Shown: piece after piece, positions 1 through 64,000 of the stretch
Numbering within the stretch: the first letter of the stretch is position 1
How the letters are laid out: every line of letters begins with the position of its first letter
From: an uncultured Omnitrophica bacterium
GTDB lineage: Bacteria > Omnitrophota > Gorgyraeia > JACQQV01
Length of the DNA: 64,000 bases
Direction of reading: 5' to 3'
Assembly: GCA_947085655.1 (NCBI GenBank)
Contig: CAMTXH010000009.1
Span: forward strand, 3,738-67,737
The notes under the pieces: model-generated
Told to the model about the DNA's origin: nothing
The model's input: the letters and a program-made list of their open reading frames with translations, nothing else
The model's database searches: none
Translations under genes and position numbers: made by a program

Positions 1-47
1 GGGATTGGGACCTTCCACGGACAGAGGAACTGGAGCGGGTCTTCTGG

Positions 48-1295
48 ATGATTCAAAGCGGCACCGAGATGGCGATTGCACGGTCCAAAGCATATCTCCC
101 CTATGCCGACATCTCCTGGATGGAACAGCACCATCCGAATGTAGAGCAGGTGAAAGAATGGGCAGACGCCCTGATTGAAGAAGCAGAGCGTTTGGGAATC
201 CCTCAGCCCCTTTTGGCGAACAACACCTCGCCTTCCTTTTATTGGCGGGCCAAGCATGATGGGAAGATGTTATCGAATGAGGATCTGAAGATTTTCCTGA
301 AACGGCAGGGTGAGGCCGGGATCCAGTTTAATTTTATCACCTACGGCGGTTCCCAACTAAACCATTATGGGGTCCAGAGGTTCATCTCTCGATTTAGGGA
401 CGATGGGATGCTCGCCTGGGCCGATTTTCAGGATGAGGCGATCCAAGGCGGAGATGCCTTTGTCCAGAAAAGCCAGAAATGGGCCGGCGTCGACTGGAAT
501 GAGGCGAGGGATACTGCAGGCCGCGGAGGTATTCCTGTCGCAAGCCCCACCGGCGAGCGTGATACCATGTTGCAGTTTGACCAGGCCCTTCGACGGGGGG
601 AGGAGAAAGCGAGAGATGGCGGCTCCCGCGACTGGACGTCGCTTCTCTTCAGCCAGACTGAAGAGGGAGGTGTGGTCGCGGATCGCATGACGCCTGAAGT
701 GATGGAGGCGCTTGAGACCATCGCTTTAGTGGATCCGGCCGGTTCACTTCTCTCAGACTCACCGATTTCAATCGATATCCTCGGGAAACGTCCGATGGGA
801 TACCTTGCGCTTGATGCCGCTCTCCTTGAAAACGAGACCGCGCGAAAGGCGTTTGAGATTGTCCTGGCGTTGCTTGAAGAAGTCAATCCTTCCTTCACCC
901 TCTGGCTCGTTCTGACAGAAAATAAGCCCTACACCGCGGAGGTGATAGAGATGGCGGGCCGCTACGATTTTGTCGAGGTGATGCCGCTCGAACGTTTTCA
1001 CCGGAGGGCGGCGGAGATTTCCACGGGACGGGATGCGCTTCCGATCCGCCGGATCGGCTATGAGCATAACGAAATTGAAATGGGACTTTCTGAAAGCGAC
1101 ATCCGGGTGAAGACCTCATCGGAGGGTGAAATTTCCGGCCTTAGTCTGGCGGCCCTTTTGCTCGGAAATGCCCCTTCCTTCCAGCCGCTCGGCGCCGAGG
1201 CAAAGGCGGCGCTTGCCGGGATTCAAAGCAGGCCTTTCGTTCAAATCAACAGGGAGTATCAAGAGGCGATCGATCTGATCCATCGACTCTTGTAA
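48..1295 (+). CDS. hypothetical protein; frame stays open to the window edge, so the true start may lie upstream
   Basis: 415-aa ORF with ATG at 48; same frame has no stop back to position 3; no domain I can assign by eye. Confidence 0.45.
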   Translation: MIQSGTEMAIARSKAYLPYADISWMEQHHPNVEQVKEWADALIEEAERLGIPQPLLANNTSPSFYWRAKHDGKMLSNEDLKIFLKRQGEAGIQFNFITYGGSQLNHYGVQRFISRFRDDGMLAWADFQDEAIQGGDAFVQKSQKWAGVDWNEARDTAGRGGIPVASPTGERDTMLQFDQALRRGEEKARDGGSRDWTSLLFSQTEEGGVVADRMTPEVMEALETIALVDPAGSLLSDSPISIDILGKRPMGYLALDAALLENETARKAFEIVLALLEEVNPSFTLWLVLTENKPYTAEVIEMAGRYDFVEVMPLERFHRRAAEISTGRDALPIRRIGYEHNEIEMGLSESDIRVKTSSEGEISGLSLAALLLGNAPSFQPLGAEAKAALAGIQSRPFVQINREYQEAIDLIHRLL

Positions 1296-1303
1296 TTCAA
1301 AGG

Positions 1304-4144
1304 ATGCGGATTTTCTCGGGAAAAGCCGGGCCGCCCCAACGGGCGCCTGGCTTTTTCTTTCTTGCTTGTTTTCTCCTCAATGCGCTACAGGTTGAGCCGG
1401 TCTGGGCACTTCGCCCCACTTCCTCCGCTTCCCAGGACGGTTCCCGAAGAGCGATCCAAACGGCCCTTCAAGAAAATTCCCTCTCCGCCATTGACTCGTT
1501 TCCTGCAGAGGAGCGCACTTTTTTAGAAACCCTTCAAAGACACCTCGCCACGCGTCCCATCGTTTCACCCATTCCCGGAGAAGAGGAGGCATCCATCAAA
1601 GCCGGATCAGCAATCCTTCTCCGTTTTTACAACGGAGGATGGCAGCTGTTTCTTGTCAAGCGGAAGGCCGAAGCGCGCCGTTATCCAGGGTTTTGGGTTT
1701 TTCCGACGGAGATAAGAGAGCAAAACGGCCCCGGCGCTCAAGAGAAACCTTTGGAAGCGATCCTTCGGGGACTCCAGGAGGAGCTTCATCTTGAATTGAC
1801 ACCGGCTCATGTCATAGGGCGGATCGGAAAATATTTAACCGCTGATAAAAAGGGGGTTGTTTCCCCCATCCTTTTTCTGGTTTCCGAGGAGGAATCTCGA
1901 GAAATAAAGGTGGATCCTTCGGAAAACGAAATGGGCCAATGGGCACCGGTCTCTTTATTTTTAAACGGAAAGGTTCGTCAGGAAAATTTCCTTCCCGAAG
2001 CGGAGTTTGGTTCATCCGCAAGATTCGGTCCGGTAAGTGCTGCGGTCGATTTTTCGAATGTCTTTCGAGAGGCGGGAAAGGAGGCGCTTCAGCCCCGCCT
2101 CGAATCGGTCGGCCGGGAACTTTTTGGACATCTGCGGAGGGATGCTTTTTTGCAAAAAATCAATCACCCGCAAGATGCCTGGCGTGATGCCTTCGTGCAG
2201 GTTGGCATGAAAGAGGGTTTAAGGGATGGCACGCTCGGTTTCCTGGCAGAATATCCGGCCCTTCGGACCCCGGAGCGGCTTGAGGAAGCGCTCGAACGAC
2301 ATTTTCCGAAAAATGAACTTCCCAAGGGATTCGCTTCTGCCTTATGGTTTTTGGGACATATCCCTTCCAGAGCAAGACTCGGCCTTACAGATATACCAGT
2401 CCAGTTTGTTGGACGCCGTTTCATTGCCGGTGAAACCTCTGAAAAAATCCTTCCCCGGCTGAAACGGCTTCGACGTCAGGGTGTCACTTTCACGCTCGAC
2501 CCTGTGGGAGAGGCGGTCAGGGATGAGGCGGATGCCAAAGAAAACTTTGCTGCGAACCTCCTCCTCTTTGATGCGCTGGATCAGGCGACAAAAAACTGGC
2601 GGTGGGATGATTTTAAGGATATTCCTTACATGTCCCATGTGTCCATCAAATTGAGTTCATTGATTCCCACGTTTGACCGGGAGCATAAGGAGGAGTTGAA
2701 ACGCCGCCTCCGACGGCTGATGCGATTTGCGAGGACAAAAGGCATTTTCATTCGTATTGATATGGAGGAATATCAGGTCAAGGATCTGACCCTTGACATT
2801 TTTACGGAACTTCTCGATGAAGAAGAATTTCTCCGCTACGAGGGACTCGGGATTGTGGTGCAGGCGTATCTCAAGGATTCTCCGAAGGATGCGACCTCGC
2901 TCATCGAATTTGCGAGGCGGCGGAAGGAAAGGGGAGGATGGCGCACCCCGATTCGTCTTGTGAAGGGGGCCTATCCGGATCAGGATAGACTTCACCGGTG
3001 GGATGAAAAGTGGGAAACCGATGAACATTACGAGACGCTTTCCCATCTTCTTCTCGAAAACGTCGATGCCATTCTTCCCGCCTTTGGGACCCATAATATC
3101 CGATCCATCTCGGCTGTTTTGGCCTACGCCCGTTTTCTGGGGGTGCCGAAGGAGGCCTTTGAGTTTCAGTTTCTTTACGGAATGGGGGAACCGATCCAGC
3201 ATGCTTTGGTGCGCGCCGGTTACCGCGTCCGTCTCTATACTCCTTTTGGGCACCTCGAAAGGGCGATCCCTTATCTGGTCCGGCGGTTGATCGAGAACAG
3301 TTCCCAAATTTCGTTTGTCCGCCAGACCCAAAGCGCCGAATACGGTTTGGATACCCTGCTCCTTCCACCGCGGGAATTTGCGGAGATTGTCCAAAGCAAC
3401 TCCCGAGACGGCGCGGAGCGGTTTGGAAGGACCGAGCAACATCTGGGCGTTGTGGTAACGCTCACAGACCCGGAGGTGGAATTCGTCCGTACGTTTATTC
3501 TGATCGTGATGGCGCTTTTGGAGCATCTGGAGGAAATGGACCTGACCCATCTTCTCGATAACCCCCAAGCCCTTCCGGCAGGCGTCCATTTCAAATCCTT
3601 GCGGGAAATTGAACTGGTGGGCCCTTCAGACGGATATCTGGAGAATGCCCTCACGGGACTGCTTAAGTCTGCGGAGAAAATCGGGATTCATGGGGCGCGC
3701 ATCCGGGAGACAGAAAAGCAAACAAGGTATCGGCTCCTTCCGAACCCGACCCTTCATCAGGTATTGGAGGGGGCAACGACAGGACGTCTTCCGGAGGGAA
3801 CGGTCGCGGTATCTTATGGGCGGTTACGACCGCCTGTCCGGAGTCAAATAGACAAGATTGCCGATGCTCTTTTTGAGAACTATGAACCATCCCTTGCGCG
3901 GCATCAAGGAGCGCTTTGGCACCCTCTGGTCACACGGGAAATCCTGGCGGAGGTTTCCCGCAGAAATATCGAGAAAACAAAAGGCGCCCGGCTTTTGGAG
4001 GCCTTTCTGGGCATCGACTATCCGGTTGCGGACGCGTATGTCCAAAGCGTTCCGGATGCGCATGCCAGAGACGGCGCCGCCAAGGCCCAGCCCTTTTTTA
4101 GACAAATCCCTTCCCATGCCCTAGAGCCGACGCTCTACCCTTAA
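1304..4144 (+). CDS. NUDIX hydrolase / proline dehydrogenase (PRODH) fusion protein with an uncharacterised ~250-aa C-terminal region
   Basis: Nudix box near aa 100-190 (GFWVFPTE...EKPLEAILRGLQEELHLEL fits GX5EX7REUXEEXGU); PutA-type PRODH motifs at aa ~380-700 (RLVKGAY, LYGMGE, YLVRRLIENSSQ); no P5C-dehydrogenase domain follows. Confidence 0.7.
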   Translation: MRIFSGKAGPPQRAPGFFFLACFLLNALQVEPVWALRPTSSASQDGSRRAIQTALQENSLSAIDSFPAEERTFLETLQRHLATRPIVSPIPGEEEASIKAGSAILLRFYNGGWQLFLVKRKAEARRYPGFWVFPTEIREQNGPGAQEKPLEAILRGLQEELHLELTPAHVIGRIGKYLTADKKGVVSPILFLVSEEESREIKVDPSENEMGQWAPVSLFLNGKVRQENFLPEAEFGSSARFGPVSAAVDFSNVFREAGKEALQPRLESVGRELFGHLRRDAFLQKINHPQDAWRDAFVQVGMKEGLRDGTLGFLAEYPALRTPERLEEALERHFPKNELPKGFASALWFLGHIPSRARLGLTDIPVQFVGRRFIAGETSEKILPRLKRLRRQGVTFTLDPVGEAVRDEADAKENFAANLLLFDALDQATKNWRWDDFKDIPYMSHVSIKLSSLIPTFDREHKEELKRRLRRLMRFARTKGIFIRIDMEEYQVKDLTLDIFTELLDEEEFLRYEGLGIVVQAYLKDSPKDATSLIEFARRRKERGGWRTPIRLVKGAYPDQDRLHRWDEKWETDEHYETLSHLLLENVDAILPAFGTHNIRSISAVLAYARFLGVPKEAFEFQFLYGMGEPIQHALVRAGYRVRLYTPFGHLERAIPYLVRRLIENSSQISFVRQTQSAEYGLDTLLLPPREFAEIVQSNSRDGAERFGRTEQHLGVVVTLTDPEVEFVRTFILIVMALLEHLEEMDLTHLLDNPQALPAGVHFKSLREIELVGPSDGYLENALTGLLKSAEKIGIHGARIRETEKQTRYRLLPNPTLHQVLEGATTGRLPEGTVAVSYGRLRPPVRSQIDKIADALFENYEPSLARHQGALWHPLVTREILAEVSRRNIEKTKGARLLEAFLGIDYPVADAYVQSVPDAHARDGAAKAQPFFRQIPSHALEPTLYP

Positions 4145-4200
4145 TGTTTTTCTTGTGGTACAATAAAACGAAACGGGTCTGTCCCCAAAGGAGGTGAAGG

Positions 4201-4455
4201 ATGGAGGAGAAAGAGATCGGAAAGATCAGCCACTACTACGGGAAGGCGGGCGTCGGAATCATTGAGTTGAGCGATACCCTGAAGGTCGGCGATACCATTC
4301 ACATCAAAGGGCACTCCGAGGACTTCAGCCAGGAAGTTCGTTCCATGCAGGTCGATTACAAAGATGTCCAGGAGGCCGCGGCGGGACAGTCGGTCGGCGT
4401 CAAGATAGATCAGAAAGTTCACGAAAACGACAAAGTCTTCAAGGTCGTCGGATAG
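4201..4455 (+). CDS. small (84 aa) EF-Tu domain-2-like beta-barrel protein, function unknown
   Basis: Strong SD (AAAGGAGGTGAAGG) 6 nt before ATG; G-rich beta-strand pattern (GKAGVGIIEL...GDTIHIKG...GQSVGVKI) resembles translation-factor domain II barrels. Confidence 0.55.
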   Translation: MEEKEIGKISHYYGKAGVGIIELSDTLKVGDTIHIKGHSEDFSQEVRSMQVDYKDVQEAAAGQSVGVKIDQKVHENDKVFKVVG

Positions 4456-4537
4456 CATCCCCGGGAGAGACGAGAAAGCCCGGATCGCCTTCCTGCTCCT
4501 CGTTTTCTCCCTTTACTTTTTCTTTCCGAGGGCCGTC

Positions 4538-6010
4538 ATGGATATCCGGTCCCACAATCCGGACGATGCGGCCACCTACCTTCTTGCGGCAAAATCCTTC
4601 CTTTCGGGAAAAGGGTTCGGCGTTGATTACGCGGACCAATTCGTCCCTAATATTGCACAGGGACCTCTGTTTCCGCTTCTTTTGACCCCTGTGGTTAGTC
4701 TCTTCGGATTCCATTTCCTTTCCCTCAAACTCTATGTCATTTTCCTTTCGCTCGGTGCCTGCCTTGCGGCTTATTTCTTTTTCCGAACGTATCTGAACTC
4801 AAGGGAGGAGGCGCTTTTGGCCCTTTTGCTCTTTGCGGGCTCGCCTATCATCTATAGTCTGAGTCATGAGATCCTCTCGGAGACGCTGTTTATCGCCTTT
4901 TTGCTTTTGACCGTCTGGACGTGGGATCAAGTCTTGTGGGGGAAGGGGTCGAAACACCTAACCTGGGTAGCCCCGTTTTTTGCGGCGGCTGCCTTTTATA
5001 CAAGGCCGATGGGTTTAGCAGTTTTGTTCGGAGGGTGGGCGCTTTTGCTCCATCCTTCCTACCGGAACAAAAAGGTCTTTAAGCGCCTTATTCTTCTGAC
5101 CCTCTTCATGATGATTGTCATCGGACCCTGGTTTTACCGTGCCTATACCGTGGAAAGCATCGGCTGGCTGGGACAGGACCCTTTTCACTTTTTTCGATAC
5201 CGGAAACCTGACCTGACGCTCGGCGCTCCCTTGGGCATTGCCGATCTGTTCATCCGGTTCAGACAGAACCTCACCTGGGGCATTATTCCGAATATCGGTT
5301 CGCTCCTTTTCGCCCCTTTTTACCTGATCGTCGAAAGCCGGGCTTGCCTGATCGGATCCCTTCCGCTTGCCGGATGGGTGTTATGGCGGTGGGCATCCGC
5401 TTTTTACCGAAATCCCACCTTCATGGAAGGGGTGCTGTTGATCTGGGCTGGGGTCCTTCTTTTGTTTACTCAAGGATACGCTCTCCGGTATCTGGTTCCT
5501 GTTTTTCCCTTCCTTATTCTCTATATGATTCGATTCGGCCGGGAATATTTCTCCAGGAATCTTCGGCGTATTCTCGCCACATTCCTTGTGATGGCTTCAA
5601 TCGGGACAATGTTTCTCCATGCACGCGATCTCCAGGCGAACCCTTATGGGACCCCTGTCCAAAAGGCCTATGTGGCGGCAGGAGAGTGGGCGAAGGCGCA
5701 CCTTGGAAAAGAGGCGACCTACTTTGCGGCAATGCCTCACCGGTGGCAGGTCCTTTCTCAGGGGCGGGCCTACGCTCTGACAGCGGAGAATCTGGCGTGG
5801 ATCCTTCAAGGAAAGGGCCCCGAATACCTCCTAACATTCAGGGACCCTGACTCCATTTTTAACTATGACCTAAAAAGTGTCGAGTTTTATCATCCTTCCG
5901 ATACAGCAAAGGTTTCCAAGTACGTTCAATCCCACCCAAGACGCTTCCGTGGGGTCTATCAAAACTCCCTCTTTGCCATCTATCAGCGGAAACCCCCAAA
6001 ATCCCGGTAA
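4538..6010 (+). CDS. GT-C family integral-membrane glycosyltransferase (ArnT/PMT-like, 4-amino-arabinose/mannosyl-transferase fold)
   Basis: 490 aa, ~10 predicted TM helices, N-terminal region (LLAAKSFLSGKGFG...DYADQFV) typical of ArnT/PMT GT-C enzymes; large C-terminal periplasmic domain. Confidence 0.55.
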   Translation: MDIRSHNPDDAATYLLAAKSFLSGKGFGVDYADQFVPNIAQGPLFPLLLTPVVSLFGFHFLSLKLYVIFLSLGACLAAYFFFRTYLNSREEALLALLLFAGSPIIYSLSHEILSETLFIAFLLLTVWTWDQVLWGKGSKHLTWVAPFFAAAAFYTRPMGLAVLFGGWALLLHPSYRNKKVFKRLILLTLFMMIVIGPWFYRAYTVESIGWLGQDPFHFFRYRKPDLTLGAPLGIADLFIRFRQNLTWGIIPNIGSLLFAPFYLIVESRACLIGSLPLAGWVLWRWASAFYRNPTFMEGVLLIWAGVLLLFTQGYALRYLVPVFPFLILYMIRFGREYFSRNLRRILATFLVMASIGTMFLHARDLQANPYGTPVQKAYVAAGEWAKAHLGKEATYFAAMPHRWQVLSQGRAYALTAENLAWILQGKGPEYLLTFRDPDSIFNYDLKSVEFYHPSDTAKVSKYVQSHPRRFRGVYQNSLFAIYQRKPPKSR

Positions 6011-6236
6011 CTGTCCAATAAATTCAACACCTTGTCCCCGGAATACAACGTATTAGACATCGATTCATAGTCAGGGATTGTCCTAGACAATCTTGTACAG
6101 TCCTTTGTTGTCCGAACTTTTACTTTTTAAAAAAGGTTTATTAACAACTTATTTGTTTTTAATAGGTTGTGAACAACTTTTTCAGTAAAGAAACACTTTG
6201 AAAAAAATAACGGCGTTTTCCGGTTGTTGTACAATT

Positions 6237-6252
6237 TGGCACAGAACTTGCG
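6237..6252 (+). promoter_or_regulatory. sigma-54 (RpoN) -24/-12 promoter TGGCAC-N5-TTGC
   Basis: TGGCACagaacTTGCg at 6237-6252 in a 340-bp AT-rich intergenic region; GG/GC spacing identical to consensus; ~100 nt upstream of the MerR-like gene and the EPS super-operon. Confidence 0.5.
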
Positions 6253-6349
6253 TAAAAACAGAAACTATCTCTCTTATTCAAGGAAGGGGTCTTTTTGAGG
6301 ATGGACCTTCGTTTACATCACTGATAAAGGCAAAAGAAGGAGGTAGCAG

Positions 6350-6532
6350 GTGAACGGAAGAATGACCATCACAGAAATGGCGAGAAAGGTCGGGATTACG
6401 CCGAAGACGCTCATGCGATGGGAAAAATTGGGAAAAATCAAAAGATCCAAGCGGGACTGGCGCGGCTGGCGCTTCTATGAAGACAACGACCTGCTTGAGA
6501 TCAAGCGCTTTTACGAGACGATTTACGAATAG
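6350..6532 (+). CDS. MerR-family helix-turn-helix DNA-binding protein (HTH-only, 60 aa)
   Basis: SD AAGGAGG 7 nt upstream; sequence ITEMARKVGITPKTLMRWEKLGKI...RDWRGWRFYEDNDLLEIKRF matches MerR N-terminal HTH pattern (R..GYR.Y...DL..L..I). Confidence 0.55.
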   Translation: MNGRMTITEMARKVGITPKTLMRWEKLGKIKRSKRDWRGWRFYEDNDLLEIKRFYETIYE

Positions 6533-6575
6533 CGCGGCCAAATCCATTTATTTCAGGAAAGGGAGGTTTTAAGAA

Positions 6576-7415
6576 ATGAAGAAGGCAAAAAAATGGATCG
6601 TTATCGGTCTGGCCGGGCTTGCCCTTGCCCTACCGATCGCTGCTCAGGCAGAAGAAGAAGACGCTGAGGCTGCAGACGCTGAAGCCGCACTGGTAGACAA
6701 GCCGACACTTGTCGATATCCCGACCCCTCCAGTTCACTACGTCGAGGGCATTCAGGAGCCGACGTCCTTTCCGACGGTCGGGACGATCGGTATTTCTTCT
6801 ATTGAACCGGTAAGATACACCCTCGGTCCCGAGGATGCCATCGCCATCGAGGTGCGGCGCCATCCTGAATTCAGCGGCGCCTACATGATTAACTCCGAGG
6901 GAAAAATCCAGTACAAGTACGTCGGGGACGTTTACGTAAACGGCCTGACCAAAACCGAGGTCAAAGATAAAATCACCCAAGTCCTCTCTGCGTACTTGGT
7001 TGACCCGTCGGTTGAAGTGACCATCGCCGAATACCGGAGCAAAGTCTTTTATGTCATCGGCGAGGTCGGCCGGCCCGGCAAATATTACATGATGGCGGAT
7101 GAGATTCCGATCCGGGAGGCGGCGATTCAGGCGGGACTTCCCCAACTGAGCGCCTCTGCCAAAAAGGCAAGACTCATTACGCCCGATAAGCACGGAAAAC
7201 CAAAGGCGAAAAAGATCGATTTGGAAAAAATACTTTATGAAGGCGATTTGAGAGAGAACGTGATGATGAGACCGGGCGATGTGCTGTATGTGCCGGCGAC
7301 GCTCATCACCAAGTTTATGCGCAAGATCGCCCCTGTGGCCCAGCCGGTTCAGTCGGCGGTGAGTGCCCAGGATTCGTTCTATCGCATCGGGAATCCCCCC
7401 AACTACAATCGATAA
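6576..7415 (+). CDS. polysaccharide export outer-membrane/periplasmic protein (Wza/EpsE-like; Poly_export + SLBB domains)
   Basis: Signal peptide (LAGLALALPIAAQA); Poly_export/SLBB signature (LGPEDAIAIEV...INSEGKIQYKYVGDVYVNGLTKTEV...YVIGEVGRPGKYYM). Confidence 0.85.
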   Translation: MKKAKKWIVIGLAGLALALPIAAQAEEEDAEAADAEAALVDKPTLVDIPTPPVHYVEGIQEPTSFPTVGTIGISSIEPVRYTLGPEDAIAIEVRRHPEFSGAYMINSEGKIQYKYVGDVYVNGLTKTEVKDKITQVLSAYLVDPSVEVTIAEYRSKVFYVIGEVGRPGKYYMMADEIPIREAAIQAGLPQLSASAKKARLITPDKHGKPKAKKIDLEKILYEGDLRENVMMRPGDVLYVPATLITKFMRKIAPVAQPVQSAVSAQDSFYRIGNPPNYNR

Positions 7416-7441
7416 TTGAGAAAGGATAAAAGGATAACACC

Positions 7442-8755
7442 ATGGAAAGACCGATGGACGCACCGACACGATCCCCCCTTCACTATGTGAAGATTTTCTT
7501 CAAACGGAAACAGATGATTCTGTTGCCGATGCTGGCCGGACTCCTCATCGGAACCATCTCGGGATTTATGCTTCCCAGAACCTATGAGTCTTCCACGGTG
7601 ATCCTGGTGGAAGAGGGGCGGGTCATCAACCCGTTGATTGAGGGACTGGCTGTTTCAACGAGTTTGGCCGACCGGCTTCGGACGCTTCGGGAACAGATCC
7701 TCAGCTGGGACCGGCTGGTCCAGTTGACGAAACGTCTCAACCTCGCCAAGGGAATCAAATCCCAGTATGACTACGAGAAGCTCATCGAAACCCTCCGCGC
7801 CAAAATCGTCGTGGGTCTCCGGGGCCCCAACCTGATCCTCATTTCCTATCAGCACAGCGACCCGGTTCAGACCCAACTCGTGGTCAAAACGGTGACGGAT
7901 ATCTTCGTTGAGGAAAATATCGCCATGCAGAATCGGGAGACCGAGTCGGCCATTGAATTCATCAATGATCAACTGACGGTTTACAAACGGAAGATCAAGG
8001 AATCGGAGCTGGCGGCGCGGGAGGATGAACTGCGTAATCTCCTGATTGACTCCACGGAACTCCATCCCCGTGTCAAGGAACTCCGGATGGAGATTGCAAA
8101 GATCCGGGAGGAACTGGAGTCGGGCGAGTTTGAGGTGAAGACCAAAGAGCAGGTTTCGAGCCCCCTCGTTTCGCAGATCGAGGAGGAGATCAGCCGGATT
8201 CAGTCGGCCCCGGGAGGGGTCGTCGCCACGCCGGGGAAACCGATCCAGGGGCTTCCGGATGAAAAAATCTACAACCTTCTCCTTTTGGACCAGATGAGCA
8301 GCGTCTTTGCGCGGGACATGGCGGTGAACGAGCAGATTTACAACATGCTTCTCCAGCGACTTGAGACGGCAAAGATCACCCGGCGGCTCGAGGCCTCGCA
8401 GGAGGGAACCCGTTACACCGTCTTGGACCCGGCGCGGCTTCCGTTAAGACCGATTAAGCCGAATAAACTCCTCACCGCTTTCCTCGGCCTTTTTGTGGGT
8501 GTCATTGTCGGCATCGGGTTTGTCTTCTCGGTTGAGTTCTTTGATCATTCTTTCCTGAGCGTTGAAGAGGCGAAGGCGTTTCTCCCCGGACCGGTCTTGG
8601 GGGCAATTTCGAAAATCACCACTGAAGATGAACTGGACGAGATGCGCCGCCGGAAGCGGTTCCTCGGCGTTCCGCATATTGTCTCAAACTGCTTTACCTT
8701 CTTCCTCGGCGCCTTCTCGGCATTAAGGGGAAAAGAAAGAAGCGTTAAGGCCTGA
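7442..8755 (+). CDS. polysaccharide chain-length determinant protein (Wzz/GumC family; PEP-CTERM-locus EpsF-like)
   Basis: N-terminal TM (LLPMLAGLLIGTISGFML) + long coiled-coil periplasmic region + C-terminal TM (LLTAFLGLFVGVIVGIGFVF), the Wzz topology. Confidence 0.8.
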   Translation: MERPMDAPTRSPLHYVKIFFKRKQMILLPMLAGLLIGTISGFMLPRTYESSTVILVEEGRVINPLIEGLAVSTSLADRLRTLREQILSWDRLVQLTKRLNLAKGIKSQYDYEKLIETLRAKIVVGLRGPNLILISYQHSDPVQTQLVVKTVTDIFVEENIAMQNRETESAIEFINDQLTVYKRKIKESELAAREDELRNLLIDSTELHPRVKELRMEIAKIREELESGEFEVKTKEQVSSPLVSQIEEEISRIQSAPGGVVATPGKPIQGLPDEKIYNLLLLDQMSSVFARDMAVNEQIYNMLLQRLETAKITRRLEASQEGTRYTVLDPARLPLRPIKPNKLLTAFLGLFVGVIVGIGFVFSVEFFDHSFLSVEEAKAFLPGPVLGAISKITTEDELDEMRRRKRFLGVPHIVSNCFTFFLGAFSALRGKERSVKA

Positions 8756-8757
8756 CC

Positions 8758-9615
8758 ATGTACGAGAAATTTTACGGCTTCAAGGAAAATCCCTTCCGGA
8801 TGACGCCGGATTCGAAGTTTTTCTATCCGAGCGCCAAGCATACGGAGGCCCTCTCGAGTCTTCTCTATACCATTCAGCAGCGGAAAGGGTTTGTGGTAAT
8901 CACGGGAGAGATTGGGGCGGGCAAGACCACCGTCTGTCAGGCCCTGATCCGAAAACTGGACTTAAACACCAGGATCGCGCGGATTTTCAACACCCATCTG
9001 ACCAGTCGGGAGCTTTTGATCGCCATCCTTGAGGACCTGGAAGTGACTTACAAGCCGGGAACCAAGGGACGGCTCCTTTCCCAACTGTATGATTACCTGA
9101 TTCACCAGGCCTTCAGCGGAACCAATGTCGTCATCCTCATCGACGAGGCGCAGAATCTGACCCCCACGGTCCTCGAAGAGGTCCGGATGCTCTCTAATTT
9201 GGAGACGGAAAAGGAGAAACTGATTCAGATTGTGCTGGTAGGACAGCCGCAGCTGAAAACGAAGCTCCAGCTCCCGAAACTGGAACAGCTCCGGCAGCGG
9301 GTTGTCCTCCATTATCATTTGGAACCCTTGAACGTGCAGGAAACGAAGGAGTATGTCCGGCACCGCCTCTCCATCGTGGGCGGGAAACCGGAACTTTTTG
9401 AAGAGGAGGCGCTTGACCGGGTCTATGCCTTTTCAAGAGGAGTCCCCCGGCTCGTCAATTTAATCTGTGACAGCGCACTTCTTTCTGGCTTTCTCTACAA
9501 CGCACTGACCGTGACCCGGAAGATCCTGGATGAAGTGATTCAGGAGGCACCGTTCCAGAGAGGAAAGGCGTCGGAGATGATTGAACAAGGAGGAACGATC
9601 CAGTGGGCAAAATGA
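8758..9615 (+). CDS. ExeA/GspA-like AAA ATPase of PEP-CTERM EPS loci (putative secretion ATPase)
   Basis: Walker A GEIGAGKTT, Walker B ILIDEAQN; N-terminal YGFKENPF motif typical of the ExeA-like family found next to Wzz/BY-kinase genes in exosortase loci. Confidence 0.8.
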   Translation: MYEKFYGFKENPFRMTPDSKFFYPSAKHTEALSSLLYTIQQRKGFVVITGEIGAGKTTVCQALIRKLDLNTRIARIFNTHLTSRELLIAILEDLEVTYKPGTKGRLLSQLYDYLIHQAFSGTNVVILIDEAQNLTPTVLEEVRMLSNLETEKEKLIQIVLVGQPQLKTKLQLPKLEQLRQRVVLHYHLEPLNVQETKEYVRHRLSIVGGKPELFEEEALDRVYAFSRGVPRLVNLICDSALLSGFLYNALTVTRKILDEVIQEAPFQRGKASEMIEQGGTIQWAK

Positions 9616-10427
9616 CGGAAATTCTCAAAAAAATTGCGGAAGAGAGACTTTCGCACATCGAACGGAAGGCGGAGGCGACACCGGGTTACATTCTGACCCA
9701 GCGGGCCGACTCGAAAATCGACCCCCGAATCGTCACCTTTCATGAACCGAATTCGCCGATTGCGGAACAGTATAAGATGCTTCGGACCAATATCCTCACG
9801 ATATCGGCCAAGCGGCATCTCAAGTCATTCGTGGTTTCAAGCACGATTCACGGCGAAGGAAAAACCGTGACTTCCGCCAATTTGGCATTTGTACTGGCGG
9901 AAGATCTGAATGCCAAATCGGTTCTTCTGGTGGATGCGGATATGAGGAAGGGGCGCGTCTCCCGGCTTTTGGGTTTGGGACCGCGAAAGGGGCTTTCAGA
10001 CATCCTATCGAACGGGACCCCTTTTCACGAGGGGTTGGTGGATATCGGCGTGAAGAATCTGACGGTCCTTCCAAGCGGCATGGTTCCCACGAATCCGTCC
10101 GAACTTCTCGGCTCGACCAAGATGAACCGATTCATTCAGGAACTTCGGGGACGCTTTGACATGATCGTGTTCGATACCCCTCCTGTCATGAGCGTGACCG
10201 ATCCCGGCGTGCTGGGTGCGCAGTGCGACGGCGTGTTCATGATCGTTCAGGCGGGACGGACGCAGCGGACGAGCGTCCAGCATGCGGAGCATCTCCTCAC
10301 CCACGCACACGCCAAGATTCTCGGATATATCGTCACCAACGTCGAATACCATCTCCCCGAATACATCTACCGATACGTCGAAAGAGAACCCTATGCGGAA
10401 CCGACCATTGTTCCTGCGGCCTCATAG
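9603..10427 (+). CDS. BY-kinase (Wzc C-terminal-type tyrosine autokinase; EpsG-like)
   Basis: Walker A HGEGKT, A' VLLVDADMRKG, B MIVFDTPP; C-terminal tyrosine cluster EYHLPEYIYRYVEREPYAE. Confidence 0.8.
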   Translation: MGKMTEILKKIAEERLSHIERKAEATPGYILTQRADSKIDPRIVTFHEPNSPIAEQYKMLRTNILTISAKRHLKSFVVSSTIHGEGKTVTSANLAFVLAEDLNAKSVLLVDADMRKGRVSRLLGLGPRKGLSDILSNGTPFHEGLVDIGVKNLTVLPSGMVPTNPSELLGSTKMNRFIQELRGRFDMIVFDTPPVMSVTDPGVLGAQCDGVFMIVQAGRTQRTSVQHAEHLLTHAHAKILGYIVTNVEYHLPEYIYRYVEREPYAEPTIVPAAS

Positions 10428-10454
10428 GGAAAACCTAAAGACAAGGGGAGAGTC

Positions 10455-11945
10455 ATGGCAGCGTTTCCGACGCTTGACGAACCGATTACAGAATTAACAG
10501 AATTAAGAGAGAAGACCCTCTCCGGCATGAAATGGGTTTTTCTCTCCAGTTTCAGCCAGAGGGTTATCGGTCTGGTCACGACCATTTTCCTCGCCCGCCT
10601 CCTCATGCCTTCCGAATTCGGACTCTTTGCCCTCGCTTTTGTCATGATCGACGGGTTCGGGCTTTTCAAGAGTCTCGGTTTTGACACGGCGCTTCTCCGC
10701 TGGCAGGGAAAGGATGCGGAGGAAGCGGCCGACACCGCCTTCCTTCTGGTCCCCTTTTTCGGAATGACGCTCACCCTCACTCTCCATTTCTTCGCCCCTT
10801 ACGGCGCATCCCTTCTCGGAAACCCGGAGGTGACACCGGTCATCCGGATGCTCGCCTTCATTTTTATCTTCAGTTGTCTTGCCCAGGTGCCGGGCGCGCT
10901 CATCCAAAAACGCTTGGATTTCTGGCAAAAGGCGACTCCCGAAATTGCAGCCGGTATCCTTTATTCCGTCTCGGCCGTAACGTTCGCCTTTCGGGGGTTC
11001 GGCGTCTGGAGTCTGGTTTATGCGTATCTTTTGAAAACAATCCTTTACATGTCGATGATCTGGATCTTTGCCGGCTGGAGGCCCCGCTTCCGCTTCCGTC
11101 CGCATTTGGCGGCGGAGATGTTTCAATTCGGGAAATTCATCTTTCTCGGGAGTCTTCTGGGATTTCTGCGGAATAATCTTGATAATTTCGTCGTCGGAAA
11201 AATGATCGGATTGAGCGCACTCGGTTATTACGCAATCGCCTTTAATCTCGCTGCCTTTCTCTCACAGCACCTTATTACCCGGATGCAGGGGGTCTTTTTT
11301 CCCGTTTTTTCCAAAATCCAGGAGGATACGGAGGTTCTGCGGCGCGGTTTTCTGAAGTCGTTCAAAATGACTTCGATCGTTGCAATTCCATTTAGCCTCT
11401 TTCTGCTGATCGCAGGGCCGAATTTCCTGGAGACGGTCTATGGCAGCAAATGGGCCCCTGCCGGACCGGTTCTCCGGATCCTCGCTTTGGCGGGGCTCTT
11501 CCGGGCCCTCGGCGGAATCATGAGCCCCGTCTTTCTGGCGAAGGGAAGATCACGCCTTGATTTTGTGTTGAATATCCTTCAGGCAATTCTTTTCTTCCTC
11601 TTAATGATTCCGGCAGCGCACTTTTTCGGACTGGAGGGGGTGGGGGTATCGGTTTTAGTCTCCTCCCTTGCCGCTTTTGTCCTCGGGGCGGTGCGGCTTC
11701 GGCAGATTATCCAAATTTCCATCAAGCAGATGCTGTTACTGATGAAACCGGCCTTTGTCGGTTCAGGGGTGATGCTGGCCGTCTTTGGCGCTCTTTCGGC
11801 AGGGAGATCTTTGCTTGGGTATCTCACCGCCCCCGCGGCCGTAACCGCCTTCATCGTTGTCTGCGGTTTGTCCGGCATCGTTTACTTTTTATCGGTGTTG
11901 GTGCTTGATCGGGATGTACGGATCGAAGTGAGGAGAATTGTCTGA
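10455..11945 (+). CDS. Wzx-type polysaccharide flippase (MOP/Polysacc_synt family)
   Basis: 496 aa, ~12-14 TM helices, N-terminal motif (KWVFLSSFSQRVIGLVTTIFLARLL) typical of Wzx flippases. Confidence 0.8.
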   Translation: MAAFPTLDEPITELTELREKTLSGMKWVFLSSFSQRVIGLVTTIFLARLLMPSEFGLFALAFVMIDGFGLFKSLGFDTALLRWQGKDAEEAADTAFLLVPFFGMTLTLTLHFFAPYGASLLGNPEVTPVIRMLAFIFIFSCLAQVPGALIQKRLDFWQKATPEIAAGILYSVSAVTFAFRGFGVWSLVYAYLLKTILYMSMIWIFAGWRPRFRFRPHLAAEMFQFGKFIFLGSLLGFLRNNLDNFVVGKMIGLSALGYYAIAFNLAAFLSQHLITRMQGVFFPVFSKIQEDTEVLRRGFLKSFKMTSIVAIPFSLFLLIAGPNFLETVYGSKWAPAGPVLRILALAGLFRALGGIMSPVFLAKGRSRLDFVLNILQAILFFLLMIPAAHFFGLEGVGVSVLVSSLAAFVLGAVRLRQIIQISIKQMLLLMKPAFVGSGVMLAVFGALSAGRSLLGYLTAPAAVTAFIVVCGLSGIVYFLSVLVLDRDVRIEVRRIV

Positions 11946-12373
11946 TGCAGCCGACGGTGAGCGTGATTCTACCCACTTACGACAGACCCCGTTTTTTGAA
12001 GGAAGCGATCCAGAGCGTTAAAGATCAGACGTTTTCCGACTGGGAACTGATTGTGGTGGACAATGCCTCGGGGCCGGAAACGAAAAAGGTCGTTGATTCA
12101 TTTTCACCCGATCCACGGATCTGTTATCTGCGGCGCAACAGACCGGGAACGGCCGCAACGGCCCGCAACCAAGGGATAACCGAAGCCAGAGGACGTTATC
12201 TCGCTTTTTTGGATGACGACGAAGTGTGTTGTGATTCGAAACGGATGTGGGTTCGATACCACTATAGCCGCACCTCACCCAATTTTTCGATTCGGAGACG
12301 TCTGCGTCGCTGGTGGGAGAAGGGCACCTCGCACATCCTGAAAGGAGCAAGGACCTTATGCCGCGCCACCTGA
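11945..12373 (+). pseudogene. GT2 glycosyltransferase N-terminal fragment (142 aa), apparently truncated after the DXD motif
   Basis: VSVILPTYDRPRFL...LIVVDNAS...FLDDDEV is a normal GT2 N-terminus, but the ORF ends ~40 aa later in non-GT2-like sequence and overlaps the next gene; GT2 enzymes are normally 250-330 aa; no alternative frame continues the domain. Confidence 0.45.
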
Positions 12374-14589
12374 ATCATCCGACCGCGGCGATCTTGACCT
12401 TAGGCGCCCCGCAGAGTCTTTGCATCGCTCGGAGTCTCGGTCGTCGGGGAATTCCGGTCATCGGATTGGATGGGAATCCCCGGAGCATGGGGGTTTTTTC
12501 ACGATACTGCCACCCTGTCCTTTTGCCGGCTCTGGGAAAAAATCCGGAAGCATGGCTTGAAACCCTTGTTTCGGAAGGGAAAAAAAGAGAAACGCCCGCT
12601 GTTTTATTTCCCTGCAACGACGCAAGTGTCCTTTGGGTTGCGGAGCACCGGGAGGCCCTTGAGACCTATTACCGTTTCCGAATTTCCCCTCTTGAGGTCG
12701 TTCGGCTCATTTTGAATAAACCCCGGATGACCGCGCATGCCAAATCACTCGGTCTTTCAGTTCCGCGCCATCTCATGCTGGAGCGAAAAGAGGATCTGGA
12801 GAGGGTGGCGGGGGAAATCGGTTTTCCCTGCGGCATCAAGCCGGTTTACAGTCATGAATGGAAACACCATTTCTCAACCGACAAACTGCTCTCCGTTTCC
12901 TCAACAACGGAGTTAGAAAAAGAGTATTCCAAACTGGAGCGGACCGCCCTGAAATTTTTTGTGACGGAGCTGATCCCCGGGGAGGATCGGGACCTCTTTG
13001 GGCTGTATACGCATCTCGATCGGAACGGAAAACCGCTCTATCTTTACACCTGCCGGAAACTCCGGCAATATCCGCCCTATTTCGGAAACGGATCGCTCCG
13101 CGAAGGGATTGACGAACCGGCCGTCTCGGCGCTTGGGTTCTCCCTTCTGGCGAAAATCGGGTGCAGGGGACTTGCGCATGTCGAGTTTAAATGGGACCGG
13201 CGGGACGAAAGTTGGAAACTCATCGAGGTCAATCCCCGTGCCACCATCGCCTTGCCCCTCGTGGCGGGAAGCGGAATCGACGCACCGTATCTCGCATACC
13301 GGGATGCCTTGGATCAACCGGTAGAGCCGCAGGAGGTCAAAACCTATCGGAGGAAACTTTTGTATTTGGTGGAGGACATCGATGCCTTCCGTGCCTACCA
13401 CAGGGAAGGGAAACTCTCCTGGGGCGGATGGCTTCGGTCCCTGTGGGGGGCGAATGTCTTCGGGATTTTCGCCTGGGATGACCCGATGCCGTTTCTCCGA
13501 TTGGTTGCGTATCGAATGGGGCGGGCCGCGCGGAGTCTCCTCAAGAGGTGGAGCCCGGAGAGTATTCACCGCCCCCGACATCTCCTTTTTCGACGGTTCA
13601 TCAAGGTCTGTTTGTCCTACTGCCTCTTCTATAGCGGGATTCTATGGATCCGCCGCTTCCAAAGACAGAAGGAAGGGGAGTTCCGGATTCTTGTGTATCA
13701 CCATATCACGGAAAAAGAAGATCATTCGGGTCTGCCGGCGTCCGTCTTCAAGAAACAGATTGCCTGGATTCAGAAACATTATGCGGTCATATCCCTCAGT
13801 GAACTCCTTCTTCGAAAGAAACAAAGTCTTCCGTTACCCGAGCGGGCGATGGCGATTACCTTTGACGACGGGTACAGTGACTTCGTAACCAGGGCTTATC
13901 CGGTTTTGAAGGAGGCGGGACTTTCGGCGACGCTTTTTGTGGTGATTGACTGCCTGGAACAGAAACCCCTTTGGACCGAGTCTTTAAAAGTCTGGTTTGA
14001 CCTTACTTCCCGCAAACGGCTTGATTTTTCCTTAAACGGCGAGACATACTCCTTGCCGCTTGGAAATGACCGTGAAAAAAGAGAAGCGCGGGAAACACTC
14101 AAGGGCAAACTGAAGCGGGTGAAAAACGGTGAGCGGCTCATTCTGATGGAAAAAATAAAAAAGGAACTTTTGGGCGAAAAAGAAGACGGATTCCCGACCG
14201 GGATGCTGATTTGGGAAGATATCTTGAAACTTTCGGAGGACGGTGTCGAAGTTGGTGCACATACGTTGAGCCATCCGATCCTGACGCAGATTTCGGAAAA
14301 GGAGGCCCGGCACGAGATTACAGAGTCCAAGAAAAGACTCGAGGCGCGTCTTGGGAAACCGGTACAGATTTTTTCTTACCCGAACGGAGAGATCGGCGAT
14401 TTCAACGAGTCGGTGGAGCGGATTGTCAGGGACGCCGGGTTTTTAGGTGCCTGCACCGCCATTGAAGGAAAAAATGATGCTTCGAGCAATCCGTTTACCC
14501 TGAGGCGGCTCGGGACATGGGAGCGGTCGCTCCCTGTGTTTGCCTGCATGCTTGAGGGCTGCTTTGACCTGTTTCAAAGGAGACCATGA
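12358..14589 (+). CDS. ATP-grasp domain / NodB-type polysaccharide deacetylase fusion protein
   Basis: Likely start ATG 12358 (SD AAAGGAG 10 nt upstream; ORF-track start 12313 is GTG). N-terminal ~400 aa is an ATP-grasp fold (IGFPCGIKPVYSH...LIEVNPR); central TM segment; C-terminal NodB motifs (ITFDDGYSDF, HTLSHPIL, IFSYPNGE). Confidence 0.7.
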   Translation: MPRHLNHPTAAILTLGAPQSLCIARSLGRRGIPVIGLDGNPRSMGVFSRYCHPVLLPALGKNPEAWLETLVSEGKKRETPAVLFPCNDASVLWVAEHREALETYYRFRISPLEVVRLILNKPRMTAHAKSLGLSVPRHLMLERKEDLERVAGEIGFPCGIKPVYSHEWKHHFSTDKLLSVSSTTELEKEYSKLERTALKFFVTELIPGEDRDLFGLYTHLDRNGKPLYLYTCRKLRQYPPYFGNGSLREGIDEPAVSALGFSLLAKIGCRGLAHVEFKWDRRDESWKLIEVNPRATIALPLVAGSGIDAPYLAYRDALDQPVEPQEVKTYRRKLLYLVEDIDAFRAYHREGKLSWGGWLRSLWGANVFGIFAWDDPMPFLRLVAYRMGRAARSLLKRWSPESIHRPRHLLFRRFIKVCLSYCLFYSGILWIRRFQRQKEGEFRILVYHHITEKEDHSGLPASVFKKQIAWIQKHYAVISLSELLLRKKQSLPLPERAMAITFDDGYSDFVTRAYPVLKEAGLSATLFVVIDCLEQKPLWTESLKVWFDLTSRKRLDFSLNGETYSLPLGNDREKREARETLKGKLKRVKNGERLILMEKIKKELLGEKEDGFPTGMLIWEDILKLSEDGVEVGAHTLSHPILTQISEKEARHEITESKKRLEARLGKPVQIFSYPNGEIGDFNESVERIVRDAGFLGACTAIEGKNDASSNPFTLRRLGTWERSLPVFACMLEGCFDLFQRRP

Positions 14590-15251
14590 TGGCTACCGAA
14601 CGACTCGTTCAGAAGTTGTCGATTGTCACTTTGGTATTGATCGGCATCCATGTCGTCAATCTGTTAGCGGGAGGCCCGAGTTGGCAGGTGGAGCGACTTT
14701 TTCATCTGGGGTTGGAGGGGAATCTGGTGACATGGTTTTCGAGTCTTCTCTGGGCTTTGGCGGCCCTTGCCGCCTATCAATGTTTCCAGGCATCTGCCGA
14801 ACCGCTCGAGCGTCGACTGTGGCGTTGGATGTCGGCCGGAATGCTCGTGTTGTCCATCGATGAAGTGGCGATGATCCATGAGTCCTTCGGACATGCGTTA
14901 TCCAAACATTTTCTTTCTCCCGTTGTAAAAGAGACCTTTCGGGCAACGGTATGGCCTGTTGTGTTGGGGCCGCTGGTCCTTTTTACCGTTATCGTTTTCA
15001 GTGTTGCAATTTGGTATTGCGTGAGGGAATCTGTCCCCGCAGGACGCCGGATTTTCCTGGGTGTTTTGATGATGCTTCTTGGCGGTTGGTTCCTTGAAAC
15101 AACGACCAACTTTTTAAATCACGGTCCGCTCGAATGGCTCTGGCAGGTCGAAATCATTGCGGAGGAGAGCCTGGAGATGTTCGGCGTCATTGTCCTTTTT
15201 TCAGGACTGTTAATCCATCAAAAATTTTTGAAGCGTCAGCTGGAGGATTGA
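14586..15251 (+). CDS. integral membrane protein (hypothetical, ~6 TM)
   Basis: 221 aa, multiple hydrophobic helices; ATGA overlap with the upstream gene. Confidence 0.55.
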   Translation: MMATERLVQKLSIVTLVLIGIHVVNLLAGGPSWQVERLFHLGLEGNLVTWFSSLLWALAALAAYQCFQASAEPLERRLWRWMSAGMLVLSIDEVAMIHESFGHALSKHFLSPVVKETFRATVWPVVLGPLVLFTVIVFSVAIWYCVRESVPAGRRIFLGVLMMLLGGWFLETTTNFLNHGPLEWLWQVEIIAEESLEMFGVIVLFSGLLIHQKFLKRQLED

Positions 15252-15252
15252 A

Positions 15253-17115
15253 ATGCCCGGTGTGATTGGATATGCAAGCACGGAACCCATAGATCGGCGG
15301 TTGCTTGAGGCGATGGCGCAGCCGATGCGGCACCGTCCCTGCTACCGGATCCATCTCCGTCCAGGAGAGACTTTTTCGATCGGAACGATTGATTTGGAAG
15401 CGGGTCGTCAATCGAGCATCGCCGAGTCGGCGGATGGAACGGCGATCTTGGCTGTCTTCGGCACGCTTTATGAACCGTGGGCCACGGAGGGGAACGGATT
15501 GGCCAAACAACTTCTCGCCAAATGGAAGAGTGGGGGTATGAGGGCCCTTCGGGATTTGAACGGCGAGTATGTCATTGCGATTTGGAACCGCCCCGAGCGA
15601 CGCCTCACCCTTATCAATGACCGGTTGGGGCTCAAGCGTCTTGCCCTCCGGAAGAAGGGAAAGATGTTCGCATGGGCTTCCGAGGTGAAGAGTCTCGCCG
15701 TGATACCTGAGGTGAGCCGTGCAATCGATGAACAGGCCCTTTCGGAACTTCTCACCTTCGGGCATCTTCAGGATGAGCGGACGCTTTTGCGGGATGTGAC
15801 ACTCCTTCCTCCGGCGTCCATCCTTACTTGGCAGGAAGGGAAAGTGTCGATCGAGCGGTATTGGAGATACACTTTCCGGGCCGATCCCCGGCTCGAGGAG
15901 ACCGAGAAAGCCGCTTCGGAATTTGCGGACCGGGTTCTTCTTGCGGTAGACCGGCGGATCCGGAACCGGAAACGGATCGGGCTTCTTTTAAGCGGCGGGT
16001 TGGATTCGCGGACGCTTGCCGGTATGATCCGGGAACTTCGTCCCAAAGATCCTTTTTTCACCTGGACGACTGGTCATAGCCACGCGCACGATGTGCGATT
16101 TGGGGCAGAGATTGCAAGGGTTATCGGAAGCCGCCATACAACGGTTGAGATTCCGGAGACATTTCTTCAGGATTTTGGCCCGCATTACGCTTGGGTGTTG
16201 GACGGTATGGTCACGACACACGGTGCCCACCGGACATGCGTGCTGGAAGCCCTTGCAAGGGAGACCGATGTGGCATTGATCGGGTTTTTGGGGGATATTC
16301 TGAGCGGCGACCGTCCGTTAAATAAGTTGACGCACATCAGTACCCTGGAGCATTTGATCGACGTCGGCTATCGCTATTATGCGGTCGGCTTTGATGATGC
16401 TCTTTTTGAGAAGACGCTTCGTCCGGAAGTTTTTCGCCGGATCCGGGGCTTGGCAAAAGAGACGTTTGCCAAATCAGTCCAAGAAGCACCGGTAGAAAAT
16501 CTCGCCGATCGGGTGGTCTATACGGAATTGATACAACGGCAGCGACTTTGGAATCCCCTCGCCATGATGGATCTCATGGGAATTGACTGTCATGTGGCAA
16601 CCCCCTTTGTGGACCGGGACTTTGTCGATTTTGCCCTCACGTTGCCGCTTGGCCAGCGTTTTGGAAAAAAGGCGTATCTTGGGATGCTCTGCAAGATGTT
16701 TCCGAAACTGGCCCGTGTTCCGAGGTCGGGGGACGGACTTCCCCTGGTTCATTCCCGGCTCCGGGCAGGCCTCCATTGGCGATGGGTTTTGTTTCATCGG
16801 CATGTCCTTCCCAAACTGACAGGGGGGCTTCTCGGAGGACACAATTACGCGACTTATGTCCACTGTGCGGAGTGGTTCCGGAAGGCGAACCGCTCCTTTA
16901 TCGAGAGGACCTTGGTGAACAGCCCTTATTTGGAGACGCATTTCCGGATGGAAACGGTTAACCGGCTGGTGCAGGACTTTTTGGAGGAGCGCGGCGGACG
17001 GGATTTGATGGAACCGATCGCAGCGCTGATGAGTTTTGTCCTCTTCCGACAACAGTTGGAACGGTTGGCCCGTTACGCTCCCCAACCCCAAAAAGAGGAA
17101 ATACTCGTTCGATGA
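15253..17115 (+). CDS. asparagine synthetase (AsnB)-family amidotransferase, copy 1; N-terminal nucleophile Cys replaced (MPGVIG instead of MCGI)
   Basis: PP-loop SGGLDS at aa ~236 and AsnB C-terminal synthetase domain; N-terminus aligns to the class-II glutaminase domain but Cys2 is Pro. Confidence 0.75.
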   Translation: MPGVIGYASTEPIDRRLLEAMAQPMRHRPCYRIHLRPGETFSIGTIDLEAGRQSSIAESADGTAILAVFGTLYEPWATEGNGLAKQLLAKWKSGGMRALRDLNGEYVIAIWNRPERRLTLINDRLGLKRLALRKKGKMFAWASEVKSLAVIPEVSRAIDEQALSELLTFGHLQDERTLLRDVTLLPPASILTWQEGKVSIERYWRYTFRADPRLEETEKAASEFADRVLLAVDRRIRNRKRIGLLLSGGLDSRTLAGMIRELRPKDPFFTWTTGHSHAHDVRFGAEIARVIGSRHTTVEIPETFLQDFGPHYAWVLDGMVTTHGAHRTCVLEALARETDVALIGFLGDILSGDRPLNKLTHISTLEHLIDVGYRYYAVGFDDALFEKTLRPEVFRRIRGLAKETFAKSVQEAPVENLADRVVYTELIQRQRLWNPLAMMDLMGIDCHVATPFVDRDFVDFALTLPLGQRFGKKAYLGMLCKMFPKLARVPRSGDGLPLVHSRLRAGLHWRWVLFHRHVLPKLTGGLLGGHNYATYVHCAEWFRKANRSFIERTLVNSPYLETHFRMETVNRLVQDFLEERGGRDLMEPIAALMSFVLFRQQLERLARYAPQPQKEEILVR

Positions 17116-17813
17116 ACGCCTTGACGCAGTTTGAACGGGGATGGCGCTGTTTCAAAGAGGAGGGGCCGACAGAAACGTTTTACCGGTTGCTTCACCGGCT
17201 CCGTCTGGTTTCCGTGCATCACGCACTCGACATCTACCTGAAAGAGATGGGGGAGGGCCCGGAAAAGCATCTGGCCGATGAAGGATTGCATCTGAACTTT
17301 CGGGAGATATTTCCGGATGAAATTGAGCGTTTCAGATATCCGGAAGAATTCCGATTCTTTGACGGCTCCTCTCCTATCCAGCTCATGCAGAAAGTTTTTA
17401 CCGAGAAGATGCGTTTCTTTGCCGCATTGGATGGGGATCTTTTGATTGCTTTAAACGGTGTGAATACAAAAATTGCGAACCTCTGGTCTTTGAAGAAACA
17501 GTCGTTGCCTCTTCCGGGGGGGACCGTCTATTTGGACAATGCCATGACCGCCCCGCAATACCGGCGCCGGGGAATCGGGAGCGCTCTCCGTTCCTATATG
17601 ATGCATCTCCTTCGCGAGGAAGGGTATCGACGCGTGATTCTTGCCACGCACCCTGACAATAAAGGCGCCGCCCGTTGGCAGGAATCCCAGGGGTTTCAGC
17701 GTTGGGGTAGGATCCGGTATCTGAAATGGCGGGGGAAAGATATATGGAAGTATGAGTGGACGCCGTTGGGACGGCGTGAACCCAATCTGATCCCGAATGG
17801 ACGATTCAAATGA
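17112..17813 (+). CDS. GNAT-family acyltransferase, copy 1 (paired with AsnB-like copy 1)
   Basis: Acetyl-CoA binding motif QYRRRGIGSALRS...; ATGA overlap with upstream gene; paralogous to 19621-20331. Confidence 0.7.
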   Translation: MNALTQFERGWRCFKEEGPTETFYRLLHRLRLVSVHHALDIYLKEMGEGPEKHLADEGLHLNFREIFPDEIERFRYPEEFRFFDGSSPIQLMQKVFTEKMRFFAALDGDLLIALNGVNTKIANLWSLKKQSLPLPGGTVYLDNAMTAPQYRRRGIGSALRSYMMHLLREEGYRRVILATHPDNKGAARWQESQGFQRWGRIRYLKWRGKDIWKYEWTPLGRREPNLIPNGRFK

Positions 17814-19624
17814 ACAGCACAAAAACCATCGAAAAAGTATCCCGGATAACCGCGCAGACACTGACCAGCCGTTTTCTGGCCTATCTGCCGGAACCGGGGA
17901 TTTCCAACGGAAGCCTTACCGCCCGTCTTTCCCGGTATGCTGAGAGTGTCGGTCTGACCATCCGTCGAAGCGATCCTTTTTTCTTCGCATGCGCACTTCC
18001 ACAGTCCATGAATAACCAAGAGAAAGGTATTTCGGAGGACGAAACGGTGCTGGATGTTTTTCCAGGAACAGCCGCTTCCAAGCGTTCCTTCAATGTCCCC
18101 TCGGGGAGATGGGATTGGGAAGCGTGGCACAAGATGGCTTCCCGGGAAGCGCAGTGTTATAACCTTTTCCGGCTGACGGATGAAGGCATGGAGTGGCAGA
18201 GCGACCCGTTAAGTCTCAAACCATTTTATCAGGCGGAAGTTCAAGGGGGCACCCTTTTGGGGTCACGGATTACTGATCTGGTTCATCTTTTTCCGGAACT
18301 CATTAAGCCCCTGGACGAGACCAGTGTCTATGGATTCCTTATTATGAATGCGTTCCCTTCCGACCGGACGCTCCATGCAAAAATCAGGCGCGCACCGACA
18401 GGCGCTGTCTACCGTTGGACGCCTCGTGAGGGGCTTTCCGTGACGCGGGAACGGCGCCTTAAAGCCCCGCCGGTGAATGCGAACGGGGACGTCAAGGAAA
18501 TGGTTATGCAAATCCGGGAGGCGATGGAAAGGAGTCTCTTTGAAAGAATCCAAAATGCCGCTTTGCCCCCTGTTCTTTCCTTATCCGGGGGATTTGATTC
18601 CCGCCTCATCGCAGCGATGGTCTGCCGGAGGGGCCTTCCCCTCAAGGCCTATACGTACGGGAATCCCCACCATCACGAAGTCTGGGTGGCCAAGCAGATT
18701 GCAAAACTCCTCGGGCTCGATCATACGCTTCTTCCTTATCGGGAAAATAACCTCTTGGAGCGCCTCCCGATTCACTTGGATCTTTTGGAAGGCCACGCGG
18801 ATCTGGGTGTCGTGCAGGTTGCGAATACTTTTCAGATAGAAAGCCCTGCAGGGACTCCGCTCCTTCATGGTCTTTTGGGGGAGACCCTTGCGGGAAATGT
18901 CGCATGGCCGGAAGAAAAAGAATATGAAAATCCCGACACTTTTGCGAGGGCAATCATCCGGGAATATTCAAGGAAGGTTGTATTCGAGGGGCTCCCATGG
19001 TTGGAAGAAGAGAGAATGGAAGAGGCCCAGCGCAAGGACATCAAGTCGTATCTTCAGCAGGACCACCCCTCTTATCAGGCGATGATGCTCTGGGACCTTG
19101 AATACCACCAGCGACGGGACGGCGGGGCCTATATTGGGTTGGTTGCAAACCACTTTGATGTCATGGCACCCAATTACGATCTTGAGGTGATGAAGGCATG
19201 GCTTTCCGTGCCGCGCATCGCCCTTGAGAAGAGGTCATTTTTCCGGGAGCTGTTGGCGCGGGAATTTCCGGAACTGGCAAAGATTCCGCATCCGACAGAG
19301 ATGCACCCGATTTTGCCGAATCTGAAACGGCAACTCGCTTTTTATCTGGAGGGGAAATGGTCGCGGCTCCGGATGCGGCTTCTCGGAAAACATCCGAATA
19401 TCGAACTTCTCTGGTGTGTACTGACGCCCGGCCAGAGACAGACGATGCTTTCTGAGATCGGCTCCCTCCGGGAGGTTGCGGAGGATGGACTGGGGTTGAA
19501 AATGCCCGAGGATGTCAAGATGTTGGAAAAAAGCCATCCCCAAATTGTCAGGAACCTTTTTTTGATGACGCGCTATGCGGCATGGATTTTAAACGGGAAC
19601 AAAGCCGAAGAGGTACGCGTATGA
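17810..19624 (+). CDS. asparagine synthetase (AsnB)-family amidotransferase, copy 2 (no glutaminase Cys)
   Basis: PP-loop LSLSGGFDSRL; AsnB-like C-terminal region; N-terminus lacks the MCG glutaminase start. Confidence 0.7.
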   Translation: MNSTKTIEKVSRITAQTLTSRFLAYLPEPGISNGSLTARLSRYAESVGLTIRRSDPFFFACALPQSMNNQEKGISEDETVLDVFPGTAASKRSFNVPSGRWDWEAWHKMASREAQCYNLFRLTDEGMEWQSDPLSLKPFYQAEVQGGTLLGSRITDLVHLFPELIKPLDETSVYGFLIMNAFPSDRTLHAKIRRAPTGAVYRWTPREGLSVTRERRLKAPPVNANGDVKEMVMQIREAMERSLFERIQNAALPPVLSLSGGFDSRLIAAMVCRRGLPLKAYTYGNPHHHEVWVAKQIAKLLGLDHTLLPYRENNLLERLPIHLDLLEGHADLGVVQVANTFQIESPAGTPLLHGLLGETLAGNVAWPEEKEYENPDTFARAIIREYSRKVVFEGLPWLEEERMEEAQRKDIKSYLQQDHPSYQAMMLWDLEYHQRRDGGAYIGLVANHFDVMAPNYDLEVMKAWLSVPRIALEKRSFFRELLAREFPELAKIPHPTEMHPILPNLKRQLAFYLEGKWSRLRMRLLGKHPNIELLWCVLTPGQRQTMLSEIGSLREVAEDGLGLKMPEDVKMLEKSHPQIVRNLFLMTRYAAWILNGNKAEEVRV

Positions 19625-20331
19625 ACGCCGTTTCACGTTTATGGAAATGCTATCGGGATTACGGTCCGGCCGAAACCTTCTGGCGGCTTTTGCACCGTTT
19701 CCGGATTATTTCGATCAATCACTCGCTTGATCTTTTCTTGAGGGAGTTTAAACGGCTGCCGGGGGAGGGGCGGAACGGGATTCCGCGGACTGTGGATGTC
19801 GGAGGGCTTCAGGTGTTGTTGCGGGAGATCAGTCTTGGGGAGGTTGAAACGTTGAAAGTTGCGGACGGCCTTCGCTATACGGAAAGGGAATCAGTGCAAA
19901 AAGCCCTTCAGAGACTTATGAAGGAGGGAGGACGATTTTTCGCGGCATTCGCGGATGATCGGGTCGTGGCGCTGAACGGCATCCACCGCTCTTTTGCCAA
20001 TCTTTCCTTTATTCAGAAGCCGTTGGTCCGGCTGCCGGAAGGGGTAGTTTACTTCAATGCGGCCCTGACAGCACCGGACTACCGGAATCGAGGAATCGGA
20101 ACGGCTCTCCGCCGCCACGTCTTCAGTGTCATGCAGCGGAGCGGCTACCACGGTGTGACGCTCGCCGTTTTCATCGAAAACAAGGGAGCGATCCGGTGGC
20201 AGGAGGCGAACGGTTTCAAGCGGTGGGGAAGGATCCGGTATATCAAGGGGTTTGGACGCGAATTTTGGCGAACCCGGTTGACCGAAATGGGACATCGGTA
20301 TCCGAATCTTCTGGCGGGAGGGACTTCATGA
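19621..20331 (+). CDS. GNAT-family acyltransferase, copy 2
   Basis: Start ATG 19621 overlapping upstream TGA (ATGA); DYRNRGIGTALRR motif; same N-terminal MNA...WKCY...ETF...LLHR pattern as copy 1. Confidence 0.7.
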   Translation: MNAVSRLWKCYRDYGPAETFWRLLHRFRIISINHSLDLFLREFKRLPGEGRNGIPRTVDVGGLQVLLREISLGEVETLKVADGLRYTERESVQKALQRLMKEGGRFFAAFADDRVVALNGIHRSFANLSFIQKPLVRLPEGVVYFNAALTAPDYRNRGIGTALRRHVFSVMQRSGYHGVTLAVFIENKGAIRWQEANGFKRWGRIRYIKGFGREFWRTRLTEMGHRYPNLLAGGTS

Positions 20332-21062
20332 GCATTCGGAGTTTTGCCATGACCTATCCCCAACTGATGAATCAGGCGATGGCGCAGGGATTGAGTAAAG
20401 GCGACATCCAACGTCTCCGGACTGCTTATGATGTGGCGGAGGAATGGTTTAACAGTTTTTACAGGGGACAGGGCGTGCCATTTATTTGCCATGTGGTCCG
20501 GACGGCAAGCATTGTCCTTTCGGAGCGTCAGCCGGTGGAAGTAGTGATGGCTGCGATGCTCCATGCGGTTTATATGCGGGGTCTTTTTTCCGGATACCAC
20601 CGGAATCAGCCGGTTGAGAAACTCCGGAGCGAGATCCGGAAAGCGGTCGGCGAAGAAGTGGAGGCACTGATCTGGGCCTACGAAACATTTCCCTGGTATT
20701 CGCAACCTGCGCTCGACTGTCATTTGAAAGAAATGGAGACGTACGACCCGATGAAACGGCGTGTTCTTGTAATGCGGGTGGCGAATGAACTCGAAGATTA
20801 CCTGGATCTGGGGATGGTATATCGCAAAGGAGACGGTTTCCGGAAACGGATTGAGCTCTATCGCGGGCGGTTTACGGAGATTGCACGACGGCTCGGCCTT
20901 TCCCGGATTGCAGAAGAACTGAATGAGGCCTATGAGACTCACCTGGTTGCCTGCTTGCCGGAGGAGACTACCCGGGAACATGCCAATGCCTACTGGCGCC
21001 AAGATCGCACCAACAGGTTCAAGGCACTTTTCGAGAAAGCGGTCTCTCTGGTGAAAAGATGA
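20328..21062 (+). CDS. HD-domain-like protein (RelA/SpoT-type hydrolase fold) with degenerate HD dyad
   Basis: ATG 20328 overlaps upstream stop; FICHVVRTASIV...VVMAAMLHAVY resembles the H...HD helix of (p)ppGpp-hydrolase HD domains but reads HA instead of HD. Confidence 0.4.
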   Translation: MSIRSFAMTYPQLMNQAMAQGLSKGDIQRLRTAYDVAEEWFNSFYRGQGVPFICHVVRTASIVLSERQPVEVVMAAMLHAVYMRGLFSGYHRNQPVEKLRSEIRKAVGEEVEALIWAYETFPWYSQPALDCHLKEMETYDPMKRRVLVMRVANELEDYLDLGMVYRKGDGFRKRIELYRGRFTEIARRLGLSRIAEELNEAYETHLVACLPEETTREHANAYWRQDRTNRFKALFEKAVSLVKR

Positions 21063-21787
21063 AACTTTCCATAGATTCAGACATCGTCTTTCAGGAACTC
21101 GATTTCCTGAAGGAGGATAAAGAGCTCCTTTCCGCGGCCAAGGCCTGCTTGGATGCGCATAAGACATGGGAAGAGAAACTATTGAAGACAACCTTCAGGC
21201 CGAATCCCCGCGCAGCGGAGGAGGTTTCTGAAGAGGCGCTTCAGGCGATTCTCCGGAAAGGAAAAAAGGTAAACGGCATCTTGACCGACCGATACATTAC
21301 AAACTGCGTTATTTTTGACCTTCCGGGGGTGAAGGATATGGTCAAGGAGGAGGAGATTTCGGAACTGAGGCAGAAACTGGATCGGATTGTCACCCTCCGG
21401 GTCCGGGGACTGTTCGGAATGCCGGAGGGGCTCTGGGTTTACAAAAGCGGCCATTTTCTCTATCCGCCGGGCGGTTTCATGAGTTGGCACACCAATGCCA
21501 ACGGCTACGGCTGGCGGCTTTATATCAACTATGTAGAGGAACCGGGCAAATCCTTTTTCAGATACCGGGATCCGGACACAGGGAAAATCATGACCTTATG
21601 GGATAAGGAATGGAATTTCAGAGTCTTTAAGATCGACCCCAAAAGACTATTCTGGCATGCGGTTTATTCAGAGACAAACCGGTACAGTTTCGGATTCCGG
21701 ATCCATCCGGAACCGAAACTCACCCTTCCGCAGCGTGTGGCAAGAAAGGCCAAAACGCTTCTTGAGAAGGCGGGCGTGACCTCATGA
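21059..21787 (+). CDS. hypothetical protein (possible cupin/dioxygenase-like fold)
   Basis: 242 aa; ATGA overlap both ends; His-containing beta-rich segment WHTNANGYGWRLYINY...LFWHAVY; no firm family assignment. Confidence 0.45.
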   Translation: MKLSIDSDIVFQELDFLKEDKELLSAAKACLDAHKTWEEKLLKTTFRPNPRAAEEVSEEALQAILRKGKKVNGILTDRYITNCVIFDLPGVKDMVKEEEISELRQKLDRIVTLRVRGLFGMPEGLWVYKSGHFLYPPGGFMSWHTNANGYGWRLYINYVEEPGKSFFRYRDPDTGKIMTLWDKEWNFRVFKIDPKRLFWHAVYSETNRYSFGFRIHPEPKLTLPQRVARKAKTLLEKAGVTS

Positions 21788-22758
21788 GCAACGATCCAAA
21801 AATCAGCGTCGTGGTTCCGACCTATAACCGTTCGGAAAGTCTCCGGGATACCCTGGAGGGGCTCAAGATTCAATCGCTTGATGGGGTAGGTCCGGATTTT
21901 GAAGTGATTGTGGTGGATAACCATTCGACCGACCGGACAAGGGAGGTTGTGGAGGAGATCCGAAAAGATTTTGGAAAGCCGCTTCATTATGTTTTTGAGG
22001 GAAGACAGGGAGTCGCATACGCGAGGAATGCAGGGGTTCGGAAAGCCAAGGGAGAAATCATCGCCTTTTCCGATGATGATGTTATCCCGGATCCAAATTG
22101 GCTCCAGTCACTCTGGGGTTGTTTCCTTGAAGAAAGAGCAGACCTTGTGGGAGGAAAGATTGAATTACTTTGGCTTTCGGAGCAACCCTCTTGGCTTTCA
22201 GACCGGTTGATGGTGCCTTTGATCGCGATCGATCATGGCCCAAAGCGCTTTCAGGTTCAAGCCAATGGCATCCGGTTTGTAACGGCAAACCTTGCCTGCC
22301 GCCGTTCACTTTTTAACCGTCTGGGTCCGTTTCGCGAAGATCTGGGCCGTCGGGGCAAAACGTTGATCGGCGGAGAGGACTTTGAGTGGTTTGACCGTGT
22401 CATGAAAGCCGGGAGTCGGATCTTTTACGAACCGGAAGCAAAGGTCCTTCATAAAGTTTGGGGAGAGAAAGTGGCGGAAGATTACATTTTGCGATGGTTC
22501 CTGAATATCGGAAGGACCCACGGCCACATGATGGACTGGAAATGGCACCATGCGATGACGCTTTTGCCGGTCTGGTGCTGGAAAGAGACACTCAACGCCT
22601 TCTTTCGTCAATGGGTCGCGGGGCCTTTTTTGAAAGATAAAACAAAGGCCCTTGAGGCGAAGACGCAGGAACTTTTTTATCGGGGACTTGTGGAAGAGCG
22701 CGGATCGCATTGGTTCAGCCGGCTTTTCCGAAAACCGGTCTCCTGCCATTTTATTTAA
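21784..22758 (+). CDS. GT2 family glycosyltransferase
   Basis: ISVVVPTYNRSESL...VIVVDNHSTD...FSDDDVIPDPNWL: classic GT-A/GT2 motifs. Confidence 0.8.
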   Translation: MSNDPKISVVVPTYNRSESLRDTLEGLKIQSLDGVGPDFEVIVVDNHSTDRTREVVEEIRKDFGKPLHYVFEGRQGVAYARNAGVRKAKGEIIAFSDDDVIPDPNWLQSLWGCFLEERADLVGGKIELLWLSEQPSWLSDRLMVPLIAIDHGPKRFQVQANGIRFVTANLACRRSLFNRLGPFREDLGRRGKTLIGGEDFEWFDRVMKAGSRIFYEPEAKVLHKVWGEKVAEDYILRWFLNIGRTHGHMMDWKWHHAMTLLPVWCWKETLNAFFRQWVAGPFLKDKTKALEAKTQELFYRGLVEERGSHWFSRLFRKPVSCHFI

Positions 22759-22779
22759 GGGGATCAGAAAGGAGACAAG

Positions 22780-23754
22780 ATGCAACAGCCAGAAAAACCG
22801 AAGGTGACGGTGGTGGTGGTCCCGCGGGAGAGTTTCAACTTGTTCCCGGAGGTGATCGAGCGGATTTATCGGGTGACCCCGCCCATTTTCAAGATGCTTG
22901 TGATGGAGGGGCATGCTCCCGAAAGGGTTCGGATGCAACTCCGCCGGATTCAGGAGACCCGGCCCAACTGCCGGGTGATCTGGTCCGACCGGTGGCTCTA
23001 TCCGCATGAAGCGGTGAATCAGGCGATCCCATTGGTGGATACGGAATATGTCGTTTTCATCGATAACGATGTGGAGGCCGCGGAGGGGTGGCTTGAGGCG
23101 CTCGTGGCTTGTGCCGAGGAAGAAAAGGTCGGATGCGTCCATCCGATCTATCTTACCGAGAGACTTTCGAGCCCTATTCAGAAGATTCATGTGGCGGAAG
23201 GAAAACTTGTTAGGAAGAAAATGAACGGCAAGTGGTTCATTGACACCACCATGCCTTATTCCGGGAAGTCCCTTTCCGAATATCCGGACCGGCAGAGGAA
23301 ACCGAGCGACTTTTTCGAATGGCACTGCGTTCTTTTCCGGAAGAGTCTTTTAGAGAAAGTCGGACCGCTGGATGACTTGAACATTGCCGAGCACCTTGAT
23401 TACGTATTCAGGATTCAACGGGCGGAAGATCGTGTGATGCTCGAACCAAAGGCGGTCGTTGCCTATGACTATGAGCGGATCTGGAAGTTACGGGGAGCGG
23501 ACAGAAGCTATATGTTGTACCGATGGGACGTCGAGAAGGCAGCCCGGTCGCTTGAGCGACTCCGGGAGAAATGGGACCTGGCTCCGGAATCAACAGCCCG
23601 GCGGCTTTATTGGGTGAGGGAACATACGGCAAGGGTCCGGAACACGTATCTTATCCCCCGGCTCATCAACCGGCTCCGCCGCCAGGTGGGACTTCAGCCG
23701 ATGTCCCTTTTGAAGGATCCGAGACCGAGGGCGCTCACAGGAACAATGAAATGA
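22780..23754 (+). CDS. GT2-like (GT-A fold) glycosyltransferase
   Basis: SD AAAGGAG; VTVVVVPRESFN...VVFIDNDVEAAEGWL with DXD-like DND; more divergent than neighbouring GT2 genes. Confidence 0.6.
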   Translation: MQQPEKPKVTVVVVPRESFNLFPEVIERIYRVTPPIFKMLVMEGHAPERVRMQLRRIQETRPNCRVIWSDRWLYPHEAVNQAIPLVDTEYVVFIDNDVEAAEGWLEALVACAEEEKVGCVHPIYLTERLSSPIQKIHVAEGKLVRKKMNGKWFIDTTMPYSGKSLSEYPDRQRKPSDFFEWHCVLFRKSLLEKVGPLDDLNIAEHLDYVFRIQRAEDRVMLEPKAVVAYDYERIWKLRGADRSYMLYRWDVEKAARSLERLREKWDLAPESTARRLYWVREHTARVRNTYLIPRLINRLRRQVGLQPMSLLKDPRPRALTGTMK

Positions 23755-24713
23755 ACCCACCGACGGTCAGTGTGATTATTCCGACCTATAACCGCGCGCA
23801 CTTAATCCGGGAAGCGCTGGAGAGTGTCTTTTCCCAGACCTACCGTGATTATGAAGTGATCGTGGTGGATGACGGATCCACCGATAACACGCGGGAGATC
23901 CTCGCTTCTTATCGGGACCGGATCCACATCGTCTGGCAGGAGAATCAGGGCATTTCCGCGGCCCGGAACCGGGGTATTCTCCTCGCCAGGGGAAAGTATC
24001 TTGCATTTCTTGATTCGGACGACCGGTGGCTTCCGGAAAAACTCGAAAGACAGGTTTCCTATTTGGATCAAAATTCCTACATGGGATTGGTCTCTAGCCA
24101 TCTTTGGCGTTATGAAATCGGAAAGGAAAAGGAGCGGGAGCGGGTTCCGCGAAGCATCGGACGGAGCTTCGGGGAACTGGTGACCGGCCCGAATTTCATC
24201 GATACCTCCACTGTGGTCATTCGGAAACGGTGCATCGAGGTCGTCGGCAACTTTGACGAGTCGATGCCGGCGGCGGAAGATTGGGAACTTTGGGTCCGGA
24301 TCGCGAAGCGCTTCGGGATCCACTGCATGGAAGATATCTTGGCGGAACATCGGTGGCATCCGGCAAACACCACCAAAGACATGACCAAGGTCTATGAGGG
24401 GTATTGGAAATTTTACAAAAAGGTCCTCCGGCTTCACCGAACACTTCTCCCGAATATCCGTTATTTTAAAGACCGGAAGGCCTTCTTTCAGTACCTCCTC
24501 GGCACAACCTATTTGAAGCAGAAAAAGATGCACAAGGCCCTTTACCACATTGCCGGCGCATTGAAGGGAGAATGGTCCATCGGGATCTCCTTTGATCAGA
24601 GACATTCCCTCGGGTCGCGGATTCAATATTTTCTGAAACCATATGCCGCGTTCACGGTCAGTATTTTCGGGGCGATGGTGTCCATTGTGATTCCGGCCTG
24701 GAGGTCCCAATGA
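23751..24713 (+). CDS. GT2 family glycosyltransferase
   Basis: Start ATG 23751 (ATGA overlap; ORF-track start 23571 is an upstream extension); VSVIIPTYNRAHLI...VIVVDDGSTDNT...FLDSDDRWLPEKLE. Confidence 0.8.
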   Translation: MNPPTVSVIIPTYNRAHLIREALESVFSQTYRDYEVIVVDDGSTDNTREILASYRDRIHIVWQENQGISAARNRGILLARGKYLAFLDSDDRWLPEKLERQVSYLDQNSYMGLVSSHLWRYEIGKEKERERVPRSIGRSFGELVTGPNFIDTSTVVIRKRCIEVVGNFDESMPAAEDWELWVRIAKRFGIHCMEDILAEHRWHPANTTKDMTKVYEGYWKFYKKVLRLHRTLLPNIRYFKDRKAFFQYLLGTTYLKQKKMHKALYHIAGALKGEWSIGISFDQRHSLGSRIQYFLKPYAAFTVSIFGAMVSIVIPAWRSQ

Positions 24714-27700
24714 ACCGGGAAATCCGTCTCCTCATGATTGTTTCGGGCGACACAAAATTTTTGGAGCCGATGCTTCCGACGAACGCGTGGCTGCAAAAGC
24801 GGCACATCGCCTATGGCCATCGGATCGGCCGCCTTTCGATTCTGGTCAAGACGACCGGAGAAAAGTGGCCCATCCGGAATCTCTCGGAGAAGGTCACCGT
24901 TTATCCGACCAATTCAGCCAATTCCCTTTCGGCGGTCTGGGATCTTTATCGGGAGGGAATCAGGATTGCGAGAAAGGAGCAGCTGAATCTGATTGTAACC
25001 GGCGATATCTTTGGATGCGCCTGGGTGGCGTATGCCCTGAAACGGCGTCTCGGGATTCCGCTTGCTCTTCAGATGCTCGGCGATTTTGTTGATAATCCGT
25101 ACTGGGTGAAGGAGCGGTTGCGATTCCGCCTTTTGAACATCGTCGCCAAATGGCTCATCAAAAGGACGGATGCGGTCAGGGTGCATGGGGAAAGGGTGCG
25201 GGAAAAACTGATTCGACGGTTCGGATTTCCGCCGGAGAAGGTGCGCGCCATTCCGATTCCGATCCAGCGCGAGTCCTTTTTGAAAGTCTCCGAAAAGGAG
25301 GCGGCCGGAAAGACGGTTCTTTGGATCGGCCGGATGGTCCCTCAAAAAGACCTCTCCACTTTTCTACGGACCGCCACGCGGGTTCTTGCCCGTCATCCCG
25401 AGGCCCGGTTCCGGCTGATCGGGGAGGGGTTTGAAGCGGCGGCAGCCAAAGCACTAGCCAAAATCCTGAGAATTGATTCATCGATCGAGTGGGTCGGAAC
25501 CGTGCCATACGAGCAGATTCCGGACTATTTGGCTCAATGCGATCTTCTTGTCCTCAGTTCCCGCTTTGAAGATGCCCCGAGGGTTCTGGTGGAGGCCTCG
25601 CTTGCAGGACGGCCGGTGGTGACGACGGGAGTCGGGGGTGCGGATGAAGTGGTCCAGGACGGAAAGACCGGATTCATCATTCCAGTCGGAGACGATAAGG
25701 CACTTGCTGAGAAAATTTCTCTTCTTTTTTCGGAGCCGGAGCGCGCAAAGGCGCTCGGCCGCACCGGACGGGAATTTGCGAAGACTCTGTGGCATTTCGA
25801 TACGATTTTGGAGGAGTTGACGCATTGGTGGCAGCAGGCCATCAACCGTTCCGGCGGAGACTCGCGGCAACCGGTTGTTCTTGTGGCCGAATCGGGAAGC
25901 GGATTCGGAGGGACTGCCAAGTATCTCTATACCCTTTTGTCCAACGGGAGACAGCAGCCGGGACACCTTCAGATCCTGACTTACCGTAGCGGACCTTTCT
26001 TAAAGAGGGTGGAGGAGTTGGGGTATCGTCTCTTTCGCGCACCGGTCTTACGCTTCCCCTGGTTTGAAAATTTCCTAAAGCCGACGAAAAAAATGAATTC
26101 TCTTCGGTATGGATTCGGTGCTCTTGTCATGGTGATCCAACTTCTTCTTTTGGTTCCCGGAACGGCGCTCTGGCTTTTCTGGAAGCGGGTCCGGCTGGTC
26201 CATTTAAACAATGAAATCCATTCACACCTTGTGCTTCTTTTGGCCGCGCGAGTTGCCGGATGCCGGGTGCTCTGCCACCTCCATGGATGGCGCCCCTGGA
26301 CCCGGCTTGAAAAGATGGCGGCCCGGTTTGTTCATCTTTATATCGGAATTACGCATCGGGGGACTCATTTTTATCGGGACATCTGCCCGAAGGGGCGGTT
26401 TGTCACGGTGGCGAACGGCGTCGCCTTCGAACAGGAAAATGGTTCCGAGAAGCGACAGACTATCCGGAGGGAGTTCGGCCTCGGAGAAAACGACATCTGT
26501 TTGGGGATGCTCGGACGGATGATTCCTGAAAAGGGACAGGAAATTTTCCTGGAGACGTTTCAAAGGATTGCTCAAAAAGGCCTGCCGGTTCATGCGTTTC
26601 TGGTCGGCGGAGCGGAAGGGGACGGCTCTTTCCTTGACCAACTTCACCGCAAGATCGAGGGTTTGGGCATCAAGAAGAAGGTGCACTTTGCAGGGTTTCA
26701 AAAAGAGACGGCGCCTTATCTTGAGGCGATGGATATTGTGGTCAGCCCTTCCTTAATACCGGAATCGTTTGGGCTCGGAATTGCAGAGGCGATGGCGGCG
26801 GGGAAGCCGGTAGTGGCCCATGCGACCGGTGCGGTTCCGGAATTGGTGCAGGACCGGATCACGGGACTTCTTGTTTCTCCCGATCAGCCGGGACGGCTTG
26901 AAGCCGCCATTCTTGAACTGATTCGGGACCGGCTGTTTGCCGAGGAAATGGGGGAACGGGGAAGAGAGTATGTATTGCAGCATTTTGACATCCGCCAAAA
27001 CGTCCGGAAGATCCATCGGATTTATAAGGTCCTATTGAACGAGTCCAGATTTCTTCAACCCTCCGTTTTAACCACCTATCCGATTCCGCAAAGCCCCCTC
27101 TGGAAGAGCCGGACGGTGCTGGCAGCGCCTCGTCAGAGAAAACGCCTTTTCCTCGGCCGTCTGGGCATTCGGGATCTTTCCCTTGTTTTCCGTCTTTTCC
27201 GGATGCGTCGCCATTTTGATTTGATCCTGACCGGTGCCGAACGGGAGGATTGTCTCTTTGCCCTGCTCCAGTCCGTTCTTCCCGGAAAGAAAATTCCCCA
27301 TATCATGGTGGAGTGTCTTTGGAAGCATGAATCGAATTCCCCGAAGCGCTTTTTTAAACGGATGCTCCTTCACAGCGTCAACCGTTCGGTGGATCGGTTT
27401 GTTGTCTGGTCCTCCGAGGAAAAGGAAAGCCACCCGGCTTACTTCGGCCTTCCGCGCAAGAAATTCGTCTTCGTGCCGCATCATGTCACGCTGGGAGGGT
27501 ATGATATCACGCCCAAAAACGGTGACTACATTTTCTCCGGAGGGGATTCCTCCAGGGACTATCGCACCCTTCTTGAGGCGGTCGAACCTCTTTCGGTCCA
27601 GACGGTGATCGTGGCTCGTCAAGCGGCTTCCTGGAACGGAAAACCGCTTCCGTCCCATGTGACGGCGAAGGCGACCGATCCGGTTGAATTCCGGAGACTG

Positions 27701-28030
27701 ATGGCCGGTTCCCGAATGGTGGTGCTTCCCTTTCCCGGCGGGATGCTTCAGAGCGCCGGTCAGCAAACTTACCTGAATGCGATGAGTCTGAGAAAACCGG
27801 TGATTGTGAGCCACGTTCCCGGCGTCCTTGACTATATCATCCCGGATGTGACCGGCATTGTGGTTCCGCCGGAGGATCCGGAAGCGCTCCGGAAGGCCAT
27901 CCTCCGTGTTTTAAAAGGGGGTCCTGAGATTGAGAAGATGGTGGAGGCGGCCCACCGGCGCGTTGAGGCGGAATTTTCGCTGGGGCATTTTGTGGAAAGA
28001 CTCCTGGCATTGACGGAGGAACTTCGATGA
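24710..28030 (+). CDS. triple-module GT-B glycosyltransferase (GT4 + GT4 + third GT-B-like domain), 1106 aa
   Basis: Three successive Rossmann-pair modules, each ending in a GT4-like E-x7-E/G-x-PVV region (SRFEDAPRVLVEASLAGRPVVTT; ESFGLGIAEAMAAGKPVVAH; GMLQSAGQQTYLNAMSLRKPVIVSH). Confidence 0.75.
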   Translation: MNREIRLLMIVSGDTKFLEPMLPTNAWLQKRHIAYGHRIGRLSILVKTTGEKWPIRNLSEKVTVYPTNSANSLSAVWDLYREGIRIARKEQLNLIVTGDIFGCAWVAYALKRRLGIPLALQMLGDFVDNPYWVKERLRFRLLNIVAKWLIKRTDAVRVHGERVREKLIRRFGFPPEKVRAIPIPIQRESFLKVSEKEAAGKTVLWIGRMVPQKDLSTFLRTATRVLARHPEARFRLIGEGFEAAAAKALAKILRIDSSIEWVGTVPYEQIPDYLAQCDLLVLSSRFEDAPRVLVEASLAGRPVVTTGVGGADEVVQDGKTGFIIPVGDDKALAEKISLLFSEPERAKALGRTGREFAKTLWHFDTILEELTHWWQQAINRSGGDSRQPVVLVAESGSGFGGTAKYLYTLLSNGRQQPGHLQILTYRSGPFLKRVEELGYRLFRAPVLRFPWFENFLKPTKKMNSLRYGFGALVMVIQLLLLVPGTALWLFWKRVRLVHLNNEIHSHLVLLLAARVAGCRVLCHLHGWRPWTRLEKMAARFVHLYIGITHRGTHFYRDICPKGRFVTVANGVAFEQENGSEKRQTIRREFGLGENDICLGMLGRMIPEKGQEIFLETFQRIAQKGLPVHAFLVGGAEGDGSFLDQLHRKIEGLGIKKKVHFAGFQKETAPYLEAMDIVVSPSLIPESFGLGIAEAMAAGKPVVAHATGAVPELVQDRITGLLVSPDQPGRLEAAILELIRDRLFAEEMGERGREYVLQHFDIRQNVRKIHRIYKVLLNESRFLQPSVLTTYPIPQSPLWKSRTVLAAPRQRKRLFLGRLGIRDLSLVFRLFRMRRHFDLILTGAEREDCLFALLQSVLPGKKIPHIMVECLWKHESNSPKRFFKRMLLHSVNRSVDRFVVWSSEEKESHPAYFGLPRKKFVFVPHHVTLGGYDITPKNGDYIFSGGDSSRDYRTLLEAVEPLSVQTVIVARQAASWNGKPLPSHVTAKATDPVEFRRLMAGSRMVVLPFPGGMLQSAGQQTYLNAMSLRKPVIVSHVPGVLDYIIPDVTGIVVPPEDPEALRKAILRVLKGGPEIEKMVEAAHRRVEAEFSLGHFVERLLALTEELR

Positions 28031-29634
28031 CAACCCTTGCGGCACCCTCCGAAAAGACATCCTGGAAATTCCTCCTCGGGTTTGTCATTCTCGCCCTCTT
28101 TTTCGCCTTTATCATTGACAAGGAAGTGACGTTCCCGACGCCGGTCCTTGTGGCAGGGGCCGGTCTTGCAGGCCTGGCCCTCTTTTTAAGTGCTTTTATC
28201 CGGCCGGAGATTCCGCTTTATGTTCTTCTTGTTTACATTCCGTTTAACCGGCTTCTCATCGGGGATTTCGGCGGAGCGATGACGGCCCTGAATGTGACAA
28301 ATATCCTTTGCATTATTGCGTTTCTGGCCTGCCTTTCCCCGTCGACGCAGGGAAGAAATTACCCGCCGGCCAGTTCCCTTCACATTCCCATTATCCTTTT
28401 TGCGGTTCTCGGGATGCTCAGCTTTGTCCGGGGAAGCTGGGAGTACGGCTCCTGGTATCTCTGGAACTTTATCAATCCGCTCAAGCGGTGGCTCACCCCC
28501 ATCCTTTTTTATGCCCTAGCGCTCTGTTTGATTCGGGACCGGAAGATTCTGAAGACTTCGGTCATCATCATCATGGTGACCGTGACCCTTGCCGGACTCA
28601 TGGCGATCAAGGACTATATCGACATCGGGCAGGTCGGTTCCATCGAAAAGGCCCGGGTCGGGGGTATTGCGGACCAGCCGAACATGCTTTCCGCCTTTTT
28701 CTGCTACTACATGTTCCTCACAGGCGGATTTTTCCTGATGAATTACCAAAAGCCGAAGTATTGGCTTCTCCTCATCCCGTTCCTCATCTGTTTTCGGGGG
28801 ATTCAGGTGACTTTCTCCCGGGGAGGATACCTCGCCTTTTTTGCGGGGGCCTTTGCCCTCGTTTTTTTCAGGAACAAAATCTTTTGCATCCTCGCGATTT
28901 TTCTCGCCGTCCTCGCTTTTTTAAACCCGGCCATCCTCCCCTCGGGGATTAATTACCGCCTCCTCTCCACCTTCCAGAACGTGGATGCACTGGATGAAGG
29001 GGACCTCACCAATGCCGCCTACGATGTCTATAAGGGAAAGGCCGAGATCCTTGACGGAAGCGCCCGGGGACGCCTTGAGATCTGGAAGGGAGCGGTCAAA
29101 ATGATCAGCGAGAATCCTCTCGGAACAGGATACGGCACCTTCACCGGGCTGATTCCTTATTACGCCCCGAAACTTCAGGGGGCCCGTATGGATGCGCACA
29201 ACAATTATCTCCTGGTGGCTGCGGAGATGGGGATCCCGGCGCTTTTGGTGATGCTTTGGGTCTTTGTGGCGGTGATGTTTAAGATCTACTGGCTTTACCG
29301 TCATGCGCGTGACCCCTTCCACAAGGCGGTGGCCCTCGGCTTTCTGGCCGGGATGTTCGGCCTTTTGATGTCGAATATGTTCGGTTCCCGGTTGGATTCG
29401 CAGGAAGTTTCGGGCTATTTTTGGGTTTTGAGCGCGGTGATTGTCCGGGCAATCGCCTTTGAGCGCTCCGATAAAACGCCTGCGACTGTGAAATCTGTCT
29501 CCGACGGAACCCGGGAAAAAAAAAGGCGCGGAAACGAATCGAACGGATTTGAGGTTTCTCAATCACTGACTCAAACGCTCCGGCGGTTCGACGAGATGAA
29601 ATATGGAGAAAACGAACGTCCTTTATCTGATTGA
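28027..29634 (+). CDS. Wzy/O-antigen-ligase-family membrane protein (EPS polymerase or ligase)
   Basis: ~12 TM helices; Wzy_C motif HNNYLLVAAEMGIPALL in a periplasmic loop. Confidence 0.75.
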   Translation: MTTLAAPSEKTSWKFLLGFVILALFFAFIIDKEVTFPTPVLVAGAGLAGLALFLSAFIRPEIPLYVLLVYIPFNRLLIGDFGGAMTALNVTNILCIIAFLACLSPSTQGRNYPPASSLHIPIILFAVLGMLSFVRGSWEYGSWYLWNFINPLKRWLTPILFYALALCLIRDRKILKTSVIIIMVTVTLAGLMAIKDYIDIGQVGSIEKARVGGIADQPNMLSAFFCYYMFLTGGFFLMNYQKPKYWLLLIPFLICFRGIQVTFSRGGYLAFFAGAFALVFFRNKIFCILAIFLAVLAFLNPAILPSGINYRLLSTFQNVDALDEGDLTNAAYDVYKGKAEILDGSARGRLEIWKGAVKMISENPLGTGYGTFTGLIPYYAPKLQGARMDAHNNYLLVAAEMGIPALLVMLWVFVAVMFKIYWLYRHARDPFHKAVALGFLAGMFGLLMSNMFGSRLDSQEVSGYFWVLSAVIVRAIAFERSDKTPATVKSVSDGTREKKRRGNESNGFEVSQSLTQTLRRFDEMKYGENERPLSD

Positions 29635-31927
29635 TAAACTTGAGGTGGCAGGTGCCCAGCGGCACCTTGCGGCACTCCTGAAGCGGATAGACCGCGGGCG
29701 CTTTTCGCCGCGGTTGGTCTGTCTCTCCCGGGAAGGGCACTTGACCGAGGAAATCCGTTCCCTGGATGTCCCGGTTACGGTTCTGGACGTGAAGCGAATT
29801 TACGACCTGACAGGAATTCGGGGTCTATTCCGGCTTGTCCGGATTTTGAAACGGGAGCGGATCGATGTCCTTCATGCGTACCTTTTCAGCGAAAACATTC
29901 TGGGTGCCCTTGCAGCGCGCCTGGCCGGAACCCGGATCGTCCTGACCAGCCGGAGGGACACGGGGAGACTCCGGGAAGGAAAACGGAGACACTTTCTCGC
30001 GTATCGACTCACGAATCGATGGGTTGACCGGGTTGTCTGCGTGAGCGACGCCGTGAAGAGGGTGGTTTTGGAAAAAGAGAAAGCCGCTCCGGAGAAAGTA
30101 ACGACCATTCCGAATGGCGCGGAAGGTGAACGGTCATTGGCGGAGTGCGAGAAATACCTTCAAAGGGACGCGTACGGTCTTTCGGAGAAAAACTTTCTTG
30201 TGACCCTCGTAGCCAACTTAAGCTGGATCAAAGGCCACCGCGTCTTTCTGGATGCGGCAAGCAGGGTGAAGGCACAAATGCCGGAAGCACGGTTTTGGGT
30301 CATCGGGGAAGGACCGCTCCGGAAAGCGTTGGAAGAAAGGGCTTCGGAACTCGGGTTGTCAAAGCATGTCCGGTTTTTCGGGCGGGTGGCCGATTCAAAG
30401 TCACTTCTCCGGCTTTCCGATGTTTCCGTCAACACTTCTTTTTCGGAAGGGATGTCCAATACCCTTTTGGAATCGATGGCGCTCGGGATTCCGGTTGTGG
30501 CGACCGGCGTGGATGGCAATCTGGAGACGGTGATAGATGAGGAAAGCGGGCTTCTTGTTCCGCCCGGCGATCCGGAGGCACTGGCAGAGACCATTCACCG
30601 TCTTGGAAACGATAAGAAACTGAGACAAAGAATCGGAGAGGCGGGCCGGGTCCGAATTAAGACCGTCTTGAGTCTCGACCGAATGATCCGCTCGGTGGAG
30701 CAATTGTACGGCACGCTCCTTTCACCGAAAGTGCAGTTTATCTTTTCAAAATTCCCCTGCTATGACGAAACGTTTATTCTACGGGAGATGAGGGAATTGA
30801 AAAAGCAGGGGCTTGGTCTTTCCATCCTTTCCCTTAAAAGGGGGAAAGACCCTGTTGTTCACGGCGATGCGACCTTCCTCGTGGAGGAGACTTTTTATCT
30901 TCCGTTTCTCTCATGGGGGACTATGGCGGCGACAGTTGGGATGTTTTTCACGAAGCCCCTCCGGTTTGTTTCAACACTCGGTCTTTTGATTGCGAAACAG
31001 TGGCGGGATCCCGAGTTTCTCATCAAAAGTATCGCCATTTTTCCGAAGTCGGTCGCCCTGGCCGGGAGTCTTCGAAAAAGGAATATCCGCCATCTTCACG
31101 CGGAATGGGCGACACACCCGGCCACGAGTGCCTGGGTCGCCTCCCGGTTTTCCGGGATCCCCTACAGTTTCACGGGGCATGCTCATGATATCTATCTGAA
31201 AAAGACCTTTCTTCCGGAGAAATTAGAGGCGGCCTCCTTTGTGACGACCTGTACCCGGGATAACAAGCGTTATCTGGCCGCTTTGAAGCCGGAGATCTCT
31301 CCCTCCAAAATACATGTCTGTTACCATGGAGTGGATCTGGAGCGTTTCAGACGGAACGGGAACGCCGTGAACGGAAAAATCCTCCTTCTTTCGGTCGGCT
31401 CGCTTCTGGCATGCAAGGGATTTGAGGATTTGATCGAGGCCTGTTTGTATCTGAAAAGGGAAGGGTTCTCTTTTGAATGTCTGGTGATCGGCGGCGGTCC
31501 TCAGGAAGCGGCCCTCCGGAGAAAAGTGGCCCGGCTTGACCTGACCGATTCGGTCCGGCTACTCGGATATATGAAGCAAGAAGAGCTGGTCCCTTATTAC
31601 AAGCGGGCAGACCTTTTTGCCCTGCCGGCCCGGCTGGACCGGCACTGGGGAATTCCGAATGTCCTTTTGGAAGCAATGGCGGCAGAAGTGCCGGTCCTGT
31701 GCACCCCCCTTCCTTCCATTCCGGAGTTGATTCAAGATCAGGTGAACGGTCTTTTGGTTCCGGAAAGGGATCCGAAGAAACTCAGCGAGGCGATAAGCCG
31801 ACTGATCCGGAATGAGTCCCTCCGGAGAAAAATGGGGGAGGCGGCCTTCCGGACCGTCTCGGAGCATTTTGACGCCGTCAAGAACGGCTCAACTCTTCTT
31901 CGGCTCTTTGAGGAAAAAATCCGATGA
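29603..31927 (+). CDS. tandem GT4-GT4 fusion glycosyltransferase (second module resembles PEP-CTERM/EpsH-system 'stp' sugar transferases)
   Basis: Module 1 ends ...EGMSNTLLESMALGIPVVATGVDG; module 2 starts VQFIFSKFPCYDETFILREM and ends ...LLEAMAAEVPVLCTPLPSIPEL. Confidence 0.75.
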   Translation: MEKTNVLYLIDKLEVAGAQRHLAALLKRIDRGRFSPRLVCLSREGHLTEEIRSLDVPVTVLDVKRIYDLTGIRGLFRLVRILKRERIDVLHAYLFSENILGALAARLAGTRIVLTSRRDTGRLREGKRRHFLAYRLTNRWVDRVVCVSDAVKRVVLEKEKAAPEKVTTIPNGAEGERSLAECEKYLQRDAYGLSEKNFLVTLVANLSWIKGHRVFLDAASRVKAQMPEARFWVIGEGPLRKALEERASELGLSKHVRFFGRVADSKSLLRLSDVSVNTSFSEGMSNTLLESMALGIPVVATGVDGNLETVIDEESGLLVPPGDPEALAETIHRLGNDKKLRQRIGEAGRVRIKTVLSLDRMIRSVEQLYGTLLSPKVQFIFSKFPCYDETFILREMRELKKQGLGLSILSLKRGKDPVVHGDATFLVEETFYLPFLSWGTMAATVGMFFTKPLRFVSTLGLLIAKQWRDPEFLIKSIAIFPKSVALAGSLRKRNIRHLHAEWATHPATSAWVASRFSGIPYSFTGHAHDIYLKKTFLPEKLEAASFVTTCTRDNKRYLAALKPEISPSKIHVCYHGVDLERFRRNGNAVNGKILLLSVGSLLACKGFEDLIEACLYLKREGFSFECLVIGGGPQEAALRRKVARLDLTDSVRLLGYMKQEELVPYYKRADLFALPARLDRHWGIPNVLLEAMAAEVPVLCTPLPSIPELIQDQVNGLLVPERDPKKLSEAISRLIRNESLRRKMGEAAFRTVSEHFDAVKNGSTLLRLFEEKIR

Positions 31928-33822
31928 GACGATTTTTGAGGGAACTGATCAGCACCGGACTTTATCTTTTCCTTCGGGAAGATCGGGAAGGAGAACTCCG
32001 CGTCTTGACCTATCATCGAGTCAACCGGACTTCACCCAAGGACCGTCTCTCAGTCCATACAGATTCTTTCCGGAAACAGATGCTGTATCTGGCAAGGAAG
32101 GGCTACCACACACTGACGGCGGAGGATCTTTCGGAGATTCTCCGGCAAAAAAGACCGATCCCCCGAAGATCTATTCTCATTACCTTTGACGACGGCTATC
32201 GCGACAATTTTACGGATGCCTATCCGGTCCTCCGTGAGTTCGGCTTCAAGGCGACGGTTTTTGTGGCGACGGAGCTGGTCGGAAAAACACACGACGGACA
32301 TCCGATGCTCCGCTGGAATGAAATTCAGGAAATGACCACAGGCGGAATCTCCCTCGGGAGTCATACCGCCCGTCATGTTTATCTGAACGAGGTTTCCCCG
32401 GAAACCGGACGCCGGGAACTTGAAGATTCCAAACGACTCCTCGAGACAAAGCTCGGGCAAAACGTTCGCTCCTTCTGTTATCCCTTCGGGGATCTGGATG
32501 GGGAGTCGGTCGCTTGGGTGAAGGGGGCAGGATATGATATTGCATTTACAACGCGGCCGGGTCCGGTCCAACAAAGCACGGATCCTTTTTGGGTGAGCCG
32601 GACGGAGGTGAGCGGTTTCGACACCCTTTTTGATTTCAGGAAAAAACTGGCCGGCGCCTTTGACTGGCTTCACCGGTTTGTCCAAAGGAAAAAAAAGAGG
32701 GAACGGAAAATAGGACCGATCCCGGTTCTTTACGTCATCTGGTCTCTCGGCCTTGGAGGAGCGGAACAGGTGGTGTTGACACTCGCCAAGGGGCTGGACC
32801 GGAGGCGCTTCAAGCCGCTCGTCGCCTGTTTAAACGAACCGGGACGCTATGCCGGGGTCCTCGAACGGGAAGGGATTCGCGTTATTTCCCTTCACAAAAA
32901 GGGAAAGTTCGATTTTTCGATTATTCCGAAACTCATCCGGCTGATCCGGGAAGAAAAAATTCAGATTGTGCATACGCATCTTTGGGGAGGGAACGTCTGG
33001 GGAAGGATCGCGGCCTTCATCGCCCGGGTCCCGGTTTCGATTGCAACCGAACATGGGATTCAGGAATGGCGGGGGGCTCTTCACCGGTTGATCGACCGGG
33101 TCCTTGCGAAAGTCTCCAACCGGGTTCTTTTTGTGGCAGAGTCGGTCAAAGAAGATTTTTGCCGGATGACCGGGGTGAGTCCGCAGAAGTGCTTTGTGAT
33201 TCCAAACGGCGTCGACCTTGAGCGCTTTTCGCCTGCCCAAGATCCAAAAGCCCTCCGAAAAAGACTCGGACTCCCGGCGGAGGGGAAAATCGCCTTGAGC
33301 ATCGGGAGACTTTCACCGGAGAAGAAATTTGACCTTCTGATTTCTGCCCTTCGGAGCCGTCTTCTTGAGGGCGAGTTGCATCTTGTCATTATCGGAAGCG
33401 GCCGGGAAGAGAAAAACCTTTTGGCCTTAAAGGAGAGATTCGGTTTGGATGGGAGAGTACAACTGTTTAGCGAACAGGGGGAGCTCGAGCCGTTTTACGG
33501 CGCGGCCGACTGCTTTATCCAATTTTCCTCTCGGGAAGCATTGTCCCTCGCGCTCCTTGAGGCGATGGCATCAGGACTTCCGGTGATTGCTTCGGCGGTG
33601 GGAGACCACCCGAAGGTGATCCGGGACGGGGTAGACGGTTTTCTGGTTCCCGCAGGCGATACAGGGGAATTGCTTCGGAAACTACGGATTCTTTTTGAGG
33701 ACTCTAAAGCGGGAGTCTGGATCGGGCAGAAAGCGCGGGAGACGGTTCGCTTGCGTTATTCGAAAGAGCGGATGATCCGGGAGACGGAAAATCTTTATGA
33801 GGAATTGATGCGACATGATTAA
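31924..33822 (+). CDS. NodB polysaccharide deacetylase / GT4 glycosyltransferase fusion
   Basis: N-terminal NodB motifs (LTYHRV, ITFDDGYRDNF, GSHTARH); C-terminal GT4 (VLYVIWSLGLGGAEQVV...ALSLALLEAMASGLPVIAS). Confidence 0.75.
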   Translation: MRRFLRELISTGLYLFLREDREGELRVLTYHRVNRTSPKDRLSVHTDSFRKQMLYLARKGYHTLTAEDLSEILRQKRPIPRRSILITFDDGYRDNFTDAYPVLREFGFKATVFVATELVGKTHDGHPMLRWNEIQEMTTGGISLGSHTARHVYLNEVSPETGRRELEDSKRLLETKLGQNVRSFCYPFGDLDGESVAWVKGAGYDIAFTTRPGPVQQSTDPFWVSRTEVSGFDTLFDFRKKLAGAFDWLHRFVQRKKKRERKIGPIPVLYVIWSLGLGGAEQVVLTLAKGLDRRRFKPLVACLNEPGRYAGVLEREGIRVISLHKKGKFDFSIIPKLIRLIREEKIQIVHTHLWGGNVWGRIAAFIARVPVSIATEHGIQEWRGALHRLIDRVLAKVSNRVLFVAESVKEDFCRMTGVSPQKCFVIPNGVDLERFSPAQDPKALRKRLGLPAEGKIALSIGRLSPEKKFDLLISALRSRLLEGELHLVIIGSGREEKNLLALKERFGLDGRVQLFSEQGELEPFYGAADCFIQFSSREALSLALLEAMASGLPVIASAVGDHPKVIRDGVDGFLVPAGDTGELLRKLRILFEDSKAGVWIGQKARETVRLRYSKERMIRETENLYEELMRHD

Positions 33823-35236
33823 GAAAATTTTGATTTTTATTCTGCTTGCGGCGGTCCTTGCAGGGGGTGCGATCGGATGGAAAGTCTATGAAACGCGCCC
33901 CTGGCTTCCCGCGCTTCTCCTTCACCAGCTCTTTCAAAAAGAGCCGGCGGGCGAGGCAAAGGGCCCCGTGGACATCATCTTTGTTTTTGCGGACCATTAT
34001 GAACCGCATCATATCGCGGCGGCCGAGCGGTGGGAGAAGATATACCGCCGGCTGGCAAGCCGTCACCGGGATGCGGACGGGAAGATGCCCCAGCACACCT
34101 TTTTCTGGTACTGGTCGGATGAGGGGGACCAGAAGGGCATCGAGTATCTCAAACGGCTTGCGCATCTTTCGTACGACGGCTATGGAGAGGTAGAGCTCCA
34201 CCTCCATCATGACGATGATACCGAAGAGACGGTGAGAGTGGATTTGGAGCGGCGGATACAACTTTCCCAGAAGACCGGCGCGTTTCTCACGGCAGAGGAA
34301 GAGCCAAAGACCGCCTATGCTTTTATTCATGGCATGTGGGCGCTCGACAACTCCCGGGACGGACGTTACTGCGGAGTGAACAAAGAACTGGAGGTCCTTC
34401 GGGAAAGCGGTTGTTACGCCGATTTTACCCATTCCTCCTGGGGAACCATGAACCCGAGAATAGCGAATTCCCTCTATTATGCCAAGGATGACTCAAATCC
34501 GAAGTCCTATGATAGGGGACGAAAAGTGGAAGTGGGCGGAGAGCCGTGGGGAGATCTTTTGATTTTCATGGGGCCCAGTGTCCTTTCTTTTGAGAACGGC
34601 CGATTCTATTACGACCATGGGGATGTGACCCTGGAGGAACTTCCGACTCCCGACCGGATCCGCCGCTGGGTCCGCACAGCCATTCATGTTCAGGGGAGGC
34701 CCGAATGGGTTTTTGTGAAGGTCTTCACCCACGGAACCATCGCCCGGGATCATGAAGCGCTTCTCGGGAAGTGGGCAGAGCGGATGTATCAAACCCTCGA
34801 GACCCATTATAACGACGGAAAGCGGTACCGGCTCCACTATGCCTCCTCACGGGAGGCCTACAATATCCTGAAGGCGGCGGAGGCGGGACATTCCGGAAAT
34901 CCGAATGACTTCCGGGATTTTGTGATTGTTCCCTACGCGAACCAGAAAATTCTCGCCTCGATCCCCTATCAGCTTGTGACCTATTCTCCGGAGCGTGTGG
35001 AACTGATTCCGGCGGGCGGGGAGGGAAACTTCCGGTTTAAAGAAGGTTCGGTGGAGGAGGTTCAGGGGGACTTCTCGCGAATCGTGATTGTGAATCCCTT
35101 TGAGGCGGAGCCGGACCTCCGGTTCGAGGGAGGAGGAACCGCGTGGGTCAAACTCCGGGACCGGACAGAGCCGTTTCAGGTGGTACTGGAAGAAGGAGCG
35201 GAAAAGACGGTAAGAGTTGAGGGGAGCCAGCCGTGA
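33815..35236 (+). CDS. membrane-anchored hypothetical protein, His-rich, possibly a metal-dependent carbohydrate-active domain
   Basis: N-terminal TM (ILIFILLAAVLAGGAIGW) then soluble domain with FADHYEPHH / LHLHHDDD clusters; family not assignable by eye. Confidence 0.45.
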   Translation: MIKKILIFILLAAVLAGGAIGWKVYETRPWLPALLLHQLFQKEPAGEAKGPVDIIFVFADHYEPHHIAAAERWEKIYRRLASRHRDADGKMPQHTFFWYWSDEGDQKGIEYLKRLAHLSYDGYGEVELHLHHDDDTEETVRVDLERRIQLSQKTGAFLTAEEEPKTAYAFIHGMWALDNSRDGRYCGVNKELEVLRESGCYADFTHSSWGTMNPRIANSLYYAKDDSNPKSYDRGRKVEVGGEPWGDLLIFMGPSVLSFENGRFYYDHGDVTLEELPTPDRIRRWVRTAIHVQGRPEWVFVKVFTHGTIARDHEALLGKWAERMYQTLETHYNDGKRYRLHYASSREAYNILKAAEAGHSGNPNDFRDFVIVPYANQKILASIPYQLVTYSPERVELIPAGGEGNFRFKEGSVEEVQGDFSRIVIVNPFEAEPDLRFEGGGTAWVKLRDRTEPFQVVLEEGAEKTVRVEGSQP

Positions 35237-38200
35237 AGAAGTGGTTTGGGCTTGTCATTCTTGTTGTGCTTTTGATCGGGTTGGGACTCCGCAGCCCTTT
35301 TTTCAAAAAGGGAAAAGAGTTGCCGGAATTCGGGAGGACCGCCGGTGAATTTGTTCTGGGAGACTTTGAGTCTGAAGAGGCGCTGAAGAATTGGGAGGCG
35401 AAAGGGGTCTTGGTTTTTCTCACCGAACAATATGCGGTCCGGGGGAGACACTCGGCGAGTCTTAACTATTCGGACGATGGAAATCCGGTCTTTGCCCTGG
35501 AACAGTATTTCCGGACGCATGAACAGGCGCGGGACTGGCGGCCGTATGAGGAGCTTCTTTTTACCGTTTTCAATCCCGGCCAGACAAAGGAGCGGATCGG
35601 GCTCCAGGTCAAGGACGGCTCATCCCGCCGGTATAAGGAAGATATTGTCATTCCGGCCAATAGCGCCCTCTCCCACCGTCTTCCGATGAAAAAGATCGCC
35701 CCCTTTGTCGATTTGAGGGATATCGCCCAGTTGAATTTTTTCCGTTGGGATCCGAAAAAGACGGCCGTCTTTTTCCTGGACGACGTCCGGCTGATCCCGC
35801 AACCGCAAGAAGCACCGAAGAAGGAAGGAAAAACGACGGAGGCATTTTCCTTTGACGGCTCCATCCGTCCCACCTCTCCGAATGCGGTGAGCGGACAGCT
35901 CTTTCACCGCTATGCGGAAAAATGGGAGGTGACCGAGAACGGAGAAACATTTCTCCGCATTCCCCTCCGCGTGGCGCAGGATCAGTCTTTTCTCTTTGAG
36001 GGGACGCCGGTTTCGGGAGGGATCCCTTTTCCTTACGGTCTTCTGAAAGCCACCACGTCCTTTAAATTACGGACTGCGGGGGGGACGGAACTTCCGATTC
36101 AAATCCGTCCCCTTGCTTTTTGGGAGGACGGCTCCGTCAAATGGCTCCACGTGAATACCGAAGGGACCGCCAGGGCGGCCGATCAGGGACTTTTTTTCGA
36201 GATTCACAAATCCCCGCCGTCAAAGCCCAACGAGACGCCCCTAAAGGTGACGCAGGATTCCGGTCAAATGACCGTCGTGACCGGTCCCCTGAAATTTTCC
36301 GTGAATAAGGCGAAGTTTACGCTCCTGGAGGAAGTCTTTCTCGACCGGAACGGCGACGGACAATTTTCGCCGGAGGAAAAGGTTGCCCAGGGAGGGGACC
36401 TTTTTATCCGCCATCGGGATGAAATGTTCCGCTCTTCCCTCAGCCGTCATTACACATTGGCGGTGGAGGAGATCGGCCCCCTCCGGGTGACGCTCAAGGC
36501 AAGCGGCTGGTTCACCAACGAATCCGGAAGACCCTTTTGCCAGTACGAGGTGCGGATCCAGGCCTTTTCCGGGAAAAGCGACATTCGCCTTTTCCATACA
36601 TTGATTTACACCGGTTATCCGGCAAACCGCTATCACCACGAATACGAGAATGTCAAACTGCCGGAGAATGAAACGATTGAGGAAATCGGGATCGAACAGT
36701 TTATTTCCGAAAAGGGAATCGGACGCTATCAAGTGGGACTCCCGGAGAAGGCATTGACCGGAACATTCCAGAAACCATTGGTTCTTTCGCAACTCAAGGC
36801 CGACGGCTTTCAGTTGAATCAGGGTGAAAAGACCCTTCATCAGGGGGAGAAGGCACTCGGGTGGTTGCATGCCGCTTCAGAGTCGTTTGGGGTGACGGTG
36901 AACGTCCGCGATTTCTGGCAGCAGTACCCGAAGGAAATTCATCTGGATCCGGCAGGGAAACTCACCGTTTCCCTTTGGCCCCGTTCCGCAGGGGTCTTGA
37001 ATCTTGAAACAGGGCCGGCCGCCGAGGGTCCTGATGCGGTGGCGCGCGGTTCTGCGTTCGGGCTGGCCAAAACCCATGAATTGACCTTTTCCTACCATCC
37101 CGGATGGGTGGATCCGCAGACTCTCCATCCGAAACTTTCGCTTTGGCAGCACCCTCCCCTCCTTCACTCCAGTCCGGAGTGGGTCTATGCCACCTACGCC
37201 CTTGGCTCTATCGGTCCCTACTCCCCTTTATTAGAGGAAGAGGAATTGTTGAAACGCCTTTTTGACTGGGCGGCGCGGCAGCCGGAGCGGTTCGGCTGGT
37301 ATGGGATGCTCGATTACGGAGACACCCTTTTCTGGTACCGGAAAGAGGGCTATGACAAATCTTATCCGGACTGGGGATGGCATCCGGAGGGGCGCTGGGG
37401 CTGGTTTAACTGTGAAGGGGTCGGGACCCATACCGGAGCTCTTTTTCAATTCATCCGGACCGGAGATTACCGGTATTTTGCATTCGGCGAGGCCTCCGCC
37501 CGGCACATCATGGATGTGGATACGATTCACTATGATACGGTGGCGAACGACCCGCGGCTTCGGGAAAAAATCATCGGGGATCACAGCCGCGTGGGGGCGA
37601 TGCACCGTCATAATGCCAATCACTGGGGAGGGCGTGCGGACGAGGCCTCCCACACCCATCCTTTCGGATTCCTTCTCTATTATTATCTGACCGGCAACGA
37701 ACGGGCGCTCGAGGTGGCAAAAGAGGTCGGGAGCTACTTTTTGGGACGGCCGATTACCTATACCCGTCATCCGGACATCGCTCCGCAGCGGGCCATCGCC
37801 AATGTCCTTTGGGGGGATGTTCTTCTCTATGAAGCGACGCGAAAGGAACGTTTTAAAAAGGAGGCGGACCATTGGGCGGCTCTCTTTGTGAACGGCCAGA
37901 GGGAGGACGGCGGTTGGGGGGAGAATTACAATCCGCAGCTCGGGACGTGGGATCACGAGGCGGGGATGCGTTTCATGATATTTCATACACTGCCTGCGTT
38001 GATTGCCTATCACCGTCTGACCGGAAGTCCCGAGGTGGAACAAGCGATCATCAAGGGGACGGAACACCTCATGGCACACGAAGACTATCTCCCTTTTTTT
38101 GATTCATTGGCGTACGCCTATGAATTGACCGGAGAGGTTCGGTATCTCGATGAGGCCCGCCGGCGCCTCTCCGAACAGGTTGCCGCGCAGGATAGAAGCG

Positions 38201-39912
38201 GCGATCCGATGAAGGACGGAATGCTCTTTGAAAAATTCACGTACGATCGTGTCCCTCCTCTTTTGTACAACACCCCTTACCTCTTCGGAGTCAGAAATCC
38301 AAAACTCCTTGAGGCGTACCGGAAGGCGATGGCAGAGGAACCGGAAGTTCACCCAAAGACAGGTTACACCCTCTTTTTTGCCTCCCCGTTGGAGCGGGTT
38401 TTCCGAGACACACCCGTTTCAAAACTCCAAAGGGCGAATCCGATTCAAATCGCCTTGGCGGTCAACGAATCCGAATCGTATCAAATTGTCCTTGCGGCAG
38501 GCGGGGAAGATCTGAAAGGCGTTCGACTTGACGCCGGTCCCCTTATTCATCAAGACGGCATCTCTGTCATCGGACAGAATCAGATCCGTCTTCACCCTGT
38601 CGGCTATGTCCCGGTGAAGAAATCGGATCATCTCAAAGAACTGGAAGGGCTGGTGCCGGATCCGCTTTTACCGATGGAGCCCTTTGAGGTCAAGAAGGGA
38701 ACCCTTCAACCGGTTTGGGTCACTGTCACCGCCCCTCCCGGAACGCTTCCCGGTGAATACGAAGGTTCGCTGACGCTCTCTTCCGAAAATGCTCCCTTCC
38801 AAAAGATCGCCCTGCGGGTGCGGGTGTGGGCCTTTGAGCTGCCGAAACAGCCGCATCTTAAGACCGCTTTCGATTTTTACCGGAGCCGGCTCGTTCAGGC
38901 ATACGAGAGTTTTTTTCCGGAGTGGTGGGAGAAGTGGAAAGGAACTGTCGGGAAACTCGAGGAGCGGTATTTTGAGGCGATGCTCCGATACCGGATTTCA
39001 CCCGTTCTCAATATTGATCCCGCGCGCCGGGAGGATATCCGGAAGGTCCTTCGCCTCCGGATGCAGGGACTCAATGCGTTCGCCATCGGTCCTTACAGCG
39101 GCAGTCACGGAAACAACTGGCCGGATGACCTGACCCAGGTTATTCCACGCTACCGCGAATACGGACGGTTTCTCCGGGATTACGGCCTTTTGGAGGACGC
39201 GTATCTTTATACCTATGACGAGCCGAAGGCGGGGACGGAAAAGGTGGCCACCGTCTCCCGGGCCGTCCACGAAGCGGACCCCGGATTAAAGAATCTTGTG
39301 GCATTCCATCAGCCCTTCCGTTTCGAGGAGGAGCAGGAATGGTTTCGGGATATCGATATTGTTTGCATCCGGAATGTGATTTTTGACCCGAAAGAGGCGG
39401 AGAAGATTCGAAAAGCAGGGAAGGAACTTTGGATTTACTGCTCCGGCCCCTCTTTTCCGTATCCGACCTTTGTGATTGATTATCCGACGATGGCATACCG
39501 GATTCTCCCCTGGATGTGCTGGAAATACAATGTCTCCGGCCTTCTCTACTGGTGTGTCAATTTCTGGACGAAGAATCCGTATCTTGACCCGGTGAATACC
39601 CAGTGGGAGCAGAACGGAAACGGGTCCCTTTTTTACCCCGGACCGGAAGGGCCGGTCGGCTCGATTCGGCTTGAGATTATCCGGGACGGGATTGAGGATT
39701 ATGACATGCTGGCGATTCTCTCCGAGCGGCTGAAGGGAGCGAGGTCGGACGGGAGCGTCCTCCCAGCGGTCCTCCGGCAGGCGGAGGATGTCCTGCTTCA
39801 GGCGGAGCACCTCACCCCCTCGATGGAGAAATACCCCCAAGATCCGGAAACTCTTCTTTCTTTGCGGGAGAAAATCGCCGAAGCGATTCAATCCCTCGGA
39901 GGGAACCGATGA
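35233..39912 (+). CDS. very large (1559 aa) secreted/anchored multi-domain protein; C-terminal region resembles DUF4091/GH123-like glycoside-hydrolase-associated domain
   Basis: N-terminal signal/anchor (WFGLVILVVLLIGLGL); central Trp/Gly-rich region (WGWHPEGRWGWFNCEG) resembling heparinase-II/III-type (alpha/alpha)-toroid proteins; C-terminal PYPTFVIDY...LLYWCVNFW motif like DUF4091. Confidence 0.55.
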   Translation: MKKWFGLVILVVLLIGLGLRSPFFKKGKELPEFGRTAGEFVLGDFESEEALKNWEAKGVLVFLTEQYAVRGRHSASLNYSDDGNPVFALEQYFRTHEQARDWRPYEELLFTVFNPGQTKERIGLQVKDGSSRRYKEDIVIPANSALSHRLPMKKIAPFVDLRDIAQLNFFRWDPKKTAVFFLDDVRLIPQPQEAPKKEGKTTEAFSFDGSIRPTSPNAVSGQLFHRYAEKWEVTENGETFLRIPLRVAQDQSFLFEGTPVSGGIPFPYGLLKATTSFKLRTAGGTELPIQIRPLAFWEDGSVKWLHVNTEGTARAADQGLFFEIHKSPPSKPNETPLKVTQDSGQMTVVTGPLKFSVNKAKFTLLEEVFLDRNGDGQFSPEEKVAQGGDLFIRHRDEMFRSSLSRHYTLAVEEIGPLRVTLKASGWFTNESGRPFCQYEVRIQAFSGKSDIRLFHTLIYTGYPANRYHHEYENVKLPENETIEEIGIEQFISEKGIGRYQVGLPEKALTGTFQKPLVLSQLKADGFQLNQGEKTLHQGEKALGWLHAASESFGVTVNVRDFWQQYPKEIHLDPAGKLTVSLWPRSAGVLNLETGPAAEGPDAVARGSAFGLAKTHELTFSYHPGWVDPQTLHPKLSLWQHPPLLHSSPEWVYATYALGSIGPYSPLLEEEELLKRLFDWAARQPERFGWYGMLDYGDTLFWYRKEGYDKSYPDWGWHPEGRWGWFNCEGVGTHTGALFQFIRTGDYRYFAFGEASARHIMDVDTIHYDTVANDPRLREKIIGDHSRVGAMHRHNANHWGGRADEASHTHPFGFLLYYYLTGNERALEVAKEVGSYFLGRPITYTRHPDIAPQRAIANVLWGDVLLYEATRKERFKKEADHWAALFVNGQREDGGWGENYNPQLGTWDHEAGMRFMIFHTLPALIAYHRLTGSPEVEQAIIKGTEHLMAHEDYLPFFDSLAYAYELTGEVRYLDEARRRLSEQVAAQDRSGDPMKDGMLFEKFTYDRVPPLLYNTPYLFGVRNPKLLEAYRKAMAEEPEVHPKTGYTLFFASPLERVFRDTPVSKLQRANPIQIALAVNESESYQIVLAAGGEDLKGVRLDAGPLIHQDGISVIGQNQIRLHPVGYVPVKKSDHLKELEGLVPDPLLPMEPFEVKKGTLQPVWVTVTAPPGTLPGEYEGSLTLSSENAPFQKIALRVRVWAFELPKQPHLKTAFDFYRSRLVQAYESFFPEWWEKWKGTVGKLEERYFEAMLRYRISPVLNIDPARREDIRKVLRLRMQGLNAFAIGPYSGSHGNNWPDDLTQVIPRYREYGRFLRDYGLLEDAYLYTYDEPKAGTEKVATVSRAVHEADPGLKNLVAFHQPFRFEEEQEWFRDIDIVCIRNVIFDPKEAEKIRKAGKELWIYCSGPSFPYPTFVIDYPTMAYRILPWMCWKYNVSGLLYWCVNFWTKNPYLDPVNTQWEQNGNGSLFYPGPEGPVGSIRLEIIRDGIEDYDMLAILSERLKGARSDGSVLPAVLRQAEDVLLQAEHLTPSMEKYPQDPETLLSLREKIAEAIQSLGGNR

Positions 39913-40700
39913 AAAAGGGAAATGTCTTCCTTCCCATTTTGAATTATCATGCGCTGACCGACGGCGGATTTTCTCCCGACGGGATTTACACCCTTTCGAA
40001 GGAGGTTTTCCAAAGACAGCTTGACATTCTTGCAAGAAACCGGATGCAGAGCGTTTCACTTGAAGAGGTGTGGCAGTGGCTTCCGGGGAAAAGGGATCTG
40101 CCGGAGCGGGCGGTGGTTTTGACTTTTGACGACGGGTGGATAAGCGATTTTTCCGTGGCAGTCCCTCTTTTGAGGCAATACGGATTCCGCGCCGCCTTCT
40201 TCGTCAATCCCGGAACACTGGACACCGAAGGTTATCTCACAACAGATGCCCTCAAGGAAATGGGACGTTCCGGCATGGAAATCGGTTCCCACGGATTTGA
40301 CCATCTCTTCCTGACGACCCTTGCCGATGCGGACCTTGCGGTGCAGGTGGAAACCTCAAAGATTGAACTTGAGATTCTTCTCGGAAAAGAGATCCACTTT
40401 TTTTCGATTCCAAGGGGCCGCTACGACGAACGGGTTTTGAAGGCGATCCGGGATGCCGGTTATCGGCTGGCATGCAGTTCCGATGTCGGTTTGAACCGGC
40501 AAGACACAGATCCCTTTCGTCTCCGCAGGTGGGCCCTGAAGCGTTCCACCCGCGAGGACGATTTTATCTCCATTGTGGAGGGAAGACCGAAAAAACATCT
40601 TTTCGCGGAATATTTTTTCAAAGATGCGGCTTACCGGCTCTTAGGCCATACGGCGTATGAATGGGTTCGGAATAGGCTTCTCAAGGAAAGCATGACATGA
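39909..40700 (+). CDS. NodB-type polysaccharide deacetylase (PEP-CTERM-locus type)
   Basis: LNYHAL...LTFDDGWISDF...GSHGFDHLFL: NodB motifs 1-3. Confidence 0.8.
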   Translation: MKKGNVFLPILNYHALTDGGFSPDGIYTLSKEVFQRQLDILARNRMQSVSLEEVWQWLPGKRDLPERAVVLTFDDGWISDFSVAVPLLRQYGFRAAFFVNPGTLDTEGYLTTDALKEMGRSGMEIGSHGFDHLFLTTLADADLAVQVETSKIELEILLGKEIHFFSIPRGRYDERVLKAIRDAGYRLACSSDVGLNRQDTDPFRLRRWALKRSTREDDFISIVEGRPKKHLFAEYFFKDAAYRLLGHTAYEWVRNRLLKESMT

Positions 40701-41830
40701 CCACTCTTTTCTGGTTTTCGGTTTTTATTCTGATTTACATCTACATCGGATATCCGGCTCTTTTGGGCGTTGGGTCCCGGTTTTTCCGGAAGCCGGTCCG
40801 GAAGGGGGCCGTTTTCCCGACCGTCTCGGTCCTCCTTTCCGCTTATAACGAGGAAAAGGTTATCCAGCGAAAGATGGAAAATCTCCTCTCCCTCGATTAT
40901 CCGGATGAAAAGATTGAAATTCTGGCCGGCTCCGACGGCTCGACGGACGAAACACCCTCGATCCTCCGGTCCTACGCGGGGGAACATGTTCATCTGGTCA
41001 TCCAAACCGAAAGAAAAGGGAAGGCCAAGATGCTGAACGCCCTTTTTCAAAAGGCAAAAGGGGAGATTCTGGTGTTGACGGACGCCCGCCAGCGGATCGA
41101 CCGGCAGGCGATCCGGAGACTTGTCCGGAATTTCAACGACCCGAAAGTCGGCTGCGCAAGCGGCGAACTGGTCCTCAAAGAAAACGGCAATTCCGTCGGG
41201 AAAGGGATCGGCCTTTACTGGAACTACGAGAAATTCATCCGAAAGACCGAGAGCGAAATCGACTCCGTCATCGGGGCGACGGGTGCTTTGTACGCGATCC
41301 GGAGGTCCGTCTGGCGTCCGATTCCGGAGGAGACGATTTTGGACGATCTCTATCTTCCGATGCAGGCGGTCTCCCAGGGATTCCGGACCGTCTTCGACGG
41401 CGAGGCGCGGGTGTATGACGTGACTTCTCTCACCCCCAGGCAGGAATACGAACGGAAGGTGCGGACGTTGGCGGGGAATTACCAAAGTTTCGTCCAGTTT
41501 GCATCTCTTTTTAACCCTTTTCGGAGCCGCGTCGCGCTTCAATTCATCTCGCATAAACTTCTCCGAATCCTGGCGCCCTTTTTCCTGGCGACTCTTTTGG
41601 CGGCAAACGGGTTTCTATGGGAGGACCTTTTCTACCGAATTTTCTTCTTCATGCAGTCGGCCTTTTATGCGATGGCGGCAGTTGGGGCGTTTGCGCCGGT
41701 GAAGCGGATTCGCTTTTTTGCCGCACCGTATGTCTTTTGCCTGCTGAATTTCTCCGCGCTGGCCGGACTGGTCCGGTATCTTTCGGGAAGACAGCATGTC
41801 ACCTGGCAGAAAGGGGGTCTTTTGTCGTGA
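40697..41830 (+). CDS. membrane-bound GT2 glycosyltransferase
   Basis: N-terminal TM, VSVLLSAYNEEKVI...ILAGSDGSTDET...LTDARQ, C-terminal TM helices. Confidence 0.8.
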   Translation: MTTLFWFSVFILIYIYIGYPALLGVGSRFFRKPVRKGAVFPTVSVLLSAYNEEKVIQRKMENLLSLDYPDEKIEILAGSDGSTDETPSILRSYAGEHVHLVIQTERKGKAKMLNALFQKAKGEILVLTDARQRIDRQAIRRLVRNFNDPKVGCASGELVLKENGNSVGKGIGLYWNYEKFIRKTESEIDSVIGATGALYAIRRSVWRPIPEETILDDLYLPMQAVSQGFRTVFDGEARVYDVTSLTPRQEYERKVRTLAGNYQSFVQFASLFNPFRSRVALQFISHKLLRILAPFFLATLLAANGFLWEDLFYRIFFFMQSAFYAMAAVGAFAPVKRIRFFAAPYVFCLLNFSALAGLVRYLSGRQHVTWQKGGLLS

Positions 41831-42621
41831 AACTCGCTGCGATCGGAATTCTTTTCCTCTTTGCCTATTTTCCGACGCTCGTTTGGATGGCGGACCGTTG
41901 GATGGCGGCCGATTCCTATTACGGGCACGGTTTTCTGATTCCGCTTGTGAGCGCCTACCTTGTTTGGCGCAAGCGGAAGGAAATTGCGCAACTTCCGAAG
42001 GAATCTTCAAGCTGGGGGCTTGTTCTCCTTGTCGTCGGGCTTCTCATTCATCTGGCGAGCGCTATGGTCAAGGTCTATTTCACCTCCGGTTTCTCGATCC
42101 TGATTTCCGTTTCGGGGCTGGTTCTCTATCTGGGGGGAAAACGGCTGCTCCGGGCGGTCGGGTTTCCGATTTTCATGCTCTTTTTCATGATTCCCTTTCC
42201 GCTCGTTGTCATCGGAACGGCGGTCCTCCGGTTGAAACTGTTTGCGGCGATGTGCGCCACCGTGATTCTTCATCTGATCGGGATGCCGGCAGTCCAGCAG
42301 GGAAGCACCATCTTTATGCGGAACGCCACCGTTCTGGTGGATGATCCGTGCAGCGGACTCCGTTCGCTCCTTTCGCTTCTGACACTCGGGGTTTTGTTTG
42401 CCTATCTGAAGCAGGCCCGACTTTCAAGACGGGTCCTCTTTTTCCTTTCTTCCATCCCGATCGCGATTTTTGCAAATGTCATCCGGATTGTGATGCTGGC
42501 CGGGATCGCCGACATTTACGGGGTGGATGTGGCATTGAAATTCTTCCATGACTTCTCCGGTTTTGTGGTATTCGGGCTTGCCCTCGGGGGATTGTCACTC
42601 GTCGGGAGAGTTCTTCAATGA
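41827..42621 (+). CDS. epsH: exosortase (EpsH/Xrt family transpeptidase)
   Basis: Likely GTG start at 41827 overlapping upstream TGA (ORF-track start 41617 is an upstream extension); 8 TM helices; invariant exosortase motifs DDPCSGLRSL (Cys) and FANVIRIVML (Asn/Arg). Confidence 0.8.
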   Translation: MKLAAIGILFLFAYFPTLVWMADRWMAADSYYGHGFLIPLVSAYLVWRKRKEIAQLPKESSSWGLVLLVVGLLIHLASAMVKVYFTSGFSILISVSGLVLYLGGKRLLRAVGFPIFMLFFMIPFPLVVIGTAVLRLKLFAAMCATVILHLIGMPAVQQGSTIFMRNATVLVDDPCSGLRSLLSLLTLGVLFAYLKQARLSRRVLFFLSSIPIAIFANVIRIVMLAGIADIYGVDVALKFFHDFSGFVVFGLALGGLSLVGRVLQ

Positions 42622-43250
42622 AAAAAAACTGGGTTGTGAGCACCATTTTATTCATCATCGTCGGAGCGATCTCTCTCCACTTTTATCAGATTCAACGCGC
42701 CACCCACGATACAAGGGATATCCGGAAGATTCCGATGGAACTGGGCGGGTGGCAGGCAAGGAATATCCAAGTGACGGATCGGGAGTATGAGGTGCTTGAG
42801 ACGCGAAATCTGATTTCCCGCGAATACCGGAATGGAAAGGGAGAGTCGATGAGTCTTTTTGTCATCTATTCCGAGACAAACCGCCGCGTCTGCCATCCGC
42901 CGGTCGTCTGCCTGATCGGAAGCGGCGCTACCGTCAACCAAAGCGGCCGCTCATTTCTTTCGTTCCCGGAAAAGGAAATTCCGGTCAACACCCTGATGGT
43001 TCAATCCGGAAATCAAAAAAATCTGGTTCTCTATTGGTATATGCTGGATGAATCCTTCACGGAGGATTACTTCACCCAGCAGTTTCGATGGGTCATCCGC
43101 CAAGCGATGGGTCACCGGGGAGGAGGTGCGCTCATCCGCGTCGTGACGCCCCTCCATGGAACGGAAGAAGAGACGCTCGAACGGGTAAAGGAATTTATCC
43201 AAGAACTCCTTCCGCATCTGACAGAAGAAAAGAAGGTCCGCTCGACCTAA
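42618..43250 (+). CDS. epsI: EpsI-family exosortase-associated protein
   Basis: 210 aa, N-terminal TM anchor then periplasmic domain, immediately downstream of and overlapping the exosortase gene (ATGA), as in EpsH/EpsI pairs. Confidence 0.7.
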   Translation: MKKNWVVSTILFIIVGAISLHFYQIQRATHDTRDIRKIPMELGGWQARNIQVTDREYEVLETRNLISREYRNGKGESMSLFVIYSETNRRVCHPPVVCLIGSGATVNQSGRSFLSFPEKEIPVNTLMVQSGNQKNLVLYWYMLDESFTEDYFTQQFRWVIRQAMGHRGGGALIRVVTPLHGTEEETLERVKEFIQELLPHLTEEKKVRST

Positions 43251-43436
43251 TCTTCCGTGTTGTATTTAGGGTCAACATGTCGAATTGCTTAAACAGATTA
43301 AATCTGGACTGTCCTGGATAACCCTGGACAAACCCGGACAGTCTCTGAATAGAGGGAAAATTAATGCATAACTTATTTCATTATAAAGAGTTACAGACAT
43401 GACAAATAGAAAAATATTAATTCCTTTACGGGAGGT

Positions 43437-43452
43437 TGGCATGGAGATTGCG
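43437..43452 (+). promoter_or_regulatory. sigma-54 (RpoN) -24/-12 promoter TGGCAT-N5-TTGC
   Basis: TGGCATggagaTTGCg at 43437-43452; consensus spacing; ~60 nt upstream of ATG 43514; preceded at 43304-43343 by four CTGGAC-like repeats with 10-11-bp phasing. Confidence 0.55.
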
Positions 43453-43513
43453 TATATTCAATAGATGCGGCAGACTTTCTATGCCTTGTTTGGACCAAGA
43501 TTAAACAAATAAA

Positions 43514-44332
43514 ATGAAGCCATTCAGGAAAACCCAAAGCGCTAGAGGAAGAATTCAACTTACCGTGACTCTCGGAGTAGCACTTCTTGTGCTCGTGGGT
43601 CTTGCAACGGTTTGGTGCGTCAACTCCTTTTCAGACACCGGTGCATTCGGAGCACAACACAAGATGCCGGTTCCTGAACCGAGCAGTGCTATTCTTCTTG
43701 GCGGAGGCGGCATTTTGGGCGCCATCGTGCGGTTTGCCCGGCGCCGTTTTCAGGAGTTCAAACGGGCTTTCGATCTCTTCTTTGCATCCCTGGGTCTTTT
43801 GGTCTCCCTTCCGATTCTGGCGCTCATCGGCCTCTGGATTAAGTGTATCTCAGCCGGGAGCGTTTTCTTCACACAGGAACGGGTCGGAAAGGATGGCGCG
43901 CTTTTTACGATTTATAAACTCCGGACGATGCATAACGGTGCGGAGGCCGAAACCGGGCCGGTTTGGGCCCGGGAGAACGACCCGCGCCTGATTCCTTTCG
44001 GGAAGTGGATTCGGAGACTTCACCTGGATGAGATTCCGCAGCTTTGGAATGTTCTCCAGGGAGAGATGAGTCTGATCGGACCCAGACCCGAGCGCCCCGA
44101 ATTTGTCCAAGAGCTCCAAAGAGCCATCCCGGATTACGAAAAGCGTTTAAAGGTGAAGCCGGGGATCACGGGACTCGCGCAGGTCTGGCACAAATATGAC
44201 GAAACCCTTCAGGATGTCCGGAAGAAGATTAAATACGACCTTCTCTACATCCGAAAGATGTGCCTCTGGGTGGACTTGCGGATTCTGGCGAATACGGTCC
44301 TTGTGGTGTTGACCGGAAGGGGGGCACGCTAA
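43514..44332 (+). CDS. priming polyprenyl-phosphate sugar-phosphotransferase (Bac_transf/WbaP-C-terminal type) carrying an N-terminal signal-peptide + PEP-CTERM-like module
   Basis: aa 83-272: KRAFDLFFASLGLLVSLPILALIG...FTQERVG...KLRTM...PGITGLAQV = Bac_transf catalytic domain. aa 1-80: hydrophobic signal-like helix then VPEPSSAILLGGGGILGAIVRFARRRF, same pattern as the three PEP-CTERM tails downstream. Confidence 0.75.
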   Translation: MKPFRKTQSARGRIQLTVTLGVALLVLVGLATVWCVNSFSDTGAFGAQHKMPVPEPSSAILLGGGGILGAIVRFARRRFQEFKRAFDLFFASLGLLVSLPILALIGLWIKCISAGSVFFTQERVGKDGALFTIYKLRTMHNGAEAETGPVWARENDPRLIPFGKWIRRLHLDEIPQLWNVLQGEMSLIGPRPERPEFVQELQRAIPDYEKRLKVKPGITGLAQVWHKYDETLQDVRKKIKYDLLYIRKMCLWVDLRILANTVLVVLTGRGAR

Positions 44333-44845
44333 ATGTCCCGGTACCGTGGCCTGGGGAGTCTGAGTTCAACCGCTTTTAAGGCGCTCATCATTAATACACT
44401 CTTTCTCGGCATTGCCCTTGCGGCGGGAAGCGGCCTTTTTTACGTTTATCACGATAAAAATTCGCCGGAGAGTTTTTACAAGAATGAAGGATACACCCTT
44501 CTCACGGGCGAAATGACCAAGAAAGACAAAGCCGTTTGGGAGGGGCAGGAAAATATCTTCGGCGCCACAACGTATCTTGCAACCGGTGACAATTTGCGGA
44601 ACCCGAATTTTGACAATGCGGAGACAAGGGAATTCATCCAACGCCAGGATACCCGGCATGCAACGCAGGTCCCGATTAAGGCGATTCAATTTTTCGGATC
44701 CTCAATGACGGTCACCTTCGAAAACGGTTGCGAGGTGACCCGGACATGGGATATCGCCCGGAGCCCCGGGAAGATCTATCCAACTCGTAAAATCACGGAG
44801 GAGTGCGATGATGCAAAACGACAGGAACTTCCGCCTTATTCATAA
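44333..44845 (+). CDS. membrane-anchored hypothetical protein
   Basis: 170 aa; TAAATG overlap with upstream gene; single N-terminal TM (ALIINTLFLGIALAAGSGLFYVY). Confidence 0.5.
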   Translation: MSRYRGLGSLSSTAFKALIINTLFLGIALAAGSGLFYVYHDKNSPESFYKNEGYTLLTGEMTKKDKAVWEGQENIFGATTYLATGDNLRNPNFDNAETREFIQRQDTRHATQVPIKAIQFFGSSMTVTFENGCEVTRTWDIARSPGKIYPTRKITEECDDAKRQELPPYS

Positions 44846-45590
44846 TCCATACGTCATTCTGATTGCCGTTACGGCACTCATGTTTGGATGGGCCGTTCAG
44901 GCGGAGGCGTCCATCTTTCACCAGATTCCGTTTGAATTCATCTCCTTCTCAGAAGGAGACCTTGATTATTCGGATTCGGCCGATGACAACAACACCGGCT
45001 CGACACCTCTCGGGTTTTCCGTCACGCTGGGAGGAGCGACCTACAGCTACTTTGACATGGATTCAAACGGCTATATTCAACTGTTAACCGGGGCGGCACA
45101 TTCTCCCACCGAATACGGTTACGGCGGAATTGATGATTTGATCGATGAAGATCCGACATCCACCTATCTTCTTTCGGCCTACGATGACCTCTCTTCTTAT
45201 GATTACGGCTTTTACGGATATAAAGTCTATGGGGACATGGTCATTTTTTACTATGATACCGAGACCTATGACGATGGGGGCTACGAGCTTTTGAATAATT
45301 TTGAAGTCATTCTTTACGATGACGGTCGTGTCCAGTGGAACTTCAACTACGCCGATTACGACATTTATGGTTATGATCTCTACTCGGGCCTCTATTTCGG
45401 GAACACGGAAACGCGCCATGAGTTATACCGGGAGACGATTCCTCAAAGGGAGTCGTGGATCTACGGACCGCATTCACACGAGGTGATTCCGGAACCGAGC
45501 TCTCTGGGACTTTTGGGAATGGGCCTTTTGGGCCTGTGGAAGTATCGTAAGAAGACAGGAAGCAATGAACACCTTGCAAATCTGTCATGA
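44808..45590 (+). CDS. PEP-CTERM sorting-domain protein, Asp/Tyr-rich
   Basis: SD GGAGGAG; signal peptide (VILIAVTALMFGWAVQA); Asp/Tyr-rich mature region; C-terminal VIPEPSSLGLLGMGLLGLWKYRKK followed by an 11-aa tail. Confidence 0.75.
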   Translation: MMQNDRNFRLIHNPYVILIAVTALMFGWAVQAEASIFHQIPFEFISFSEGDLDYSDSADDNNTGSTPLGFSVTLGGATYSYFDMDSNGYIQLLTGAAHSPTEYGYGGIDDLIDEDPTSTYLLSAYDDLSSYDYGFYGYKVYGDMVIFYYDTETYDDGGYELLNNFEVILYDDGRVQWNFNYADYDIYGYDLYSGLYFGNTETRHELYRETIPQRESWIYGPHSHEVIPEPSSLGLLGMGLLGLWKYRKKTGSNEHLANLS

Positions 45591-45613
45591 AAAACAAGGA
45601 GGAGGTAAGTAGC

Positions 45614-46297
45614 ATGAGTAAACCGAAGTTAGTAGTTTTAGCAGCGGCAGTCCTTCTGCTCTTGAGCGGAGGGAATGCCCTTGCTGTCCCGAGCATCGAC
45701 GGAACGATCGGTCCCGGGGAATGGAGCGCAGGCCTGATCATCAATTCGTTCGATCCGAACGAAGGCGGGATCCCGGATGATTATGACATCTTCCGGGTCG
45801 CGATGATTCAGGAGAATTCCGGCGGGTCGGATGACGGGCTCTATATCCTCATCGACCTTTACGGATCGCCGACTTTCACCTCACTGGATGAGACGTCGCC
45901 ACCGGCGCCTGTCTCCTACAGGACGGCAATTGATGTCAACCGGGACGGAGATTTCAATGATGCGGTGGATCGCATCTTCGATTTCCGCGCCACCGGATTC
46001 ACCGTCTTTGACGGAACCGGGACAGCGATTGCCGACACCGGCACAGAGTTCATTTTGGGTCCGGATGTGGTGGAGTTCTTTATTCCGGAAGATATGCTCG
46101 GAGGACCTTTCTCGTCCTTCGACACCTTCACGCGTCTGGATAACGGCGGTGAGCCTGCAGACGACCGGGTGCCGGATAGAGGGTTCGACACTACGATTCC
46201 GGAGCCGGCCACCATGGCCCTTTTTGGTTCAGGGCTTTTGGGGGCTTTGGGATACGCCAGAAGGAAATCTGCAATGAAGCCGTACCACAAACCTTAA
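45614..46297 (+). CDS. PEP-CTERM sorting-domain protein
   Basis: SD AAGGAGGAGG then ATG 45614 (ORF-track start 45587 would place the SD inside the ORF); signal peptide LVVLAAAVLLLLSGGNALA; C-terminus TIPEPATMALFGSGLLGALGYARRKS. Confidence 0.75.
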   Translation: MSKPKLVVLAAAVLLLLSGGNALAVPSIDGTIGPGEWSAGLIINSFDPNEGGIPDDYDIFRVAMIQENSGGSDDGLYILIDLYGSPTFTSLDETSPPAPVSYRTAIDVNRDGDFNDAVDRIFDFRATGFTVFDGTGTAIADTGTEFILGPDVVEFFIPEDMLGGPFSSFDTFTRLDNGGEPADDRVPDRGFDTTIPEPATMALFGSGLLGALGYARRKSAMKPYHKP

Positions 46298-46314
46298 GCA
46301 GACGGTTTGTGAGA

Positions 46315-46342
46315 CCCGCCTTTCGTGCATCGAAAGGCGGGG
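46315..46342 (+). other. perfect 11-bp stem / 5-nt loop hairpin without U-tract between PEP-CTERM genes
   Basis: CCCGCCTTTCG tgcat CGAAAGGCGGG; no poly-U on either strand. Confidence 0.4.
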
Positions 46343-46361
46343 AAAGGACAAATCTGCAGAG

Positions 46362-46703
46362 ATGAAAAATGTAACGCTTCTTCTAATCCCTCTTCTCATA
46401 CTGTTTCTCTCCGGATGCGAAGGGGCAACAACGGCTGCCTTGACCCTCTTGGGCGCCAGCTCCACTATCGTCGAAGACCTGACCAAGGATGACGGCGGGG
46501 TCGGTGGCGGTGGAGGTTCAGGCGATACCGGTGATACCGGAGGCGGCGGCGGAGGGGGAGGCGGCGGGGATGTTCCCCCGACGCTGGCCCACTCGCCGGA
46601 GCCGGGCTCTATGCTCCTTTTTGGGAGCGGCCTTTTGGGAGCGGCCCTTTCCCGTTCACGATTCCGAGGGATCCTTAGGAGAAGACGTAAGACAATATCA
46701 TAA
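46362..46703 (+). CDS. small PEP-CTERM sorting-domain protein with lipoprotein-like signal and poly-Gly spacer
   Basis: 113 aa; LLILFLSGC lipobox-like signal; GGVGGGGGSGDTGDTGGGGGGGGGGD; C-terminus SPEPGSMLLFGSGLLGAALSRSRFRG. Confidence 0.7.
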   Translation: MKNVTLLLIPLLILFLSGCEGATTAALTLLGASSTIVEDLTKDDGGVGGGGGSGDTGDTGGGGGGGGGGDVPPTLAHSPEPGSMLLFGSGLLGAALSRSRFRGILRRRRKTIS

Positions 46704-46879
46704 GGTAGATAAAATCTACCTCCTCCTTGTGGCTTGTGTTCCAGAACCCATGGCGCAACTCATCTCGGCTCTGGAAAAAGGATAGAGTGGGAGTAGGAAA
46801 TAACCTATTCAAAATAAAAGAGTTATAGAAGTGAGGTAGGTGAGTTGCGTTAATGGGGGAACGCAGGAATGGTTTGACA

Positions 46880-46910
46880 GGGGTAGAGAAATCTACCCCT
46901 GTATTTTTTT
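46880..46910 (+). terminator. rho-independent terminator ending the sigma-54 PEP-CTERM operon
   Basis: GGGGTAGA gaaa TCTACCCC followed by TGTATTTTTTTC. Confidence 0.65.
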
Positions 46911-46946
46911 CTTGACATCTGATGCCCACATCTATAAACTAAACCC

Positions 46947-47807
46947 ATGTCTAAAAAATTAAACACATTAATTGATATCTGGTATGATACAGCAGGACTC
47001 ATCAAAAAATATCCCCACCTCCTTTTTCCCCTCACCATTGTTGCCTTCCTAGAAGCGCTTTGGCTTGAATTTCTCTATTTCGCCCCTTATACCTTTCTCG
47101 GTACCCTTATCCTCCCTCCGATCCGGCGTTTCCTGGGGGAATTGGCCCTCCACTATCCGGTCTATCTTCTGATCCTTCCGAGAATTTTCAATCTGGGACA
47201 GATCTTCCTTTATATTCTGATTGGAGGGATTTTGACCGGGGTGACGGTGGTTCTGGCGGAGGGGGCGAATGAGGGGAAGACCCTCTCCTTGCAAGCGGCG
47301 TGGAAAAAGATAAGGGGCCGCTGGTTTGCACTGATCCTGGCCGCCCTCTTTCTAACCCTTCTCATCCGTCTGGTCGGCACCCTGCCGATTGCGGCCCTCC
47401 GGGCCGGTTTTGCCTTCGCCGGGAGAGGGTGGTTACGGCAGGCGCTCGAATTCCTTACAGGGGCCCTTCCTTATATTCATTTCCTCCTTGGAGTTCTGGC
47501 ACAGACTTTTATCCTCTTTCTTATTCCCCTTATCGTTCTTGACAACCGGAAGTTTTTCCCGGCGATCGGAAAGGGACTCGTTCTCAGCGGGCAACATCTT
47601 CTCCGGGTGTACGCCCTTCTTTTACTTCCCCTCATCTGCTACAGTCCCATCTGGTATCTCAAGGGGAACGTGAATTTTTTGGTCCGGAAGACCCTCTATC
47701 CGGAGTCGATCCTCATTCTTTTGGCGATCGGAATTCTGGCGACCATTGTGCTCGACACCTATATTGCGGTCAGCGCCACACTCTTTTTCCTAAGGCATAA
47801 GAAATGA
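46947..47807 (+). CDS. integral membrane protein (hypothetical, ~7 TM)
   Basis: 286 aa, mostly hydrophobic helices; possible sigma-70-like -35 TTGACA (46912-46917) / -10 TATAAA (46933-46938) upstream. Confidence 0.5.
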   Translation: MSKKLNTLIDIWYDTAGLIKKYPHLLFPLTIVAFLEALWLEFLYFAPYTFLGTLILPPIRRFLGELALHYPVYLLILPRIFNLGQIFLYILIGGILTGVTVVLAEGANEGKTLSLQAAWKKIRGRWFALILAALFLTLLIRLVGTLPIAALRAGFAFAGRGWLRQALEFLTGALPYIHFLLGVLAQTFILFLIPLIVLDNRKFFPAIGKGLVLSGQHLLRVYALLLLPLICYSPIWYLKGNVNFLVRKTLYPESILILLAIGILATIVLDTYIAVSATLFFLRHKK

Positions 47808-48655
47808 AAAAGACCCTTATCTTTTTCGGGGCAATCCTGATTGTTCTCTTCGGGGTTTTGAGTCTCATCAAAACTAAAAATCCCTATGCGGCGGAGAAGC
47901 GGTTCTGGAAAGCCCGGAACGCCACCCGGAAAATCCTTTCTAATCCCGAAACAACTCCCCCCGCCCTTTTCCGGGAAAACCGGGAGGAGTACGAGGCGAT
48001 TATCCGGCAGCATCCTCCCCTGGCAAAGGAATCCCTCTTGGCTATTGCAGGGCTTTTGATTCATGAGAAGGAGTATGACGAGGCCCGGGACCTCCTCGCA
48101 GAATCGAAACAAAAGTACGCTGAGGATGCCGAGTTCGGAGCCCGTGCGCAATTTTTAGCCGGCTATTCTTATGAAAAAGAGGGGAATTGGAGAGAAGCGG
48201 TACAGGCGTATGAGGCCTTAATGGAAGCCCACATCGGGAACCGGATGGCGTTTCAGATACCGCTCTATATTGCCCGGCAGGATTTGAAGAAGGATACCCA
48301 AAGGGGCGCTGAAAGTTATGAAAAGGCGATTGCTTATTACCGACGCTTGAGCCAGGGTCCGAAGGAAAATCCGACAGCGTTCAATGCGTTGAATTACCTC
48401 TATTTGGCCTACCATGAACAACAAAAATGGGAGGAGGCGTTGGGGGTGACGGAGGAAATTGTAGTGACCTATCCGAGGGCAATGAGCGATTATGCGCTGG
48501 TGATCGAGGGACTCGGCCGAAAACTCAATCAGCCGGAGAAAGCGATTGCGGTGTTTGAATCGTTCATTCAATCCCACCCGGACCACCCGATCGTTCCCCG
48601 TTTAAAAGAGCGAATCCAAAAACTTGGAGGGAAGCGCCAAAATGTTCCTTCGTAG
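47804..48655 (+). CDS. membrane-anchored TPR-repeat protein
   Basis: N-terminal TM (LIFFGAILIVLFGVLSL) then several 34-aa TPR-like repeats (e.g. AQFLAGYSYEKEGNWREAVQAYEALMEAH). Confidence 0.6.
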   Translation: MKKTLIFFGAILIVLFGVLSLIKTKNPYAAEKRFWKARNATRKILSNPETTPPALFRENREEYEAIIRQHPPLAKESLLAIAGLLIHEKEYDEARDLLAESKQKYAEDAEFGARAQFLAGYSYEKEGNWREAVQAYEALMEAHIGNRMAFQIPLYIARQDLKKDTQRGAESYEKAIAYYRRLSQGPKENPTAFNALNYLYLAYHEQQKWEEALGVTEEIVVTYPRAMSDYALVIEGLGRKLNQPEKAIAVFESFIQSHPDHPIVPRLKERIQKLGGKRQNVPS

Positions 48656-49865
48656 ATTCCGAAAACCCCCTTCAGCCACCCCGATTCTTCAGTTTCACGC
48701 CGCCCTTGAAAAGATGAACAGAGCAGAGTCGATGGAGGCCCTTTGGGACGCGGCTTTCCAGGAAGCGATGCTTTTGACGGACGCCGAGGCGGCGTCCCTT
48801 TTTTTGTGGGATGAGGAAAAAGAAGAACTGGTCCTCAAAAGGGGATCCGGCGGCTCCCTCCCCCCTTTACCGGAAATCCGGCGGCGGATGAACGAGGGGA
48901 TTTTCACCCCTTCCTTGATGGTGATTCCGATTCTTCTTAAAGGGGAACTCAAAGGGCTTTTGAGTCTGACCGACAAAAAATCAGGAAAGCCCTTTACCCG
49001 GAGAGACCTGGAATGGACGGCCCTCCTCGGTCACTGTCTGGCATTGACCATGGAAAAAAATAGTCTCGCCGCGGAACTCAAAGGACACCGGGATGCGCTG
49101 GAGGAGAGCCGGAAAGGCGCAACACACCTTGAGGAGAAGAAACGGAAACTCGAATCGGAACTCAAAGTGTCCCAGAAGATGGCCTCCATCGGGAAACTGG
49201 CGGCCGGCATTGCCCATGAATTGAACAATCCCCTGGACGGAACCCTCCGTTATCTTCATCTTTCTCTGAGTCATTTGAGAGAGGGGGACACGGTTCGGGA
49301 GTATCTCCTGGAGGTCAAGCAGGGGCTGGACCGGATGGTGAATATCGTGAAGAACCTCCTTGCCTTTTCCCGGCGTCAGAGCATTCGGGAAAAGCGAGTT
49401 GACCTCCATGAGGCATTGAACAATGTCCTTTCAAATCTCATCGACACCTTTTTGCCATTCCGGGTCGATGTCATCAAAGCCTACCATCCCAACCTCCCTC
49501 TTCTGGTCGACAAAGGGGTCGATCAGATTTTTACAAATATCATCAAAAACGCCCTGGAAGCGATGCCGAACGGCGGTATTCTGAGGATTGCCACGATGAT
49601 GAACGAAGATGGAATTACCGTCCGGATTTCGGATACGGGAAGCGGCATTCCGAAAGAACAGAAGCGGTTTATCTTCGAACCTTTCTTCACCACAAAAGAG
49701 ATTGACAAGGGGTGCGGTTTGGGGCTGTCGATTTGTTACGAACTGATGCAGGCCTACGAAGGGCGGATTGAATTCGAAAGCGAGGAAAAGCGGGGAACGA
49801 CGTTCCTTCTCCATTTCCCGTTGAAGGTTGTTGCAAGGGAGTCCCAACTGGCCTATGCGCGGTAA
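48624..49865 (+). CDS. GAF-domain sensor histidine kinase (soluble PrsK-like partner of the sigma-54 regulator)
   Basis: GAF-like N-terminus; H-box IAHELNNPL; HATPase motifs (NALEAM, ISDTGSGIP, GCGLGLSI); true start may be ATG 48642 (GGAGGG 11 nt upstream). Confidence 0.75.
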   Translation: MEGSAKMFLRRFRKPPSATPILQFHAALEKMNRAESMEALWDAAFQEAMLLTDAEAASLFLWDEEKEELVLKRGSGGSLPPLPEIRRRMNEGIFTPSLMVIPILLKGELKGLLSLTDKKSGKPFTRRDLEWTALLGHCLALTMEKNSLAAELKGHRDALEESRKGATHLEEKKRKLESELKVSQKMASIGKLAAGIAHELNNPLDGTLRYLHLSLSHLREGDTVREYLLEVKQGLDRMVNIVKNLLAFSRRQSIREKRVDLHEALNNVLSNLIDTFLPFRVDVIKAYHPNLPLLVDKGVDQIFTNIIKNALEAMPNGGILRIATMMNEDGITVRISDTGSGIPKEQKRFIFEPFFTTKEIDKGCGLGLSICYELMQAYEGRIEFESEEKRGTTFLLHFPLKVVARESQLAYAR

Positions 49866-51252
49866 CGGTCGGATTCTGATTGCCGATGATGAGCCGTTGA
49901 TCCGGAAATCGCTGTACGAGTCCCTCCGGATGGAGGGGTACGAGGCCGAGATGGCCTCGGACGGGGAAGAGGCGCTTCAGAAAATGGCGCGGATTCCCAT
50001 CGACCTGGTGATTGCCGACATCAAAATGCCGAAACTGTCCGGGATCGATCTTCTGAAGGAAATCAAGGCAAAATATCCGGACATTCCCGTTCTTTTGATT
50101 ACGGGGTACGGGACCATCGATCAGGCGGTGGAGGCGATGCGGCTCGGCGCGGCCGATTACATCACCAAGCCGGTCACAGACGGCGAAATTCAAATCGTCA
50201 TCAAAAAACTTTTCGAACAGAAAAGTCTCATGGATGAAAATATCGCCCTCCGCCACGAGCTTGCCCAGACGGTGCGGGACCGGTTCCACGGCCTCATCGG
50301 AAAAGACGAAAAGATGCAGAAGGTCTACCGGCTGATTGAGAACATCTCCCAGACCAAGGCAACGGTTCTCATCCGGGGGGAAAGCGGCACCGGCAAGCGG
50401 CTGATCTCCCTTGCCATTCATGCCAATGACCCGGTTCGGAGGGAGAAGCCCTTTGTGGAGGTAAGTTGTGCCGCACTCCCCGAAACCCTGCTGGAAAGCG
50501 AACTGTTCGGGCATGTGAAAGGGGCTTTCACCGGGGCGATCCGGGACCGGGTGGGACGGTTTGAACTGGCGCAAGGAGGAACGATCCTCTTGGATGAAAT
50601 TGACGCCTTCTCACCGGCGCTTCAGGTGAAACTTTTGCGGGTGCTCCAGGAGGGATCCTTTGAGCGGGTCGGGGATACGAAGACCTTGCAGGTGGATGTG
50701 CGGGTGATTGCGGCAACCAATCAGGACCTCCATGAACTGATTCTGGAGGGGAGCTTCCGCGAGGATCTTTACTACCGCTTGAATGTCATTGCGATTGACC
50801 TTCCGCCCTTGCGGGAGCGGAAGGGGGACATCTCTCTTCTCGTGGACCATTTTCTTGACAAATTTTCCAAGAAAAGCAAGAAACACTTTACCGGCGTTTC
50901 GGAGAGATTTCTGAACATCCTTGAAGCGTATCACTGGCCGGGAAATGTTCGGGAACTGGAGAACGTCATTGAACGGGCCACCATTGTGGCGCAGGGAAAT
51001 GTTCTGATGGAACAGGACCTGCCGGTTCTCTTCCATCGGACACCCGCGCCCCTCCAGAATAATGCTTCCAGACCTTTGAAAGAGATGCTGGGGGAGCCGG
51101 AGAAGGACCTCATCCTGCAGACGCTTCGCGGGTGTCATTGGAACCGGAAGCGCGCGGCGGAACGGCTCGGCGTGAACCGAACCACGCTATACAACAAAAT
51201 GAAGAAATATCATCTCTTCGGAGAAAAGGGCGAACCGGTAACGCACATCTAA
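49855..51252 (+). CDS. sigma-54-dependent Fis-family response regulator (NtrC-type; PrsR-like)
   Basis: REC domain (ILIADDEP...D at ADIKMP); AAA+ sigma-54 activator ([22 protein letters not shown]); C-terminal Fis HTH ([19 protein letters not shown]); ORF-track start 49828, ATG 49855 more likely. Confidence 0.85.
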
Positions 51253-51266
51253 CGTTTGACGAATGG

Positions 51267-52238
51267 ATGGGGGTTGGAATGGCCGAGCGCGAGTTTGAAG
51301 CGGAGAGCGACAAATTGAGCAATTATATTGATCTCGAACAATGGGCCTTTATCCTGAACCGGTTTTCCGAGGTTTTGGGAGTGGATATCTACACGGTTGA
51401 CCTGAAGGGAAAAATCATGACCCGGCCCCAGCATGCGCCGAAGGGTTCGAAATTGATTGAGACCCCTTTCCAGCTGGTCCAGCGTCTCCTTCGGAAAAGC
51501 GCCGCCGCCAATACGCTTCAAGAAGAAACAGGATCTCTAGGCATTACCCATAGCTTGATTCCGATTCTGGGAGAGGGAACAGAGCCGCTCGCTTACCTGG
51601 TGGTGGGGCCGCTTGTGTTAGGGTCCAGGGCCCCCCGGGCGGAATTAGAGCGCTTTGCCAGGAAAGAGGGATGGGATCTTCTTGAATTGGAAGGGGCTTA
51701 TCAGCAACTGAAACTCTTTTCCTTTGTAGGGATGAAATCGATGCTGGACCTTTTGTCGGAAGTGTGCAACTATCTTGTTCAGCCGTCCCCCTTAAAAGAG
51801 AAGGTCGAAGAGGCGTTTTCGCAACTGGACAACTTCTTTGCCACGCTTCTGGATCTTGCCCTTCGGACCACCAAGGCCGATTCCGGATCCGTCATGATTC
51901 TTGATCCCCAATCCAAGACGCTTCGGATCCGTGCCGCTCACGGTTTGGATAAAGAAGTGGTTCGAAAGACGGAGATCAAGCTCGGGGAAGGGATTGCCGG
52001 TTGGGTGGCCAAAAAGAACCGGTCTCTGCTTCTGGGGCCCGACACAACAGTGGAGCCGGATCTCCAGCAATGTCTGAAACGGCCGAATATAGACTCTTCC
52101 ATTATCATGCCTCTCTCCCGGCAGGATCAGGTGCTGGGAGTTTTAAATATCAATAGCTATAGCGAAGACAACCGTCTCAGGGCCCAAAGTCTTGATCTTT
52201 TGACCCAATTGGCAAAATTGACGATGGTCATGGTTTGA
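51267..52238 (+). CDS. GAF-domain sensory protein (no output domain)
   Basis: C-terminal GAF fold (SGSVMILDPQSKTLRIRAAHGL...GEGIAGWV...VLGVLNINS); ORF-track start 51132 overlaps the regulator, so internal ATG 51267/51279 chosen. Confidence 0.55.
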   Translation: MGVGMAEREFEAESDKLSNYIDLEQWAFILNRFSEVLGVDIYTVDLKGKIMTRPQHAPKGSKLIETPFQLVQRLLRKSAAANTLQEETGSLGITHSLIPILGEGTEPLAYLVVGPLVLGSRAPRAELERFARKEGWDLLELEGAYQQLKLFSFVGMKSMLDLLSEVCNYLVQPSPLKEKVEEAFSQLDNFFATLLDLALRTTKADSGSVMILDPQSKTLRIRAAHGLDKEVVRKTEIKLGEGIAGWVAKKNRSLLLGPDTTVEPDLQQCLKRPNIDSSIIMPLSRQDQVLGVLNINSYSEDNRLRAQSLDLLTQLAKLTMVMV

Positions 52239-52783
52239 AAATCATCACGGTTTTCGGAAGTTACAGACCGAAACCCGGAACACGGGATTACCGGCTCGCG
52301 CAGGAAGTAGGACAACGATTGGCGCGTGCCGGTTTTGTTTTGTGTAACGGCGGTTTTTCCGGGACGATGGAGGCCTCTGCCAAAGGAGCGCGCGAGGCGG
52401 GAGGGCGGACGATTGGCATCCTCTTCAAAAAGCCGGGACTTTCCGCCAATCCCTACATTCAGCGGGTTGAAAAGAAGAAAACGCTCCTCGGACGTCTTGA
52501 GCGGCTCATTAAGATCGCGGACGGCTACCTGGTCTTAAAAGGGGGGACCGGGACCCTTTTGGAGATCAGTCTCGTTCTTGAATACACCCACAAACAGTTC
52601 CTTCCCCCTAAGCCGATGGTCTTTCTCGGCACTGACTGGAAACGGGTTATTGAAACGGTCCGGAGGGAATCGGGCCCTGACCCCCGTTTTCGTTTTACCG
52701 CTCCGGCGGTCCGGATGCGGCGGCTGATCCGGTTTGCAAGGACTCCCAAGGAAGCGGTGCGTTTCCTCAAAAATATGGTATAA
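52235..52783 (+). CDS. LOG-family (TIGR00725/YvdD-like) Rossmann-fold nucleotide-binding protein
   Basis: VFGSY...CNGGFSGTMEA...GGTGTLLE motifs of the LOG/lysine-decarboxylase-like family. Confidence 0.65.
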   Translation: MKIITVFGSYRPKPGTRDYRLAQEVGQRLARAGFVLCNGGFSGTMEASAKGAREAGGRTIGILFKKPGLSANPYIQRVEKKKTLLGRLERLIKIADGYLVLKGGTGTLLEISLVLEYTHKQFLPPKPMVFLGTDWKRVIETVRRESGPDPRFRFTAPAVRMRRLIRFARTPKEAVRFLKNMV

Positions 52784-52792
52784 TAATCCCCA

Positions 52793-53173
52793 ATGGGAAA
52801 GAAAATCTTTATCGCAGATGACGATACGAACTTTGTCAAGCTCATCACCGTCCTTTTGAAATCGAGGGGCTTTGAGGTGGTGAGCGCCTCGGACGGGGAA
52901 GAGAGTCTCCGCCGGATTCCGGAGGAGAAACCGTCCCTGGCCATCGTCGACTTGAGACTTCCGAAAGTGGACGGATGGCACCTTTGCCAGCGGCTCAAGT
53001 CCAATCAGGAGACGAAACATATCCCCCTCATCGTCTTAAGCGGACTGGTGGACCGGGAGGGGGAAAAAGATAGGATGGACCAGGGGGATTTCTATTTCTC
53101 CAAACCCTTTGAAGCGGAGGAGCTGGTCAACAAGATCCGGGAACTGTTGGGGGAGAAAAAGCCGGATGCGTAG
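52793..53173 (+). CDS. CheY-like single-domain response regulator (receiver only)
   Basis: KIFIADDD...D at VDLRLPKVDGW...K; 126 aa. Confidence 0.75.
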   Translation: MGKKIFIADDDTNFVKLITVLLKSRGFEVVSASDGEESLRRIPEEKPSLAIVDLRLPKVDGWHLCQRLKSNQETKHIPLIVLSGLVDREGEKDRMDQGDFYFSKPFEAEELVNKIRELLGEKKPDA

Positions 53174-53281
53174 ACGCTTTTATCTCCAAACGTATGGTTG
53201 CTCCCTCGACTCGCTCTGCGGCCTTCGGCCTCGAGCTCGCTCGGGATCAACCAAAAGCTGCGAAGTAAGGAGTAATTTTTG

Positions 53282-54598
53282 ATGAATAAGAAATTTTATC
53301 TTCGCACTTTTGGTTGTCAAATGAATGATTTCGATTCCGAAATTATCGAAGGGATGCTCCGGGAACGCGGGTACGCCCCGACCGAAAAAATGACTTCTGC
53401 GGACATCGTTTTTTTTAACACCTGTTCGGTCCGGCAGCATGCAGAGGATCGTGTATTTGGAAAGGTTGGGGACCTCAAACGGATGAAGCGGGAGCGGCCC
53501 GACCTTATTATTGGAATTGTGGGATGCATGGCCCAAAATTACAGGGAGGCGATCTTTGACAAACTCCCGCACATCGACTTCATCTCCGGACCCCGGAATA
53601 TCTATGACATCCCGGAACTGATCGAACGGGTGCAGGGGGAAGGGAGCCGCCTGGCCGCCGTGGACAAAGAGGAACGGCCGCAACTGATGTACCGCCCTGT
53701 GGCAAGGGAAGGGAAGATCAAGGCGTGGGTCACCGTGATGGAAGGATGTCACCACAACTGCACCTTTTGCATTGTCCCGACAGTACGGGGGAGTGCTCAG
53801 AGCCGCCCCATGGAGATGATTCTTGAAGAGGTGAAGTCATTGGAGGCACAGGGTTGCAAAGAGATTATCTTGATCGGCCAGATTGTGGATGCCTATGGGC
53901 GCGATCTTGACCCTCCCACCGATCTCGCTACCCTCCTTGAAAAGGTGCATGAGGTTTCCGGGAGAATCGAGCGGATCCGCTTCACGACCAGCCACCCGGT
54001 CTATGCCAATGAAAGACTGTATGACACCATGAAGCGCTTCCCGAAACTCTGCGAGCACCTTCATCTTCCGGTCCAGTCCGGTTCAGACCGGATTCTTTCA
54101 CACATGCGCCGGGGCTACACGGTAGCGAACTATCTCTCCCGGATCAGGGCATTCCGGGACCGTTTTCCGGCGGGAGCTGTCACGACCGACATTATTGTCG
54201 GTTATCCGGGGGAGACGGAGGAGGATTTTGAAAAGACCTTCCGGCTTATGGAAGAGACCGCCTTTGACGACGCCTATGTTTTTAAATTCTCACCCCGACC
54301 CGGCACCGATGCAGCCGGATATCCGGATGATGTTCCAAAAGAACGGAAGGAAGCCCGAAATCTCGCTCTTCTCCGGCTTCAGGAGGGAATCAGTCGCGAA
54401 AAATGCCGGCGCTTGATCGGCTCCACGGTTGAGGTTCTCGTGGAAGGGACCAGCAAGAAGAACCGCTCTGAATATAAAGGAAGGACCCGGACCGGACGGG
54501 AAGCGGTCTTCCGCGCTCCGGAGGCGGAGCCGGGTGATCTGCTTTCGGTCCGGATCCGCGATTTCTTCGGAAAAACCCTCCTCGGCTCCTCCGAATGA
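53282..54598 (+). CDS. miaB: tRNA i6A37 methylthiotransferase MiaB (radical SAM MTTase)
   Basis: SD AAGGAG 10 nt before ATG 53282; N-terminal GCQMNDFDSE MTTase motif; radical-SAM CHHNCTFC; C-terminal TRAM domain. Confidence 0.8.
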   Translation: MNKKFYLRTFGCQMNDFDSEIIEGMLRERGYAPTEKMTSADIVFFNTCSVRQHAEDRVFGKVGDLKRMKRERPDLIIGIVGCMAQNYREAIFDKLPHIDFISGPRNIYDIPELIERVQGEGSRLAAVDKEERPQLMYRPVAREGKIKAWVTVMEGCHHNCTFCIVPTVRGSAQSRPMEMILEEVKSLEAQGCKEIILIGQIVDAYGRDLDPPTDLATLLEKVHEVSGRIERIRFTTSHPVYANERLYDTMKRFPKLCEHLHLPVQSGSDRILSHMRRGYTVANYLSRIRAFRDRFPAGAVTTDIIVGYPGETEEDFEKTFRLMEETAFDDAYVFKFSPRPGTDAAGYPDDVPKERKEARNLALLRLQEGISREKCRRLIGSTVEVLVEGTSKKNRSEYKGRTRTGREAVFRAPEAEPGDLLSVRIRDFFGKTLLGSSE

Positions 54599-55713
54599 TT
54601 CCCCTCTACTTTGCCGCTTTTTTTCAAAACACCGGCATGACGGTGGTTCTGGTGGGGGTGATTTTCTATGTCACTCACCGCTTCCATGCGAGCTACTTTG
54701 AGCTCGGGGCTCTGGCCGGGATCGGGGCGTTTGTCTTTTTTGCCGGAGCCGCCTTAAGCCGGTACTGGAGCCGGCGGTTTTCACCGAAAAGATTGACCCT
54801 GATCGGTACGGCCCTTTTTATCCTGGTCGCCTTCAGTTATCCCTTCCTTCCGAATCTTTTTTCCTTTTTTTGGGTCTATCCGCTCGGAAGTGTGGGGCTT
54901 TCCCTTTTTTGGCCTTCTCTGGAAAACTGGATTTCGCTCGGGAGCACCCCGTTCGATTTAAAACGACACGTGGGAAACTTTAATCTCTCCTGGAGTCCCG
55001 GGCAGATTCTGGCTCCTTTTCTGGCGGGGGTCCTTTTTGAATGGAATCCCTTTTTTCCCTTCTGGTTCGGGGTCCTTTTTTTCATCCCGGTTTTTTTCTT
55101 TTTGAGTGTTTCCGCCGTTTCATTGCCTCAAGACAGGAAAGAGGCAACGACCTCTCCCTCGAGAGTGCCGCCGAGCTCTTTTTTGATTGTCTGCTGGCTC
55201 TCCAATTTCACTGGATGGTTTATCTCCGCCATCTTCAGAAGTTTTTTTCCAAAATATGGGAGTACGCTCGGCCTGACCCCCACTCATATCGGCAGTCTCC
55301 TTTTGATGATCGGGGTAGGGCAGGTTCTTTTTTTCTATCTCCTCAGCCGTCTCGAGGGATGGGAGGAGTCAAGCCGGTTTCTTTTCTTCTGGGAGGGGGT
55401 GGCAATCCTTTCGCTCTTGTCGATTGCGTGGATTCGTCTCCCTCTTTTGTGGGTTTTCTCTTTTTTCCTCTTCGGCTGCTTTTCAGGAGTGGCTTATGCG
55501 GCGAGTCTTTTGGTCAGTCTAAAGGAAAGAGGGCTCCAAGGCGGGGGGACGAGTTCTCATGAAGCGCTGGTCGGACTCGGGATCTGTCTCGGGCCGATCC
55601 TCGGAGGAATTTCCGGGGAGTTTTTCGGCATCCAGGCCCCCTATGTCACCGGAGCGGCTATTTTGACGCTGGTGACGTACTTCCAGGGACGACTGCTTCG
55701 ACGGGTCGTATGA
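54595..55713 (+). CDS. MFS-type transporter
   Basis: 372 aa, 10-12 TM helices in two repeated halves. Confidence 0.6.
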   Translation: MIPLYFAAFFQNTGMTVVLVGVIFYVTHRFHASYFELGALAGIGAFVFFAGAALSRYWSRRFSPKRLTLIGTALFILVAFSYPFLPNLFSFFWVYPLGSVGLSLFWPSLENWISLGSTPFDLKRHVGNFNLSWSPGQILAPFLAGVLFEWNPFFPFWFGVLFFIPVFFFLSVSAVSLPQDRKEATTSPSRVPPSSFLIVCWLSNFTGWFISAIFRSFFPKYGSTLGLTPTHIGSLLLMIGVGQVLFFYLLSRLEGWEESSRFLFFWEGVAILSLLSIAWIRLPLLWVFSFFLFGCFSGVAYAASLLVSLKERGLQGGGTSSHEALVGLGICLGPILGGISGEFFGIQAPYVTGAAILTLVTYFQGRLLRRVV

Positions 55714-55716
55714 AAG

Positions 55717-56619
55717 ATGAGATCTTCGGGAAAACCGGCCCTTTGGGTTATCCTCGGCCCGACTTCAAGCGGGAAGAGCGCATTTGCCATCCGGCTTGCC
55801 AGGCGGATTGGGGGAGAGATTATCTCTTTTGACGCGATGCAGGTGTATCAAGGCCTTCCCCGTTTGACCCACCAGCCGACCTGCAAGGCCCGAGAGGGCA
55901 TCCCTCACCACCTGATGGGGTTCCTTCCGGCCAGCCGCTCCTTTACCGCTGCCCAGTTTTCGAAGGAGGCAAAATCGGTCATTCAGACAATTTTGCAAAG
56001 GAAAAAAATACCGATTCTGGTCGGGGGGAGCGGATTCTATCTGAAAGCGCTTCTGGAGGGGTATCATGCGCCGGTCAAGGGGAACCTTTCCCTGCGCAAC
56101 AAATACCGGTCACTCCTTTCGCAGAAGGGAAGCGGCCATCTTTACGAGAGATTACGGATGATTGATCCGCAAAGGGCGAAAGCGATTCATCCGAATGATG
56201 CCTACCGGATCATCCGGGCTTTGGAGATTTTTGAACTGACCGGCATCAAACCCTCCGCCTTTAGCGGGGGAGGGGGTCTTTCACAGGCATTTCGCGTCAA
56301 GAAAATCGGGCTTCGGTTGCCGCGGGAACGCCTGATTGAGAAAATCAATCGTCGGGTTGAATCGATGATCCGGCAGGGGGCGATCGCAGAAGTCCGGCGG
56401 ATTCAGGGAAGAAGAATCAGTCCAACTGCAAGGAGAATCATCGGACTTGGGGAACTTTCCAATTATGTGAAGGGGAAACGGACCCTTGAAGAGGCCCTTC
56501 TTGAAGTAAAGAAAGCGACGCGCCGGTATGCGAAACGGCAGGAGACATGGTTTCGGAAGGAGAAAAAAGTTCGCTGGCTAGGACCGGATGCCGCCCGCCG
56601 ATTCTTCCGGTTAACATAA
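55717..56619 (+). CDS. miaA: tRNA dimethylallyltransferase MiaA
   Basis: P-loop GPTSSGKS, DAMQVY, VGGSGFY, C-terminal RQETWFR: canonical MiaA. Confidence 0.85.
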   Translation: MRSSGKPALWVILGPTSSGKSAFAIRLARRIGGEIISFDAMQVYQGLPRLTHQPTCKAREGIPHHLMGFLPASRSFTAAQFSKEAKSVIQTILQRKKIPILVGGSGFYLKALLEGYHAPVKGNLSLRNKYRSLLSQKGSGHLYERLRMIDPQRAKAIHPNDAYRIIRALEIFELTGIKPSAFSGGGGLSQAFRVKKIGLRLPRERLIEKINRRVESMIRQGAIAEVRRIQGRRISPTARRIIGLGELSNYVKGKRTLEEALLEVKKATRRYAKRQETWFRKEKKVRWLGPDAARRFFRLT

Positions 56620-58267
56620 AGAAAGGGTGAAGAAGGCGAAAGAGCCAGACGCCCCTTTTTCGGTTGAGGCGATATCGGAAAAGGAGCCATTCGCGACTCG
56701 GGAAGAGGATTTTCCAGAGGACGCGGAGATGATCCAGGGGATGGTCCAGTGGGGGCCAAGCCCGAAACATGAAAGAGGGCCGTTTGAGCGGGAGGGACGG
56801 GAGGGGAGTGTGGAAACGCGCTTCCGTTTCCCGGAGGATCTCACAGACGACCCGCAACACACCCCACGATCTGGCGGTCCGGAAGAGGGACTCCCAGGAA
56901 AGGGTGTTTCCGAATGTGAAAATCATCCGGTCAATGTCCGCAAACCACCGGTCTCCCTCAAACCGGTGGACAAATCCCAAGTGGATGCAGAGGGCAATCA
57001 GGTGATGTTCCGGAGAAAGGGCCCGGAAGGACTTGCCGCAAATCGTGTAAAGCGAAGACGACTCCCATAACGCCTCCTCCTCGATCCGAAGAATTCCCTT
57101 CAATCGCTCGAACTGTTCCAGGGACCAGTGAAGCTCCACCGGCGGGTTACCCGGACGGAGAAAAATCCGTTCTCCCCCGAACGCCATTCTTTCCTTGCGG
57201 AATTCAGGGTAAAGCTCTTGGTAGCCGAGCTGGGCAAGAACCGAAGCGGCCGGCTCAATATCTTCCTTCCTTAAATAAAGGTCGATATCCCCCATCGGCC
57301 GAAGAGCCGGGTCAGGGTAAACCTGGTAAGCAAGAGCCATTCCCTTCAGCACAAGAAAGGGAAGCTTCTTTTCCCAAAAGGCCTCCCGGATTTCAAGCAG
57401 CGTCTGTTCAAAGAGCATCTGTCTTGCAACACGGAATTCCAAGTCAGGGAGTCTTTTTTCGTAAACGGTCGCCTTGTGGGGAGAAGCGCGGAAGCCGAAA
57501 GTCCTTAAAAGAGCGCTTCCAGCGCGGTTTGTAAAAGGGATGGAAACAGTCAATCCGACGCTTTCTTCTTCCCGGAGGAGGCGAAGGGCATGGGTGAGGA
57601 GTTTTGTGGCCACGCCGCATCCCCGGTAACGGGCCCTCACGAATAAACGGGTCATCTCCCACTCGCGGGACGCATCCTCTTTGGGATTCATTTCGAGAAA
57701 GCCCACAACCGCTTCGTCAACCCTGGCAAGGAGCCGGACTTTTCGACCCTTTTCAGCAGTTTCGATGGTGGCATCCGGACGGAGAAGAAACCGGTAGATT
57801 TTCCGGAAGGGTGCAAAAGACTGAAGAAGAATGAGAAAAGGACGGCCTTTTGCTTTGAAGCGGTCCCAGAGTTTTCTTTTCAAAAAAAGGAAACTCTTTT
57901 GCCGGAGGGTGAGTTTCGGAGGTGTTTTTTCCGGTATCCAGGACCGGCCTTTCCGTTCAATCCGGACAATTTTTCCGATGACCTGAGAGAGGGGAGTGGG
58001 AGGATCTTCTTGAAGGATGGCATCCCCTTTCGTCCGGATCCAGACCGCCCCGTCCCTTTCCTCAAGGGCGATCAGCCGGTGACAGGCGGCATCATCCTTC
58101 TGGTAAAAAGCGATTAACTCACCGCAGGAGAGTGTTTCTCCGGTTTCCGGATCGACCGTCACACGGTCTCCGCTCCGGAGGACAGGGTACATACTAAACC
58201 CTTTAATGGCGAGAGAAATCTCCTTGCCCATTGACTCCATCCTATCGCGGCCTTCCGTTTGGGGCAA
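56438..58267 (-). CDS. three-domain protein: S24/S26-like peptidase N-terminus + GNAT acetyltransferase + uncharacterised nucleotidyltransferase (NTP_transf_5-like)
   Basis: GFSMYPVLRSGDRV (S24/S26 Ser region); GNAT motif RARYRGCGVATKLL; C-terminal PMGDIDLYL nucleotidyltransferase-like; 3' end overlaps miaA by 182 bp on the opposite strand. Confidence 0.55.
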   Translation of the reverse strand: MPQTEGRDRMESMGKEISLAIKGFSMYPVLRSGDRVTVDPETGETLSCGELIAFYQKDDAACHRLIALEERDGAVWIRTKGDAILQEDPPTPLSQVIGKIVRIERKGRSWIPEKTPPKLTLRQKSFLFLKRKLWDRFKAKGRPFLILLQSFAPFRKIYRFLLRPDATIETAEKGRKVRLLARVDEAVVGFLEMNPKEDASREWEMTRLFVRARYRGCGVATKLLTHALRLLREEESVGLTVSIPFTNRAGSALLRTFGFRASPHKATVYEKRLPDLEFRVARQMLFEQTLLEIREAFWEKKLPFLVLKGMALAYQVYPDPALRPMGDIDLYLRKEDIEPAASVLAQLGYQELYPEFRKERMAFGGERIFLRPGNPPVELHWSLEQFERLKGILRIEEEALWESSSLYTICGKSFRALSPEHHLIALCIHLGFVHRFEGDRWFADIDRMIFTFGNTLSWESLFRTARSWGVLRVVCEILRETEARFHTPLPSLPLKRPSFMFRAWPPLDHPLDHLRVLWKILFPSREWLLFRYRLNRKRGVWLFRLLHPFFMLTGRIGGRHPVLASELFSPSETMSPAVSHTGASLSLLQEGPLQGSVSPSHNWKVPQVR

Positions 58268-58273
58268 GGGAAA

Positions 58274-58528
58274 TCAGTAGCGCTCGGTCCGGGACCTTTT
58301 GGATTTTTTCTCCTTGTCTGTATCCCCTTGTCGGTCTTTGACGACTTGGGTCTTTTTGTCATCCTTGAAAGCATTGGATCCCTTGAGCGCGCACGTTGTC
58401 AGCGTGACGGTCTTAGATCGTTTCAGCGCTTTTAGCTTCTTACTGGATCCTGCCCATCCCTTTTCAGGAGCGATGAGAAGACCTAGAAGGAAAAGACAAG
58501 AAAGAAAAACGGTTAAACGAGACTTCAT
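58274..58528 (-). CDS. small secreted Lys-rich protein (hypothetical)
   Basis: 84 aa; signal peptide LTVFLSCLFLLGLLIAPEKGWA; basic low-complexity mature part. Confidence 0.4.
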   Translation of the reverse strand: MKSRLTVFLSCLFLLGLLIAPEKGWAGSSKKLKALKRSKTVTLTTCALKGSNAFKDDKKTQVVKDRQGDTDKEKKSKRSRTERY

Positions 58529-58546
58529 CCCTAGACCCCCCGATGG

Positions 58547-58801
58547 TTATTGTTCCAAAACCTCAGACTGACTCCCCTCTGTGGCCGCCTCGGTCAGCTT
58601 CGGTGTTTTGAAGTGGGATGGCGGCAGCACGATGCGGGAAGCATTTTCCACTCGACCGAGCAGGCGAATCCGCTCCGCCTGCAACTCACTTTCCGGACGA
58701 GAAGAAGGGAGCATGGTGCTCCTCTCCAAAAGAGCCGACATGCCCGCAAGCATTACAATCAGTCCAAGAGTAATTAAAAACCAAAGTCCTTTTGATTTCA
58801 T
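58547..58801 (-). CDS. small single-TM protein, last gene of the prepilin-type operon
   Basis: 84 aa; TM LWFLITLGLIVMLAGMSALL; 4-nt overlap with upstream gene. Confidence 0.45.
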   Translation of the reverse strand: MKSKGLWFLITLGLIVMLAGMSALLERSTMLPSSRPESELQAERIRLLGRVENASRIVLPPSHFKTPKLTEAATEGSQSEVLEQ

Positions 58802-60570
58802 CTTGTCGTCGCTACTGGTCCAATGGGTTCTAATCTTGAATCATTTTCAAGGATTTGGTCCAGATTGCTCCCTTTGATTTGATCCCATGCCGGGAGGTTA
58901 TTGACGCCGTTATTGGTCGACGTGAATGATGTAATCGTCGGGAAGTAAGGAGGAGACTGTCCTTCGAGCATCCGCCTGTCATGAATGAAATTCCTTCCGT
59001 AGCCGCTCACCTGGCCGTCCGAATTAAAAGTACCGAAGGCCCCGTACCGCTGCGTAATCACACCGCCCAAGATATTGGCGGTTCCCCGGGGGCTCCCCCT
59101 GTTATAATCGTCCACGGTGAAGACCCCTTCCGGCGCCATCACCGTTGCGTGGACATGAATATCATCCGGCGCCTCTCTCCGGATCCGGACATTCCCCCGC
59201 CAGGAGAGCATCCCGAGGATATTGTTCGCCCCTGCCGCATTCAACCGGGGGGTTGTGGAATAATTTTCGTAGCGCACATGATCGCGGATCTGGAGGTCGT
59301 TGGTGCTCGCAACCGTGACCTGGGTTCTGTCCGCTACGGTTCCTTGTAAATTCTGGATTTCTCCGTCCACATACAGAATGCCTCTCGGCGTGCCGGTATA
59401 AGTCGTGGCGCTGTTCCCATTGTCAACCTGGGTGGTATCGGTATCGCGGTTCACCGTGATTTCGGTGGTCCTCGTTCCCTGTCGGATACTGTATCTTTGA
59501 TGGCCGCCCACCACCGAAAGCGAAATATTTCTTGCATCTCCCTGGACGTAAATCCCTCCCTTCAGGACGCCGTCCTGCTGGGGAAGGTAGACACCGCTTG
59601 TAAGAGCAGGGATGACTGCCAGATCCGAAAGGCCCAGGGCGGCACGCTGCTGGGTTTGCTGGTCCACGGTGCTCGGAAGGGGAATCTCGGCCGATCCGCG
59701 GGAGAAACCGGCGTTAAAGGTCGGGACGTCCAAATCGGCGTTTCTGTCGGCATCCAGGTAAGCGTAGGAGCCGCCGCGGTTATAGAAGCGGGCCGTCTGT
59801 TCTAGTTGACTGACCTTGTCTGTAAAGGAGCCGCTGGGGTTATTCGCAAAACTGAACCGGTCGTTGGAATGGACCGGTCCGTAAAAGTTGGTCCGGTTGG
59901 TAAACCAGACGATGGAGCCGCTCGGGGCAAGGTGAGTGTCCGTAAAGAGGGCGTACCGGGCAAAGTTATCCCGCCGGACAACAATGTTGAAGGTCCCTGA
60001 CGCCTGGACGTACTGGTCCGTATCGCTCAGATTGGCATTCCCCGCCGAGGAGATTTGAAAACGGTAGGGAAACGTCATGACCTCTGGCGGATCTTCAGCC
60101 GGAACTCCATTTGAGAAAATCTCAATCAATGCGGTGTAGCTTCCAGTTCCTGCATCCGGCCGCTGGATGACAAGCGTAGCCCGCTCCTCGCCGAGGGTCT
60201 CAACAGTGAAGCGGGTATCCGCATTCCCCTGATAGGCGAAGTCGCGCATCAATTCCAACGACCCCCTTGGAGTGAGATAGGCGCGGAGGGTGTTGATATT
60301 GACGACCGCCTGTAAATTGTCACTGATATTTCCGATGGTCCTTTCGCGCAGCTCCGCAAGCGCCGTATTTTTTCCGCCTTCGGCCAGATAAAAGGCCTGG
60401 TTTCTGGCAAGGTCAATCTCGGCAAGCTTTCTTTCGGTCAGGATACGGGTAAAGAGGGCCTGACCGGCGGTGAAAAGGATCGCAAAGGTCATGAAGGAAA
60501 GAATCAGAACCGATCCCCGCTCCCTTTTGCGTGGTTTTCGTTTTTGAAAGTGACTCATTTTCGATTTCAT
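58798..60570 (-). CDS. large PilX-N-like minor pilin / pilus-associated protein (590 aa)
   Basis: Basic N-terminus then hydrophobic helix GSVLILSFMTFAILFTAGQALF (PilX_N-like); long Gly/Asn/Thr-rich beta-type extracellular region. Confidence 0.5.
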   Translation of the reverse strand: MKSKMSHFQKRKPRKRERGSVLILSFMTFAILFTAGQALFTRILTERKLAEIDLARNQAFYLAEGGKNTALAELRERTIGNISDNLQAVVNINTLRAYLTPRGSLELMRDFAYQGNADTRFTVETLGEERATLVIQRPDAGTGSYTALIEIFSNGVPAEDPPEVMTFPYRFQISSAGNANLSDTDQYVQASGTFNIVVRRDNFARYALFTDTHLAPSGSIVWFTNRTNFYGPVHSNDRFSFANNPSGSFTDKVSQLEQTARFYNRGGSYAYLDADRNADLDVPTFNAGFSRGSAEIPLPSTVDQQTQQRAALGLSDLAVIPALTSGVYLPQQDGVLKGGIYVQGDARNISLSVVGGHQRYSIRQGTRTTEITVNRDTDTTQVDNGNSATTYTGTPRGILYVDGEIQNLQGTVADRTQVTVASTNDLQIRDHVRYENYSTTPRLNAAGANNILGMLSWRGNVRIRREAPDDIHVHATVMAPEGVFTVDDYNRGSPRGTANILGGVITQRYGAFGTFNSDGQVSGYGRNFIHDRRMLEGQSPPYFPTITSFTSTNNGVNNLPAWDQIKGSNLDQILENDSRLEPIGPVATTR

Positions 60571-61112
60571 CAGTTTCTCACCGTAATATTGGTCTGTAGC
60601 ACGTTCTGCGCCTGCCGCGTCGAAAGAGACGTTTTTCGGGCCGTAATGGAGACGGTAATCACATTCGCATTCGAAGGAAGCGTTCCAAAAACGATGCTGT
60701 TGATGTCATTGGCGATGATCCGGGTTTCACCCGTCGTGATATTCAACCGGGTGAGCTGCCCGTTTTCGTTCACACGATAGACGATCCGGTCTCCCCACGT
60801 GATATTGTTTCCGACGATGTTCTGCGGAATTTGAAACCGGATCTCCGTTCCTTCGTTCAGAATCTCGATGGGATCGGGCGGTCCCCCGTCCGCAGGATCT
60901 CTCCAACTGGACCGGCTGACATCATAAGCGATTTGGTTCAACGCCTTCCTGGCATCTTGAAGAGTGGCGATGTTTGCCTCGGTATCCTGCCAGACACTCC
61001 GACCCAACGACAGAAGTCCCATGACCGATCCAATCAAAAGGAGCCCTAGGGTCGAAGTCACCAACATCTCAACCAGTGTCATTCCTCTGATCCGTTTCAG
61101 TCTTCCTCTCAT
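60570..61112 (-). CDS. prepilin-type (type IV pilin / T2SS pseudopilin-like) protein
   Basis: Class-III signal MRGRLKRIRG|MTLVEMLV (Gly-1, Glu+5); ATGA overlap with upstream gene; SD GGAGAG; ORF-track start 61247 rejected. Confidence 0.65.
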   Translation of the reverse strand: MRGRLKRIRGMTLVEMLVTSTLGLLLIGSVMGLLSLGRSVWQDTEANIATLQDARKALNQIAYDVSRSSWRDPADGGPPDPIEILNEGTEIRFQIPQNIVGNNITWGDRIVYRVNENGQLTRLNITTGETRIIANDINSIVFGTLPSNANVITVSITARKTSLSTRQAQNVLQTNITVRN

Positions 61113-61690
61113 GAACTCTCCTGCGTCAAATAGGTGACAATTTGAACGGCGCCCGTTAGAAGATTGTCCCCATCCAAATCCTCTCCGGTATCGAGGACGC
61201 CGTCTCGGTCCGCATCTTCCCCGAAAAGCCGTCCCCTCTCCAGCCATGAGACATCGATCCGGACACCCACCGCCGCGGCATTCGAAGTGTCAAATGTAAT
61301 CACACCCATTCCGGTCAGCCCGGTGGGGGTGAAGGTGTTTCCCTGAACGCCTCCCGCTCCATAATCAAGGGTTAGGGTTGCATAGTTACTCTCCCGCATC
61401 TCTTCCAGTTTGGCCTGGGCGCTCTGGAGCGCCAGAGTATGCCCAAGACTGTACTGGCTCAAGACAAGGGAGTTGTGATAGACCAAAAGGGCTCCCAAGA
61501 TGGAGATCAACAGGATCCCCGATGCGATGACAAATTCAAGAAGGGTAAAACCGCGCTCTCCCTTTCTGGTTAGATCCTTTTTTGGACCCATAAATTTGAC
61601 CCAATAAAAAAACTGTTTTACCAGACTGCCTGGTAAAACAGTTTTTCTGATTTCGGCGGTCTGGCGACCCTGTCTTTTACCAGGGTCCAT
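61109..61690 (-). CDS. prepilin-type protein (pilin/pseudopilin-like), first gene of operon; start ambiguous (61690 with SD, or 61591)
   Basis: Class-III motif KGERG|FTLLEFVIASGILL. ATG 61690 has SD (GGGGA) but gives a 47-aa leader; ATG 61591 gives a 14-aa leader but no SD and sits 15 nt after a terminator-like hairpin. Confidence 0.55.
   Translation of the reverse strand: MDPGKRQGRQTAEIRKTVLPGSLVKQFFYWVKFMGPKKDLTRKGERGFTLLEFVIASGILLISILGALLVYHNSLVLSQYSLGHTLALQSAQAKLEEMRESNYATLTLDYGAGGVQGNTFTPTGLTGMGVITFDTSNAAAVGVRIDVSWLERGRLFGEDADRDGVLDTGEDLDGDNLLTGAVQIVTYLTQESS
61608..61646 (-). promoter_or_regulatory. terminator-like 17-bp hairpin + U-tract in the leader / 5' coding region of the pilin operon (putative attenuator)
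   Basis: On minus-strand RNA: AAAACUGUUUUACCAG gcagu CUGGUAAAACAGUUUU then UUAUU; upstream CCUGGUAAAAGACAGG (61666-61687) can pair with the 5' arm. Confidence 0.5.
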
Positions 61691-61903
61691 GACTTTGCGT
61701 CCCCGGATTACTCCGGGTTTGCCCCCCTCGAAAACTCTTCGAAGGGCCCTATTTAGGGTTTATCGAATCCACACTTAAAGTATACCATAGAAAGGGGAGA
61801 CCTGTCTGAATTCTTTAATTTATAATTAGTTGAAAATAAAAGAGTTATGAAAAATATCATTTTTTCCCTGACCCACCGGGAAATCGGTTAAAATAGAAGG
61901 GAC

Positions 61904-63154
61904 ATGGAGAAAGCCCTTCTCGTCACCTGTAAGATCGGCAAAGGGGGTTGGGAACTCGAGGATACGGCCCAGGAACTCCGGTCCCTGGCCACCTCCACCG
62001 ACGCCCTGGTTTCCGATGAGGTCCTCTGTACCCGCCCCGTACCGACACCCGATTTTTTTATCGGGAAGGGGAAGGTGGAGGAGATTGCAAACCAGTGCCG
62101 GGAAAAAGGGGCGGAGGTGGTGATTTTCGGAAACGATTTAACCGCGACCCAACAGCGGAATCTGGAAGAGCAGTTATCGCGAAAGGTCATCGATCGGACC
62201 CAGTTGATTCTTGATATTTTTGCGAAGCGTGCCAAGTCAACCGAAGGGAAGGTTCAGGTAGAACTGGCCCAACTCCTCTATCTTCTCCCGCGCCTTTCAG
62301 GGAAAGGAACACTCCTTTCCCGGCTCGGAGGCGGAATCGGGACCCGAGGTCCCGGGGAACAAAAACTCGAAGTGGACCGGCGACGGATTCGTCAGCGGAT
62401 CGCGAGACTCAGGGAAGAGCTGGAATCACTCCGGTACCGGCGCACCACCGTCCGGAAAAAACGGTTGGACCTTCCGGTTTCCACCATCGCGATTATCGGC
62501 TACACCAACGTCGGGAAAAGCTCCCTATTTAACCGGCTGACCCAATCCCATGAAATTTCGGAGGAACGTCTTTTCAGCACCCTGGATCCGGTAGCCCGGA
62601 AATGTGTCCTCGCGAATCACCAGCGGGTCATTTTTCTCGATACGGTCGGTTTTCTGCACGATCTGCCGCACCATCTGATTGAAAGTTTTCAGGCGACCCT
62701 GGAGGAGGTGACCGAAGCGGAGATTTTACTTCATCTGTTGGATGTCACTCACCCCCGAGTGAAGGAGCAGGCGGAGGCGGTCTATCAGGTCTTGCATGAC
62801 TTGGGTGTCCGGGATAAACCGGTTCTCACCTGTTTGAATAAAATCGACGGCAGGGTGGCCCCCTATCGGCTGAAACGTCTTCAGAGGGATTATCCCGATA
62901 GCATCCCCCTTTCCGCCCGGACAGGCGAGGGGGTGGAGCTCCTCTTGGAGCGGATTATGAAAACGCTTCAGGGGCATTTGACAAAAATCCTTGTTTTTCT
63001 TCCCCATGACAAAATGGGATATTTGGAACTTATTTATTCACAAGGGATTGTGACGAAGAGAGAAGACAGGGCGGAGGGGGTCTATCTCGAGGCAGAGATT
63101 CCGACCAAGATCCGGGATATGCTTAAGGAAGTCAAGGTGACGATTTCTACTTGA
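61904..63154 (+). CDS. hflX: GTPase HflX
   Basis: HflX N-terminal domain; G1 GYTNVGKSSLFN, G3 DTVGF, G4 NKID. Confidence 0.85.
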   Translation: MEKALLVTCKIGKGGWELEDTAQELRSLATSTDALVSDEVLCTRPVPTPDFFIGKGKVEEIANQCREKGAEVVIFGNDLTATQQRNLEEQLSRKVIDRTQLILDIFAKRAKSTEGKVQVELAQLLYLLPRLSGKGTLLSRLGGGIGTRGPGEQKLEVDRRRIRQRIARLREELESLRYRRTTVRKKRLDLPVSTIAIIGYTNVGKSSLFNRLTQSHEISEERLFSTLDPVARKCVLANHQRVIFLDTVGFLHDLPHHLIESFQATLEEVTEAEILLHLLDVTHPRVKEQAEAVYQVLHDLGVRDKPVLTCLNKIDGRVAPYRLKRLQRDYPDSIPLSARTGEGVELLLERIMKTLQGHLTKILVFLPHDKMGYLELIYSQGIVTKREDRAEGVYLEAEIPTKIRDMLKEVKVTIST

Positions 63155-63185
63155 CAAAGGAGCACTTCCCCGTTACACTTAAGTT

Positions 63186-63212
63186 TTAGCACTCTATTCA
63201 TACGAGTGCTAA
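63186..63212 (+). promoter_or_regulatory. CIRCE operator (HrcA binding site)
   Basis: TTAGCACTC-tattcatac-GAGTGCTAA: perfect 9-N9-9 inverted repeat matching the CIRCE consensus, directly upstream of hrcA. Confidence 0.85.
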
Positions 63213-63238
63213 AAATGAAGGAGTTGTTGGAGGAAGAA

Positions 63239-64000
63239 ATGCATTCCCATTCCGATGATTATGAAATAAGGCGGAGACAGGTTCTTTTGACCGTCATCGA
63301 GACATTCATCGAGACCGCCCTTCCGGTTGGGTCAAGGGCGGTCACCCAAATGACCGGCTTGAGACTCAGTCCGGCCACGATCCGGAATGTCATGGCGGAG
63401 CTGGAGCAGGAAGGGTATCTGACCCACCCACACACCTCTGCCGGTCGGATTCCGACGGCAAAAGGGTACCGGTTTTATGTGGATGAACTGGTCACCTCCG
63501 AACGCTTGACCGAGTTACAAGAACAGCAAATCGAAGAGGCCTTCCGGCAGAGTGAGATGGTGGAGAAGGCATTGGGACGGGTAGCCAGGGTTCTTGGGGA
63601 GATCACACGACAGGTCGGCGTGGTCCTCTGCCCTCAAACGGGAAGGAGTCTTTTAAAGCGGATTGAACTGATCCCGATGAGAGGAAAAGAGGTCCTGGTG
63701 GTTTTGGTGACCGACGCCGGTGCGGTTGAAAATGCGATTGTGCTGTTGGAAGAAGAGGCGGGGAAAGGAGAACTGGCCCGAATCGCCCATTTTTTGAACA
63801 CGGAACTGATTGATCAGAGTCTTTCGGAGATTCATGAAAACCTTTATCGCCGACTCCTCGACGAAAGAAGCTCGTTCTTCTATGTTTGCAAGCGGGCGAG
63901 GGAAATTCTTGAAAAAAGCGCACTGATGGCGGATGAGGGGGAGCTTCTCCTGGACGGGACCCGGAACATCCTGGAGCATCCGGAATTTCAGCGCTTTGAC
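63239..64000 (+). CDS. hrcA: heat-inducible transcription repressor HrcA (3'-partial, runs off window)
   Basis: SD GGAGG 6 nt before ATG 63239 (alternative in-frame ATG 63215); RRRQVLLTVIETFIETALPVGSRAV...LSPATIRNVMAELEQEGYL...SAGRIPTAKGYRFYVD matches HrcA N-terminal winged-helix region; no stop before 64000. Confidence 0.8.
   Translation, partial: MHSHSDDYEIRRRQVLLTVIETFIETALPVGSRAVTQMTGLRLSPATIRNVMAELEQEGYLTHPHTSAGRIPTAKGYRFYVDELVTSERLTELQEQQIEEAFRQSEMVEKALGRVARVLGEITRQVGVVLCPQTGRSLLKRIELIPMRGKEVLVVLVTDAGAVENAIVLLEEEAGKGELARIAHFLNTELIDQSLSEIHENLYRRLLDERSSFFYVCKRAREILEKSALMADEGELLLDGTRNILEHPEFQRFD

Follow-up and report, generated by a model that had tools for sequence, protein, structure and literature searches.

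The DNA analyzed here (the window, 64 kb from an uncultured member of the Omnitrophota) contains an intergenic gap of 339 bp at 6011-6349, bounded by the stop codon of a PMT_2-type gene at 6010 and by a GTG start codon at 6350. An initial sequence-only reading had described this gap as an AT-rich region of about 340 bp set in DNA of about 60% GC. The length and the AT-richness hold (GC 0.36, with flanks of 0.47-0.60), but the surrounding DNA is about 53% GC. From 6350 to 43250 all genes lie on the + strand and no gap exceeds ~45 nt, in keeping with the contiguous downstream gene run that had been proposed. The run opens with a gene for a 60-aa MerR-type winged helix-turn-helix (wHTH) protein and an export cassette, and it continues with a flippase, many glycosyltransferases, amidotransferases, deacetylases, a Wzy-type polymerase, an exosortase (41617-42621; TIGR02602 score 186, cut-off 105.6) and EpsI (90, cut-off 42.8); the ATPase in the cassette is an exosortase-system ATPase. 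A 263-bp gap with a second sigma-54 site follows, and then a priming glycosylphosphotransferase and three PEP-CTERM proteins. Conservation in the first gap was read from an alignment, A3, of eight close relatives with 80-86% protein identity (the clade); locus L083, which has a GIY-YIG-like ORF inserted upstream of the MerR-like gene, was left unaligned. The features of the gap and of the genes next to it are listed here.

6011-6030, + strand: site I, CTGTCCAATAAATTCAACAC, TGT-N12-ACA, candidate activator (EBP) site from the clade alignment
6032-6051, + strand: site II, TTGTCCCCGGAATACAACGT, TGT-N12-ACG, with TGT in 8/8 and ACGT in 6/8 clade members
6069-6103, + strand: TGTCY/RGACA repeat module AGTCAgggatTGTCCtAGACAatctTGTACagtcc, containing dyad 1 (6077-6091)
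6123-6135, no strand: AT-tract palindrome CTTTTTAAAAAAG, kept as CCTTTTaAAAAG in the clade alignment
6145-6169, no strand: long dyad CAACT-N15-GGTTG, a form of TAACT-N15-AGTTA, with AACTTATTT and GTT invariant in the clade alignment
6227-6234, no strand: dyad 3, TTGTACAA, abutting the -24 box and absent from all 7 close relatives
6237-6252, + strand: predicted sigma-54 (-24/-12) promoter 1, TGGCACagaacTTGCg, a conserved consensus match
6263-6349, + strand: predicted leader of 87 nt, with the RBS AAGGAGG at 6337-6343
6350-6532, + strand: 60-aa MerR-type wHTH protein, first gene of the operon, lacking the dimerization helix (BldC-like architecture)
6576-10427, + strand: Wza-like export protein, chain-length determinant, AAA ATPase and Tyr autokinase (NCBIfam and Pfam matches)

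The product of the first gene matches Pfam MerR (PF00376, E 1.8e-11, residues 6-43), so that the MerR-like HTH gene called from the sequence alone is confirmed. An AF2 model of the protein (pLDDT 88.5) has the topology H-H-E-E-H, and a Foldseek search against the PDB, which gave weak E-values (>= 0.04) for this very small domain, was used solely to confirm the MerR wHTH fold. We found the family at 111 places in GTDB species genomes and on 67 metagenome contigs, nearly all labeled Candidatus Omnitrophota, and the signature KRDWRGWRFY is invariant in it. The gene is followed by an export gene in 134 loci, a chain-length determinant in 117, the ATPase in 86 and the Tyr kinase in 82, and the cassette is always on the same strand as the MerR-like gene.

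Within the gap, TGGCACagaacTTGC at 6237-6251 matches TGGCAC-N5-TTGC at 10 of 10 positions and is the sole exact match on either strand of the 64 kb. Its GG and GC are 12 nt apart, which is the consensus spacing, and its -24 box lies 113 nt before the GTG at 6350 and faces that gene. Related loci were scanned for TGGCAC-N5-TTGC at 8/10 or better, with the GG and GC exact, no more than 400 nt upstream of the MerR-like gene. Among the 142 loci having at least 200 nt of upstream sequence, mostly Candidatus Omnitrophota metagenome-assembled genomes (MAGs), 130 gave a match, compared with a background of 0.059 sites per 400 nt per strand in the remainder of those loci, and the distance from promoter to start codon is typically 70-130 nt. 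In the clade, TTGGCAyAGAACTTGC is kept in 8/8 members. This conservation is comparative evidence at its strongest short of a mapped start. We conclude that 6237-6252 is very likely a genuine sigma-54 promoter: a consensus, conserved predicted binding site for RNA polymerase with sigma-54 is shown at this position, and transcription is predicted to start near 6263, as judged from the position of the -12 GC. The promoter of exact consensus spacing named in the sequence-only reading is thus borne out, and the RpoN-site scan added one further good site (9/10), at 43437.

It could be argued that this match is fortuitous, that transcription of the operon comes from a sigma-70 promoter or runs in from the gene upstream, and that the dyads are chance palindromes. 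Dyad counts in the gap are indeed at chance level, no terminator-like site was found between the upstream gene and the gap, and a strong sigma-70-type promoter precedes the repeat module in about 12 distant loci. This explanation is nevertheless strongly disfavored, and we regard it as extremely improbable, given the conservation in 130/142 loci over a 6% background, the retention of the promoter block while upstream neighbor genes vary among close relatives, and a sigma-70 consensus scan of the gap that returned no site.

The three short dyads that had been proposed as activator or repressor sites are, like the promoter, present in the sequence where they were placed. Palindromes with arms of at least 4 and spacers of at most 4 number 15 in the gap, against 10.2 +/- 4.3 expected from dinucleotide shuffles (P = 0.15), and an arm of at least 6 is seen in 49% of the shuffles. 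Significance by count alone was rejected, and with counts at chance the significance of a dyad can come from conservation only. By that measure the proposal holds for the first of the three dyads and fails for the other two. Dyad 1, ATTGTCctaGACAAT at 6077-6091, extends as a perfect dyad to GATTGTC/GACAATC (6076-6092); its core TGTC-N3-GACA is invariant in 8/8 clade members while the 3-nt center varies freely, but it belongs to the larger TGTCY/RGACA module rather than standing as a site by itself. Dyad 2, GTTGTgaACAAC at 6166-6177, is not conserved as drawn: only its GTT is invariant, because this is part of the right arm of the longer conserved dyad YAACT-N15-AGTTR that it overlaps, and among relatives dyad 2 retains its left arm while its right arm varies, so that the local palindrome is rebuilt in other forms or lost. 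Dyad 3 is kept in 0/7 close relatives, with tttgnTTCAAc at its position in 5/8 clade members, and as a feature specific to this genome it is treated as chance or lineage-specific. For annotation, the lesson is that the promoter call was sound and that short palindromes in AT-rich gaps are acceptable only if conserved.

After the promoter, the module at 6069-6103 is the best-conserved block in the gap. Its clade consensus, aGTCyaaGAgTGTCnnnGACAATCTTGTACAGTC, is near-invariant over 35 bp, with TC.TGTAC..TC invariant, and its homolog in many distant loci, at -170 to -130, is TGTCCgggtaTGTCCgGGACAgtaaTGTCT, with the window form aGTCAgggatTGTCCtAGACAatctTGTAC in register. TGTCYNRGACA and RGACA-N5-RGACA each occur once in the window, and each of these single copies lies ~100-160 bp upstream of one sigma-54 promoter. 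It is highly probable, on this comparative evidence, that the promoter is real and that dyad 1 forms part of a conserved protein-binding module.

Loci were anchored on the -24 box for positional profiling of the elements. GGACA and AGACA together are enriched 4.7-fold around the promoter, equal to TGGCA itself, and they form two clusters, one of TGTCY followed by RGACA at -170 to -130 and one of coding-strand RGACA at +30 to +80. In the second arrangement, two to five RGACA-N5 repeats lie in the leader, between the -12 element and the RBS; the window's leader lacks such an array, unlike that of many relatives. Phased arrays number 110 in 1.15 Mb, 85 of them within 450 nt of a MerR-like start, and arrays of at least 3 repeats are in leaders in 32/34 cases. 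Neighboring repeats are spaced by exactly 10 bp in 106/140 pairs, which suggests that they share one side of the double helix.

Other polysaccharide operons, such as E. coli pga, are regulated through GGA-rich leaders, and by that precedent the RGACA repeats might act in RNA, for instance with the leader as the target of a CsrA-like protein or another protein that binds RNA. The strand of the leader arrays fits such a role, with 57/57 on the transcribed strand. Yet AGACA has no GGA and is found as often as GGACA; the strict 10-nt phasing (106/140) is helical; and in 39 loci, the window included, inverted copies lie upstream of the promoter and hence outside the mRNA. In the window itself an RNA element was rejected, since an Rfam scan of 5800-6800 at E <= 1 gave no match and shuffled sequences fold as well as the predicted leader does (z = -0.30). 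We consider action in RNA very unlikely, and read the repeats as DNA sites.

Profiling also brought out two dyads of other kinds in distant loci. ATGTT-N10-AACAT, a 20-bp dyad with the consensus ATGTTnATTnTTnTAAACAT, peaks at -140, where a 10-nt bin has 29 matches and 0.4 would be expected; smaller peaks lie at -230 and -160. It is present in 43/51 leader-array loci and 26/39 upstream-array loci, compared with 17% of shuffled regions; being kept wherever the arrays sit, it would be the constant, enhancer-like element and the arrays the movable one. TAACT-N15-AGTTA peaks at -70 to -61 (23 matches per bin against 0.4 expected), and the gap between its arms is 15 in 26/40 matches. At 2 mismatches, both dyads occur at chance frequency across the whole window and are meaningful by position and conservation only.

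The window's clade has no good copy of ATGTT-N10-AACAT at the usual -135 position. Sites I and II at the head of the gap share the geometry of that dyad, and site II begins 21 bp, or two helical turns, after site I. The clade consensus of site I is yTGTYYAAaAAAnTnrACAy, with ACA in 7/7 and TGT in 5/7 sequences. Each site is 3 mismatches from the phylum consensus and is identified from 7-8 clade sequences, and for site I we infer the assignment on that account. These TGT-N12-AC(A/G) sites at 6011-6030 and 6032-6051 are the best activator-site candidates in the gap, and they fall just outside the 6060-6260 region to which attention had first been drawn. The TAACT-N15-AGTTA dyad is represented at 6145-6169 by a form in which T>C in the left arm is matched by A>G in the right, preserving the symmetry.

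A classical NtrC/NifA-type promoter has enhancer dyads (for example TGT-N10-ACA), an IHF bend and then the -24/-12 element. The gap resembles this plan in having upstream dyads at 100-230 bp, two of which are offset by 21 bp, and in having an AT-rich region and a conserved element between these and a consensus -24/-12. It departs from it in the dyad geometry, here TGT-N12-ACA (ATGTT-N10-AACAT), in the additional repeat module, and in the intervening element, which is a symmetric 25-bp dyad and not the asymmetric IHF consensus.

The second good sigma-54 site, the only other one in the 64 kb, lies in the locus's other large intergenic gap and was compared between the window and four relatives, in which exosortase, EpsI, gap, priming transferase and PEP-CTERM genes are syntenic. 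The features of this part of the locus are as follows.

43277-43296, + strand: ATGTCgaattgcttaAACAG, TGT-N12-ACA dyad, 2 mismatches from the consensus, TGT and ACA invariant in 5/5 clade members
43306-43340, + strand: four phased pentamers, GGACT, GGATA, GGACA and GGACA, with a 10-bp period, plus TGTCC at 43310-43314
43369-43393, no strand: TAACT-N15-AGTTA, exact match, kept in 5/5 clade members
43437-43451, + strand: predicted sigma-54 promoter 2, TGGCATggagaTTGC, 9/10 match, preceding the priming glycosyltransferase (43514) and PEP-CTERM genes
47804-48655, + strand: TPR protein, first of a trio at 47804-51252
48624-49865, + strand: histidine kinase, second of the trio
49828-51252, + strand: NtrC-type sigma-54 activator, third of the trio, with GAFTGA at residue 232, a REC domain and a C-terminal Fis-type HTH

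The three kinds of element found at promoter 1 recur at promoter 2, where GTTGGCAyGgA..TGC is kept in 5/5 clade members. At the position of the pentamers the relatives have TGTCC-N5-TGTCC...GACAG, and the window's repeats are GGACA-oriented in the same phase. The PEP-CTERM proteins downstream of this promoter (44808-46703) have visible PEP-CTERM tails.

The NtrC-type activator at 49828-51252 is a candidate for both promoters. It scores 478 bits with the NCBIfam AtoC model (cut-off 714), the highest score of any activator model, and 418 bits with PrsR TIGR02915 (cut-off 502.6), and the kinase scores 83.5 bits with TIGR02916 (cut-off 300). A gene for rpoN is not in the 64-kb window; the intact GAFTGA loop of the activator indicates that the organism uses sigma-54. 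It had been suggested that the entire locus may be controlled by RpoN and an enhancer-binding protein (EBP). Given the conserved promoter, the GAFTGA activator with its kinase, and promoter 2 with its like elements, such control is the best reading of the locus.

We considered two proteins as binders of the TGTCY/RGACA repeats. One is the sigma-54 activator itself, with the repeats, dyad 1 included, as its enhancer and the MerR-like protein doing something else. The distance of the module upstream of the -24 box, 135-170 bp, is that of a classical enhancer, and the phased array lies 97-131 bp upstream of promoter 2. Downstream enhancers for sigma-54 activators have precedent, for example Vibrio FlrC, and the leader arrays could accordingly be activator sites as well. 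Against this, 51 loci have repeats only in the leader (-12 to RBS), all on the coding strand, and 43 of these 51 keep a separate ATGTT-N10-AACAT dyad upstream. Direct repeats of 10 bp also misfit the two-fold symmetric Fis-type HTH dimers of NtrC-family activators, and the activator gene does not travel with the cassette: only 1 weak match to an activator gene adjoins it in ~150 loci, so that adjacency cannot identify the activator. Binding of the repeats by the activator is the main rival to the assignment that we prefer, and we think it rather unlikely.

The other candidate is the operon's own MerR-like protein, and we suggest, tentatively, that it could quite possibly be what binds the RGACA repeats. 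It is favored because the repeats and its gene are inherited together in every lineage while an activator is adjacent in one locus, and because it is a wHTH protein without a dimerization helix that has BldC among its best PDB profile matches (6amk and 6ama, E 3e-5, no better than those to other MerR N-domains). BldC of Streptomyces forms head-to-tail multimers on direct repeats and bends the DNA (PMC5859096), and since it accepts variable numbers of repeats in this way, the 10-bp phase and variable copy number seen here would suit a binder of its kind. Both proteins (PDB 6AMA and 6AMK for BldC) are MerR-type wHTH domains of 60-70 aa without the coiled-coil dimerization helix, they share 33-35% identity in structural alignment, and both go with direct repeats that vary in number and recur at about one helical turn, known here from the cis side only. 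The differences are also clear. BldC recognizes AATTxxxx(C) repeats at sigma-70 developmental promoters (PMC5859096), whereas the repeat here is yaRGACAtacy and is found at sigma-54 promoters of a polysaccharide locus, and the 60-aa protein scores 19.8 bits with the NCBIfam HTH_BldC model (NF033787), far below its cut-off of 77. The RGACA copies upstream of promoters are found facing either way, and strictly head-to-tail binding does not readily account for this. The DNA-contacting residues of the MerR-like protein and the RGACA motif are both invariant, and there is therefore no covariation linking them.

Taken together, the gap is probably the control region of a sigma-54-dependent operon that runs from the 60-aa MerR-type gene into the Wza, Wzz, ATPase and Tyr-kinase genes and, in all likelihood though less surely, into the rest of the exosortase/PEP-CTERM polysaccharide locus. 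In this model, an NtrC-type activator, most likely the one at 49828-51252 with its kinase, would bind the TGT-N12-AC(A/G) dyads at 6011-6051, where the two-turn offset between sites I and II would suit an assembling NtrC-type oligomer. The activator would contact the closed complex by DNA looping, aided by the AT tract and by the YAACT-N15-AGTTR dyad, which is placed where IHF-type bending sites usually lie. The module at 6069-6103 would bind a second factor, most parsimoniously the MerR-like protein as a phased multimer like BldC, feeding back on its own promoter. In leader-array lineages the MerR-like factor might act as an autorepressing roadblock, and in the window's architecture it might sit beside the enhancer and modulate activation. 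A bolder and still more tentative form of the idea, drawn from comparison of sequences, is that BldC-type 60-aa proteins polymerize on phased RGACA repeats and so gate the sigma-54 promoters of an exosortase polysaccharide system, with the repeats placed upstream or as a leader roadblock depending on the lineage. If this is true, promoter, repeats, mini-regulator and export genes would make up a self-contained, phylum-wide regulatory cassette; a BldC-like protein would be linked to sigma-54 control for the first time, and Omnitrophota would have their first described cis-regulatory code.

Several parts of this arrangement recall known systems. Sigma-54 has been described as a general controller of the cell exterior, including exopolysaccharide (Francke et al. 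2011, PMC3162934), and sigma-54 promoters before polysaccharide export and biosynthesis genes agree with that view; Omnitrophota and the present cassette lie outside that survey, as far as our literature search shows. Haft et al. 2006 (PMC1569441) predicted PrsK/PrsR/PrsT and a 17-nt motif 1 followed by a sigma-54 motif in the PEP-CTERM/EpsH system, a cis motif that they report before PEP-CTERM genes and only in Proteobacteria. The window is similar in that its polysaccharide locus includes an exosortase, EpsI and PEP-CTERM proteins, in that a long intergenic region contains a sigma-54 promoter preceded by a conserved motif, and in that a trio of TPR protein, histidine kinase and NtrC-type activator lies nearby. 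Promoter 2 lies ahead of PEP-CTERM genes in a genome with an exosortase, as in the PrsK/PrsR/PrsT system. The system here differs from theirs in its lineage, Omnitrophota; in the genes controlled, since promoter 1 heads the export operon and promoter 2 a priming transferase and PEP-CTERM genes; and in the addition of a MerR-like first gene, phased RGACA arrays and two dyad types. The activator and kinase also score below the PrsR and PrsK cut-offs (418 < 502.6 and 83.5 < 300). TTTACA, given in the same paper as the end of motif 1, ~63 nt upstream of the sigma-54 motif, is absent from 6140-6200 and 43340-43400.

Our literature search for Omnitrophota with PEP-CTERM, exosortase or sigma-54 returned nothing relevant, and the literature searched contained no description of a MerR-like first gene, phased RGACA repeats and the two dyad types. 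A sigma-54 promoter ahead of a polysaccharide locus is of an ordinary kind; here it comes with an architecture, conserved across the phylum, that is undescribed in that literature, and with a plausible new BldC-like partner. Omnitrophota are uncultured and often ultra-small, and their gene regulation is almost wholly uncharted. An architecture conserved in more than 100 MAGs, made up of a predicted sigma-54 promoter, an enhancer-like dyad, phased RGACA repeats and a bending-site-like dyad, offers a concrete handle on how surface polysaccharide production is switched in these bacteria, and it puts forward a BldC-like mini-MerR protein as a candidate new partner for sigma-54 promoters. With different motifs, it also carries the link between sigma-54 and PEP-CTERM, which was proposed in 2006 and confined to Proteobacteria, into a further phylum.

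The start codon of the MerR-like gene that heads the EPS operon is most likely GTG 6350, because a ribosome-binding site precedes it, the start region GTGAACGGAAGAATG (6350-6364 in the window) is invariant among relatives, and most of the MerR-like homologues begin with MNGRM. NCBI protein P0001, at 56 aa, begins instead at ATG 6362.

6337-6343, ribosome-binding site AAGGAGG, upstream of GTG 6350

Upstream of the same gene in about 12 distant loci, a strong sigma-70-type promoter, T(A/G)GACA-N17-TATAAT, was found directly 5′ of the TGTCC module; in L012, L014, L015, L017, L019, L023, L026, L029 and L061, approximately 175-205 nt separate it from the sigma-54 TGG further downstream. The -35 hexamer itself contains an RGACA pentamer, and these lineages may carry tandem sigma-70 and sigma-54 promoters with one common operator. 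No such promoter upstream of the TGTCC module is present in the window's clade. Additionally, a TCATAG variant repeat (gTCATAGtatTTCATAGACA) with a 10-nt period was often observed just 3′ of the promoter, in the leader regions of loci scored as lacking RGACA arrays (L001, L003, L008, L010 and L018), which suggests a drifted form of the RGACA-array operator. In L083 (region 975-1374), a close relative, a small GIY-YIG-like ORF is inserted directly 5′ of the MerR-like gene, and a search of up to 400 nt upstream of that gene recovered no sigma-54 site.

The 15-mer AAAATAAAAGAGTTA occurs in two exact intergenic copies in the window, against 0.11 expected, and both match the TAACT-N15-AGTTA dyad with one mismatch.

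46811-46825, copy 1, upstream of gene 46947
61833-61847, copy 2, upstream of hflX 61904

The dyad is positioned between the enhancer and the sigma-54 promoter, and the 15-mer may serve this genome as a promoter element or, more generally, as a site for an architectural protein.

Downstream of the priming glycosyltransferase lie three proteins with PEP-CTERM tails (e.g. IPEPSSLGLLGMGLLGLWKYRKK), and further on a tandem regulatory trio.

44808-45590, PEP-CTERM protein
45587-46297, PEP-CTERM protein
46362-46703, PEP-CTERM protein
47804-51252, TPR protein, histidine kinase and sigma-54 response regulator

The third PEP-CTERM protein is Gly-rich and lipoprotein-like and, at 113 aa, falls below the 140-aa ORF cut-off, so that it was seen only with a 30-aa cut-off. 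The trio parallels PrsT/PrsK/PrsR of proteobacterial PEP-CTERM systems in make-up, but all three members score under the NCBIfam cut-offs, and for this reason the trio is probably a divergent Omnitrophota counterpart.

Elsewhere in the window, a 142-aa family-2 glycosyltransferase fragment (11945-12373) shares its end with the first part of a 758-aa ORF (12313-14589) whose sole Pfam match is a C-terminal polysaccharide deacetylase domain; the overlap could reflect either a frameshift or the splitting of a fusion gene. In the upstream region lies a gene for a 946-aa fusion of NUDIX and proline dehydrogenase (1304-4144). In relatives, the NUDIX-containing gene of the corresponding region (L152:1-865; L153:1-802) has products of 1843 and 2960 aa, giant proteins of unusual architecture, and Pro_dh was also recorded in the 2960-aa protein.

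Follow-up and report, generated by a model that had tools for sequence, protein, structure and literature searches.

Two questions are raised by an open reading frame of 142 aa (positions 11945–12373, plus strand) in the window, i.e., the 64,000-nt stretch of DNA analyzed here. Is this frame, which resembles only the beginning of a GT2 glycosyltransferase, the remnant of a longer gene, and what could be the function of the gene that follows it, in which an ATP-grasp ligase is joined to a CE4/NodB de-N-acetylase?

Gene neighborhood

The features of the locus are listed in Table 1. They belong to an exopolysaccharide gene cluster in a complete exosortase/PEP-CTERM locus (PF09721, 1e-67; EpsI; PEP-CTERM proteins), which also includes a histidine kinase and a sigma-54 regulator. 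No FemAB-like gene (PF13480/TIGR03019) was detected in this locus by Pfam and NCBIfam searches. The start codon of the short frame overlaps the TGA stop of the flippase gene by 1 nt (TGATG), and the start of the gene for a 221-aa membrane protein overlaps the stop of the fusion gene (ATGA). This membrane protein had no Pfam or NCBIfam match above the cut-off, and homologues were absent from the other loci fetched. The first AsnB-like protein begins with MPGV and so has no Cys2 nucleophile; it probably takes part in amide chemistry on the sugar. In the second one, no glutaminase domain was detectable. The first GNAT protein corresponds to the GNAT domains inside the homologues P0001, P0003, and P0284 and has a weak match to MshD (2.8e-6). 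Two further NodB domains are encoded elsewhere in the window. The cluster is prone to gene fusion, with a triple GT4, a double GT4, and a NodB-GT4 gene.

Table 1. Features of the locus, with positions in the window
Feature	Position	Strand	Evidence
Wzx/MOP flippase gene	10455–11945	+	PF13440 (4.9e-73); NF007773 (1.3e-74); 53% identity to the L004 flippase
Shine-Dalgarno-like GAGGAG, 10 nt 5′ of the short-frame ATG	11930–11935	+	read from sequence; function inferred
GT2-homologous part of the short frame (aa 1–96)	11945–12232	+	PF00535; homology to P0122 and the L004 GT2
Tail of the short frame (46 codons and stop) without GT2 similarity	12233–12373	+	tblastn with 40 GT2 relatives, all frames
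GGAG ribosome-binding site of the fusion gene, 10 nt before ATG 12358	12344–12347	+	read from sequence
Fusion gene (743 aa): ATP-grasp ligase, linker helices, CE4/NodB de-N-acetylase	12358–14589	+	domain and homologue searches
ATP-grasp domain (aa 1–400), COG3919/“D-aspartate ligase”-annotated type	12358–13557	+	profile, AF2, Foldseek
Helix-kink-helix linker (aa 407–436)	13576–13665	+	AF2 helices; Kyte-Doolittle
CE4/NodB de-N-acetylase domain (aa 440–743)	13675–14586	+	PF01522 (2.6e-25); AF2; Foldseek
Insertion of ~90 aa between CE4 motifs 1 and 2	13963–14232	+	Pfam span, homologue consensus, predicted structure
Multi-pass membrane protein (221 aa), no known family	14586–15251	+	ORF list, hydropathy
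AsnB-like amidotransferase	15253–17115	+	PF00733 (5.7e-18); TIGR03108 (1.3e-33, under the model cut-off)
GNAT acyltransferase	17112–17813	+	PF00583 (6.3e-11); 28–31% identity to P0001 GNAT domains
Second AsnB-like protein, synthetase domain only	17810–19624	+	PF00733 (1.3e-8)
Second GNAT acyltransferase	19621–20331	+	PF00583 (2.3e-10); gene call

Truncated glycosyltransferase gene

The short frame was assessed by its Pfam match, alignment with 11 relatives, tblastn with 40 GT2 relatives, the junction in three assemblies, and synteny. Residues 6–95 matched PF00535 (E = 5.4e-27), covering only model positions 1–91 of 168. The N-terminal 96 residues, which make up the nucleotide-binding half of the GT-A fold as far as the DDD motif, scored 95 bits against Pfam, and no decay was seen there. 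Similarity to the aligned relatives breaks off at LAFLDDDE, at approximately residue 96. The closest full-length relative (L004:13830–14777) has 315 aa and 56% identity; P0122 and the GT2-homologous part are 60% identical. When this relative and 39 others were compared with the window by tblastn, all alignments ended at nt 12220–12241, and none of the 40 matched nt 12241–12500 in any frame. The initial annotation, according to which GT2 similarity is lost after the DDD motif and no frame carries the fold onward, was thus correct: the frame is a truncated GT2 remnant, the back two-thirds of the gene are lost, and about 225 codons are gone in every frame. The tail spans the ribosome-binding site and the start codon of the fusion gene, and its sequence was found only once in the window and the fetched loci.

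The junction was identical in GCA_964374045.1 and in the Logan assemblies of ERR3478686 and ERR4904392 (0–1 mismatch over 9–14 kb), and an identical 743-aa protein was called on six contigs from three assemblies. Recovery of one and the same junction in three independent assemblies shows it to be a deletion relic and neither a frameshift nor an assembly error; no frameshift can restore the GT2 gene. The truncated gene is carried by near-identical genomes only.

It is very improbable that the short 142-aa product has a function of its own, whether as a nucleotide-sugar-binding partner or regulator of the fusion enzyme or as a frame translated only to couple the flippase and fusion genes. Several features would suit such a role: neither the start codon nor its Shine-Dalgarno sequence is damaged, the frame begins within the flippase stop codon and remains open to 16 nt beyond the start codon of the fusion gene, and the N-terminal part is undecayed. 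However, half a GT-A fold is devoid of the acceptor site and catalytic base, and a tail of 46 codons stays open by chance in 16% of shuffles. None of the 40 matches was a divergent homologue with a comparable length and tail, so a conserved short orthologue was not found, and a near-identical allele (P0121) has a non-conservative change, I8N, in the conserved core strand VSVILPTY.

The initial annotation also suggested that the fusion gene had been inserted into the GT2 gene. Related loci favor a different origin. In L004, TyrK (69% identity) and the flippase (53%) are followed by one gene and then ATP-grasp (58%); in L013, an intact GT2, itself fused to ATP-grasp, comes after the flippase. 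Because related loci thus consist of flippase, intact GT2, and ATP-grasp, their gene order makes in situ deletion likelier than insertion. Entry of the ATP-grasp/deacetylase gene, alone or as part of a larger block, into an intact GT2 gene by insertion or recombination, with a breakpoint just after the DDD codons, is in our opinion quite improbable. It would account for the abrupt stop of GT2 homology and for the 128 nt of unique sequence before the fusion-gene start. The module occupies different positions and has different fusion partners between loci, and the best matches of its two halves lie in different architectures (P0002 and P0001), so recombination is frequent in such clusters. Nevertheless, the ATP-grasp gene of L004 holds the same place relative to TyrK and flippase, and in L013 it comes after the flippase and a GT2 that is intact; the adjacency is therefore older than the truncation. 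Neither repeats nor a duplicated target sequence nor any mobile-element feature was seen at the junction.

Under in situ deletion, a GT2 gene of ~315 codons formerly stood between the flippase and ATP-grasp genes, the frame is what is left of its 5′ end, and roughly 225 codons downstream of the DxD motif were removed. The relic retains its ribosome-binding site and start, reads into unrelated sequence, and terminates 16 nt inside the fusion gene. Its product can no longer serve as a glycosyltransferase and may at most preserve translational coupling within the operon.

Domain organization of the fusion protein

The fusion gene starts, as initially annotated, within the 3′ end of the GT2 remnant: its ATG at 12358 precedes the end of the remnant's stop codon (12371–12373), giving an overlap of 16 nt. 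GTG 12313 is a possible alternative start, but the N-termini of homologues equal the ATG 12358 version in length.

The ATP-grasp half gave weak Pfam matches. A profile of 33 homologues matched PDB ATP-grasp proteins, 2pn1 being the best (2e-19), and the AF2 model (pLDDT 94.6, pTM 0.92) had as its top Foldseek matches 2pn1, carbamoyl-phosphate synthetase, PylC, and L-amino-acid ligases. Residues K121, K161, E276, E290, N292, and R294 are all retained. Many homologues of this half carry the JGI label “D-aspartate ligase,” which is an automatic annotation. In the NodB half (AF2 pLDDT 94.5), the motifs TFDDG (D503, D504), HTLSH (H635, H639), YPNG, and R717 were identified, and these residues are invariant across 117 homologues. 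Together with the PF01522 match, these data confirm the ATP-grasp/NodB fusion, and judging from the sequence both halves have intact catalytic residues. The NodB half gave no match to the PEP-CTERM deacetylase model TIGR03006. Its Pfam match extends over aa 493–695 for 118 model positions. The extra ~90 residues, a helical and beta-hairpin subdomain in the AF2 model, are present in the consensus of the 117 homologues and are a family-wide feature.

The closest solved folds are those of the PgaB N-domain, PplD, IcaB, and BpsB (Foldseek E from 1e-12 to 4e-16; TM-scores on target not above 0.83), with which the NodB half has the Asp-His-His metal triad in common. These proteins work outside the cytoplasm, as exported or anchored enzymes, and their substrates are finished polymers or linkage units, whereas the NodB half has two N-terminal helices and the ~90-aa insertion and, judging by its fusion partners, must be cytoplasmic.

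The linker between the halves had been taken for a transmembrane segment, and the product for a membrane protein. In AF2 it forms helices 6–25 and 27–35 of the half-model (pLDDT around 95), with a hydrophobic core F414–I431 (nt 13597–13650), a conserved FYSG motif, and Arg/Lys clusters on both sides. The mean Kyte-Doolittle value over 19 residues is below 1.4. Equivalent linkers in 16 colinear fusions scored from −0.85 to 1.55, most of them being non-hydrophobic. A membrane span was rejected, as the hydrophobicity is too weak and is missing from most family members; the linker is probably a peripheral or structural helix. Direct fusions of NodB to GT4, to GNAT, and to ATP-grasp occur in relatives; since these partner domains depend on substrates in the cytoplasm, both halves must be on the same, cytoplasmic side. 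The protein would be a bifunctional enzyme of the cytoplasm, with a possible peripheral association with the membrane.

Distribution of the domain pairing

The pairing was initially considered unusual, which the homologue search contradicted. Among the best 150 representatives clustered at 50% identity, at least 24 had both domains, in either order: 16 ATP-grasp-NodB, 6–7 NodB-ATP-grasp, and one ATP-grasp-NodB-ATP-grasp. Variants with GNAT or GT4 domains occur as well, and GNAT domains often sit between NodB and ATP-grasp. In L011, L005, and L013 the same domains are encoded by separate adjacent genes, in L011 also with a FemAB-like GNAT. The fusion is thus recurrent yet unstudied. Related ATP-grasp domains are also fused to GT4 (P0002, 58% identity) and to GT2 (P0079).

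Proposed function

The initial suggestion that the enzyme deacetylates a sugar and re-acylates it at the same position is still the most plausible function in our analysis. The substrate of the CE4/NodB half would be a repeat-unit intermediate linked to either a nucleotide or undecaprenyl-PP, and the N-acetyl group would be removed from one of its amino sugars. Next, a small carboxylate, with an amino acid as the likeliest candidate, would be converted to an acyl-phosphate by the ATP-grasp half and joined to the freed amine. Capping of the newly introduced amino group would fall to the neighboring GNATs, and amidation of uronic-acid carboxylates to the AsnB-like enzymes. The ATP-grasp ligase would thus substitute for the tRNA-dependent FemAB-like transferase of canonical exosortase loci. 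We infer what the substrates are, which step comes first, and that the two halves are coupled. To our knowledge, no substrate is known for COG3919-type ATP-grasp proteins in polysaccharide loci. For the whole reading, a GT2 deletion relic followed by an enzyme of de-N-acetylation and then ATP-dependent N-acylation, our confidence is moderate.

The closest precedent is the Wbp/Vim linking-sugar pathway of Porphyromonas gingivalis and Tannerella forsythia, in which VimE (CE4) is proposed to deacetylate, VimA to add Ser or Gly next, and WbpS to amidate (PMC7468200). CE4 deacetylation, aminoacylation of the freed amine, and AsnB-like amidation of a uronic acid are all common to that pathway and our proposal, and the authors of the Wbp/Vim study pointed out that exosortases in PEP-CTERM loci have this same set of genes beside them. 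There, however, the enzymes are separate and the aminoacyl step belongs to VimA, which is GNAT/FemAB-like (TIGR03019-type), whereas here ATP-grasp is fused to the deacetylase. In peptidoglycan side-chain synthesis, the ATP-grasp D-Asp ligase and Fem transferases are alternative routes (PMC4155827). Aslfm/AslA shares the proposed chemistry, an ATP-grasp enzyme adding an amino acid via acyl-phosphate onto an amine of a cell-envelope precursor; it differs in acting on peptidoglycan, while our gene has an exopolysaccharide context and a CE4 fusion, and the likeness comes through automatic homologue labels. The mycothiol (MshB/MshC/MshD) and NodB/NodA pathways follow a similar logic: a GlcNAc derivative is de-N-acetylated, the amine is acylated or aminoacylated with ATP or an acyl donor, and a GNAT caps the product. 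MshB belongs to LmbE/PIG-L, MshC is similar to class I tRNA synthetases, and NodA is a distinct acyltransferase. These enzyme families differ from those in the window, and the likeness is an analogy only.

Some data do not fit the proposal. The nearest solved CE4 structures (PgaB, IcaB, PplD) are extracytoplasmic and act on finished polymers, and the GT-ATP-grasp fusions P0002 and P0079 resemble Cj1438. Given the two further NodB domains in the window, fusion may mean that the two halves are co-expressed or modify one and the same repeat unit, and not that they catalyze consecutive steps at one atom. The ATP-grasp half could be a uronic-acid amidoligase joining the C6 carboxylate to an amine (an amino acid, serinol, or ethanolamine), like Cj1438C of Campylobacter, with the NodB half acting on another residue and fused only because both decorate the same repeat unit. 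We consider this unlikely. Cj1438 of Campylobacter jejuni HS:2, a GT2 and ATP-grasp fusion in one capsule protein, amidates the carboxylate of GlcA by its ATP-grasp domain and acylates no amine (PMC11800379); it parallels P0079 and the order flippase, GT2, ATP-grasp. Close ATP-grasp relatives are fused to glycosyltransferases, and the cluster is rich in carboxylate-amidating enzymes. On the other hand, Cj1438C is TupA-like, while the domain in the window belongs to another ATP-grasp family, with no match to PF14305 (the TupA-like family of Cj1438) at E ≤ 0.01 in the Pfam search, and its partner is a deacetylase. Carboxylate amidation is already covered by the two AsnB-like enzymes. The repeated fusion of NodB to ATP-grasp in both orders, often with a GNAT between them, fits consecutive chemistry on a freed amine better.

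Domain composition of the ATP-grasp/NodB protein

The gene that follows the glycosyltransferase remnant encodes one protein made of two family-sized parts (Table). The N-terminal part (~400 residues) falls in a large family of stand-alone proteins of ~410 aa, and the C-terminal part (~340 residues) in an equally large one of stand-alone "polysaccharide deacetylase family" proteins of ~320–350 aa. The joining of an ATP-grasp to a NodB domain in a single gene, as stated in the initial annotation, was confirmed by PF01522 for the latter and by a 33-member family profile and the AF2 fold for the former. No JGI protein was more than 38% identical to the fusion.

For the ATP-grasp half, the Pfam scan (E ≤ 0.01) returned only PF15632 (9e-6, weak) and PF02786. 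The profile of 33 family members matched 118 PDB ATP-grasp chains with a best E of 2e-19. No close solved structure was found for this half, the best single-sequence match in PDB being carbamoyl-phosphate synthetase (8e-5). The two halves were modelled separately with AF2. The model of the ATP-grasp half (pLDDT 94.6, pTM 0.92) was nearest in Foldseek to 2pn1, carbamoyl-phosphate synthetase, PylC, and L-amino-acid ligases (E around 1e-16). The ATP-binding lysines K121 and K161, as well as E276 and E290-V-N292-P-R294 (Mg-binding E-x-N and Arg), were present and invariant or nearly so in 33 homologues. Homologues of this half are labelled in JGI as "predicted ATP-grasp superfamily carboligase" or "D-aspartate ligase", and this automatic name is the sole link to the D-aspartate ligase Aslfm/AslA.

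The NodB half matched PF01522 with E = 2.6e-25 (89.2 bits vs. a cut-off of 23.1), and the match was split by a ~90-residue insertion conserved across the family. The motifs T501-F-D503-D504-G and H635-T-L-S-H639, which carry the catalytic Asp and the Asp-His-His metal triad, were invariant in 117 homologues, as were YPNG and a C-terminal Arg, both present in the fusion. The AF2 model (pLDDT 94.5) was closest to the PgaB N-domain, PplD, IcaB, and BpsB. TIGR03006, the polysaccharide deacetylase of XrtA systems, was not among the NCBIfam matches of the fusion at E ≤ 1e-3 and was not matched by the two other NodB proteins of the window at E ≤ 1e-5. On these grounds, both halves of the fusion look catalytically competent.

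Features of the exopolysaccharide cluster in window coordinates
Feature	Position	Strand	Length
GT2 stub ORF	11945–12373	+	142 aa
Long ORF containing the fusion gene	12313–14589	+	
ATP-grasp/NodB fusion gene	12358–14589	+	743 aa
Multi-pass membrane protein	14586–15251		221 aa
AsnB-like protein, first	15253–17115		
AsnB-like protein, second	17810–19624		
HD_4/DUF6817 protein	20196–21062		
Protein with three GT4 units	24710–28030		1106 aa
Double GT4 protein	29603–31927		774 aa
NodB-GT4 protein	31924–33822		
Protein without Pfam/NCBIfam match	33815–35236		473 aa
PcRGLX-like/GH123-like protein	35233–39912		1559 aa
Third NodB, stand-alone	39909–40700		
Exosortase system	41617–46297 and 48624–51252	+	

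Recurrence of the domain pairing

HMMER was run in full against 1.84 billion representatives; of the 59,215 hits with E ≤ 1e-3, the best 150 were sorted by BLAST against each half of the fusion. Among these 150 proteins, the order ATP-grasp-NodB was found in 16, NodB-ATP-grasp in six (seven with P0284, which has both domains by Pfam), and ATP-grasp-NodB-ATP-grasp in one; tandem ATP-grasp proteins accounted for seven. The pairing had initially been described as unusual, a view that does not hold with 16 + 7 + 1 fusions carrying both domains among the top 150 of 59,215 hits. Further combinations with GNAT and GT4 domains were confirmed by Pfam. The domains also occurred in separate neighboring genes: in locus L011, a FemAB-like Acetyltransf_6 gene was followed by an ATP-grasp gene and, after two more genes, by NodB and a flippase, and the neighborhoods in L005 and L013 were similar. 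Taken together, the fusion counts, the further combinations, and the separate neighboring genes indicate that the pairing is clearly recurrent and functional as a module. In the literature searched, we found no paper describing it; none joined ATP-grasp, deacetylase, and exosortase, and co-mention of ATP-grasp, polysaccharide deacetylase, and exopolysaccharide occurred only in a general review.

A second, different cluster was present in L009, an ERR4904391 contig from the same project as one source of the organism of the window. It contained, in this order, an ATP-grasp-GT4 gene, P0001 (NodB-GNAT-GNAT-ATP-grasp, with a NodB half 54% identical to that of the window), an unknown gene, and a DUF6817/HD protein 51% identical to the HD_4/DUF6817 protein of the window. 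It is the same domain set rearranged in a co-occurring organism. Next to the ATP-grasp/NodB/GNAT module, the HD_4/DUF6817 protein, which has weak similarity to RelA/SpoT hydrolases, is conserved between the window and L009.

Linker and predicted location of the protein

The two halves were at first thought to be joined by a transmembrane segment within a membrane protein. The linker core, F414–I431 (FIKVCLSYCLFYSGILWI), had a 19-residue Kyte-Doolittle mean below 1.4 and was flanked on both sides by Arg/Lys clusters. In the 16 colinear ATP-grasp-NodB fusions, the best linker window ranged from −0.85 to 1.55, and none (0/16) reached 1.6. The equivalent helix was non-hydrophobic in several stand-alone deacetylases and in P0004, the colinear homologue with 97% coverage. 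GT4, GNAT, and ATP-grasp domains require NDP-sugar, acyl-CoA, and ATP, which are cytoplasmic. No additional membrane span was found in P0001, in P0003, P0005, and P0284 (NodB-GNAT-ATP-grasp), or in P0304 (ATP-grasp-NodB-GT4), so the NodB domain, as predicted from these architectures, must be cytoplasmic too and the linker helix cannot cross the membrane. A true transmembrane linker was thus ruled out by hydropathy and, decisively, by the domain architecture of relatives. AF2 predicted a helix-kink-helix with high confidence, and the role of the linker is probably peripheral membrane-binding or structural.

The truncated GT2 gene

The stub matched PF00535 over aa 6–95 (E = 5.4e-27), corresponding only to model positions 1–91 of 168, with the DDD motif at aa 90–92; many GT2 NCBIfam models aligned only through their first ~100 positions. 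In the alignment with eleven relatives, the family consensus was kept to LAFLDDDE (aa ~96), after which all resemblance was gone. The C-terminal half of the GT-A fold, with the acceptor site and catalytic base (model ~92–168 and beyond), was absent from the stub ORF and from all frames of 12241–12500. When 39 GT2 relatives were compared with the whole window by tblastn, all alignments at the stub locus stopped at nt 12220–12241, the C-terminal halves had no match downstream of the stub in any frame, and three other GT2 genes of the window were matched full length. The truncation after the DDD motif without a continuing frame was therefore as first described, and the all-frame search of the stub 3' region detected no GT2 similarity past nt 12241. 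The closest full-length relative found was a 315-aa GT2 (L004:13830–14777), 56% identical over aa 3–93; its residues 90–315 matched nothing nearby in the window, even at word size 2 and E ≤ 10. Since the C-terminal GT2 residues had no match, ~225 codons are physically missing, and the gene cannot be restored by any frameshift. In the stub tail, one Lys and one Pro were in register in the MAFFT alignment without BLAST-level signal and were treated as chance; in 16% of shuffles, a 46-codon tail stays free of stops by chance. On its domain content, the stub is a remnant and not a functional GT2 member. It matters mainly as an annotation caution: it will be named "glycosyltransferase" yet cannot be one.

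The same junction was present in NCBI assembly GCA_964374045.1 (contig CAYJWX010000008.1). Independent assemblies of runs ERR3478686 and ERR4904392 yielded contigs with an identical fusion protein and the 142-aa ORF; these contigs differed from the window by one synonymous base (12537) over 9–12 kb. A stub allele, P0121, had the same length and the substitution I8N in the conserved VSVILPTY strand. The copies are near-identical and so all represent a single population. An assembly artefact can be dismissed, and the junction is real. A frameshift sequencing error, raised in the initial annotation as the alternative, was ruled out by the agreement of three assemblies and by the lack of GT2 C-terminal coding potential in any frame. 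Among 40 database hits, no divergent homologue had the length and tail of the stub.

The flippase stop overlaps the stub start (TGATG), with GAGGAG 10 nt upstream of the latter. The stub stop lies 16 nt inside the fusion gene, confirming that the next gene starts within the stub 3' end. GGAG at 12344 precedes ATG 12358, which is most likely the start of the fusion gene rather than GTG 12313, because alignments with homologues such as P0002 pair residue 12 with residue 12. At its other end, the fusion gene shares ATGA with the gene that follows, its stop overlapping the start of that gene.

A scan of genome contigs yielded four loci only, at 58% identity or less; the GTDB representatives do not include the species of the window. 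In the syntenic locus L004, from a Candidatus Omnitrophota MAG, the order was tyrosine kinase (69% identical to that of the window), Wzx flippase (53%), one gene, and an ATP-grasp gene (58%) whose domain was fused to GT4. The slot between flippase and ATP-grasp was occupied by an HMGL/homocitrate-synthase-like gene (L004:2511–3623, JACQQV010000021.1; PF00682, 2e-74) whose stop overlapped the ATP-grasp start; a hydroxy-dicarboxylic or tricarboxylic acid made by its product might be the carboxylate that the ligase uses. The 315-aa relative of the stub was located 8 kb further downstream. In L013, the flippase was directly followed by P0079, a single protein in which an intact GT2 (40% identical to the stub) was fused to ATP-grasp, with a NodB protein encoded just upstream of P0079. 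In L012, a GT2-GT4 fusion directly preceded a NodB-GNAT-ATP-grasp gene. From these arrangements, the order flippase, GT2, ATP-grasp is a recurring native one, and a deletion inside a resident GT2 gene is the simplest history. Insertion of the fusion gene into GT2, as originally suggested, is less likely given this order, and no repeats or mobile-element traces were found at the junction (12215–12365). The stub is an ordinary deletion relic. Overall, the GT2 remnant, the overlap, and the ATP-grasp/NodB fusion of the initial annotation stood, and its transmembrane segment, unusual pairing, and insertion origin were set aside on hydropathy, top-150 counts, and synteny, respectively.

Two other sources of the junction were ruled out. 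The best GT2 paralogue in the window (about 23760–24713) was only 48% identical, which excludes a recent partial duplicate, and 12215–12365 had no significant match in the window or fetched loci, which excludes a copy from elsewhere. Another GT2 N-terminal fragment, P0140 (128 aa, on an ENA metagenome contig of 3083 bp), was 55% identical to the stub; its GT2 sequence stops short of the DxD motif, and what follows looks like the C-terminal end of a GT4. Other EPS clusters seem to contain deletion relics of this sort too.

The exosortase locus

PEP-CTERM/exosortase EPS loci reportedly bring together EPS genes, PEP-CTERM-tagged proteins, EpsI, and the exosortase EpsH (Haft 2006). The fusion gene lies within a complete locus of this kind, at about 6.5–51 kb of the window. 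It comprises Wza, a chain-length determinant, an ExeA-like ATPase (TIGR03015, 2.6e-91), a tyrosine kinase, Wzx, Wzy, four intact GT2 genes, six or more GT4 domains, three NodB domains, two AsnB-like genes, two GNATs, an exosortase, EpsI, a priming transferase, two PEP-CTERM proteins, and a histidine kinase with a sigma-54 regulator. The exosortase matched PF09721 (9.5e-68) and TIGR02602 (186 bits vs. a cut-off of 105), and scored 193 bits with the XrtA-specific model, just below the cut-off of 208. EpsI matched TIGR02914 (1e-25), and PF07589 was found in two proteins. FemAB-like genes are typical of canonical XrtA/exosortase loci. When all major ORFs of the window were scanned, none matched the FemAB-like models PF13480 and TIGR03019; a very divergent member could escape such scans.

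The exosortase system is placed downstream in the cluster; beside the EpsH-type exosortase, EpsI, and the Bac_transf priming transferase, it includes the two PEP-CTERM proteins, a TPR protein, and the PrsK/PrsR-like histidine kinase and sigma-54 response regulator. The first AsnB-like protein starts with MPGV, not MCG, and so lacks the Cys2 nucleophile, and in the second a GATase domain could not be detected. By these features, both look glutaminase-dead and may amidate a carboxylate using ammonia or another amine.

Proposed function

In many bacterial polysaccharides, amino sugars bear amino acids or unusual acyl groups, and to our knowledge the enzymes placing them are mostly unassigned. From domain chemistry, fusion patterns, and context, and by analogy with known systems, we propose a three-step scheme. 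The NodB half would free an amine on a cytoplasmic sugar intermediate, and the ATP-grasp half would ligate a carboxylate, probably an amino acid, to it. GNATs would then cap the added group, and the AsnB-like enzymes would amidate carboxylates. In the chief competing reading, a uronic-acid carboxylate would be amidated by the ATP-grasp half, which is the activity of Cj1438C of Campylobacter jejuni (PMC11800379); this would fit the GT-ATP-grasp fusions, but the ATP-grasp half did not match the TupA-like family, to which Cj1438C belongs, in the Pfam scan (E ≤ 0.01).

Precedents exist for aminoacylation as proposed in our scheme. According to Veith et al., the linking sugar of T9SS cargo is a 2-N-seryl or 2-N-glycyl, 3-N-acetyl uronic acid, as established by genetics and mass spectrometry, with a uronamide form in P. 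gingivalis (PMC7468200). They proposed that the CE4 enzyme VimE strips the 2-N-acetyl and the GNAT/FemAB-like VimA adds the amino acid, showed that the AsnB-like WbpS makes the uronamide, and noted the same trio adjoining exosortases (PMC7468200). In peptidoglycan, tRNA-dependent Fem transferases attach the L-amino acids of side chains, whereas for D-Asp an ATP-grasp ligase does so through beta-aspartyl phosphate (PMC4155827). The fusion belongs to a recurrent, uncharacterised family, and the chemistry likely for it has known precedents, here with a different type of ligase.

Vim and canonical exosortase loci have a FemAB-like (VimA-type) enzyme, whereas this locus has the ATP-grasp ligase of the fusion and no detected FemAB-like gene. 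It is conceivable, though we consider it improbable, that the fusion makes an N-aminoacyl or N-acylated amino sugar serving as the acceptor ("linking sugar") for exosortase transfer of PEP-CTERM proteins, with the ATP-grasp ligase as a tRNA-independent replacement of the VimA type. Such a replacement would mirror the Fem-versus-Aslfm dichotomy of peptidoglycan synthesis. As part of an exosortase locus in which the usual FemAB-like gene was not detected, the fusion gene offers a way to approach the molecule to which PEP-CTERM proteins are attached. More generally, the fusion provides a "Rosetta-stone" link, suggesting that widespread uncharacterised ATP-grasp ligases work with CE4 de-N-acetylases, often also with GNATs and glycosyltransferases, in exopolysaccharide synthesis. 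It makes the COG3919-type ATP-grasp family a concrete candidate for amino-sugar acylation enzymes.

Other genes of the cluster

The cluster is unusually rich in multi-domain fusions, represented by the two multi-GT4 proteins and NodB-GT4. The multi-pass membrane protein translationally coupled to the fusion gene had no Pfam/NCBIfam family above cut-off and no homologue in the other fetched loci. The 1559-aa protein, in which PcRGLX-like (rhamnogalacturonan-lyase-like) domains occur together with a GH123-like catalytic domain, is encoded inside the EPS cluster, and a GH123 protein 41% identical to it occupies the equivalent place in L012. The 473-aa protein was 54% identical to the product of an L012 gene (17119–18612) at the equivalent position and, judging from this match, is a conserved component, without an assigned family, of such EPS clusters.

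Follow-up and report, generated by a model that had tools for sequence, protein, structure and literature searches.

An exosortase locus with an AsnB-like/GNAT cassette

The stretch of DNA analysed here (the window, 64 kb long) carries a complete exosortase/PEP-CTERM locus. Its exosortase scores 186 bits with TIGR02602 for a cut-off of 105.6, and 192.7 with the XrtA model for a cut-off of 208, while EpsI_fam gives 90 for a cut-off of 42.8. On the same strand as the cassette described below are found the exosortase, EpsI, a PEP-CTERM ATPase, a tyrosine kinase, a chain-length determinant, an export protein, a priming transferase and two PEP-CTERM proteins. CE4 deacetylases also occur in the window. 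Neither a UDP-sugar dehydrogenase nor a canonical AsnB was found within it.

The cassette is built around four genes, coding for two AsnB-like proteins and two GNATs (Table 1). Each begins with ATG and overlaps the next by 4 bp (ATGA); the four are translationally coupled, and overlaps of this length extend over 14586 to 22758. Their coordinates agree with those of the preliminary description of this DNA. They are not chance ORFs, since gene calling on independent assemblies recovers them in identical form, and homologues with kept motifs are conserved on other metagenomic contigs.

Table 1. Genes of the cassette and of the exosortase pair in the 64-kb window
Feature	Coordinates	Strand	Remarks
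ATP-grasp::CE4 polysaccharide-deacetylase fusion	12358..14589	+	743 aa; Pfam + NCBIfam
TM221, hydrophobic membrane protein	14586..15251	+	221 aa; precedes AsnB1 orthologues
AsnB1	15253..17115	+	620 aa; Pfam Asn_synthase + GATase_7/6
GNAT1	17112..17813	+	233 aa; Pfam Acetyltransf_1, 43.0 bits
AsnB2	17810..19624	+	604 aa; Pfam Asn_synthase only
GNAT2	19621..20331	+	236 aa; Pfam Acetyltransf_1, 41.4 bits; GNAT1 paralogue
DUF6817 / HD_4 (RelA-SpoT-hydrolase-like) protein	20328..21062	+	Pfam DUF6817, HD_4
242-aa protein	21059..21787	+	always adjoins DUF6817 gene
Exosortase (XrtA-like) + EpsI	41617..43250	+	NCBIfam

The genes on either side had been seen as forming an amidation/acylation sub-cluster with these four, and this grouping of the ATP-grasp::deacetylase, the DUF6817 protein and the 242-aa protein is indeed conserved across related loci. 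The fusion protein matches Polysacc_deac_1 of Pfam (2.7e-25) as well as ATPgrasp_Ter/CPSase_L_D2, with a PRK06849-like ATP-grasp (NCBIfam) spanning residues 28-399. It is called at the same coordinates in L001, and a homologue sits upstream in the closest relative, L046. TM221 contains hydrophobic segments and has no significant family match in Pfam or NCBIfam; its homologues lie immediately upstream of AsnB1 orthologues in L004, L007, L047 and L050. Weak PDB matches relate the DUF6817 protein to the RelA/SpoT hydrolase domain. In L004, L044, L046 and L050 its gene keeps synteny with the GNAT, and a functional link between the two proteins is suggested. The 242-aa protein finds no match in Pfam, NCBIfam or the PDB. 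Homologues adjoin DUF6817 in L004, L044, L045 and L046, while in L050 the two make a single ORF.

Two AsnB-like families and a rare GNAT family

AsnB1 starts with MPGVIG, a proline replacing the cysteine nucleophile. No MCG start can lie upstream, because the reading frame is closed by an in-frame stop (TGA at 15229-15231), 24 nt before the start codon. The MPG start is common to about 25 orthologues, and none of 25 family members departs from Pro2. Compared with the AsnB reference, Cys1 has become Pro, Arg49 Thr, Asn74 Phe, Glu76 Thr and Asp98 Leu, Gly75 being kept; in the same alignment, MCG-type homologues have R, N, G, E and D at positions 49, 74, 75, 76 and 98. Profile alignment to 1ct9 agrees on the loss of the glutamine-binding residues. 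The score with TIGR01536 is 126.2 bits for a cut-off of 267.1, and the NCBIfam matches of AsnB1 are without exception far under cut-off. Identity with glutamine-hydrolysing asparagine synthase was thus rejected, the PP-loop alone being present. The suspicion, raised in the preliminary description, that AsnB1 would hardly use glutamine is strengthened by these replacements, and its sequence appears to exclude glutamine-dependent chemistry. The nearest solved relative is TsnB9 (7ylz; profile E 1e-36). Among 80 distant relatives, spread over many phyla, 45 have an N-terminal proline. Bared by removal of methionine, this residue, invariant in the family, might take part in catalysis instead of being a mere vestige.

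AsnB2 belongs to a rarer group, with 26 homologue clusters only. Its N-terminus is MNSTKTIEKV, and the MCG/MPG motif is missing from the family. That AsnB2 had no nucleophile motif was already apparent; we find, in addition, no GATase match in Pfam and no alignment of the first ~110 residues, even at profile level. The glutamine-binding positions are unalignable, or else occupied, in order, by R, P, G, T and a gap, and the TIGR01536 score falls to 53.7 bits. Here too, glutamine-dependent chemistry seems excluded. From residue ~113 on, hhalign relates AsnB2 to the AsnB1 family (99.95%). The AF2 model (pLDDT 87) matches TsnB9 (Foldseek E 8e-16), beta-lactam synthetase (BLS), AsnB and CarA across both domains, so that AsnB2 is predicted to keep the two-domain AsnB fold despite its degenerate N-terminal domain. 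The family is not glycan-specific, since it has members at L009 and L043, outside glycan loci.

With 23% identity over 356 residues (E 4e-13), AsnB1 and AsnB2 belong to two different families, both of which have orthologues of their own. The ATP-pyrophosphatase (PP-loop) domain is retained in both. The PP-loops are SGGLDS (residues 247-252) in AsnB1 and SGGFDS in AsnB2, as first described, and S-G-G-x-D-S-R varies little or not at all within either family. The Mg-binding acidic residue (D351 equivalent) is kept alongside. Many further motifs, GHGHDHD, GFLGD and TPFxD among them, are strongly conserved, and orthologues keep full length at 50-63% identity. As mapped by multiple alignment at about 15-25% identity, the E348 equivalent is aromatic or hydrophobic throughout (Phe in AsnB1, Phe or Tyr across its family; Leu in AsnB2, Leu, Phe or Tyr across its family), and Arg or His stands in place of K449. 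Numbering follows what we take to be the E. coli AsnB sequence, only the N-terminal half of which was checked against a PDB alignment.

The N-termini of the GNATs, MNALTQFERGWRCFKEEGPTETFYRLLHR and MNAVSRLWKCYRDYGPAETFWRLLHR, confirm the shared start noticed earlier. The two proteins are 42% identical (E 2e-69), and both pass the gathering score of Acetyltransf_1 (PF00583), 20.7. Their CoA-loop motifs, RRRGIGS and RNRGIGT, illustrate the R-x-x-G-x-G pyrophosphate loop retained in the family. The AF2 model (pLDDT 92) displays a single GNAT core of ~170 residues with an N-terminal helical extension. It matches many GNATs with Foldseek probability 1.0; with GNAT1, nothing beyond generic or tandem GNATs came up (TM about 0.5). 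The best NCBIfam match of GNAT1 is MshD, a weak one (26.9 for a cut-off of 163). In a neighbour-joining tree, GNAT1, GNAT2 and the L010/P0149 GNAT fall into one clade, and the two GNATs of the window belong to a rare family. P0175 is a GNAT::DUF6817 fusion, while more distant homologues are fused to ATP-grasp, or to CE4 and ATP-grasp (P0194, P0189). A FemAB/VimA-type identity (TIGR03019, PF04339; a double GNAT-like protein of ~330 residues) was also considered and rejected: only one GNAT domain is seen in the model, and neither GNAT matches TIGR03019 or FemAB at E<0.01.

The four genes had been read as a tandem duplicated module. This holds for the GNATs, which are paralogues, but not for the AsnB-like proteins, and the pairs are far from near-identical recent duplicates. 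L007 and L050 carry both AsnB families with a single GNAT. Judging from the sequences, only the GNAT was duplicated, long ago.

A cassette of variable composition

The related loci are probably those of Omnitrophota from groundwater. Typically, their cassette opens with a membrane protein and AsnB1, goes on with canonical Cys-type AsnB, AsnB2 and ATP-grasp ligases in changing combination, and ends with one GNAT, the HD-like DUF6817 protein and the 242-aa protein. The single GNAT closes a run of 1-6 AsnB-like or ATP-grasp ligases, and the gene that precedes it may code for ATP-grasp, canonical AsnB or AsnB1. Pairing of AsnB with GNAT, as first proposed, is not obligate: AsnB1 orthologues stand without a GNAT in L006, L047 and L048. 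A canonical MCG-type AsnB accompanies the AsnB1 orthologue in L004, L007, L046, L047 and L050; AsnB1 is therefore not simply the amidotransferase of the locus. Between AsnB1 and the GNAT, L046 codes for an ATP-grasp ligase at the place taken by GNAT1 and AsnB2 in the window. Two classes of ATP-dependent carboxylate-amine ligase that are not homologous seem to have been exchanged here. Immediately upstream, L004, L007 and L047 encode a UDP-sugar dehydrogenase together with an epimerase, and L046 carries an AsnB::GT2 fusion. L048 has the AsnB1 family with a Wzt ABC transporter, and no exosortase is evident in the stretches of L048 and L006 examined.

Canonical XrtA loci contain a trio, deacetylase, FemAB-like protein and AsnB, for which synthesis of a special sugar has been speculated (Veith et al., PMC7468200). 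The cassette shares with this trio, and with the Wbp/Vim system (PGN_1234, VimA, VimE), the classes of its enzymes: AsnB-like, GNAT-fold acyl or aminoacyl transferase, and CE4. With the trio it also shares the type of locus, exosortase EPS, and an equivalent position in the operon. The canonical families (TIGR03108, TIGR03019 and TIGR03006), by contrast, are all absent from the window locus. AsnB1 reaches 116.6 and AsnB2 38.3 bits with TIGR03108 for a cut-off of 816.9, and the window deacetylase 16.9 with TIGR03006 for 276. Since the canonical amidotransferase has Cys1, which is missing here, identity with the XrtA/PEP-CTERM amidotransferase was rejected. The AsnB-like/GNAT cassette varies a known theme in a rare way and does not amount to a new type of system. 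It is most likely a variable amide-bond-forming decoration set inside an exosortase/PEP-CTERM-type EPS operon.

Proposed amide ligation and competing explanations

We give about an even chance (probability 0.5) to the following reading: the AsnB-like enzymes would be carboxylate-amine ligases resembling PdmN, with the GNATs N-acetylating afterwards, for decoration of the EPS. AsnB1 and AsnB2 would each use ATP to adenylate a carboxylate, at best guess the C6 of a uronic-acid residue or sugar nucleotide, or that of an amino acid. The acyl group would then pass to an amine other than ammonia from glutamine, for example that of an amino acid or of a de-N-acetylated amino sugar. Finally, GNAT1 or GNAT2, with an acyl-CoA that is probably acetyl-CoA, would N-acylate the free amino group that is left. 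Ligase rather than NH3-amidotransferase chemistry, identity of the substrates, order of the steps and a polymer, not a protein or a small molecule, as target are what we infer.

Several features argue for ligation. SGGLDS/SGGFDS and the D351 equivalent are kept while the glutaminase residues are lost; the E348 equivalent is aromatic or hydrophobic, as is Tyr348 of BLS; an ATP-grasp ligase takes the slot of GNAT1 and AsnB2 in L046; and a single GNAT closes the runs of ligases in relatives. N-acylation is suggested by the kept CoA loop and the confident GNAT fold. The UDP-sugar dehydrogenase and epimerase (L004, L007, L047), the AsnB::GT2 fusion and the CE4 deacetylases of the window place the cassette in a sugar context.

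Known systems help to place this chemistry. Class II AsnB enzymes (1ct9, human ASNS, TsnB9) have the same two domains and SGGxDS, implying acyl-adenylate chemistry, but AsnB1 and AsnB2 have lost Cys1, the glutamine-binding residues and the E348 and K449 equivalents. In BLS, a Tyr348-Glu382 dyad and Lys443, at the position of K449, operate, and the amine of the substrate is the nucleophile. The logic would be the same as that of MshC/MshD in mycothiol synthesis and of Ngg/AsnO in that of NAGGN: both pathways (MshB/MshC/MshD; AsnO with the Ngg GNAT/ATP-grasp) draw on a like set of tools, a deacetylase, an ATP-dependent ligase for amide bonds and N-acetylation by a GNAT. They make soluble metabolites, however, whereas the window has an EPS operon. 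Identity with the NAGGN amidotransferase was itself rejected (TIGR03104 at 100.6 for 570.1; no Ngg or M42 peptidase among the cassette neighbours). By analogy, the best mechanistic precedent would be PdmN. Among AsnB homologues, a non-Cys N-terminus goes with amino-acid ligases (PdmN), the Cys type with amidotransferases (FdmV), PdmN-type ligases acting in pentangular polyketide pathways, that of pradimicin and, as proposed, those of Tln4/TlnF (10.1101/2025.10.30.685158). This is consistent with the ligase function already envisaged in the preliminary description. The likeness, set by the description of PdmN and not by its sequence, lies in the non-Cys N-terminus and the intact synthetase domain; PdmN-type enzymes, for their part, start with Ser or Ala and join an amino acid, instead of ammonia, to the carboxylate of aromatic polyketides made by actinomycete gene clusters, while the window shows Pro or no motif, in a glycan operon.

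The main rival, in our view unlikely, is NH3-dependent amidation: one or both AsnB-like enzymes would convert a uronic acid to the primary uronamide, as WbpS/PGN_1234 do, the GNATs being engaged in unrelated N-acetylation of amino sugars. E. coli AsnB mutated at Cys1 retains NH3-dependent synthesis, and the PP-loop domain is intact in AsnB1 and AsnB2. Moreover, the window has no canonical AsnB, present in related cassettes, so that plain uronamide, if needed by the polymer, must come from NH3 via AsnB1 or AsnB2, and the CE4 deacetylases of the operon would free sugar amines for the GNATs. Yet a canonical MCG AsnB lies beside AsnB1 orthologues in five related cassettes, other residues stand at the E348 and K449 positions, and L046 fills the AsnB2 slot with an ATP-grasp ligase. 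The correlation of a non-Cys N-terminus with ligase activity (10.1101/2025.10.30.685158) also speaks against it.

More doubtful still, and suggested by analogy, is synthesis of a 'linking sugar' that bears an amino acid, or of some other acceptor, for the PEP-CTERM proteins that the exosortase would attach, in place of decoration of the bulk polymer. The analogous Wbp/Vim product serves the type IX secretion sortase, the exosortase system of the window is complete and includes two PEP-CTERM proteins, and its CE4, GNAT and AsnB-like enzymes are functional analogues of a trio, itself absent, that may make such a sugar (Veith et al., PMC7468200). Against this, the AsnB1 family is present in L048 and L006, where no exosortase was seen, and N-acetylation by a GNAT would block the very amine needed by a transpeptidase. 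To our knowledge, no exosortase has been experimentally linked to a sugar of this kind.

It is very unlikely that the AsnB-like enzymes close an intramolecular amide (lactam) on a sugar amino acid or a peptide, as do beta-lactam and carbapenam synthetases or lasso cyclases. The former share the dead glutaminase domain, devoid of its nucleophile, and the aromatic or hydrophobic residue at the E348 position, and BLS and CarA are among the best structural matches. AsnB and TsnB9 nevertheless match as well as BLS or better, similarity of beta-lactam and carbapenam synthetases to the AsnB1 profile is low (E 2e-13 and 4e-11), and nothing in the window recalls lactam formation on small molecules. Matches to lasso and macrolactam cyclases are weak (NF033535, 108.9 for 525; NF033561, 49 for 300), and this identity was rejected, the neighbours being glycan enzymes, glycosyltransferases included; inspection of the neighbours, without a dedicated small-ORF search, revealed no precursor peptide or leader peptidase. 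Least credible of all, one or both AsnB-like proteins would be non-catalytic scaffolds or regulators of GNATs or glycosyltransferases: several canonical catalytic residues are replaced, and one family member, P0026, has lost the DS of its PP-loop, but conservation of the PP-loop, many further motifs and full length goes against it.

Bacterial surface glycans commonly carry uronamides and amino acids in amide linkage, and we know of few enzymes assigned to installing them. Were the cassette to comprise plain NH3-dependent amidotransferases and housekeeping acetyltransferases, it would reflect routine glycan tailoring. As carboxylate-amine ligases, the two AsnB-like families make directly testable candidates for action on sugars, the Pro2 family being widespread across phyla, and a rare GNAT family and two partner proteins come with them as further candidates. 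It is a long shot that exosortases need an amino-acid-bearing amido sugar as acceptor for PEP-CTERM proteins, the cassette being a non-orthologous replacement of the deacetylase/FemAB/AsnB trio; if true, it could show what exosortases attach their substrates to. Because it occupies the place of this canonical, unexplained trio, the cassette could help explain the chemistry that exosortase systems require.

The synthetase and acyltransferase genes

From the sequence, the preliminary description had proposed a tandem duplicated module, each copy pairing an AsnB-like amidotransferase that had lost its glutaminase with a GNAT acyltransferase, inside an amidation/acylation sub-cluster. The four open reading frames lie exactly at the coordinates then proposed, and the PP-loops of both synthetases are intact (SGGLDS in AsnB1, SGGFDS in AsnB2). 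Independent assemblies give identical gene calls, the window matching a contig of the metagenome-assembled genome (MAG) GCA_964374045.1. Consecutive genes overlap by 4 bp from 14586 to 22758, with one exception, the single base between the stop of the 221-aa membrane protein (TM) and the start of AsnB1. As possible families for the four proteins, TIGR01536, TIGR03108, TIGR03104, lasso or macrolactam cyclases, MshD and FemAB were far below cut-off or absent.

Features of the window and of related loci (L-numbers)
Feature	Position	Length (aa)	Description
GT2 fragment	11945-12373	142	N-terminal part of a GT2 glycosyltransferase only
AsnB1	15253-17115	620	ATG start; Pfam Asn_synthase and GATase_7/6
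N-terminal motif of AsnB1	15253-15270		M-P-G-[ILV]-x-G
His-rich motif of AsnB1	about 16060-16100		T-G-H-G-H-D-H-D, aa 270-282, after the PP-loop strand
GNAT1	17112-17813	233	ATG start; Pfam Acetyltransf_1 above gathering score
AsnB2	17810-19624	604	ATG start; Pfam Asn_synthase only
GNAT2	19621-20331	236	ATG start; Pfam Acetyltransf_1 above gathering score
DUF6817 and unk242	20328-21787		HD, RelA/SpoT-hydrolase-like protein; 242-aa protein
CE4-GT4 fusion	31924-33822		CE4 deacetylase fused to GT4, in the EPS operon
PcRGLX-like protein	35233-39912	1559	Rhamnogalacturonan-lyase-like and GH123 domains, in the EPS operon
S24-like/GNAT protein	56438-58267 (- strand)	609	Peptidase_S24-like segment, GNAT and NTP_transf_5 (uncharacterised nucleotidyltransferase)
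AsnB-like array	L042:7926-15171		Four tandem genes: two AsnB2-family, two with faint GATase matches only
AsnB-GT2 fusion	L046:7947-10862	971	Canonical MCG-type AsnB fused to a GT2 glycosyltransferase
DUF6817-unk242 ORF	L050:19423-21069	548	Both proteins in a single ORF

The glutaminase is predicted to be dead in both synthetases, in keeping with the earlier proposal. AsnB1 begins with MPGVIG, and no MCG start can be recovered by re-annotation because an in-frame TGA lies 24 nt upstream: the Cys-less start stands. When AsnB1 is aligned with its homologues – true MCG-type enzymes from the same search included – the canonical Cys1, Arg49, Asn74, Glu76 and Asp98 prove to be replaced by Pro, Thr, Phe, Thr and Leu, respectively, and a profile alignment to E. 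coli AsnB (chain 1ct9) agrees on these substitutions of the N-terminal domain. Pro2 is invariant among 25 members of the family (28-63% identity). The first ~110 residues of AsnB2 are unalignable to the AsnB1 family, even profile-to-profile, while from residue ~113 on the match is 99.95% probable. In its AlphaFold model (pLDDT 87) both domains superpose on TsnB9, beta-lactam synthetase, AsnB, human ASNS and CarA, which, together with the failed N-terminal alignment, indicates that AsnB2 as modelled keeps a degenerate Ntn-like domain devoid of a nucleophile motif.

An MPG start is present in 45 of the 80 AsnB-like relatives from the best 80 genome loci (L049-L128), MPG-type hosts comprising Chloroflexota, Ignavibacteria, Zixibacteria, Omnitrophota, Planctomycetota, Gemmatimonadota, Cyanobacteria and one archaeal MAG. 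The longer N-terminal motif extends well past the AsnB1 family, in many phyla. Since the more distant MPG-type relatives retain the equivalents of Arg49, Gly75, Glu76 and Asp98, the replacement of the Cys nucleophile by Pro looks selected rather than decayed. We found in the literature no direct report characterising an AsnB that is of the Pro type, or dead and associated with glycans.

An old GNAT duplication within a variable cassette

The notion of a duplicated module did not survive comparison. Over 356 aa, AsnB1 and AsnB2 are 23% identical, and their homologues do not overlap: some 30 clusters are more than 40% identical to the former, and some 22 match the latter at 27-45% identity; a recent tandem duplication of the two-gene unit is thereby ruled out. 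GNAT1 and GNAT2, at 42% identity, are genuine paralogues, and a neighbour-joining tree groups both with the GNAT located 3' of the AsnB1 orthologue in L010/L046. On these sequence grounds the duplication is ancient and limited to the GNAT. Indeed, L007 and L050 carry orthologues of both AsnB1 and AsnB2 with a single GNAT each.

Gene orders in the window and related loci (gene calls classified with phmmer/hmmsearch)
Locus	Gene order
Window	ATP-grasp-CE4 fusion, TM, AsnB1, GNAT1, AsnB2, GNAT2, DUF6817, unk242, GT2s
L046 (AsnB1 63% identical)	ATP-grasp-CE4 fusion, GT2, GT2, AsnB1, ATP-grasp, GNAT, DUF6817, unk242, canonical MCG AsnB-GT2 fusion
L004	UDP-sugar dehydrogenase, FdtA, TM, AsnB1, three ATP-grasps, canonical AsnB, GNAT, DUF6817, unk242
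L007	epimerase, dehydrogenase, TM, AsnB1, canonical AsnB, AsnB2, ATP-grasp, GNAT
L050	TM, AsnB1, canonical AsnB, AsnB2, three ATP-grasps, GNAT, DUF6817 + unk242
L047	TM, AsnB1, two ATP-grasps, canonical AsnB; no GNAT
L048, L006	AsnB1 alone amid glycosyltransferases
L044	DUF6817, unk242, GNAT, distant AsnB1-like

From these orders it follows that what is conserved is a series of ATP-dependent amide-forming enzymes, variable in make-up and usually closed by one GNAT, then DUF6817 and unk242, and that the AsnB+GNAT pairing of the window is one permutation. The slot between AsnB1 and the final GNAT is occupied by GNAT1 and AsnB2 in the window, by an ATP-grasp ligase in L046. The preliminary interpretation is therefore retained in part: the dead glutaminase and the conserved sub-cluster stand, while the homologue sets dispose of the duplicated module, and three loci with AsnB1 and no GNAT (L047, L048, L006) of the obligate pairing. 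Among the best 80 genome loci, only L050, from a MAG that shares its study with the window, likewise combines GNAT, DUF6817, unk242, TM and AsnB2. At 58% identity, a Candidatus Omnitrophota MAG is the nearest named genome, so that the window probably belongs to Omnitrophota. AsnB2-family genes also occur outside glycan loci (L009, L043) and in tandem AsnB-like arrays (L042); the latter array, on a metagenomic contig, has no GNAT and adjoins glycosyltransferases.

The two GNATs belong to a rare family: among 1.84 billion representatives searched exhaustively with a profile, 38 proteins reached E<1e-30. This exhaustive approach was required, a word-index search with GNAT1 having returned 2. Scanning genome contigs for the GNAT pattern gave no match, and metagenomes a single true member, on a 2.6-kb contig. 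The model (pLDDT 92) has a single canonical GNAT core after two helices and a strand, its PDB matches being generic or tandem GNATs (TM about 0.5), and the CoA loop R-x-x-G-x-G is conserved in the family. Candidate Rosetta-stone fusions of an AsnB with a GNAT were rejected: P0133 (817 aa) has an N-terminal extension only, with GNAT absent, and P0199, P0189 and P0194 join distant GNAT relatives to FemAB-like, CE4 and ATP-grasp domains. DUF6817 and unk242 are adjacent in every case, and P0175 is a GNAT-DUF6817 fusion. A sequence search of the PDB with unk242 gave no meaningful match.

A proposed ligase step followed by N-acylation

Judged from sequence, glutamine-derived ammonia cannot be the nucleophile of AsnB1 or AsnB2. 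Their retained PP-loop, accompanied by the Mg-binding acidic residue, implies that they would adenylate a carboxylate. We give about even odds (0.5) to a model in which the acyl group is then joined to an amine or amino acid rather than to free ammonia, the GNATs, with their intact CoA loop, N-acylating a free amine. Such a scheme would follow the logic of mycothiol (MshB/C/D) or NAGGN (Ngg/AsnO) synthesis. The main competitor, amidation with free NH3, seems to us unlikely, for four reasons. In five related cassettes the AsnB1 orthologue is accompanied by a canonical MCG AsnB; the equivalent slot in L046 is filled by an ATP-grasp ligase; the equivalent of E348 is Phe in AsnB1 and Leu in AsnB2, aromatic or hydrophobic like its counterpart in beta-lactam synthetase, that of K449 being Arg or His – in a low-identity alignment, a lead and not proof, numbered on the E. 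coli sequence. Finally, among characterised AsnB homologues the Ser-type PdmN ligates D-Ala while the Cys-type FdmV is an amidotransferase, a non-Cys N-terminus having been proposed as the discriminator (preprint 10.1101/2025.10.30.685158). The probability left over is shared by an exosortase 'linking sugar' role, lactam formation and pseudoenzymes.

The His-rich motif is near-invariant in the AsnB1 family, has a counterpart in the AsnB2 family (G-R-x-H-H-x-E, aa 283-291) and is lacking in canonical AsnB; it may serve to bind a metal or a substrate.

The targets of the cassette are most plausibly sugars, because UDP-sugar dehydrogenases and epimerases adjoin it in relatives, an AsnB is fused to GT2 in L046, the closest of the related loci, and CE4 deacetylases are present in the window. 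That fusion argues that amidation in L046 would be coupled to sugar transfer.

The exosortase setting

The window holds a complete exosortase/PEP-CTERM EPS system: export protein, chain-length determinant, PEP-CTERM ATPase, tyrosine kinase, flippase, many glycosyltransferases, a Wzy-like protein, an XrtA-like exosortase with EpsI, a priming transferase, two PEP-CTERM proteins, and a sensor kinase with a sigma-54 regulator. None of the accessory families canonical for XrtA (amidotransferase TIGR03108, FemAB-like TIGR03019, deacetylase TIGR03006) is present in it. The GT2 fragment, which overlaps the start of the ATP-grasp-CE4 gene by 16 bp, may be a rearrangement remnant at the cassette edge; a transmembrane helix suspected by eye between the ATP-grasp and CE4 domains has no support from hydropathy. 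The 609-aa S24-like protein has an unusual architecture, its GNAT being unrelated to those of the cassette.

In Porphyromonas, the Wbp/Vim pathway makes 2-N-seryl-3-N-acetylglucuronamide with the deacetylase VimE, the GNAT/FemAB-like transferase VimA and the AsnB PGN_1234, a type of trio also noted in exosortase loci and there speculated to make an amino-acid-modified sugar acceptor (PMC7468200). That the cassette might be a non-orthologous counterpart of this trio is, by analogy, a long shot. As it stands, the cassette belongs to a known theme, the tailoring of glycans by AsnB-superfamily amide synthetases and GNATs encoded in one operon; were the idea of an exosortase acceptor true, or the N-terminal proline catalytic, it would gain in significance.
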